A DNA stretch of 44,167 nucleotides from Priapulus caudatus (Eukaryota), in NCBI RefSeq assembly GCF_000485595.1, contig NW_014577061.1:165596-209762 (forward strand). The letters are read 5' to 3'. Position numbers and translations under genes: made by a program. Below, one piece after another: positions 1-44,167 of the stretch. Numbering within the stretch: the stretch's first letter is position 1; each line of letters opens with the position of its first letter. Below the pieces are notes generated by a model. That model searched no databases, was not told the DNA's origin, and saw only the letters and a list, made by a program, of their open reading frames with translations.

Positions 1-1103
1 ATATATAATTAATATTTATTAGTATTACATATTATTATATAACGCGACCTCATATAACACAAGCGCCTTAGTTCATGAACACATGGCGCCTTGCTCGCAT
101 CACATCTAGAGCCGGCATTGGGTGCAGTTACGCCCTAGTGCATGGTGTTGGCGAACTCCCTCACGGCACTGTTACGATGCATAATGCTTTTCACTGCTGA
201 TATGAGCATATATATATTATTATAGTATAAGAAAAATATAATTAGGGTGTTTCATTTTCATCAGCAAGAGCGTTTTTGAGAATAATATTTTCTCTCACAA
301 GGCGTATAAATATCGCGTGTGTGGGCGCGTGTGTGGGCGCGTATGAGTGGCGTGATATGTAACATAAATCCTCAACGATGTCAGTCTATAACAGAGTTCA
401 AGTAGTTCACGAAGATCATATCGTATTGTGAGTATATCGTGTTCGCGAAAATACGCTCTAAAGAGGATTAGATCCGCTTTGCTTTTCGAATAATAGTTCT
501 ATTTTCGGATCTTCCCGGAAAGCAGCCAGGACGATCGTGCAGTCATATCACACACAGTCAAGCGTGACAACGTCACGCCATAATCGTACCGCAGTGCTGA
601 TCGCCTGCACACCTTGGCACATTCGCCAGATAATCGCCAAGTTTAGAGCAAAACACTGCAGTTATTAGTATCGTAGTAAACCAGGGGCTCGTTTTCAGAA
701 ACAAAATTAACATTAGTATTAACTTTACGATGTTTCTGACAACGGCCCCCGGGTTCATATTGGTCAGTGTTGGGTCATGTCTGCGCCTTCTCCTGCTGTG
801 GATAAGGAGAGCGCATTCGCTGGAATATGGTGAACGTTACTCAGTTGTCTTAGCCGTGGTGGCTTGGAAAAAAAATTTCTTTGAAGTATATCTTCCACTT
901 TTAGTTCTAATCTTCCATTAGCCATTTCAATCGTGCATGCATCAACCATATTATCTGTCATATTGTCACCACAGACGCATAGAAAATTGCATTATCTCGA
1001 TCTTGATAGCTGAAACTTTTATATTAACTCGATCGTAATGATAAATACCTTTGAAGAATAGATACCAGCGATCGTCTACTATATCTGCTCGTTCGTGTTA
1101 CAG

Positions 1104-1280
1104 ACGTTTAAGGAGTACCAGGATGCGTATCAGAAGTACAAGTCGCATAAGGGCGCGAGCAACGAGTCGCAGTATCTGCAGCAGTACTACCACGCGCACA
1201 ACTCGTACGTCCTCCATCTGAGAGCTTCCAATGGCCTCATCGACTCATTCCACTACACAACACTTCCTCAACTGCTCGAC
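1104..1280 (+). CDS. F-BAR protein exon, intact but out-of-order copy (TFKEYQDAYQKYKSHKGASNESQYLQQYYHAHNSYVLHLRASNGLIDSFHYTTLPQLLD)
   Basis: Acceptor gtgttacag, donor GAC|gtgaga; 177 nt, phase 0-0. HN.YVL.L...N.....F...TLP.LLD matches the conserved F-BAR motif seen in Fer/Fes, FCHSD and srGAP-type proteins. Confidence 0.85.
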
Positions 1281-1310
1281 GTGAGATCTAAGTCCGGGTG
1301 TTCTTTTTCG

Positions 1311-1800
1311 CGCGCTTGCGTGCGTGCGTGCGTGCGTGCGTACGGGCGTGCGTGCGTGCGTGCGTGCGGGCGTGGGTAGGTTGGTTGCCCCGCGTCCGTG
1401 CGTGCATATGTGCGGGGCCGCGCGTGTGGGTGGGTCGGTGCCTTGTGTGCGTGCGCGCGCGCGTGCGTGCGTACAGGCGTGGGTGGGTCGGTGCCTTGCG
1501 TCTGTGCGTACGCGCGCGCGTGCGTGCGTACGGGCGTGGGTGGGTCGGTGCCTTGCGTGCGTGCGTGCGCGCGTGCGTGCGTACGGGCGTGGGTGGGTTG
1601 GTGCCTTGCGTCTGTGCGTGCGCGCGTGCGTGCGTACGGGCGTGGGTGGGTCGGTGCCTTGCGTGCGTGCGTGCGCGCGTGCGTGCGTACGGGCGTGGGT
1701 GGGTTGGTGCCTTGCGTCTGTGCGTGCGCGCGTGCGTGCGTACGGGCGTGGGTGGGTCGGTGCCTTGCGTCCGTGAGTGTGTGCGTGTGTGCGTGCGCGT
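1311..1800. repeat. GTGC-based minisatellite with ~50-55 bp higher-order unit
   Basis: Repeating GTGGGTGGGTYGGTGCCTTGCGT(GTGC)nGTACGGGC. Confidence 0.9.
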
Positions 1801-2260
1801 CTGTGTAGCGACGTTTAAATAACTGCGAGCTGATTTAGAACGGCACGCGCGCTGTCTGTAGAATCGATAAGTTGATCACATTAGTGTAAACGCGATCAGT
1901 ATAGATACTCGCAGTAGCTATTCTATCTCGCTGCACAATGAGCCTTTGATATTATAATACGTGAATAACGATGAGTAGTGATGATTATGATGGTAAGAAC
2001 GAGCACAGGGGGTGGGGACTAGGAGAATAAGGAGGAAGAGGAGACGAGGAAGAAGAAGAATACGAGGAGATGGCAGCCGCGGAGAATAAAGTGGCGGCTT
2101 TACAAGTCTGCATTCACTGCGATCACATAAAAGTCTAAAGAAAACCAACTGCATGCAGAAAAGTCACAATATATACTGCGGCACAGACGAATGCGTGATG
2201 CTGGGCCTTTCTTCCTTGAACGCTGTCATTAAAACACGCACTCGATAAAACCAACCGGTC

Positions 2261-2262
<2 letters not shown>

Positions 2263-2346
<84 letters not shown>
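2263..2346. repeat. (GT)n(TA)n microsatellite
   Basis: Direct reading. Confidence 0.95.
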
Positions 2347-2349
<3 letters not shown>

Positions 2350-2520
2350 AACTAGCGAGAGATGTCGCTTCGTTCATTGAAAAAATGGTTACCTGGCCAG
2401 GTTTTAGTGTTTGTGTAGAGTAATTGTCGCGTATTACCTCCGTGCTTGTAGCAAGGAGGTGGATTGCTGTCAAAAACACGAAAAAACACGATCACAGACA
2501 CGCGAACGCAAACGCACGCG
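2345..2520 (+). repeat. Direct duplicate of 5866-6033
   Basis: ACTAGCGAGAGATGTCGCTT...CACGCGAACGCAAACGCACGCG at both sites, each following a (TA)n tract. Confidence 0.9.
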
Positions 2521-3666
2521 ACCGCAGTTTTGATTATTATATAATTGAATATAATTATACCCATTTAGCGGGATATTTCATAAATACGTGTTGTGTTATT
2601 TAATAGGTTTCTGTCGGCAAAATATTGCTGTGTTTGTTGCACCTTCCGCGTTCAAGTGTTATCGCAGAATCTAGCATGCAATTAAATGTATAGGAAACCC
2701 TGACAGCATTTCGAACAAAAGAGATTCGGCATCGTGCAAAGACCGGGTTACATATAATCCACGAGCTCACGTTACTGTAATATTTATTATTTATAGTAAT
2801 GTGGGCTTTTGACACTTTTAACGTAATTTTTCACGAACGATGTTATTGTCTCTCGGGGATAGGATAACCGTCATACTCGTACTATAAATTTTAAGTTTTA
2901 ACGCGTATAGTACGGCTGAATAATGCGAAAAACCAGGAAAACAGAAAAACGTGATTAAACGCTTGTGAATCGTTTCTGCTTTTGAACGGCAACGCGTGCA
3001 TCCTGCCTCAAGATCCCCATCAAAGATACTCTTACAACTGCTTGAGAAAGTCCAATGGTACAGAGAAATATGTAGTTGGCTTTGTTTGCCACGCACTATC
3101 GTGTGAAATTATGTTCTTGGATGCATTTCGGCTGAAATCCTTCCCTCTGATCCACTAATGATTTAAAACGAGGCGATTCAAAATTATCCGAGCTACAAGC
3201 GCGCATGTGTTTGCCGATCCGCTGCAGTTATCGCCTATTAGCCTCTCTATGGGGAACAGCTCATAAAAAGGGGGAAACCACTAAAATGAGGCAAACTGCG
3301 TTAAGCGTGTGTGAGTAGTGTTTTAGCGCGATCAGCTTGTCTTGCTCGTATAGAGCCGCATGACGGTGAGACACTTGCATTATTAATCGCGTGTGCGAAT
3401 GCTCATCTTCTTATTGAGCATATCGCTGCACTTGCAATAGAACGAGCTTTTAGTTCGTTTGTAGCCCAGCCAGCAGGCCGCGAGACTAAATGTCAATACA
3501 CAAAAGACGAGGGTTTTCGATGTATGACTAAAGCTTGTCGGAGCTAGACTGATTAATGATGCAGTAAACACACGGCCCTATAATCGCGACTTCTTGTAGC
3601 GCATAAACTACAAGATGTTTGCAGCGTACATCCTTCGTGTCGCAAAGCAAATTGCCATGTTGAAGC

Positions 3667-3737
3667 TAGCTCTAGTACTATAGCCCTTGTTGCCATGGGT
3701 TATAGCCCCGGGTTATAGAGCTGTAGTACTAGAGCTG
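3667..3737. mobile_element. 71-bp inverted-repeat element/footprint with 9-bp flanking direct repeat
   Basis: Arms TAGCTCTAGTACTATAGC / GCTGTAGTACTAGAGCTG; TGTTGAAGC at 3658-3666 and 3738-3746. Confidence 0.7.
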
Positions 3738-3861
3738 TGTTGAAGCATGCCTGTGTTGGCTTCTCGATCGCGCTGCAATTCAGGGGCGCACAGTTTTCAT
3801 TCGTCATTGCGACATTCGTCTTCTATTACGCAATCAAACGCATTTGAATCTTCTTCTTCAG

Positions 3862-3931
3862 ACCGGACTATCCTTGCAACCTCTGGAATGTGTGGGAAAC
3901 GTGGATGAAAGATATTGAGCTGGATGCACAG
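3862..3931 (+). CDS. F-BAR domain protein, internal coding exon (PDYPCNLWNVWETWMKDIELDAQ)
   Basis: Acceptor ttcttcttcag, donor CAG|gttagt; 70 nt (1+69), open frame. The W..W/acidic pattern fits F-BAR helix 2. Upstream exons lie outside the window. Confidence 0.8.
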
Positions 3932-4182
3932 GTTAGTAGAAGCGTGTTTTTAGCCATGTGTATATTGCCTGATGCCCGATAATAAAAAATAATCAGTTAA
4001 TCATATCAAAATAATAATGGCTATAAGAGCTAAGATATATAATATAAGATATATGGATTAAGATATAGGAGCTATATTAATGGACTGTTAAGCGGGAAGT
4101 GAATCACAGCGGCGATCGTAGATTATATGCCGGCCATACATCCCGACATCAAGATTCACACATCAAGTCATCAGAAATGCGC

Positions 4183-5245
4183 CACAATACACACAATACA
4201 CGGCTAACAAATGTATAAACACAGTACACAATACACGGTCAACAAAATTATAAACACAATACACAATACACGGCTAACAAATATATAAACACAGTACACA
4301 ATACACGGCCAACAAATATATAAACACAGTACACAATACACGGCCAACAAAATTATAAACACAATACACAATACACGGCTAACAAATGTATAAACACAGT
4401 AAACACTACACGGCCAACAAAATTATAAACACAATACACAATACACGGCTAACAAATGTATAAACACAGTACACAATACACGGCCAACAAAATTATAAAC
4501 ACAATACACAATACACGGCTAACAAATGTATAAACACAGTACACAATACACGGCCAACAAATGTATAAACACAGTAAACACTACACGGTCAACAAATATA
4601 TAAACACAGTACACAATACACGGTCAACAAAATTAGAAACACAATACACAATACACGGCTAACAAATATATAAACACAGTACACAATACACGGCCAACAA
4701 ATATATAAACACAGTACACAATACACGGTCAACAAAATTATAAACACAATACACAATACACGGCTAACAAATATATAAACACAGTACACAATACACGGCC
4801 AACAAATATATAAACACAGTACACAATACACGGTCAACAAAATTATAAACACAATACACAATACACGGCTAACAAATGTATAAACACAGTACACAATACA
4901 CGGCCAACAAAATTATAAACACAATACACAATACACGACTAACAAATATATAAACACAGTACACAATACACGGCCAACAAAATTATAAACACAATACACA
5001 ATACACAGCTAACAAATATATAAACACAGTACACAATACACGGCCAACAAAATTATAAACACAATACACAATACACGGCTAACAAATATATAAACACAGT
5101 ACACAATACACGGCCAACAAAATTATAAACACAATACACAATACACGGCTAACAAATGTATAAACACAGTACACAATACACGGCCAACAAAATTATAAAC
5201 ACAATACACAATACACGGCTAACAAATGTATAAACACAGTATACA
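4183..5245. repeat. 35-bp minisatellite, about 30 copies
   Basis: Unit ACACAATACACGGCYAACAAAWDTATAAACACART, with alternating variants. Confidence 0.95.
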
Positions 5246-5829
5246 GCAAACGTGACATATAAACGTGATTTTGGGGGCAATGCACTAACGATGCCATGGG
5301 AATGCATCAACTAAACCTGAAAATGTAACGCGTAATAACAGAGATATATCTCATATATTCCATGATTCACTCACTGTACGTTAGCATGCCCCGCTAATGT
5401 GGGATATCACCTGAAACAACACAGGCATAAACTATTTCCGCATGATTTCAGCCATGTTATAGGCGAGAGACCTGGGTCAACATGAAAGGCAAAATATCCG
5501 GTCTCTCGCTGATCACGGCATATAGAGCGTGTGCGGGGTCCCAGCTGGTATCCAAACCCTGGGACGTGTTGGTACTAATAGGCAGAAATACGACTTCCAA
5601 TGCGAAATTTATAGGCTTATTGGAGTTTCAACACCTGATGGAATTATTATTTTATTAATTTTTATATTTTATTATTATATTATTGCTATATTTAAGATGA
5701 TAATGATGGCCCGGGGCGGGATAATGCATCCTCTTGTATGTTTACTGAAATACCCAAAGTGCAAAGTAGTAACGAGGAATGGCGGAGGACACGCCGCAAA
5801 CACTATAGACGAAAGCAATATTTTTAAAC

Positions 5830-5860
<31 letters not shown>

Positions 5861-6249
5861 TATATATTGTAAACTAGCGAGAGATGTCGCTTGTTCATTG
5901 AAAAAATGGTTACCTTGGCCAGGTTTTAGTGTTTGTGGTAGAGTAATTGTCGCGTATTACCTCCGTGCTTGTAGCAAGGAGGTGGATTGCTGTCAAAAAC
6001 ACGATCACAGACACGCGAACGCAAACGCACGCGCACACGCACACGACACGCACGCACACGCCACGCACACGCACACGCACACGCACACGCACACGCACAC
6101 GCACACGCACACACGCATTGATTTTTTTATAACTATTCTTGCAGGCGGTAATACATAGTTTTAATATGCCTGCTGGCTGAAATATCGAAGTTAGAAGTTG
6201 CTTTGATGAAGCACCAGCTTGTAACCGAGCCCTACTATATTTTTTTCAG

Positions 6250-6403
6250 CTTAACTCGGACATGGGGCAGTCATCTATCCACGAACATTCACGATAGTCT
6301 AATGGAGAGAACGTCGCATCGACGAAACCAGGCGAAGAAGATTTTCCAGTACAGGGACACGTTGGAAAACGCGGTGTGCAAGAGCGAGGAAATACTGCTG
6401 AAG
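6250..6403 (+). CDS. F-BAR protein exon (LNSDMGSHLSTNIHDSLMERTSHRRNQAKKIFQYRDTLENAVCKSEEILLK), one apparent extra G
   Basis: Acceptor ttttttcag, donor AAG|gtatgt. It is 154 nt between two phase-0 junctions; removing one G from GGGG at 6264-6267 gives 51 clean codons. Confidence 0.8.
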
Positions 6404-6465
6404 GTATGTTGTTGCATATTTCAGCTGTTAGAGGGCGCTGGTGGGCGTCACTTGAATCTCTGCGA

Positions 6466-6469
<4 letters not shown>

Positions 6470-6531
<62 letters not shown>

Positions 6532-6542
6532 CTCGCGCGCGC

Positions 6543-6573
<31 letters not shown>

Positions 6574-6591
6574 CTTCCCCCTCTCTCTTCT

Positions 6592-6637
<46 letters not shown>

Positions 6638-6684
6638 GCACTTTCTCTCTCTCTCTCTTTTCTTCTGTCTCTCTTCTCGTCTCT

Positions 6685-6720
<36 letters not shown>

Positions 6721-6819
6721 CTCTCTCTATCACTCTCTTTCTCCCACTCTCCCTCTGCCCTCTCCTCTCTCTCTCTCATCTCTCTCTCTCTTTCTCGCTC
6801 TTCTCTCCCCTCTTCTCTC

Positions 6820-6889
<70 letters not shown>

Positions 6890-6905
6890 CTCACTCGCTT
6901 TCTCT
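6470..6905. repeat. Imperfect (CT)n microsatellite
   Basis: Direct reading. Confidence 0.95.
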
Positions 6906-7709
6906 CACTCAGATATTGCCGTTAAAATTCACCGCAACAGCGGTCAAGTTTTTTTCCTCCTGAGTGGCTTAGGTGTAAAGCAGAGTTTGATTGCTCTACA
7001 CACACCTCGATAGATTGGAAGGCCGACCGTGGTAACGTACGCGTCAAGCTAATTAAAAACGCCGCGAATGCATTGAAGGTCTTTCCTAGTAATATGCTGG
7101 GTTCAAGTCACTGCCAGAACACCTGTTCAAAAAATTTTTCTTTTTTGGGAAATATCATATCTCATGAGCCATTTTGTTCATATAATTTAGGGAGACATGA
7201 TATGTATTAGTCGTGAATCGATAGCAGCTTTCAATTTGTTTCTGCAGAATTGCAATGTCGATTTAAATGGCGCGATGAGATTGAATAATAAATAGCGAAA
7301 ACTTTTGAAACCGTATAATATTCCACAAATGCATTATCCCAAAACTTGACAGCAACCAAATGCAAATCCCAACATCCCAGTTGCCTCTTTGTACTATGAA
7401 TGACCTGTACACTTTACACTTATTGATAAACTTGATGCGTACAGGCACGTATTGTATGGCTATATAGTTAGTTCGATTTTCTGTCACGAATCATCTGTTA
7501 GATTTGCTTAACGCAATTCTTGTGGTGGAAAATTCTTTTAACGCGCTATAATGGTAATATGTGGCTATGTTACTGAGTCGGCTAACGTTTTGTCTAATGG
7601 CTAGTGATTATTGATTGAACTTGAACGAGATGCCGAGTTCAAATATCTTCACTAAGCAGTACTGCGTAGAATGTACTAAACCGGGCACAAATGGAATAAA
7701 GGCTCACAA

Positions 7710-7724
7710 TATATATAATATATA

Positions 7725-7758
<34 letters not shown>

Positions 7759-8030
7759 TCATTTATAATGTGGTTGTGGTGTAGTGTGTGTGTGTGTGCG
7801 TGCGTGGTTGCGTGCGTGCGTGCGTGTCGTGTGCGTGAGGCGTTCTGTTGTTTGTTGTCTGTTGTTTTGTCTGTCTCTCTTTGTGTGGTGTGTGTGTGCG
7901 GCGCTGCGCGTGGGGTGTGCGTGTGAGTTCGAGCGTGGATGTGCGTGTGCGTGTGCGTGTGCGTGTGCGTGTGCTGTGCGTGTGCGTGTCGTGTGCCGTG
8001 CGCGTTTGGCGCCGTTTCGTGCGTGTGAGT
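7710..8030. repeat. Degenerate (TA)n and (GT/GTGC)n tract
   Basis: Direct reading. Confidence 0.85.
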
Positions 8031-9824
8031 GTGGGCGCGTGTGTGGGCGCGTATGAGTGGCGTGTATATGTACATAAATCCTCAACGAATGTCAGTCTAT
8101 AACAGAGTTCAAGTAGGTTCACGAGATCATATCGTATAGGTGAGTATATCGTGTTCGCGAAAATACGCTCTAAGAGGATTAGATCGCTTTGCTTTTCGAA
8201 TAATAGTTCTTATTTTCGGATCTTCCCGGAAAGCAGCCAGGACCATCGTGCAGTCATATCACACACAGTCAAGCGTGACAAGTCACGCCATAAATCGTAC
8301 GCAGTGCTGATCGCCTGCACAACCTTGGCACATTCGCCAGATAATCGCCAAGTTTAGAGCAAAACACTGCAGTTATTAGTATCGTAGAAACCAGGGCCCG
8401 TTTTCAGAAACAAATTAACATTAGTATTAACTTTACGATGTTTCTGACAACGGCCCCGGGGTATATTGGTCAGTGTTGGGTCATGTCTGCGCCTTCTCCT
8501 GCTGTTGGATAAGAAGAGCGCATCTCGCGGAATATGGTGAACGTTACTCAGTTGTCTTAGCGTGGTGGCTTGGAAAAAAAATTTCTTTGAAGTATATCTT
8601 CACTTTTAGTTCTAATCTTCCATTAGCCATTTCAATCGTGCATGCATCAACCAATATATCTGTCATATTGTCACCACAGACGCATAGAAAATTGCATTAT
8701 CTCGATTCTTGATAGCTAAACTTTATATTAACTCGATCGTAATGATAAATACCTTTGAAGAATAGATTTACCAGCGTGCGTCTACCTAATCTGCTCGTTC
8801 GTGTTACAGACGTTTAAGGAGTACCAGGATGCGTATCAAGAAGTACAGTCGCATAAGGGCGCGAGGCAACGAGTCGCCAGGATCTGCAGCAGTACTACCA
8901 CGCGAACAACTCATCGTCCTCCATTGAGAGCTTCCATGCCTCATCGACATCATGCCACTACACAACACTTTCCTCAACTGCTCGACGTGAGAATCTAAGT
9001 TCACCGGTGTTCTTTTCGCGCGCTTTGCGTGCGTGCGTGCTGTCGTGCGTACGGGCGTGCGTGGGCGTGCTCGTTTGCGTGCGGGCAGCGTGGGTAGGTT
9101 GGTTTGCCCGCGTCCGTGCGTGCATATGTGCGGGCCGCGCTGTGGGTGGGTCGGTGCCTTGTGTGGTGTCTAGCGCGCGCGTGCGTGCAGTACGCGTGGG
9201 GGGCTGGGCGTGCCCGCGACGTGTAGCGTGTGGTCGGTGCGCGTGCGTGCGATCTGCCGTGCTTGCTGTACGGCTGGGCGCTGCGCGTGCGTGGCGGTGC
9301 TCGTACGGGCATGGTGGCGCGGGCCTGCGTCCGGGCCGCGGAGTGGTCCGTCTGTGTAGCACGTTTAAATAACTGCGAGCTGATTTAGAACGGCACGCGC
9401 GCTGTCTGTAGAATCGATAAGTTGATCACATTAGTGTAAACGCGATCAGTATAGATACTCGCAGTGAGCTTATTCTATCTCGCTGCACAATGAGCCTTTT
9501 GATATTATAATACCGTGAATAACGATGGGTAGATGCATGATTATGATGATAAGAACGAGCACAGGGTGGGGACTAGGAGAATAAGGAGGAAGAGGAGACG
9601 AGGATAGAAGAAGAATACGAGGAGATGGCAGCCGCGGAGAATAAAAGTTGGGGCGGCTTTACAAGTCTGCATTCACTGCGATCACATAAAAGTCTAAAGA
9701 AAACCAACTGCATGCAAAAAAGTCACAATATATACTTGCGGCACAGACGAATGCGTGATGCTGCGGTATTTCTTCCTTGAACCGCTGTCATTAAAACACG
9801 CACTCGATAAAACCAACCGGTCGT
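8029..9824 (+). repeat. Direct duplicate (copy B) of 319-2262
   Basis: Same sequence as copy A; indel-rich, with a scrambled GTGC repeat. Confidence 0.95.
8810..8986 (+). CDS. Same F-BAR exon in its collinear position, with multiple small indels
   Basis: Same splice sites and sequence as 1104-1280, but frameshifted by several 1-2 nt indels. It lies between the exons it joins in frame (..EILLK / ELEEV..). Confidence 0.7.
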
Positions 9825-9838
9825 TGTGTGTTGTGTTG

Positions 9839-9869
<31 letters not shown>

Positions 9870-9892
9870 ATATATATATATTATATATATAT

Positions 9893-9944
<52 letters not shown>

Positions 9945-9984
9945 GAGAGAGAGAGAGACGACCGGTTGGTTTTATTGAGTGCGT
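9798..9984. repeat. 27-bp inverted repeat enclosing (TA)n(GA)n
   Basis: ACGCACTCGATAAAACCAACCGGTCGT (9798-9824) vs ACGACCGGTTGGTTTTATTGAGTGCGT (9958-9984), one mismatch. Confidence 0.85.
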
Positions 9985-9995
9985 AATATATATAT

Positions 9996-10030
<35 letters not shown>

Positions 10031-10281
10031 TATATAATATATAATATATATATATACACTGTATTTGATCTACGAATGATACTTGCGACGGAAAATGCGG
10101 GCTGGTGTCGAGGCTTTTACGGAAAATCCCATTAACCCATCGTCATTAGGGTTTTCGCGTAGAGACAGCGTCTAAATATGATCGCGATTGAAAGCGGCGG
10201 CGGTGGGGCGCGATGCTATATATTGTTTGCCGATGTGTTTCGAGCTATCCGTGATGGATTTTGCATTTTCATACTTTGCAG

Positions 10282-10362
10282 GAATTGGAAGAGGTGCACA
10301 CAGAGCTCAGCAATATCATCTCCAGTGCCATTGCCCAGCATAACTCGCTGCTATCTGTAAAA
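10282..10362 (+). CDS. F-BAR protein exon (ELEEVHTELSNIISSAIAQHNSLLSVK)
   Basis: Acceptor tactttgcag, donor AAA|gtaagt; 81 nt, phase 0-0; continues LPQLLD-ELEE. Confidence 0.88.
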
Positions 10363-10658
10363 GTAAGTGAGTTAAATAAGTGAAAGTAAAAGTGAAAAGT
10401 GAAAGTCAACGTAAAAAGTAAGTAAAGGTGAGTAAGTGGGATAGTGCTGCAATAGTCCAACCCAGTGCATCAGAATGCTGAAGACATCGACGTTCAAGTT
10501 AGAGGCAGCTGGTAATATGAGGCTAACATAAGCTTTTTTTTGTTTTGGTGAAGCGACTTATTTACACCTATTTACACCTACTATCTACTATACTTTACTA
10601 TTTACACCTATTTTAATTGGACATACACGGTCTGTAAACTCGCCGGGTAAACGATAGA

Positions 10659-12107
10659 TAGTAGTATTCGCCTAATTAATATATTATATACTGCCGCTGA
10701 CACCCCCTCCCCTTCCCCGGTTGTCTGCCTGCAGAAAAATCATTAAAGTTTACATATCATCTGATGGATTTACCAGCAAGCTCCTGGCAGCACACGATAT
10801 GCTCTGTAAAGTTTCTGTGAATTTTTAATGCCCATGGATGATCGAGTCGGAATGTGTGATAGAGTCCAAGTACGCACTTATATTATATGTATATTACAAT
10901 AGCATTAACACGTAAAATTGCCTGACATATTTGCGCTTTTAATGTTGATACAGACAATCCATCAATTCAGGCACATTGTTTCACTTGTGTTTATGAAGCA
11001 TCGTGTCAAGGTGACATTTGCGAAGCGACTTATTGATTACTGTGACATTCCATGGGTGTGAATAAATTGCAGCTCATCCTTTAATTACTGTAAAAATATA
11101 CATACACTAATACAGTGTTTATTACTCTCATGCAGCAGGGTAATACCAGTATATATACAAAATGCAAAGATATGTTCAAAAACTAAAATATTTACTTGAT
11201 TACTCTCGCGTAATTATCCTGACAAGCTATGGTAAAATTTTGCTTGAAAAAATATTTTCCACGTTCCCACATCCATGCAGAAGAGAGGATTCAGCGCTCC
11301 GCTCTGCACAATGAACTCTATATAATACATTGATTAAAAAAAATTAGTCGGTTATATTGCCTGCATGCATCACAGCTGGTTGGCAACTTGCCGATGATTT
11401 ATTTATTTCTACCTGGGACCGTTATTGTCAAGTTTACTCGTATCCCTTGCACTAAACTAAATTCGTAATGAACACCGATTCACTTCCGATTCAGAGACCA
11501 TAGTTTTACATTCTAATGGTAATTGTCGGGAATTTGTCGCGCCACGAAGCACAGTCCGAGAGCAAAATCATGTACTCTAGTTCGTATACGCCTCGGGCCG
11601 TTACGGCTAAGTGGCGTGATATTAGCGTTATTGCATGCGAGCCGCAAGTGCCGCGTGTTAAGAGTATCTTACCACGCACTATTAGTTGACTCACTTTCGT
11701 ATTAAGTTCTCTAATGAAGCGAACGATGAGCGAAATGTGAATGGCTTGGAAGCAGCCGGGAGTCAAACATTAATAGTTTAGAGTCCGGTGTCTGCTCGCC
11801 TCGACGGTCTAATGCTGCGTCTGTATGCGACCCGGCGGCAATTTCGAAGGAATTGTGGCGAGACGGAGAAGCAGGGATGCGATCACGTTGACTACGTATC
11901 GATCACGGTTGCGATGAATTTTTACGCATAGCTGTTACCAATTTTCGCCTCTAGATGGCACCACCGTGCAGCGCATATCAATCCTAGGAAGATATTTCGT
12001 TTGAGAATGCATCTTTTAAAATTATCTTTGGGTACCATAGAACCCTTGTGCAAAGTTTTATGCTTTCTTCAAGAAGTGAACGATTCTGGTGCTTAGCCGC
12101 TCTACTA
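10659..12107. mobile_element. Possible degenerate non-autonomous DNA transposon with TAGTAG...CTACTA termini (Academ-like)
   Basis: Left TAGTAGTATTCGCCTAA vs right reverse complement TAGTAGAGCGGCTAA. Weak subterminal similarity, no clear TSD, no coding remnant. Confidence 0.25.
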
Positions 12108-12399
12108 TATGTAGCATGTAAGGCAAGATCATTGAAATGATGTAATATGCAAATCAATACCCGGGATATAATGAAGATGTTTTGTGGGCGTCTTATTTCA
12201 TCCTAGTTCAGGTTTATGGGCTAGTAGGACATGTACAGATTGGCTTAAACCCATTCTAGACACCCACAGAGTAGGCATGCCTAGTATGGCTGTAATCGCT
12301 AGTTTTCGAAGCCACACACCATGCACGCACGCACGGGCGCGCGCACAAACACACATTAACGCAAACACACATTCACACACGCGCACGTACACATTCACA

Positions 12400-12806
12400 C
12401 AGTGGCCTAGTTAGAGGGGGTAAGGGGGCCATGCTCCCCCCTGTTAATCCAAAAGTAAAATAAAAAATAAAAAATAAAAAAATGAACAACATTGATCGAA
12501 TTGACAGTGCAACAGTACACACGACCGACCCTTACCCCCATGGCCTGGAAGTATTTTTACAGGAACCGTTTTGCATCTTTTTTTGAATCCGCCACTGAAC
12601 AGTTACATAACTTGAGAGCAGAGAACAACGAACAAAAATGTCGCCTTTTCGCATGGCGCCCAAAACAAAGATTGCAGAGCTGAGAGGTGGGGAGCGTAGG
12701 GTGTGGAGAGGGAGGCGGAGGAACCATTAAGATATTAAGTCATCCACTATTTTGCGCAGTTTGCTGTTTTTGACCCCCCTGTTAAAAAATCCTGGCTACG
12801 TCACTG
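12400..12806. mobile_element. hAT-like MITE (407 bp)
   Basis: Termini CAGTGGCCTAG / CTACGTCACTG; perfect 8-bp TSD CATTCACA at 12392-12399 and 12807-12814. Confidence 0.8.
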
Positions 12807-13690
12807 CATTCACAGTACATAATTATGCGCACGTACACATTCACATTACGCACGCGCACGTACACATTCACAGTACATACGCGCACGTTACGTACACATT
12901 CACAGTACATACGCGCACGTACACATTCACAGTAACCATACCGCCGCAAGTACCACATTCACAGTTACATACGCGCAACGTACACGATTCACAGTACATA
13001 CGCGCACGTTACGTACCATTCACAGTACATACGCGCACGTTGCACACTTCACGCGATACGTACGCGCACGTACCAGCATTCACAGTACGATACCGCACGT
13101 ACCATCATTTTACGAGTAGCATACGCGCACGTTACGTAACACATTCACAGTACATTACGCGGCACCCCGTACACATTAACAGTAATACGCGCACGTACAC
13201 ATTCACCCAGTACATCCCGCGCACCGTACACATCACGTACATACGCGCCGTACACAATTCACAGTTACAACGCGCACGTTACGTACACATTCACAGTACA
13301 TACGCGCACGTACACATTCACAGTACATACGCGCACGTACACATTCACAGTACATACGCGCACGCACGAATTCACAGTACATACGCGCACCGTTAGTACA
13401 CGATTCACAGTACATACGCGCACGTTACGTACACATTCACAGTACATACGCGCACGTTACGTACACATTCACGTACATCACCTGCACGTACAACATTCAC
13501 AGTACATACCGGTCCTCTATGTACACATCCTCCACCAGGTACATACGCGCATGGTACCTATTCACCAGTACATACGGCGCACGTTACGTACACATTCACA
13601 GTACATACGGCGCACGTACAATTCACAGCTCATACGCGCCGTACACATTCACAGTACAGCTACGCGCCACCGTTACGTACACAGTAGGCC
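12807..13690. repeat. ~27-bp minisatellite (ACGTACACATTCACAGTACATACGCGC), indel-rich
   Basis: Direct reading; the first unit starts at ~12380 and is split by the MITE. Confidence 0.92.
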
Positions 13691-14074
13691 TACATTACGG
13701 CATGCAGGCGCATGCATATACACCGCACACGCGCACGTCACAACACGCACGGACACAGACACAACAGGCTAGATGCATAAAACATCGTTTATTTTAGATA
13801 GTCTGCACATCTTCTGCCTAGTTTGTTGGACTACTAGAGATAGTAGATAAACTTGAAGGCGCGAATCGTCTTCAGTCGAAATTTATTATGTGATTTTCAC
13901 GCATTACTTTTGTTTAACGCATCGGTCGGGGCATCATAATTAGTATCGCTGTGAAATTCGCTATGGTTGCTACATCAGTCGCACGCGTGCGTCTCTTCAA
14001 CACTAAACCGCAAATGTATGCCGTTATTACGATAAATCCGGTTTATTATAATATTATAATAATGTATATTTTAG

Positions 14075-14244
14075 ATGACGAACCAAAGTCAACGCTACGA
14101 AAGTAGGCAGCAGCACCGTGGCGCTACTTGGTGAACCCGAAACAAGACATTGCCAGCTTCGTAGAGAGTTTACATCATGATGCAAGTGTTAGCAAATCCA
14201 AGCACACTTTCCACTTACTTGCTAATGGGGTTGCGATGATGGAA
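14075..14244 (+). CDS. F-BAR protein exon (MTNQSQRYE...LVNPKQDIASFVESLHHDASVSKSKHTFHLLANGVAMME), internal frameshift
   Basis: Acceptor tattttag, donor GAA|gtaagc. It is 170 nt between phase-0 neighbours, so an indel lies near 14100-14130. V.P..D...F fits the end of an F-BAR domain. Confidence 0.72.
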
Positions 14245-14436
14245 GTAAGCGATGTACTATCAGATCGCGTTTAAGTAACAATATGGAATTGGAAAACGCA
14301 TGGTAACGTGCGTGTTTTATAACCACGCATGAGCTGTAAATATTATTTCTTTATTTAATTATTTATTAATATTTATTATTTTTTTTTATTATTATTATTA
14401 TATTATAGTTATTATTATTGATTATATCATTATTAT

Positions 14437-16056
14437 TTCAAAGTGGAATCACGGCATTAGCCGGTGGCTCTTATCCGTCCCAACTAATAGGGATCAATCC
14501 AGAATTTTCGCGAGGATGTGTGCTGTTCCCAGTAGTGCGATTTTCTGCACTTCTTGGGCAGTGTGTTGGCCAGGGAGTTCCTTAAGTTCTTCTCAAACCA
14601 TTCTTTTAGTAGAGCCAATGGGCTCCAACCACCACTGGTTCCAATTTCTCGTCTTTTATTTCCACATCCTCCGTATTTCAATCTTCAGATCTTGTACTTG
14701 GTGAGTTTGTCCCTTTGCCTTCACCATAATGTTAGGTAGGTCATCTGGGTTACGGGGCTTAGGGCGGTCGAAGGTCATATCAGCATCGTTTTTTCTTCTG
14801 TTGTGAGCACTAGATCGGGCGCGTTTGCAGGTATCGTGCGAGTCCTGATGCACCGCCAGATCCCACATATTTGTGTGTTAGTATCTCCTTAGGTTGGTAA
14901 CTGTCTCTCCGGTATGTTCATACAGGTGTCAGTATCTTGTCCACCCAAATTTCACTCAGATTTGACCAGGTGCAGATAGCTTGGTGACTTGTTTATGGCG
15001 AATTTATGTTACTCGGTTGGGGCTAGCACTGTGCATCGCAGATGATGTGTGGCTGATAGTCTCCTCTGCTTTGCCTGCACATTCTTGCACTTTGATTGAC
15101 CTGTGCTGAGGAGTTGCGTTGTGATTGTATCTTGGTGGTGAGTGCTTGGTCTTGACGCCAGATGATATCAGGCTTTCGTGTCTCGCGTCCGTTGAGCCCG
15201 GAACTACTGAGCCAGCAAAGCTTGCAGTCTTGTGGCAAATATGGCCTGTCGGAGGCTGTCTTGTAGAATCTTCCTGCTCAAAGGCTTGTTCTTCAATACT
15301 CATCTTCTCTCTTCTAATTTGGTCTTCAGTCTCTGCCTTTGTTGAGGACTGGCTGGCGGGACTGGGACACAAGTACTTGGCTTTGAATTTCTTTTAGCCT
15401 CGCGTAAGAGAGGTGCTTGATATTCCAGTACTATGAATTTTGATAGTTTGTAATTTGTTTCCTTAGCTCGATGTAGTCGCTAGACCTACAATGGCGTGTT
15501 GTCGCAGACATCAGTTCAAATGAGACCACGACCCACCATTTGTTGCCTCCTTGATTACAGTCGCTCTAATCTGTTTTGACGGTGATGGCAGACCTTGACA
15601 TGGTTAGTAGCTTTCTTTGATCTTGCGATCCATCCTTTCGATATCTGTCGCACCAGTTGTATCACCCCGAAGCTGTACACGGGGACTTGGGAGTGACCAG
15701 GCTTGATCGCGTATCTTGTTTTTTAGCAGAGCTCCGACTTGAGAACTAGGCGACCTGCGGCGATAGTACTCCTTAAGCAATGTTCTTCCTTCATCCTTTT
15801 GCATGCTGAATACCATCACTTTCGTCTACATCCAGATATTTGTAGGTGTCTTCGTTGGTTAAAGACTTTGTGCTGTTTGTCACTAAGCTCAATTTCTCTT
15901 TTATACTAAGCTTACACCTTTTAAGAACTGCGGTTGCCACTTTTCCAACAAATCCATTTTGATGTCATCACTGAGCTTATACTGCCTCATCAGGGGCCTG
16001 CTCCAATACTAATATTCGTTCGGTGGTGAACAGTTTTAGAGGCATCCATTTTATCG
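14437..16056 (-). mobile_element. 5'-truncated, decayed R4/Dong-clade (RLE-type) non-LTR retrotransposon
   Basis: Minus-strand frameshifted motifs in order: MD.LKLF (YMDD region, ~16025-16049), EDTYKYL, KEYYRR..KNKI, DIERMDRKIK, QDQALTTK, a CCHC-like C..MC..ETISH knuckle, ANAPDLV, DLKIEIRRMWK, EVQKIALLGTAHILAKILD-stop (14494). Flanked by (TTA)n on both sides. Confidence 0.85.
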
Positions 16057-16094
<38 letters not shown>

Positions 16095-16200
16095 CGGTGT
16101 TGTTGTTGGAAGAGTGGTGATGAAAAAGGCAGCAGTTACAGCGGCGGCAGCAGTGACAACAGCTAGTGCCTATTCTAACGCTTTCGCGTGATTGTTTAAG

Positions 16201-16352
16201 GATTTGCTAAAGAACGAATTGGTGGCGAGCAAATCTGCCGATGTACATATCAATCAGCGCTACCTGGTGTTGAGGCAGCAGGAGACCGAACTAGAGGGTT
16301 TAGTGCGATATACACAGGAGACGCTGCATTCGCTCGTTGGGTTACAGCAAAG
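16201..16352 (+). CDS. Coiled-coil exon after the F-BAR (DLLKNELVASKSADVHINQRYLVLRQQETELEGLVRYTQETLHSLVGLQQR)
   Basis: Acceptor ttgtttaag, donor AAG|gtaagt; 152 nt, phase 0-2, open frame with heptad-like leucines. Confidence 0.85.
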
Positions 16353-17714
16353 GTAAGTTTAAACCCAGTATTAACACACAGCCATATTCCGCACCTATAT
16401 AGCATAATTATCTCGATACCAAACTAGGCAAAATGTACATCCGTATACTTGCCCTGATTTATGCCACTTTATTGTTAATTACCATATTAGCAGACTGCTA
16501 TAGTAAAAGAAGAAGCTAGGATAGAACAGAAGCTAGTAAAACAGTTTATTTACTGTGAACGCCGTGCTTCCATACATAAGAATAGAAATGGATTGTGCAA
16601 TACACAGATCTATTGATTAAATGCAAATTTGAGGCTGATGCGTCAGATTCTCGTGATTCAGCGTTCCACACACCGTTCTTGTAAAAGGCTTTGTGCGACA
16701 TCCATATCTGGAGATAATTATATGCGTAAAATATTTTTTCCTATTTTACCGAAAAACGTACTGATCCTTGTTAAATTCTTATACTTGAATTTGATCGCGA
16801 CATTAGGTGTGGTGTCTGCATGCTCAAAACCGGTCTGGTTTTGCGCTCTGTTCTTGCCGCGAGAGGCGCTAATGTCGACGGCTTCTGACGTCAGCGGTGG
16901 CAACATTCAGTCATGCAGCTATGAATTGTGTTAAAATTGCATTTCTGCGCACACTGAGTCGAAAAATCTCACTGTATATTGGATTATTATAATGCAAAAT
17001 GTTGTATAATGTGTTTTATTGCACTTTGATATGCATATATTTGATTCCATTTGTGTGCGAAAATCCCGCATAATGAAAAAAACGCATATGAAATTGCTCA
17101 CTTCTCGGTCTAGCGGACCAATTAAAATCACGTGAAATAGAAATACACGCGGTTATCCGCATTTTTGACACGCATAATATAAAAGACATAATGTCAATCT
17201 AATTTGTAGTAATAGCCGTGTATTTTTGCACATGGGTCTACGTTGAAGTATGACACTATATTCGTCAGACGAGAAGTCACTGTTTGCCAAATAGTAATTA
17301 ACCGCGTGTAGATATACAATCCAGACGCTCGCTGATAATTATCCGGTGTTGGCGACATGCCGACGTGCAAAATATGAAGCGCGCGCTTTCTTCATTTACG
17401 TAGATATCTTTGGATGGATACGACGTACTACAGACAATGTTTGTTTGACCTTGAGCGCGCTAACAAATCCCTCTCCGCGACTAAAACGAATATTTATCCA
17501 GGCAGTGTTCATACGAAAATGCGTTTTCTTGTCGGTATCTCACTAAGTGCGATGAAAACTGATCTTCGGGGTTCAGATGACCAATTATCAACCGGCAAAA
17601 ACCTGTTTTAAATCACACCGAGTCTGGGACAGATTTCCGAAAAATCTGGGTCAGCTTTGCGGTGTTTGATACCCTGCGGTTCAGCTGTGTGTCTATAATA
17701 GAGGCGATGTGGAC

Positions 17715-18162
17715 CACGGGCACTTGGGACAGAGTCAGTAAAAACTGAAAACAATATTGAACGCACATTCACAAATACTACCGTACCTTTCAATTACAGT
17801 TTCACTGTTGTGTCACTGTATATAAACTTTCCTTCACAAAAACTAACGCCGAACGCTCCCGCACTCGCCGCTGCGAGTGTGCTGTGTTGCCATGAGAATG
17901 ATAATATGTATATCAAGATTATATATTATATTTTATTGTATAGATTATATAAGATTACACTTTATATATATATTATCATTATCATGGCGACACAGCACAC
18001 TCGCAGCGACGAGTGCGGGGGCGTTCGGCGTTAGTTTTTATGAAGGAAAGTTGATATACAGTGACACAATAGTGGAACTGTAATTGAGAGGTACGGTAGT
18101 ATTTGTGAATGTGCGTTCAATATTATTTTCAGTTTTTACTGACTCTGTCCCAAGTGCCTGTG
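17715..18162. mobile_element. 448-bp foldback MITE, ~195-bp TIRs
   Basis: CACGGGCACTTGGGACAG.../...CTGTCCCAAGTGCCTGTG; perfect 8-bp TSD ATGTGGAC at 17707-17714 and 18163-18170; AT-rich spacer. Confidence 0.92.
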
Positions 18163-20324
18163 ATGTGGACGGTTTCCGAGAAACCCGCTGTGCTGTTGGT
18201 TATACGCGCACGGTCCCTGATTCCTATACGCATCCCATTAGAAACAGCAATAGGATTCTAGAATTCTAGAATTCTATTACTTTTGTGAATATATTAATAA
18301 ATTATTTGTAATTTGTAATTCTATACATTTTTGGAAAATGATTCTGTTACGTGTACTAACTCGGAGAAAAACTTTTTAACCTTTGTCTTTGACATTTCGT
18401 CTTCTATGTTTTATCGCATCATCGCAGCAGTCCAGATACAAAATAATTAATTGAAAAATAATCGAATAAAGTTCAGTATCTTGCTGGTTCAGCTATGCTC
18501 AGGGGAGTTTCGGTTAATTCTCAGTGGGAAACATTTTTCGTGGCTCAAAAAGTTGTGAAATAATAAAACTGAGAGTGAAAATCCAAATATCATCTTATGC
18601 ATTAGCTGACTTAACAAATCCTGTCACTTTAACCGTTGGAGTTCTATTTAGCTGTAATTAATTAAATGAGGCTGGCTGGTCTTTTGGTTGTATTTTTCAC
18701 TTCTTGTTGCCACATTTTGCCTTCACAAAAACGCATGTATGTCTAACGCTAAATATAGTAACCCGAATAATCATATGAAATGTGATATTATAATTGTGGA
18801 AGTTGTTCACACTGCTAGTACACCGAATTCCTGAACTTCTCTTGACATAGATATAGTGTCAATTTATCAGCGCCACCTGTTAGCGGTACAGCGTCGCTTG
18901 TGGTAGAGCAAACATTACACTCTGTCACTAATTAATTTTAATTTAATTTAAATTTTAGTTTTTAATTGCACTAAGTCTTAATGCCACTCTTAATGCGGTT
19001 TTAATTGCACAAACCCAAAACAAATTGCCAAACTGATATTCTCACATGTCTATGCTGATACGTCTAATGCAACGATTTAATGAGGCGAGATGTGAGAAAG
19101 CAAAAATTTTAGTGGATATAGATACTTTTACTAGAATAGTTGGTCTTATAAATTACACTGAGTGACAGTGCATGTGAGTGCTTTAGAATGCGAATACGCT
19201 TTCACCGATATCTGTTCAGTAAATGCAATTTAAATTATTAACTGTAAAATGGTACATATATGAGAAGTATATCACGCATCAACATTGCATCCGACAATAT
19301 ATACCTGTATACCAGTATACCAGTACATATATATATATATATATACATACATATTAAGTACAATTTCTATGTTGTGATAAATTTCAATAAAATAACGACA
19401 CCACAGCGGATATACCTTACAGTGCACTAGACTATGCCATTAATTCATATTCTACGCTTGACTATACGTATTATGCCGTCTGATCCACGATTGTTCAATC
19501 TGTGTACTCTATATGTAGCTGGCTCGTACGAAGCCCTGTGATGTGCTTACATATATATAGAGAGAGAGAGAGAAGTCGACACTTCATTGTAACACGGGCT
19601 TGATGGATCTGTTTGATCTGTGCTCGTGAATCGGGGTAGCTACATGGCATAGCCTGCATTCTCAGATTACACCCATATTTGCCGTATTACCTACCATCTG
19701 CGCAGCCCTCACGCAGCTGCGCTGTGGCACGAATTTCTAGATCCCGTGTTGTGTCTATATCCATGAGTCCATGAATTAGGATATACACCGCATCAGTTCA
19801 GGCCCGAGACGTCGTTACACACGCACTGTGAATCTAGAATAAACCAAAACTGCTCAGAGAAGAAATAACGCTGTAGAAATAATATAATTGCCCGCCTTGT
19901 ACTCTTTAATCATTTTCACGATTTATTAGTATCGCGATTGATTACAGAAGTATTAAAATTCGTTTTTACTCAAAGCATGACTTATGGCGCTGCACAAGTA
20001 CAGTTAGTACTAAAAGAATAATATACCCTTTCCAAAACAGAGTTTACCGCAATGGGCTGCTTTTGTTTGAAATTGAGACAGCCAGTACTCGGTTTCACGC
20101 TAATGTTTTCCGTTGCGAGCAAGACATTTGCTCGGGCGTTACCAGGCAGCATTTTTTTGCTACAACCAAGACCGAGTTTAAGTATTATCGCGTCGAACGT
20201 CCAAGAGAAACATCGCCTAATGCGTAAATTTTGTGAGTTTTCACGCATCATTACCCACGTATATGCATCGCTTTCATTATTCAGTTAAACCTCCATCGAA
20301 GATGGCTTAATAATTTAGTAATAA

Positions 20325-20367
20325 CAGGAGTTAATAAAGACAAATTATTTGTCTTTATTAGCTCCTG
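20325..20367. mobile_element. P/Galileo-like footprint (43 bp)
   Basis: CAGGAGTTAATAAAGAC / GTCTTTATTAGCTCCTG; perfect 7-bp TSD GTAATAA. Confidence 0.8.
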
Positions 20368-21035
20368 GTAATAACTAAGTTACTTAACGGCAGGTTTAGC
20401 GTTAAGTACGGTTATGGCCGCCGCATGTGCGTTTAATGGAAAGTTTCCGATTTATTATTCTATAATATGCTCTATAAATGCCCCAGATGAACGCGAATTT
20501 GCCCAGCGTAGGTAATGGCACATGGAGGAAGTAGGTGCATTATCACCTCTACAGCACAGAAGTCAGTCTACGTAAACGCCTGCAATGTTTACTGTGATGT
20601 TTTTACTTTGCTAAGAAGCTACCGAATACTGCTCAAAAAGATCCGCGTTCTAATAATAGGCTTGAAACGGTTTTCATAGGAGTGGTGATGTTGCAGCAGG
20701 GTATAACGTAAATTCGCATAAGCAGCGATAAAACCATTTCATATGCGTGCGTGCATGTATATTGGCCTACAATAATATGCGATACTATGTTTCTATGCAT
20801 CTTGGCACTGTAGCCAGATGAGCTTAGCGAAAACTTTGTTGTAAATATAGGTGCCACGTCTGTGCCGAAAATGGTTTCACGAATAGGTGGCATGAATTTA
20901 TGCCAAAAGTAATCAATTATACTAGTTTTAAATTATTTCAGTGCCGGCCGGGCTAGGGTCTCTCAAGAAATAATAACTATGAAGTGATTAGGAGTCGAGA
21001 AATTATCATGTTCGTTCTGTGCATGCATCCCTGCT

Positions 21036-21040
<5 letters not shown>

Positions 21041-21101
<61 letters not shown>

Positions 21102-21215
21102 TCTCTTCTCTCTTAACTGTAGCCCTAACTTCCATCTTAACACTAGCCCTACCACTACCGCTAACCCTAACGCTAACTCTAACCTTAACGCTAACCCTAA
21201 ACCCAACTCTAAGCC
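21041..21215. repeat. (CT)n followed by degenerate CCCTAA-like hexamers
   Basis: Direct reading. Confidence 0.8.
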
Positions 21216-22667
21216 TATGACAACACAAGGCAAACAACGATGATGAATACAGATTAAGACCAACCCACCGTCCTACGTTCTTTTGATGGGTTATTGGCAT
21301 TTGCTATCTCATACATACCTGCTATCTGGTCACGAAATAGACCAAGAGTAGAACCAAAAGATGTGGTTGTGAAAACAAAATTAATATTAATTGTTGTCTG
21401 CTCCGGTGGATGTGTTCGTGCAAAATCACTTGATAGAAGCCAGATAACTCTAACTCTAACCAATGTTTCCTACCCACTACAACGAGGATTGAACAACCAC
21501 AAATATAGGAATCACAGGCCTTTCAAGTACTGTAAAAACTGTATTCACATACATTTTTGTTCAACCGGCTCAGGCGTTTGTAATCACCAAAGTTTCTAGT
21601 TAAACTACCGACATTTATTATCCTGACATTAATTATCCGACATTTATTATCTTGAGGGTTTTATATATGCGCGAAGAAAATGGCGCTCGCGTGTATGCAA
21701 CCCGTTTTAAAGCTTGAAAACTAGCACAACGTGTGCTAAAACACTGTAGTCCCCCAACCCTTCTTCAACCGTCTGGAACAGACTAGCTGAAGACGTTCAC
21801 GTTGTCAGATTTCATCGGTTAAAAGAAATTTCAACGTATTTTCTTACACAACTCAACAGTTTCAATTTCGAGAACAATCGAGTTCAAACTCACTGCGTAA
21901 TATAATGAGTCCAGCATTAATTTTACTAGACGCATCTGCTTTCATTTTAAATAAAACCCTACTGACGCTTTTTTGCTCGTTGTAACCAAATCTACGCAGA
22001 ATAACAACGGATCTGGGCCTCGAAGCCCGCGCAGGAGTTTCACTCCGAATGTCATAGAACCCCCTGGAGATTTTCAGCAAACCGTTATCGATTCATGCAA
22101 CTCATTACGAATGGAATGCCGCTTCAGGGAATAGTCATTTTGAGTTGTATCTTTTCAGTTGCAACGTTGCCAGCTGAGCAGTGGGTGATGAAAACTAAAC
22201 TCGTTGTGAAATTGTAAATAATTTATAGCATATATATATATATATATATGGGGACGTGTGTGCGCATATGTATGTGTTAGTGAGTGTGCACACGTGTGCG
22301 TGTGTGTCAATGAGAATGCTTGCGTGCGTGTCTGCATGTGTGTGCGTGCGTGAGGGAGTGCGCGTGTGTGATGATGATACGGTCACATGAAAATTAAACA
22401 AATACACAGACGCTCAGGCAAACAGCCACCCACCCAAACACACACGCACACGCACACAACAGAACACAGCTAGCTTCCTTATTATGTTATTAGATAACAT
22501 CTAGGTAAAGAAAACGAATTGTCATTGGCTCGCAAATCTTAGGTATACCAATGTTTTCAGCTTCGCGGAACGAGCGTTGAATGTTAGAAATGATTTTTAA
22601 ATTATCGCGAAGAAGAATAATGCGGAGGTTAGTCAGGTGTTCTACGCGTTGGCGATCTCGTTGGTAT

Positions 22668-22860
22668 CAGGAGTGTCATAATATAGTCTATATATTATTA
22701 TTATTATTATATATGTTATAATATATATTATAGTATATATGTAATCAGGGGTGAATAATAATAGATCTAGTCTATTATTATTCATTCCTGATATAATATA
22801 TACATATATATATATATATATTATAGTATATTTATTAGAGTCTATATTATAACACTCCTG
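22668..22860. mobile_element. P/Galileo-like footprint (193 bp) containing a nested second unit at 22746-22790
   Basis: Outer CAGGAGTGTCATAATATAG / CTATATTATAACACTCCTG, TSD TTGGTAT perfect. Inner CAGGGGTGAATAATAATAGA / TCTATTATTATTCATTCCTG, TSD ATGTAAT/ATATAAT. Confidence 0.82.
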
Positions 22861-23297
22861 TTGGTATCATATCGGTCATCACAATATCGTCACGTTTCCT
22901 ATTAGGCAGTGCCTGGCCGCTTTATGGTGTTTGTGATTCGCCATATGTACTCTGTGTGGTGAAGCTGAAAGCTCTGGCGGCACCCAACCGCTAAAACTAT
23001 CCGGCTGTCAGAAATTAACACGTACTATTGACACCTTAAATAGAGGAGAAGAAGCGAATCGCTGGAGAACTTTCGGTGAACGTGCGGCCGTAGCTCTGAC
23101 AGTAGCTAGAGTGTTTGGGTAGAGTGCTTTACTTACGCTGATTGGCGGAGACTCGGTAACCGACTCTTCCAAGCAATTCGTTGCCGATGGGGAATCTGTT
23201 ATACTTCACCGGTTAAATTTCAGTAGCTACTGACTCTTCATGAATTGGTGGATTGCTCCACTGATAGATGAATTTGCTTTAGTTTAGTAGCGCTCAT

Positions 23298-23541
23298 AGG
23301 GTCTATGTCCCCCAGGGTACTGCCGGAACGTACCCTGGGTACGGTCCGGTATACCGGAACGTACCCTGGTCACTATTTGATATGGTTAGGGTTTAGGATT
23401 AGGCGTTAGGGCTTAGGGTTAGTTAGAGTAGAAGTACGGCCGACCTCCATAGACTCGTTAGTGGACGTAAGCGAGGTACGGTCCGGCATATTAGATAGTA
23501 CTAGGGTACGCTCCGGCAGTACCCCGGGGGACATAGACCCT
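23298..23541. mobile_element. MITE with ~39-bp TIRs and internal TTAGGG-like repeats
   Basis: AGGGTCTATGTCCCCCAGGGTACTGCCGGAACGTACCCT mirrored at 23503-23541 (2 mismatches); GGTTAGGGTTTAGGATTAGGCGTTAGGG inside; flanks CTCAT/CTCAG. Confidence 0.8.
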
Positions 23542-23643
23542 CTCAGCTTTATAGCACTATAACGGTGTGCTGCGCGTGTGGCTGATGTAAGAGAAAATCA
23601 ATTTTTTCTAAGCCCTCGCAGCGTAATCATCAGAGCGCATTCC

Positions 23644-24650
23644 GTGTGCGTGCGTATACGCATATGTATGTATTGCAGCGTGTGTATTGTATGTTCCTTA
23701 CAACGGCTATTTACGTGTGCGTGCGTATACGCCTATGTATGTATTGCAGCGTGTGTTATGGATTGTTTTTCTTCCTTACAACGTATTACGTGTGCGTGCG
23801 GTATTACGATATGTATGTATTGCAGCGTGGTATTGTATGTTCTTTCTCTATACAAGCGTATTACCGTAGTGCGTGTGTATACGCATATGTATGTATTGCG
23901 CAAGCGCTGTTATTGTAAGTTCTCACAGCGCATTCTATTCCGTGCGCGTGTACACGCCTATTGGTACTGTATTGAGCGTGTGTAATGTAAGTCCTTACAA
24001 CTATTACGTGTGCGTGGCGTATAGCATATGTATGTATTGCAGGTGTGTATTGCTAGTTTCTCCACAGCGCATTCTATTCCTGTGCGCGCGTATACGCTGA
24101 TGATGTATTGCAGCGTGTGTATTGTATGTTCCTTACAACGTATTACGTGTGCGTGCGTATACGCATATGTATGTATTGCAGCGTGTGTATTGTATGTTCC
24201 TTACAACGTATTACGTGTGCGTGCGTATACGCCTATGTATATATTGCAGCAGCGTGTGTATTGTAAGTTTCTCATAGCGTATTACGTGTGAATGAGTATA
24301 CGCCTATGTATACATTGCAACAGCGTGAGTATTGTAAGTTTCTCACAGCGCATTCTATTCCCTGTGCGCGTGTACACGCCTATGTATGTATTGCAGCGTG
24401 TGTAATGTAAGTTCCTTACAACGTATTACGTGTGAGTGCGTATACGCCTATGTGTGTATTGCAGCATCGTGTGTATTGTAAGTTTCTCACAGCGTATTAC
24501 GTGTGCGTTTGTGTAGACTTATGTACATATTGCTTATAGGAAAGCGTGTGTATTGTAAGTTCTTCACAGCGTATTCCACGTGCGTTTGTGTACACCCATG
24601 TATATGTAGCTTATGGGTAAGCGTGTATATTATAAGTTCCTCACAACGTG
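23644..24650. repeat. ~68-bp minisatellite, about 14 diverged copies
   Basis: Unit GTGTGCGTGCGTATACGCATATGTATGTATTGCAGCGTGTGTATTGTATGTTCCTTACAACGTATTAC. Confidence 0.92.
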
Positions 24651-25242
24651 TTCCCTTTCGTGGTTAAATCAAACATGCTCTGAAGAGTACGCGCTAACCA
24701 TGAGCAACATCTGCTGTACCGTCATCCGCTGACATTCATTCCTGATTGAAGATATGGAAGGTTAAAATGCCCCTCAGTGTAACTCATGTATAAAAAAAGG
24801 ATGTACGTGTTTTTTCGACCCCATCTCCCATTCCATACACGCAACATCCACCACTCTAGAGCTCTGCGCTGAGTCAAAGGGCTTTAATGGGATTCAATTT
24901 GCATGCTTGCGCTGGAGGCAGCGCGGCAATTTGTGAAAATGTTTGCTTTGTAGTGGAAATCCACTAGCTTTTGTGCAGTGTTTTATAGACTCCGGATTTA
25001 AATCAAATTATCGCTTACTTTGCGGACTTCAGCGCATTTGGTTTCGCGTTTGATTAAATTACTGTAAAAAAACTAAAGAAACAAAAAAAATTCTGTTATT
25101 GCAAGTAGGTCAATTGGCTCATTTGCAAAACTTGGCTTTTTAGCGCTTTGCTTGTTCGCAATTCATTTAATTTAATAATCACGTAAAGCCTTTGAAAAAT
25201 TCATCAAATAACGTACTCATATGGCGTAGTTAGTAGTAGTAT

Positions 25243-25282
25243 CAAGAGCGTATAAAGAAGCCATACGCTTTATACACTTTTG
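25243..25282. mobile_element. P/Galileo-like footprint (40 bp)
   Basis: CAAGAGCGTATAAAG / CTTTATACACTTTTG; perfect TSD GTAGTAT. Confidence 0.75.
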
Positions 25283-25655
25283 GTAGTATATATAGTACTC
25301 TACACGACGCCGTTTGAGTTGCGAAGTTCAGCATATTTTCCGAAAGCGATGTCGTTCTATTGTCATGCTCTCTGGTACATGGATAATCGATGCGCGGGCG
25401 GCTTTATTAGAGGTTGTGGAATGGAACGGCGCAGTATGCGTGCGTCGTGCGTCATGCGTGCGTGTGTGTGCGCGTGCGCGTGCGTGTGTGTGTGCGTGCG
25501 TGTTTGTGTACGTGCGTGTGGAGCCACGATGCGCCGCCTCACCGCAGCTTCCATACACAGCCGAGCAGACGCTGCAAGCATCATCAGCATTCCGTAAACA
25601 TTTACTCCTGCGGAGCCTCGCGTTGCCGGCTGTTCCCGCAATAACACCGCCTGTG

Positions 25656-25690
25656 TCAGTTGCTCGGTCGTCCGCGCGGCAGGCAGACTG
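25656..25690 (+). promoter_or_regulatory. Candidate internal core promoter (Inr + DPE-like)
   Basis: TCAGTT at 25656-25661 (A=+1 at 25658) and AGAC starting exactly at +28 (25685), in a CpG/GC-rich stretch. Confidence 0.35.
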
Positions 25691-26273
25691 TAAGGAGATA
25701 TTGCGCAGAGGGGAGCGAGCGCAAGCCGCTACGGTCCCCCTCTTTCGGGATCGTGCGTTTTAATTCCTTTCGGGAGGAACGTTTCGTTATGCGTCGTTAA
25801 AGAATGCGTGCGCGAGAGCGCAGTGTGTGATTCGTATGTAAACTTTAACATCGTTCAACCTGAAATTCAGCATCGAGTGTGCTCAAAGGAAAGAGCAGGA
25901 GCAAGGCAAACAACCGCGCCTATATGTGTCGTTGGCTGTCCCTGTCGAGTTGCACTTGCAGTCATTCAAAACTCGGTGTTGACTGTTTACTTTGACCAAC
26001 GTAGTGCGCAGGGCTATCTTGTGGAATCGTCGAGCACAACATGCAACTCTGAGCAGACCCAGAAAAGGCAGCGCCCGCTCAGTCGTGGCTACAGTCGTGA
26101 CTAGCCGTGCGTGTGTAGCATCTCTAGAGTTATTAAACGTAGACGTAGACGTAGAGGCGTAGAGACAAGGACCGTGGTCGTGCTTCGCCGACTTGGACTT
26201 CACCGACAGCGTGTTGTAATTACTTCATTGCGGTGCGTATGCGAAATTCTTATTTGAAATTTTATTATGTAAT

Positions 26274-26307
26274 CAGGAGTGCCATAATCTATATAATGAC
26301 ACTCCTG
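26274..26307. mobile_element. P/Galileo-like footprint (34 bp = 17+17)
   Basis: CAGGAGTGCCATAATCT + ATATAATGACACTCCTG; perfect TSD ATGTAAT. Confidence 0.82.
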
Positions 26308-27373
26308 ATGTAATCTATGCTTGAGTTAATTAATTAGTTGAGTTCTCCCTTTGGCGTCTAAATACTGAAGTATCATCTGTTTATGCAGCTATATGTGCGC
26401 GTGGTGTGTGGGGTGTGCGTGCGTGTGTGCGTGCGTGCGTGTGCGTGCGTGCGTGCATACGTGCGTGCGTGCGTGCCAATAGTTGCAGGTTTATAATGAA
26501 AAAAGTTTCTAAATCAGTTGTCGTGTTCATGCGTATTCATTATTTCTACAGTTCACTTGTAAAATACGAAGCACCTATATACAGTACATCGTTTTAATAC
26601 GAGTAGGTTTATACATAAGGTATTAGCCGGCTGTCGGGTATACACCTACTCTATGTAACATTGTTTGCATACAAATGAACTTCCGATTGTTCGTTAGGCA
26701 TGAAGAATATTCTTCAGGCGTTTCAATAACAAAAAAGGAGTAGCATGGGCTGTGCGTCTGCGATTTAATAAGCATAGACTGAGCTAATACACATGCTGTA
26801 ATCACAAACATTCAAAATATACATAGGGTACGAGTCAAACATCAACAACCCATCTCCTTAAAATAAGTTTTCTTGTTATTTCAATCTACCACGAACGATT
26901 AAAGCGATTACATTAGCTCCTAACTGCTAGGCTGGCCAACTCATAATGCCAAATTCCGTCAGTGAATCCGCGATTTTTGTTTATGCTAAAGAGAGCAGGC
27001 ATTTATCTCGTTTATTCGAAATTGTTTAATCCAGGCGCTTTGGAAAATGCGTCTGATATCTACTGAACCCGCGAATTAACTACACAATAGCTGTCCACGT
27101 CGCTAATTGAGCTTCATCACCTGCCATTGTTAAGATGCAACTAGCTCGTGTTAATTGGTGCGTTTCGGAGGCTGCATGTATAGCAGCTAACGTATTAGTG
27201 GTGAAAAGGAATAGGATAATTCGCTATAGACGTGAATTTCGGATAGTATTCCATCTGTAACCGTGTGCTTTTTACTTCAACTTGATCTATTACAGTTCTT
27301 ACAATAATCGCCCACACGGAACAGCTATGTAGACTGTACGTGTTGGCAGTACCCGGGCGCTTTTGATGGTTTC

Positions 27374-27445
27374 TTCTTCGGTGAAGTTCTTCGGTTAAGT
27401 TATTCGGTTATGTTCTTCGGTTAAATTCGGTCAAGTTCGAGTTAG
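27374..27445. repeat. Short ~12-bp tandem repeat (TTCTTCGGTTAAG-like)
   Basis: Direct reading. Confidence 0.7.
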
Positions 27446-28223
27446 TTAGGTTTGGAACGCCAACAAACCCACATGTTGCTCACATAAAATGATAGGGTTT
27501 GATTTCTTTTTCATTTTAATCTAGCGTGGGTGGCGTAACCACTGTGTAGCCTCTGTAATCATCGGCTTAAACAGATTACTTGGACAGAAGCCATGCCAGA
27601 CGCGTTATTGCCAAAATATTTTTTCCCGAATGCGTCGGCAGTTTTTTTGCCATTGAAACACACGTCACGACTAATCGTTTGGTCGTGTGGAAGACAGGTG
27701 CTCTTGCGAAGCTCGAGTAAAAGGTTTGCAAAACCCGACGGCTCTGACAACGCGGGTTTTGATCAGGAGAAAATGCGTCTACTATGGACAACATCACAGC
27801 ATCTTATTCATCACTGATAGAGATTTTCTCGCCGCATCCTGCCCTGCGCGCGCGTGTATGTTCGGCCTTGATCCACAAATATAAGCAGGGTTATGGTCTC
27901 GCCTATACAGCTCTCGCTTTCCGCCAGACCGGAGCACCCGCATGTGGAAAGGATCAGCGTTAATCACCGTCTTAATTGGGGTTTCTTTGAAAGCAAGAGC
28001 TGACCCACTTTTGCGGAGAAGTAGCGTAAACTATCGCGCCAGAGGCCGGCCGGCTTCTCCTCCGACGGACACTAGTCCATGTGGAAGCATCTATTGATCG
28101 CGTGCCGATACGACGTATGCGTGCAGCATCACAACAATCGCGACTTTATCTGTACCGCCATCAAAAGCGTACAGCACATCTCTCCATGCATCGCTCAGCG
28201 TCCCTCCTGGATAGAAAAAATAC

Positions 28224-28387
28224 CAGGAGTGTCATAATAATAGACATCTATATTATCAAGAGCTAATAATACCTCTTATTAGGCTTTCTTATTCGTATAA
28301 TACCTTTTATTCAGTATTCTTATTCTTATAATACCTCTTATTAGGTATCTTTGGGTATTATTAGCTCGTGATATTATGGCACTCCTG
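28224..28387. mobile_element. P/Galileo-like footprint with a nested CAAGAG-family unit at 28257-28370
   Basis: Outer CAGGAGTGTCATAAT / ATTATGGCACTCCTG, TSD AAAATAC/AAAATAT. Inner CAAGAGCTAATAATACC / GGTATTATTAGCTCGTG, perfect TSD ATATTAT. Confidence 0.82.
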
Positions 28388-30259
28388 AAAATATGGCAGT
28401 GTGACTTTTATTAGATTCTTGCAAATTTGATGGCGGGGGAGCGATAACGTGGAATATCGACGTGCCAGCCCGAATGTGGATTAAGCGAAGACTTGGCATA
28501 CACCGTCTACACTTCACGACGGGGTATCACTTTTCATAGATTCTTTCTCCCGAAACAAAACTAACGAAGTTTAAGAAACCGTTAACAGCTGGGAGATGAA
28601 TTGCTGCTAGTGTTGCCACATGGAAAACAAATAGGTCTTCGTTGGCCTATACCGGATAAGAGAAAAAAAACGGTGCCAATCTCTGCCTTAGTTGTATCCA
28701 AATGATAAATCTAGATCGCGTTACCTTCCCCCAAGTGGTACACACCGCATGCAGTAGCGCCAGCCCGGGAATTGCCCTGGCTGAGTTTATATGTGCGATT
28801 CGAGGGAGCGTAGGCGCAGACCCCAGAGAGGGGAACGTTTCAACGTAAATACTGTCTGACAGATGGCATAAATGAGCCTCATTCGCGCAAGTTCGTCTTG
28901 CAAGCACACATGCATCATTAGCTCTCGCGCGTAGCGTGGGCGGTAGATGTAAACTGGGCACAGCGTGTGAAGCGGGACACCTACGTTTATTCGATATTCG
29001 ATATTCGTAACTATATGTGACGTTTTTTGTCGTCATTTGTATTAAATTATCGCCCGCTGTTGGCTGTTGTATTTTAAACATTTCCATCTGTGTCTTCCAT
29101 CTGGATGAATGATGAGAAGTAATTTATTTTTAAAAAATAGATATAGTTATCACAGTTAATTAGGTGTTAGCTACAGATTTCAGTGTCATATTTAACTATG
29201 TTAAAATAACTATAAAGCTAAAACCGTAGGTGGGTAGTAGGTGGGTAATAGGTGGGTAGGTAGGTATGTATAGACAGTAGATGGGTAATAATTATTGGAC
29301 CTATAAACGTCTCCTTTCTAAGTCTGTTGAGAACATCAAATTTACAGCCAGTGGGGGTTCAGTGCCCACAATTCTACACCCAACAGGGTTGTTAAATTTA
29401 TTTCATAAGTATGCTTGCGGTATATTTTGGGAACAATGACTCGTTATGTACTTGGCGTGCGGTAATTCAACGCGAACGCCAATGGCACATATCATTATTT
29501 AATAAGATCATTAGAACAGCGGGTATAGTGTTAAATAATATATAGGACTGCGATGGTGTAGGCAATCAAAACTACTAAGCTTCAGCGCTAGATAGATAGT
29601 GAATATAATTTCTAAAGGATATAATGATTGCATACATTTATACATGACCTGCTCCGCAATAAAATTGTGCATGAATAATTGCTAAGTAAATGTAGGGTAA
29701 AATTGCGGTAGAGCAGAGCAAGAATATGAATGGCGGAGGTGAAATGCAGTTTACTTGATACTTCAGTGTAATCTCGTGAAGATTGAATGTGAGTGTACGT
29801 TATATCAGGGGTTAATAATGACAAATGTCACTTATATTTCATAGTCTTTTGTATATGCTTTTTTTTGTATTTCCCCTGGTTATATGCATGCCGATACGGT
29901 CGCTTACTGAGGCAAACCCGATGTGAAATGTTCGTGTTGTCGCTTTCATGAGATCGCAGGGCAATTATCTGGGTTTTTTCTACGTAAAAGTAGCTAAATA
30001 TCATCCCTGCTCTCTCGCAAAGATAACACTCTTAACCCCCGACAAACGGTGATTTCTTTTCGTTTTAGAGACAGCTGTAATTTTCTTTGCAAAGCGAGCC
30101 GAACGTTGTTTAGGTAACATCTTGTTCCAGGAGCGCGAGAATTCGTTCAGCAGGGTATAGTAGGCAAAGCCTGGCAAGATGTAACCACGAGCGTAGCCGA
30201 GTCTGTATTTTATACTGTCTACTGCTGAACAAAGTCAATCCTGTGGTAGCGGTGCCAGG

Positions 30260-30450
30260 TAGCCAGCTATCTCTTCTATAAGCACTTGCTAACCAGCTAT
30301 CTCACCTACATTTCTACGAAAGTAGTTGCTAGCAAGCTATCTCTTCTATATTGCTACGAAAGGACTTGATTGCTAGCAAGCTACCTCATCTATATTGCTA
30401 CGAAACGACTTGCTAGCAAGCGATCTCTTCTATATTGTTGCGTAAGCACT
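30260..30450. repeat. Degenerate ~40-45-bp tandem repeat
   Basis: Recurrent TTGCTAGCAAGCTATCTCTTCTATATTGCTACGAA. Confidence 0.8.
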
Positions 30451-30852
30451 TTTCTCGAAACTCCTGCGGCTTTAGTAGTACCGTATAAACGTATCTATAA
30501 ACTGTCATAAACATATCCACTTAATCAAGAGCCGGATACTTTATAACGATTCCCGATAGGGATCTGGCATTATCTATTCCGATTACGTGCATAAACGCAT
30601 ATAGACATGTTCTTAGTAATAACCTTTTGACCTTTTGTGAAATAGTGAACATGAAGCATATAAATACTTTATAGTAGTTTTTTAACGCAAACTGAGCAAA
30701 AATAATCAAGTCCGCTAAATAGTTCAACTGTTGAGCCTGCGTTAGTTCATATGCTAGTCGTAAATAGCGTCGTGCTAGCTAGATAAACTCCACATGGTCG
30801 CGAAACATCTGTTGCGAACCGCATTTTTCGTTTTACTTGAAATTTATCTTTC

Positions 30853-31156
30853 ATTTCGTGATGAAAGTGGTCATTATAAGCTCGGATTTTTTGATTGTGA
30901 CACTATACCTCCTCTTTCTCGCTATGAATTCGTGATGAGAGTGGTCATTATAACCTCGATTTTTTTATTGTGACACTATACCTCCTCTTTCTCGCTATGA
31001 ATTCGTGATGAGAGTGGTCATTATAACCTCGATTTTTTTATTGTGACACTATACCTCCTCTTTCTCGCTATGAATTCGTGATGAGAGTGGTCATTATAAC
31101 CTCGATTTTTTTATTGTGACACTATACCTCCTCTTTCTCTCACTATTTTCGTGGCA
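30853..31156. repeat. 73-bp tandem repeat, ~4 copies, running into an N gap
   Basis: ATTCGTGATG at 30928, 31001 and 31074. Confidence 0.92.
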
Positions 31157-31519
31157 NNNNNNNNNNNNNNNNNNNNNNNNNNNNNNNNNNNNNNNNNNNN
31201 NNNNNNNNNNNNNNNNNNNNNNNNNNNNNNNNNNNNNNNNNNNNNNNNNNNNNNNNNNNNNNNNNNNNNNNNNNNNNNNNNNNNNNNNNNNNNNNNNNNN
31301 NNNNNNNNNNNNNNNNNNNNNNNNNNNNNNNNNNNNNNNNNNNNNNNNNNNNNNNNNNNNNNNNNNNNNNNNNNNNNNNNNNNNNNNNNNNNNNNNNNNN
31401 NNNNNNNNNNNNNNNNNNNNNNNNNNNNNNNNNNNNNNNNNNNNNNNNNNNNNNNNNNNNNNNNNNNNNNNNNNNNNNNNNNNNNNNNNNNNNNNNNNNN
31501 NNNNNNNNNNNNNNNNNNN
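31157..31519. other. Assembly gap (others at 37303-37861, 38991-39098, 40819-41422)
   Basis: Runs of N. Confidence 1.
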
Positions 31520-31916
31520 GCGCGCGCGCGCGTGCGCGTTTGATCCCACTCTGTAACGTAACACGCGCGATTAGGAAAACTCATTATAACACTCTCGACC
31601 TGTGGGTGCGTGCATTAGTGCGTATGATGGGCTCGTGCATGCGAGCGTGTGCGTGCGTGTATGCGCGGGCATATATAGGTATGCGTGTGTGGGCGCTCGT
31701 GATAATGGCATCAGGTGCGTTCTATTTATCTCTGTCCCAACGTTTGATAGACATCAGTTGTGGCAAGAACCCAGTGACATGATGTTAATGTATTCTCGGT
31801 AATGGTTTTGCTATCGTTGGCGTCCATCAGTAATTGTTGCGCTGATTGCTAGTGTCCATCAATCAGTATACGCAAATATTGATTATTGATTCTGCTAGTG
31901 CTCGTCTTCCTCGCAG

Positions 31917-31976
31917 AGTGAACAATGCCTCTAAAACCAACGAGGACATTGATTACATATTCACTGAATGCCACTG
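31917..31976 (+). CDS. Putative 60-nt cassette exon (VNNASKTNEDIDYIFTECHW)
   Basis: Acceptor cgtcttcctcgcag, donor CTG|gtgaat; exactly 60 nt, phase 2-2, no stop in the frame set by both flanking exons. Confidence 0.6.
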
Positions 31977-32441
31977 GTGAATTGTCTATATGTCAACTTT
32001 TTATGAGGGGTATATTTGTGAGAATAGAGTAGTTGCTGCACGGAGATTCTGATACAACAGCACAGAAATATATCGTTGAAGTCTTACCTGGTCGAAATGT
32101 GTTTACAGTTGTTTAGAATCCAAAATAGACGAGGGATTTGACTTGGTTGTGGTCGCAATAGGAATTGTATGCATATACATTTACATTACAATTACATACA
32201 ACAATACATACAATTACATATATATACGTATATGTATGTATTTCTATGGTAGTCGCTATCAAAACTGTACGATAGGTGCTTTTGTTTGTTTACATCGAAC
32301 GAAACGGCAAATTGGAAATATAATGCTAAAAAGTAATCACAAAGAGTGATAAATCCCTTATTTGTATTTCCATTGTTTATAATGCCAAATAACAGTATTC
32401 TGGTGTTAATTAAGGTGACATCGCCGCTCTACTGATGATAT

Positions 32442-32541
32442 CAAGTGCTAATAATACATGTATTACATAATACTATCAAGAGATACTATAGATATACTAC
32501 TAAGTGCTAATAATACATTATTACAGTATTATTAGCTCTTG
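32442..32541. mobile_element. P/Galileo-like footprint (100 bp)
   Basis: CAAGTGCTAATAATAC / GTATTATTAGCTCTTG; flanks ATGATAT/ATAATAC (2 mismatches); the filler re-copies the arm. Confidence 0.65.
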
Positions 32542-32666
32542 ATAATACTCGATATATAAACCCAATCGCTTAGTCCTTGTCGTAAAACGAGGCACTTGCA
32601 TGATGAATCGCATGATTAGTATATCACGGCATTATCTCAACGTTTGTGGAATTTGTGTAATTACAG

Positions 32667-32778
32667 GAGTTTAGACCAGAATCTCTACAACAAAGCTACT
32701 GAGCTACAGGATGATGTCAGCAAAAAGCGCAATGACATCCGGCTGGCGCAGATGCACCTAGCTGCCGTACAAGCTCAG
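32667..32778 (+). CDS. Coiled-coil exon (SLDQNLYNKATELQDDVSKKRNDIRLAQMHLAAVQAQ)
   Basis: Acceptor taattacag, donor CAG|gtagga; 112 nt, phase 2-0, in frame with exon 16201-16352. No further exon was confidently found in the window. Confidence 0.85.
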
Positions 32779-32937
32779 GTAGGACTGCGCTAGTTGCATT
32801 GTGTATAACATACAATCAAGAGTGTATAATATAGATTGTAATACTTGAGATTGTAATTAGATTATGATTTCGATTGTTAATAATACAGATTGTAATAATT
32901 GTAATATAAATTGTAATGATTGAAATATAGATTATAT

Positions 32938-33034
32938 CAGGAGTAGATAATTGAGATCTCTATTATCTCTATCTCTAATCTCTATCTCTATCTCTATCTC
33001 TATCTCTATCTCTAATCTCTATTATCTACTCCTG
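32938..33034. mobile_element. P/Galileo-like footprint (97 bp) with (ATCTCT)n filler
   Basis: CAGGAGTAGATAAT / ATTATCTACTCCTG; perfect TSD ATTATAT; preceded by an unpaired arm CAAGAGTGTATAATATAG at 32817. Confidence 0.8.
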
Positions 33035-33722
33035 ATTATATGGCTCCTACTCCAGACCTGGGGTCGGCAGCTGGTGTGTTTTCGCTTTCATATATCAGAT
33101 ACGCGCCAATCGGCTCCTTATATTATCGCTAGTTTGCTAGACTGCCGTTGCGGATCGTGCGCAATATCCAGCAGTTGTGCGAGCAACTATAACCTTTTAG
33201 CCGGCTTGGTAAATTTCCTGTTTTTTCTGGTAATGAAAATTCTTGCGCGGCTGAACGATCGAGCTAAAAGTAGTGCTCTGTGTTTGTTGTAAAAACCCTA
33301 AATCTCTCGTTATCGGGCTGCGAATTCAGAACCGTCAACCCAGAGATGGTTTTGTTGCAGATTTGAATTTCGGGACATCTTTTGAAAGCCAACGGAATGA
33401 GTTATTAATTTTGTTTATATTTCTTTGCTACAATTTATAGCGGAATCGTGTTTATGAATACGTTTCAAAAATTAAATCGTGATGTCATCAGGATTTTTTT
33501 TATCGGTGAAGTTTATCTTCCACTGACTTTCCACGTGGTGAACACATTTTCCTTTATCTGCCCGCATTACATTCATTGCGAATACGCATTTATTTGCCTG
33601 TTAGACTACATGTAACGATCGAGCGATGCGTTTTATTAGCCGATTTTAGCAGTAAAAATACAAAAATTCCGCCTTTTTCTGTCGCAAGATGTCGCCATTG
33701 TTCCCACTAGCATTGACCATAC

Positions 33723-33798
33723 CATAGATATAATTATATACCAACCAATATCGATATATATATATATATACCGATATATACCGATATATATATCTATG
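33723..33798. mobile_element. P-like footprint, CATAGATATA family (76 bp)
   Basis: CATAGATATA / TATATCTATG; perfect TSD ACCATAC. Confidence 0.75.
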
Positions 33799-33952
33799 AC
33801 CATACCAATGGTTTATTTACAGCTCTTATAGTAAAAGTGAAATTGTGTCTACAACCGACCGACCGAATCGCAAATGGTCCCGAAATTGATACGCTTAATT
33901 GTCAGAAGTCAGAAATTAATTGAAATAACATTAACGTGCTAAACCCCAAGTT

Positions 33953-33956
<4 letters not shown>

Positions 33957-34021
<65 letters not shown>

Positions 34022-34064
34022 TGTTGTGTGTGTGTGTGTGTGTTGTGTGTGTGTGTGTGTGTTG

Positions 34065-34104
<40 letters not shown>

Positions 34105-34128
34105 TGTGTGTGTGTTGGTTTGTGTTGG

Positions 34129-34159
<31 letters not shown>

Positions 34160-34200
34160 TGTGGTGTGGTCGGTGTGTGTTGTGTGTGTGTGTGTGGTTC
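33957..34200. repeat. (GT)n microsatellite
   Basis: Direct reading. Confidence 0.95.
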
Positions 34201-35935
34201 GGTGTGCGCTCGAAGTGACGACATATATGCTAGTTCTTCTCAACATGAACGCTGCGGCCTTCGGCTGGTTCAAACGATAAAGGTTCTTTTAGGAATTGCC
34301 TGTTAAACGTACTACGTAATTTTCAATATACATCGATGATAGCATGTTACTACGTTAAACGCGCAAAACAATAGTGATTGCTCGTCATAGCAGTAGACTG
34401 GTAATAAATCATGCAAATGGTCCCAACGCGATTATTTAATGGCCGAGTAGCGAGGAAACTTTTCAATCATGCTCACCGACTTAATGTTTCCACGGTTGAA
34501 AATCTGCGTTGGTACATAATATTAATTGGCATGACGGGAGTTGGAGGGAGGTGAGGAAAGAGTCACTATAGCGCAAGGCGGGCGTCTGTTAATTTCTGCA
34601 TCGCCTCATATCTGTACTCGCACACCCTGCAAAGACTTGCGTGATGTTCTGATGATTCTGGGACATGATCTAAGGTGTGTCGTGTATTAGTATCGTATTA
34701 TATACGCACACGAACATGTGAAAATGCTCACCAAATTATGACGCATTTTTTTGGCTTGCACTTCGTGATATTTTACTGCTGTAAAATTGGGCGCTGTGAT
34801 TCGATGTAAAATGGTGATGGTCGCGAGGAAGGCGCAGCCAGCATGAAAACTATTAGTGTTCTATAGACTGCAAACATTGAGTTTTCAAGTCACACCTCGG
34901 CTAGTTACCCATGCAATGCGTTAATCTCAGCAATCGTATTTTCCTAATTTTTAGGTTATAATTAATGCGTTTCTCCACCGGAATTTATAATGTATCTAAG
35001 CAATGTAGTTTCCTATTTAAGCATTTTGTGCATAACCGTATATTGATCAGATAGACTTAATACAACCCTGCGGCAATGTTTACATCGGCAACTGCGTCCC
35101 GCGTTTTCTAAGCGGAGTAATATTGACACAGCGGCTCCGTGTGACTCGGCTTCTCTTTGTATATATCTGTGCGTCGTTAACGCATAAAAAAATAAGCCGA
35201 TATTTATGTAATTGTAAGAAAGAAATTGAGTTGAAGTCACTGATTATTATTTCTTAATATTAGTTTATAGTGCTTTTTTTAAAGTGTTCTTTCGTTGTTT
35301 TACGAAACTGCTATCATAGACCAGACTAGATGCTGTTGCTGTACAGCCTGCAAACGCTTAAGTAAATTTTGAACGAACGGTCACAACGGTTTTTTTAAAT
35401 ATTTTGCGAACTATATTCATCAATTCACAAGGCTTACAAGTTTGTGCTGAAAGTCGCATTTCTGGTACATGTTCATGTGGTAATCAAGCAATGGTAGTGT
35501 ATATACGAACATTTATTACAGCTCTTCATCGAGGGCCAGCAGTTGGGGCAAGCGCCTATTAACCGGTTATAAGCAGTTATAGGCTCTCTGTTGCACTTTT
35601 TTCTTTTTAGAGTATGATCGTGCATCGCGCTAATCCTAGTTTTGCTGTTGCCTCGTATTCTATGCAGAGAATTTCCCTGTCAGTGTGAGTGTTCCGCGTC
35701 CCGTGGGGCTGCTCTCGGCATGCACCATCCTACGCAAACGAAACCGGCGTATAAACATTCACTCTGTGTAAATAAATTAGGTACATATCAATTAGGCATA
35801 CGCGCACGTATGTCACTGAAAGCAGAGAGATGGTACTGACAAGACAAGTCAACCTGAAATACATTGGCGTCGCGTATTCTATTAGTCAATATAACAATCT
35901 GCATCGTTTACCTCAGAGGTTACCAGCTATGATTG

Positions 35936-36072
35936 TCGTCTCTTTACGTTTAGTCTCTTACGTCTCTTACGTTTACGTCTCTTTACGTTTACGTCTCTTA
36001 CGTTTACGTCTCTTACGTTACGTACTCTTTAGTCTCTTACGTTTAGTCTCTTACGTCGTCTCTTTACGTTTC
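35936..36072. repeat. Irregular GTCTCTTAC/GTTTAC tandem repeat
   Basis: Direct reading. Confidence 0.8.
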
Positions 36073-37252
36073 CGCATGAAGTGTATATTAACCGACGAAT
36101 CTACCCCCAAGAATCTAGGTCAGAGAGCCTAAAGCCGTAGGCCCATGGCTTCATACTTTCTGATACGATGTCACATTAGCGCCATCTGTAGACGACGAAA
36201 CGAAGTTAACGAACTACAAAGAACACTCATATGTATGAGTGCAATTAACCACCTCCACGCGGCATTTGTTACGCGTTACTTTTATAAATTATTTTAACCA
36301 ATGTTTTTATTAGAAATATTCAGTTTAGGGTTAGGGTTATTCATTAATAATTTATTTTGCATTTTTTTTTTTTTTTTAGCGCTCACGCTGTTACTTCACT
36401 CACGCACTTACTCTTTCACCTTCTTTCCGAGTCCCTCCCTGAAACTGTTGTTTGGGAGGGAGGCGTAAAATTCCGGCAAAGACTATGTGAGCTGTACACC
36501 ATGTCTCAACAGCAAGGCCTTGGATGTTTCTAGAAAGCGAAGTTCTTGCAAAGCCGAATGACATCGGCTTGGTATTTTCAGCTGCCAGACTGCTGCCTGT
36601 TGCCCACTGCCTGAGATATGACATGTGTCTTGGCATGCCACATCACCGCTGCGTGTCTAAGATCCACCGCCAAGTGCAAAAGGAAATGTCTGACACTTTG
36701 TAGAGTTAACCGCGGCAATTTTACTAAGCCATGGGTTCTATTAGAACACTAGCATTAGCTAACATTCTAATCTAACATCTTCTAATCTAGCTAACATCTC
36801 TCTGTCATAAAATACCGACCGCGTAATTTTCAAATAAGGCCATGAATCTAAACATCATCGTTAGCTAATGTCGTCATGGATTTAGAGTCAACATACACAT
36901 TGTGTACGTAGTTTTTGCTCCCGACTTAAATTACCGATTTGTGTGTACGGAGAAAACTGACTGCGACTATTGCATATTGTGCTGGTGCAGCTGGCTGGTT
37001 AGTAGACCTAGTCTGTAACCAGCACTTACTGTCTCGTGACGTCCGCAAACTGATTGTGTTACTATTCTAGTGTTTGCTCATCGCACAGAAAGCGTGTTGA
37101 GTGCGCCGTGCGTGCCCTCTGATTCTCTTACGCCCCTCCCTTTGCCCCTCTCTACCTCTCGGCCCTTCCTCCTCCTTTAATTCCTTCCACCCATTCCCGT
37201 CCTCTCCCTCTCCTTTTCTTTCTCTTACTTAATCTTCTTGCATATATAGTAT

Positions 37253-37292
37253 CAAGAGCTAATTATAATTATATAGCAATTATTAGCTCTTC
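37253..37292. mobile_element. P/Galileo-like footprint (40 bp)
   Basis: CAAGAGCTAATTAT / ATTATTAGCTCTTC; flanks ATAGTAT/ATGGTAT. Confidence 0.7.
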
Positions 37293-37861
37293 ATGGTATA
37301 TANNNNNNNNNNNNNNNNNNNNNNNNNNNNNNNNNNNNNNNNNNNNNNNNNNNNNNNNNNNNNNNNNNNNNNNNNNNNNNNNNNNNNNNNNNNNNNNNNN
37401 NNNNNNNNNNNNNNNNNNNNNNNNNNNNNNNNNNNNNNNNNNNNNNNNNNNNNNNNNNNNNNNNNNNNNNNNNNNNNNNNNNNNNNNNNNNNNNNNNNNN
37501 NNNNNNNNNNNNNNNNNNNNNNNNNNNNNNNNNNNNNNNNNNNNNNNNNNNNNNNNNNNNNNNNNNNNNNNNNNNNNNNNNNNNNNNNNNNNNNNNNNNN
37601 NNNNNNNNNNNNNNNNNNNNNNNNNNNNNNNNNNNNNNNNNNNNNNNNNNNNNNNNNNNNNNNNNNNNNNNNNNNNNNNNNNNNNNNNNNNNNNNNNNNN
37701 NNNNNNNNNNNNNNNNNNNNNNNNNNNNNNNNNNNNNNNNNNNNNNNNNNNNNNNNNNNNNNNNNNNNNNNNNNNNNNNNNNNNNNNNNNNNNNNNNNNN
37801 NNNNNNNNNNNNNNNNNNNNNNNNNNNNNNNNNNNNNNNNNNNNNNNNNNNNNNNNNNNNN

Positions 37862-37957
37862 TACCTTTTAGGTATTATTAGCTCTTGATATCATCAGAGG
37901 TGTCGGAATACATGCATGTATAGACTATATATAGTAGTCTATATTATGACATTCCTG
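37862..37957. mobile_element. Two abutting footprints: a right arm ending 37887 and a unit at 37895-37957
   Basis: GGTATTATTAGCTCTTG, then ATATCAT, then CAGAGGTGTC...CTATATTATGACATTCCTG, then ATATTAT. Confidence 0.62.
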
Positions 37958-38953
37958 ATATTATGAACGCATGGTGATTGTGACGTGCTTGATATTAAAC
38001 GGAATTTGTATAATTTAGTTGACGGGGTACTTATTCTGAAACCGTGAAGTAAATTGTGAAACGTGATTACCTTAACAACCATGGGATAAATTACTGGGTA
38101 TCTAGGCTAACTGTAACCAACGACTGCAAACGGTCACTACACTTTAGCCCTAACGTTTAAATTTAAGCGAATTTGTGGTTTAAATTAACGTGCTATGTCA
38201 CGCACGTTTGCTGTACGTTTGTGTCGAACTTCCTGCCTGCTTGTTCGTGGATTGCTTGCTCTAAATCTGCCACGTGATAGGTTATTAGGCTTGACATAAC
38301 ACGCATAATTAAACAACAATTATTTATATCGCTCGTTTTTAATGCCAATCCTCAGCACGCAGCTGGTTTAATAACTCGTGTATACAGTCTATATGTGTTT
38401 GCATCAAGAAAAAAAAAATTCTTGACTTCTGTTCGTTGGAAGAGTGTTTGCGTATTCGCGTCTGTATGACTTTGTAAATGTTTTTGTAGCTTGAGAAATA
38501 GCAACCAGTTTTCTAGTAACGACGAAAGAATTGGGTTTCCCATTTATTAAAGTTTGTGTTTCGTTTTTTTTTGTGCTCGTTTTTTGTCAGCCTCCGTATC
38601 GTATGATCAATGTGCATGCGCGCGTTACGCGTGTTGGTATTGTTTTGCTGGCCCATTTCCAAATATCTTCGCACAGGATGAGAACCGTAACAATGTTAGT
38701 TTTGAGTAGATTTTGGTTTGATTATTGAATTGTCTCGTTAAACAATAAATATGAATACTTATATGCAACATGTATTTTTCTAAGTAAGGAGAACTAACTT
38801 GTACAGCGAGTTGTAAATGATATCGCTTTTGTCTAAACTCGTGTTGTGTGTCTAGACTCCGCATCAACATACGGTTCGCGATCGGTCCTACAGGTGGCGG
38901 TGCAGTGGCGATCGGAAGTATTATTTGTTTCTATTTTGCTTTTGCGCAGTTAG

Positions 38954-38955
38954 TG

Positions 38956-38990
<35 letters not shown>

Positions 38991-39128
38991 NNNNNNNNNN
39001 NNNNNNNNNNNNNNNNNNNNNNNNNNNNNNNNNNNNNNNNNNNNNNNNNNNNNNNNNNNNNNNNNNNNNNNNNNNNNNNNNNNNNNNNNNNNNNNNNNGT
39101 GTGTGTGTGTGTGTGTAGTGTGTGTGTG

Positions 39129-39191
<63 letters not shown>

Positions 39192-39300
39192 CGTGTGCGT
39201 GTGCGTGTGCGTGTGTGCGTGCGTGCGTAAGGCAGTGAGTGTGTGTGCTCGCGCGCGCGTGTGTATGTGTGTGCGTTTACATATATATGTACACACACAC
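38954..39300. repeat. (GTGC)n/(GT)n tract spanning an N gap
   Basis: Direct reading. Confidence 0.9.
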
Positions 39301-40764
39301 ATACGCACATAGGCTAGCCGTACTTAATCAAATTCCACATTACTTACGTCTACGAAGGTTATGTCTATAGTAATCAGCATAGCGCATGTCCCTCGTCTAT
39401 AGAGCGCGTAGAGCCGATATGAAGTAGAGCGAAATCATCGGCAGTAATGAGCGATGACATCACCGCTTACTAAATTTATTTTATCATAACTACAAACATG
39501 GCTTCATCTGCCGCTGATGTCATTTGATTTGCTTCTTTATTAGATTGATTTTCCGCTCAATTTGGCGGCGGTGCGTTTTTCGGTGAAACATTGTGTCATC
39601 ACGTGCTCTACAACTGGTTGAGAATACAGTCAGACATACGCGTCTTGCAACCTTCACTCCAATCGATATGACCGGACGTTAGTCTAAACGTACTACAAGT
39701 GAGTAGGATGAAACCAACACCTGGTGTGCGACGGGTTCAGGTGTCTGATGTCGTGGCCACGCTCGTCTGTCAAAGCGGATGGCAATTTCAGCATTTTAAC
39801 AGAACGTTGGGACTTGTCAGAAAGGACTAATGAACCGTAGTGTAGTGGCCCTAGGGGTAGCCGACTACCGTGCAACAGGCGTTATATAGTTAACGCGTGT
39901 CCTAGTTGTTTGGATTCAGTGTTCGCTCCTGCCGGTATATTAGGCAGGACGGTGATGTCACGTAGCGGATAACAGGTAGCACCAGCTGAACAGAACACAG
40001 TGAGATTCGGTTAACTGTACGGTTATAGCTTTATTGATTCCAACTAGTTCACAAATAATTCCCCTGCAATCGTATATGCAGCGTATCCTGTCACCACTAG
40101 ATTAATATTGAAGAAGTAACGCGTCGCCGGTTTCGTCTTCCTCTTTCACGTTCGTCCTCTCCTCGATACCTAAAATGCTTTCTCCCTCTTTCTCTTCTTC
40201 TTCTCCGTCTCCTTCTCCTTCCACTTCCTTTTTCCTCCTTTCTCTACCTGTACCTGAAAAATAACGCTCTCCCTCTTTCTCTTCTCCTTCTGCTTCTTCT
40301 TCCTCTTCTTCTTCTTCTTCCTACCTAGCCCTGAAAAATAACGCCAACGCTGCTCGGTTCGGCGCGCCTTATATACCTAGCTGGCACGCAGATTTCGTTC
40401 GCTGGTGCAATCGTACGTTTCACCTGCTGATGCAACCCGTGGCTGGTACGGTGATTGCATTATCTTATGCAACTCGTTTCTAAGTAAATATTCCTTTCTT
40501 CGACAACTTAGACTATTCATTCTATCCAAATCTCCTCGTATATTATGCTGACTAATAATACATAACCGCGCAGATTATTATATTCTATTTATCTTGCGTT
40601 ACCGCTTTCCGCATATTCACCCCTTGTTTTCCCCGACCATAGGAGTAGCAGTGATAGTCTGATCCAAGATGGCCGCGCCCAGGTGTTGATCTTTACGGGT
40701 AATGCTATCCCACGGGCGTGGAGGGAGGTGACCGCAGCGTGGCAGCACTAGTGTTGGGATAGTG

Positions 40765-40818
40765 TTAGGATTAGGGTTAGGGTCAGGGTTAGGGTTAGGG
40801 TTAGGGTTAGGATTAGGG
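40765..40818 (+). repeat. Interstitial (TTAGGG)n running into an N gap
   Basis: Nine hexamers, including TTAGGA and TCAGGG variants. Confidence 0.9.
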
Positions 40819-42318
40819 NNNNNNNNNNNNNNNNNNNNNNNNNNNNNNNNNNNNNNNNNNNNNNNNNNNNNNNNNNNNNNNNNNNNNNNNNNNNNNNNNN
40901 NNNNNNNNNNNNNNNNNNNNNNNNNNNNNNNNNNNNNNNNNNNNNNNNNNNNNNNNNNNNNNNNNNNNNNNNNNNNNNNNNNNNNNNNNNNNNNNNNNNN
41001 NNNNNNNNNNNNNNNNNNNNNNNNNNNNNNNNNNNNNNNNNNNNNNNNNNNNNNNNNNNNNNNNNNNNNNNNNNNNNNNNNNNNNNNNNNNNNNNNNNNN
41101 NNNNNNNNNNNNNNNNNNNNNNNNNNNNNNNNNNNNNNNNNNNNNNNNNNNNNNNNNNNNNNNNNNNNNNNNNNNNNNNNNNNNNNNNNNNNNNNNNNNN
41201 NNNNNNNNNNNNNNNNNNNNNNNNNNNNNNNNNNNNNNNNNNNNNNNNNNNNNNNNNNNNNNNNNNNNNNNNNNNNNNNNNNNNNNNNNNNNNNNNNNNN
41301 NNNNNNNNNNNNNNNNNNNNNNNNNNNNNNNNNNNNNNNNNNNNNNNNNNNNNNNNNNNNNNNNNNNNNNNNNNNNNNNNNNNNNNNNNNNNNNNNNNNN
41401 NNNNNNNNNNNNNNNNNNNNNNGGGCCTGTTTCGGGGGCAGGTAAACATGGATATTCATATATAACTTATATGTACAATAGCTATATATACATGACTATA
41501 GCACAATACTATACATATTGCTAAATATATATATATAGTATATATAAATATATATATGATAATAATAGTATATATATATATATATATGGGCTATATACCA
41601 TATACATAGAAGGCTGGAAATTCATACGTTGTTGTCGAAGAGTACGGCGCAGGGGATAGCTTAAGCAGGAACGCCGCGCTGGGCGGCAGAATCTGCAAAG
41701 CTACAAATAAAGAAGCAATTTGCCTTCCCCAGCGCGTCGCGTTTCGTCGCAAAGCGGTAACACGGGTCTAGGTAAATCCGTACGCGTCGTTGGTCCCTGA
41801 CCGGTTCGCTGGTACTCAGCTGTGGAGATTTCGGGGGTGTGTAAATCACAGGACAGTTAGACTAGATCGAGGATGGATAGTATTGCACAACTCACGAAGT
41901 ATAGGGAAGAAATATAAGACCATAATATATAAGGAGCTAAAGGCAGGATAGAATATAGACACAGCAGGTATTATGCGGTGTTGCTATCCCACGGGGCGTG
42001 GACGCGGAGGGATCACAGTGATAGACGTTGACGATGAGTTCAAAAGCGTTAACCCTTAAAACGGTAACGCCATCACTCGCAAGCATTCTGCGCCACACTA
42101 ACATCTCACAGCTAATATATATATTGTGTCGTTCGCGGCGGCTATATTATAGGCCATTGTGTGCCAGCAAAAATTATCTATGGTGTGGGGACAGAATATC
42201 ATGATGCACAAAACGTGCTCTGACACGCGCTTCAACGCGCATAAATGCCTGAACCTGAGACGGCCTGGAACCCTAACTCATAATCCTATATCAGCTAACG
42301 CAGGCTTAACCCTCAACC

Positions 42319-42319
<1 letters not shown>

Positions 42320-42376
<57 letters not shown>
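42320..42376. repeat. (TA)n microsatellite
   Basis: Direct reading. Confidence 0.95.
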
Positions 42377-42380
<4 letters not shown>

Positions 42381-42471
42381 TGCTCCATCACATATGGTGA
42401 TTAGGGGACGTATATTATGGGAGGGGGCGTATATTACTTTTTCCTCGTTCTGCAAATAAATACGGTTATAT

Positions 42472-42532
42472 CAGGAGTGTATAATCCTATTCTCTATAGT
42501 ATACACTCTGTAATATATCTATATTATACACT
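42472..42532. mobile_element. Partial CAGGAGTG-family footprint
   Basis: CAGGAGTGTATAAT with two partial right arms (TATACACTCTG, ATTATACACT); no TSD found. Confidence 0.45.
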
Positions 42533-43967
42533 AGCTTTGGATGTTTGAATACACAACAGCTTCTGATACTATGGCACTACATCGATAGCAAGGTTGCATG
42601 AAGCCTGCGCGTAGAACGATTCGATCTGCTGTTTTGTTTGATATCATGTCAGAAATGAACAGAAAAAAACTAGCATTAGTGAAGTTTTTCCGCGAATATT
42701 CACAATGATATCACAATAATTGGCACCATGATGTACTCCGGGGTGACATCTCTCTTACACCCGGCTGCCCTTGCATCCGACCGCACGCTTCTGGAAACTA
42801 ACCTCGGGTGATGCTCGTCTCGTCGCTATAGCGACCCACTGCATTTCAAAAGTTTCTCGTCACACTTACTCGTGATCACTTCACGTTGAGGCTGCGAAAC
42901 CTCCGCGCAGTCTCTGTTTGTTTTCACTGCGAGATAGTGAGAATTTTTTGAAACAAAATCCATTAGGCCTCCAACAGTCCCAATCCTATTCTTAGTACAG
43001 CGTTGGCGATTATTTTGGACACAGCGATGCTTTGGCGGTCGTGCAGAAAATACGAAAGAGCGGTTGCCAGCCATCCAGCTATTTTGTGGTAACATTTACG
43101 GTTTCTTTTGTTGGTGCTCTCGCGCTTGCTCGTCTAATGTTGTTAAGAGTTTGTCATTTAAAACGAACGTCGAACTTGCGGTTTTCTCACTCGCTGTAAA
43201 AGTGATGTATATAAACTGTTCCATCGGGGGTTCATCCGCCGTATTTTAATCGATTTGGACAGCTGCAGCAAATTGAGTTGTTAATGATACACTGTATTAA
43301 TGTATACGTAATTACTGTTAGTCGCTTAATTATAGTTATATTATCGTAGGGCAAATTCTATTATCAAAATAATATTTTTAAAGAATGGTTGATAAATTGC
43401 CCCCCCCCCACTCCCCGGAGCATGTTTATCCAATGTTCTATCTTCTGCTGTCACTATGCAAACAAAATATCTTGGTCATGCATTGATTCGTGTGTAGGTG
43501 CGTGTGTGCGTGTGTGCCTGCGGGCCTGCGTGCCCGCGTGTGTGCGCGCGTGCGTGTGCGCGTGCGTGTGCGTGCATGGTATTGTATCTGAAATCGAAGG
43601 TGCGACCTTACGTGATCATCATGATTGTAGATGTTTGTCTATTCCTATGGATGTCACTAGGTGCATGTGGAATATCAATAGGTAATCATGTATCAATAGA
43701 TCTGAGCGACCATGGCGCTGGCTCTATAAACATATCGCAATACGTTTTGTCTTTCGGTCTGCCCGTAGCTGGGCAATAAAGCAGACGTGCGTGCAAAGCT
43801 ACCGTCGTTGTTTTCCCTTCAACTCAATACATGTGTAGACGATCAGCTGCTATGGCTTCCACATTGTTTTATATTTCTTTTTTTGTTTTAGTTCCAGGGG
43901 TACATATAACATTTGCATATATTCTGATGAAACGTAGTGTTCGAGCCAATTATGAAATGCTAACTCT

Positions 43968-43995
43968 CACTCACACACGCACGCACGCACACACA

Positions 43996-44068
<73 letters not shown>

Positions 44069-44075
44069 CACACAC

Positions 44076-44150
<75 letters not shown>

Positions 44151-44167
44151 CACACGAGAACACACAC
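43968..44167. repeat. (CA)n microsatellite
   Basis: Direct reading. Confidence 0.95.

What the first reader, a model, noticed from the sequence alone, without database searches (positions are those of the whole stretch)
20318..37964. Dense set of ultra-short CA...TG units with 7-bp TSDs: probable P/Galileo-superfamily excision footprints
Seen: 12 units of 34-193 bp in ~18 kb (starts 20325, 22668, 22746, 25243, 26274, 28224, 28257, 32442, 32938, 33723, 37253, 37895). Each has short inverted arms (mostly 14-20 bp) starting CAGGAG, CAAGAG, CATAGA or a close variant, and a 7-bp flanking direct repeat. Seven TSDs are perfect (GTAATAA, TTGGTAT, GTAGTAT, ATGTAAT, ATATTAT, ATTATAT, ACCATAC), four have one mismatch and one has two; they loosely follow palindromic RTANTAY. 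Interiors are not shared between copies. Known: Drosophila P transposase cuts with a 17-nt stagger, so end-joined donor sites keep ~15-17 bp of each TIR; the P-superfamily members Galileo and 1360 make 7-bp TSDs, and Galileo prefers GTANTAC. Inference: these are not MITEs but scars left by several uncharacterised P-like families, a record of very heavy cut-and-paste turnover that repeat maskers would file as low-complexity DNA.
Basis: partly seen in the sequence, partly recalled or inferred. Interest (0 to 1): 0.88.

Follow-up and report, generated by a model that had tools for sequence, protein, structure and literature searches.

The report
Scars of P-like jumping genes
Two introns of a priapulid worm gene hold 13 tiny inverted repeats framed by 7-base duplications, with ends that recur many times elsewhere in the genome; they are likely healed scars left where P-element-like transposons cut themselves out, which would be a natural record of a cut mapped biochemically in the fruit fly.

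Summary
All 12 units are at the stated places with the stated duplications, and I add a 13th (29806). Of 56 inverted-repeat pairs that start with CA, 7 have an exact 7-bp flanking repeat, against 0 of 917 other pairs and 0 in 40 shuffles. Public reads show the same ends at many other loci with different fillers. One unit is polymorphic: two other runs carry the empty site with a single 7-mer. Interiors are enriched for copies of the unit's own arms (p=0.0015), as in experimental Drosophila P-excision junctions (PMC2895639, Table 1). The DNA is intronic; one exon matches a Priapulus caudatus protein at 100%. Best reading: excision footprints of several 7-bp-TSD P-superfamily families (0.68). 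Two limits: no parent element or transposase was found, and retained arms are about 17 nt in two families but 19-21 nt in three, so a single 15-18 peak is only partly met. The scan's earlier notes held excision scars of other superfamilies, none P-like. New variant of a known kind.

The parts
20325..20367 (.). U1, 43 bp; 21-nt arms (family C, CAGGAGTTAATAAAGACAAAT), 1-nt centre; 7-bp repeat GTAATAA perfect
22668..22860 (.). U2, 193 bp; family A arms (CAGGAGTGTCATAATATAG, about 19-21 nt), AT-rich filler; repeat TTGGTAT perfect; contains U3
22746..22790 (.). U3, 45 bp, nested in U2; 20-nt arms (family D); repeat ATGTAAT/ATATAAT
25243..25282 (.). U4, 40 bp; CAAGAGCGTATAAAG arms with an inverted copy of part of the left arm inside; repeat GTAGTAT perfect; present in run X5
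26274..26307 (.). U5, 34 bp; family A, arms of about 14 and 20 nt joined directly; repeat ATGTAAT perfect; present in run X5
28224..28387 (.). U6, 164 bp; family A; repeat AAAATAC/AAAATAT; contains U7
28257..28370 (.). U7, 114 bp, nested in U6; family B arms of 17 nt (CAAGAGCTAATAATACC), 80-nt filler that re-copies the arm tip; repeat ATATTAT perfect
29806..29878 (.).
32442..32541 (.). U8, 100 bp; family B; filler holds a 16-nt copy of its own left arm, including a variant base that other loci lack; repeat ATGATAT/ATAATAC
32817..32836 (+). unpaired family-A-like end; probably an older unit into which U9 inserted
32938..33034 (.). U9, 97 bp; family E arms (CAGGAGTAGATAAT, 16-17 nt in reads), filler of TATCTC repeats; repeat ATTATAT perfect
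33723..33798 (.). U10, 76 bp; CATAGATA ends, TA-rich interior; repeat ACCATAC perfect; polymorphic, with an empty site holding one 7-mer in runs X5 and X6
37253..37292 (.). U11, 40 bp; family B, last base C instead of G; repeat ATAGTAT/ATGGTAT
37862..37887 (-). right end of a further family B unit, left part lost in the assembly gap; abuts the left 7-mer of U12
37895..37957 (.). U12, 63 bp; family A, degenerate left arm; repeat ATATCAT/ATATTAT
42472..42510 (+). degenerate family-A-like unit outside the finding; no matching flanking repeat
16201..16353 (+). host-gene exon before the 16-kb intron that holds U1-U8 and U13
32665..32777 (+). host-gene exon; U9-U12 lie in the next intron

Best explanation
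The units are real insertion-derived repeats with 7-bp target duplications, and they are likely immobile excision footprints of several P-superfamily DNA transposon families. Inferred steps: (1) an element inserts at a palindromic RTNNNAY site and duplicates 7 bp; (2) its transposase would later cut at the element ends on one strand and 17-21 nt inside on the other, leaving the outer terminal bases on the donor as two 3' single-stranded tails; (3) end joining, likely of the polymerase-theta type, fuses the tails directly or after rounds of copying the tail tips, which gives the AT-rich, locus-specific fillers; (4) arms and fillers are rich in the target motif, so new elements would land in old scars and give nested units. 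Shown: duplications, empty site, repeated ends, unshared fillers, arm-derived filler sequence, nesting. Not shown: the parent elements, the enzyme, the cut positions.
For: 7-bp repeat tied to CA termini: 7 of 56 against 0 of 917. Empty site: an 83-bp skip, equal to the 76-bp unit plus one 7-mer, in one X5 contig and 2 X6 reads; an X1 contig spans the filled allele. Ends are multi-copy: depth over 28232-28419 is 880 in X3 against about 8 beside it, 750 in X5, 114 in X6. Family B arm-to-arm joints from other loci: 4 of the 6 types shown keep 15-18 and 16-17 nt; the commonest (18 and 17) has 36 X6 reads and 4 contigs each in X5 and X3, and at least 2 of the 4 X5 contigs carry different fillers. 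Family E fillers start after 14 nt with AGG, giving arms of 16-17 nt. Interior 7-mers match the unit's own arms and flanks at 0.106 against 0.031 for other units, p=0.0015, 7 units. U8's filler copies its own left arm with its private base. Same anatomy as fly junctions: two tails of up to 17 nt with direct joins or templated inserts, 18 of 66 isolates with inserts (PMC2895639 Table 1; my count). 7-bp duplications with T at position 2 and A at position 6 are those of Galileo (GTANTAC) and 1360 (GTTNAAC); here T2 in 11 of 13 and A6 in 13 of 13.
Against: No parent or transposase: no genome was held, 43 of the window's 135 ORFs of 75 aa or more gave no transposase family, and the collection scans gave only chance hits. 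Families A, C and D share 19-21 nt between loci or arms, more than 17 (only 5 and 2 between-locus pairs for A and C). A family C hairpin of about 41 bp stands in one X3 contig at depth 59 (about 7 times single copy) and 46 X6 reads, so identical copies exist. Copying from flanks outside the duplication, which would prove origin in place, was not detected (p=0.61). Fillers reach 80 nt, against at most 15 nt in the fly table. The one unit with an empty site (U10) is the least typical, and its skip has an 11-bp ambiguity, so it does not by itself fix the duplication length at 7. Read tables showed only the top rows (15 of 46 and 15 of 33 joints).
Confidence: 0.68

Rival explanations
1. They are very small mobile non-autonomous elements (micro-MITEs) with 17-21 bp terminal repeats; interiors diverged after insertion by slippage.
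For: Many copies of the ends; one minimal family C hairpin in several identical copies; the commonest family B joint recurs in 4 contigs per run. The U10 polymorphism needs only an insertion. A similar U10-like copy exists at another locus (X1 record 6, 8 differences and 8 gaps).
Against: MITE families are homogeneous in size and sequence (PMC3698922, passages); here no two of the 13 units share an interior, and the read fillers shown differ from one another apart from 1-4 letter ones. A unit of 34-45 bp cut 17-21 nt inside each end would fall apart (inference) and has no room for the internal binding sites of fly P ends (PMC7776569).
Confidence: 0.14
2. They are the shortest internal-deletion products of abortive gap repair: a fixed 17-nt stagger, then a few bases copied from the sister chromatid before end joining. 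This would explain the 19-21 nt arms without a new stagger.
For: Incomplete synthesis followed by end joining is the commonest outcome in wild-type flies (PMC2895639). A 448-bp foldback with 203-nt arms and an AT-rich centre lies nearby.
Against: Abortive synthesis would be expected to give a broad spread of arm lengths (inference); family C stops at 21 in 3 of 3 full arms and at 20-21 in reads.
Confidence: 0.11
3. The parents belong to another superfamily, such as a hAT subgroup with 7-bp duplications.
For: [quoted passage not shown] CAGGGG starts resemble hAT termini (recalled). hobo also has T near the start and A near the end of its target.
Against: hAT excision hairpins the flank and leaves no terminal repeat at the donor (recalled), so it does not explain units made only of arm tips and arm-derived filler. 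Typical hAT duplications are 8 bp (hobo, 1196 of 1198).
Confidence: 0.07

Closest known systems
Drosophila P-element excision junctions (P{wa} assay, Chan, Yu and McVey 2010, PMC2895639; section with Table 1 read)
   Same: Duplicated target, two CA..TG terminal remnants of up to about 17 nt, direct joins or templated AT-rich inserts copied from the tails
   Different: Experimental, one site, 8-bp duplication, inserts up to 15 nt; here natural, many loci, several families, 7-bp duplication, arms to 21 nt, fillers to 80 nt, nested
Galileo and 1360, P superfamily (PMC4168063, PMC3276498, PMC3698922; passages read)
   Same: 7-bp duplication, palindromic AT-rich target with T2 and A6
   Different: Described copies have long arms or kilobase bodies; I saw no donor-site footprints or cut positions for them in the passages read
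MITEs of the P superfamily, such as BuT5 (PMC3698922; passages read)
   Same: Non-coding, terminal repeats, target duplication, multi-copy ends
   Different: BuT5 is about 1 kb, homogeneous (93% pairwise), 8-9 bp duplication; these units are 34-193 bp with unshared interiors
Natural excision footprints in rice (PMC4423477; passages read)
   Same: Excision scars with filler DNA found by genome comparison
   Different: Other superfamilies; scars keep few or no terminal bases and often delete flanks

Membership tests
P superfamily (P, Galileo, 1360) | Parent encodes a THAP-domain, GTP-binding P-type transposase | not testable with these tools
   No genome held; no transposase family in 43 of 135 window ORFs scanned; no parent in collection scans
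P superfamily (P, Galileo, 1360) | 7- or 8-bp target duplication | tested here: met
   7 of 56 against 0 of 917; empty site
P superfamily (P, Galileo, 1360) | Palindromic target with T at position 2 and A at the next-to-last position | tested here: met
   T2 11 of 13, A6 13 of 13; RTNNNAY 9 of 13 against 2.2% background; shared with hobo, so not specific
P superfamily (P, Galileo, 1360) | CA...TG termini, as in fly P and zebrafish Pdre | tested here: met
   13 of 13 start CA, 12 of 13 end TG
P excision footprint | Donor keeps up to 17 nt of each terminal repeat | tested here: inconclusive
   Families B and E end at 15-18 nt; A, C and D share 19-21 nt
P excision footprint | Locus-specific fillers templated on the retained ends | tested here: met
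   Own-arm enrichment p=0.0015; flank-only p=0.61; differing fillers in reads
P excision footprint | Same site seen with the full element in another allele | tested here: inconclusive
   Five runs laid on two stretches; the rows shown gave filled or empty alleles only
MITE | Homogeneous size and sequence within a family | tested here: not met
   34-193 bp; no shared interior among 13 units; one minimal hairpin form is multi-copy
MITE | Terminal repeats, target duplication, high copy number | tested here: met
hAT | 8-bp duplication in typical members | tested here: not met
   0 of 56 CA pairs with an exact 8-bp repeat; 7-bp hAT families exist, so those subgroups are not excluded

The most novel reading that the evidence does not exclude
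This genome holds excision scars of 7-bp-TSD P-superfamily transposons as a repeat class of their own, and their arm lengths show that the donor stagger is not fixed at the fly's 17 nt but is family-specific, 17 to 21 nt. The scars would let cut positions and natural end-joining spectra be read for enzymes never studied, and old scars act as landing pads for new insertions.
Probability: 0.35. Interest if true: 0.75.

Novelty: new variant of a known kind. Interest (0 to 1): 0.55.

Why it matters
The papers read describe the 17-nt staggered cut as peculiar to the Drosophila P transposase (PMC7776569 passages; PMC10983969 Discussion). Natural scars in a distant phylum would show the long stagger in the 7-bp branch of the superfamily and allow its length to be measured family by family from sequence alone. 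Thousands of such junctions, if the window is at all typical, would be a record of germline end joining. They would also be a class of AT-rich intronic indels (one of five tested is polymorphic) that repeat pipelines could misfile as MITEs or low-complexity DNA. The mechanism itself is known, and the units are intronic with no sign of function.

Tried and rejected
Whole-genome scan: no genome held. Metagenome scan with a 17-base arm: 50 loci, none with a partner arm; taken as chance. Viral-contig scan with a paired-arm pattern: 1 locus, no flanking repeat. Pfam on 43 window ORFs: one sub-threshold unrelated hit. Flank-templating test negative (p=0.61; there U13 was set one base too long, corrected). 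Other duplication lengths (4-6, 8-10 bp) rejected for CA pairs. A 9-bp reading fits only U2 and U10 exactly. Low-complexity artefact rejected by shuffles; folding z-scores for 11 units ran from -11.4 to -1.35, with U10 and U13 not clearly above shuffles. Assembly artefact rejected: X5 contigs, 2.3% diverged from the window (89 of 3859 letters), carry U4, U5, U6 and U7. Run X7 looks bisulfite-converted and X8 covered little, so neither informed the empty-site test. Literature: 10 searches; the listings showed no title on natural P footprints or on P elements in Priapulus; searches returned nothing and only noise. The library lacks most subscription papers and Repbase Reports, so this is weak evidence of absence. 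No supplements were read. Earlier findings: nothing by place or sequence, nothing for Galileo/THAP words.
Full report
Setting. The window is animal DNA with four assembly gaps. An exon at 1104-1280 matches, at 100% identity, an 824-aa protein that NCBI names as Priapulus caudatus LOC106805455 (1 hit among 3 candidates); it has C1 and SH3 domains. Mapping it back places U1-U8 and U13 in a 16-kb intron (16354-32664) and U9-U12 in the next. No whole genome was held.

Observation. All 12 units are present with the stated lengths and duplications: 7 perfect, 4 with one mismatch, 1 with two. An unbiased scan for inverted pairs with any terminus (12-nt arms, up to 2 mismatches, up to 400 bp) gave 973 pairs. 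Exact 7-bp flanking repeats occur in 7 of 56 pairs that start with CA and in 0 of 917 others (p=1.4e-9). No CA pair has an exact repeat at another length from 4 to 10, and 40 local shuffles gave no 7-bp case. I add U13 (29806-29878), a right end at 37862-37887 and unpaired ends at 32817 and 42472. The target has T at position 2 in 11 of 13 and A at position 6 in 13 of 13; RTNNNAY fits 9 of 13 against 2.2% of background 7-mers. U3 lies in U2, U7 in U6, and U9 probably in the 32817 unit. No unit lies in the first 20.3 kb.

Families and arm lengths. The ends sort into about six families. Between loci, family A ends agree to position 19-20 (5 pairs), family C to 21 (2 pairs), family B to about 15 with partial agreement to 18 (18 pairs). 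U3 (family D) has 20-nt arms.

Reads, first stretch (24660-30280; runs X7, X6, X5, X3). Depth over U6/U7 is 880 in X3 (about 8 beside it), 750 in X5 and 114 in X6; over U13 it is 173, 165 and 37. Loose ends at the duplication boundary agree poorly (0.39-0.72), as expected of many unrelated flanks. Of 46 joints 15 were shown. Six are family B arm-to-arm types; four keep 15-18 nt left and 16-17 nt right, two run further. The commonest (18 and 17) has 36 X6 reads and 4 contigs each in X5 and X3, and at least two X5 contigs carry different fillers of 11 and 12 nt. Family C turns back at 20-21 nt: 46 X6 reads and one X3 contig of depth 59, which means several identical copies, either one scar inside a repeat or a mobile form. 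X5 contigs carry U4, U5, U6 and U7, so these are not assembly artefacts and were not empty in that run.

Reads, second stretch (31700-33945; runs X6, X5, X8, X1). One X5 contig (about 200 and 145 letters on the two sides) and 2 X6 reads skip 83 bp at U10. This equals the 76-bp unit plus one copy of ACCATAC; an X1 contig spans the filled allele. The skip has an 11-bp ambiguity because the flanks happen to read TG before and CA after the 7-mer, so the length 7 rests on the other units. Thus 1 of the 5 units that X5 covered is empty. Family E copies elsewhere read A at 32952 (57 of 61 X6 reads) and continue AGG into differing short fillers, giving arms of 16-17 nt. Only 12 of 60 fillers and 15 of 33 joints were shown, and TA microsatellites dominate the depth at U10.

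Interiors. No two units share an interior. For the 7 units with interiors of 15 nt or more, interior 7-mers with at least three kinds of base match the unit's own arms and 25-nt flanks at 0.106 against 0.031 for other units (permutation p=0.0015); with flanks alone there is no signal (p=0.61). U7's filler repeats the arm tip ATAATACC twice within a 31-bp period. U8's filler holds a 16-nt copy of its own left arm with the T at 32446, where other loci read A: the copy was made at this locus, at repair or later. U4 holds an inverted copy of part of its left arm.

Mechanism. Fly P transposase cuts 17 bp inside its 31-bp repeats and makes 8-bp duplications (PMC7776569, passages). Donor ends carry 17-nt 3' tails; in Rad51-deficient flies 66 junctions include short-microhomology joins (27), long-microhomology joins (20), a blunt join (1) and inserts of 1-15 nt (18), many templated on the tails (PMC2895639, Table 1; my count). 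The units here have that anatomy. Galileo and 1360 make 7-bp duplications with consensus GTANTAC and GTTNAAC (PMC4168063, PMC3276498, PMC3698922; passages). I therefore read the units as footprints of several 7-bp P-superfamily families (0.68). Insertion, duplication, multi-copy ends and arm-derived fillers are shown; parent, enzyme, cut sites and repair pathway are inferred. A unit of 34-45 bp could not survive cuts 17-21 nt inside each end, so on this model the short units are immobile (inference). Very short remnants like the fly's long-microhomology class would escape my scan and were not sought.

What does not fit. Arms of 19-21 nt in families A, C and D exceed 17. Either these families cut further in (the novel case) or a few bases were copied from the sister chromatid before joining (0.11). 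Fillers are longer than in flies. Identical minimal copies keep micro-MITEs alive (0.14). hAT families with 7-bp duplications exist (PMC4455052, passage), so without a parent another superfamily is not excluded (0.07). No transposase was found in 43 of the 135 window ORFs of 75 aa or more, in a metagenome scan (50 chance loci) or in a viral scan (1 chance locus).

Novelty. P footprints are known from experiments, and natural excision scars are known for other superfamilies in rice (PMC4423477, passages). Ten searches listed no paper on natural, abundant P footprints or on P elements in this animal; the library is incomplete, so this is weak. The zebrafish THAP9 preprint's Discussion cites the 17-nt cut for the fly enzyme only (PMC10983969). 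Earlier notes of this scan held excision scars of CACTA-like and Tc1-like elements in other genomes and nothing on this DNA. Verdict: observation confirmed, interpretation partly supported, new variant of a known kind, interest 0.55.

Noticed in passing
window 17715-18162: 448-bp foldback element: 203-nt arms, 94% complementary, CA..TG ends, perfect 8-bp flanking repeat ATGTGGAC, 42-nt AT-rich centre. The repeat resembles the fly P target GTCCGGAC; possibly an 8-bp P-type non-autonomous element or an abortive gap-repair product.
   Followed up: partly
window 14440-16060, minus strand: Broken non-LTR retroelement fragment with frameshifts and stops, between TAA-rich tracts; motifs recall the reverse-transcriptase end, zinc knuckle and restriction-like endonuclease of R4/Dong elements (name recalled). 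Three fragments gave no Pfam hit.
   Followed up: partly
window 319-2333 and 8029-9893: The first exons of the host gene and their surroundings occur twice, 86-91% alike with many gaps: a local duplication or a noisy long-read gap fill.
   Followed up: partly
window 23292-23547: 256-bp element with 45-nt inverted arms (91%) and TTAGGG-like repeats inside; probably an unrelated MITE.
   Followed up: no
window 32801-32835: About 330 X6 reads and one very deep contig per run (depth 278, 65, 905) share both flank and arm here, so a family-A-like end sits inside a high-copy repeat elsewhere in the genome.
   Followed up: no
window 1-20317: No unit in 20.3 kb, against 13 in the next 16.7 kb of called bases; local hopping or re-insertion into scars could explain the cluster, untested.
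   Followed up: no
window 23630-24649, 30286-30451, 30855-31139: Minisatellite arrays with periods of about 71, 40 and 73 bp.
   Followed up: no
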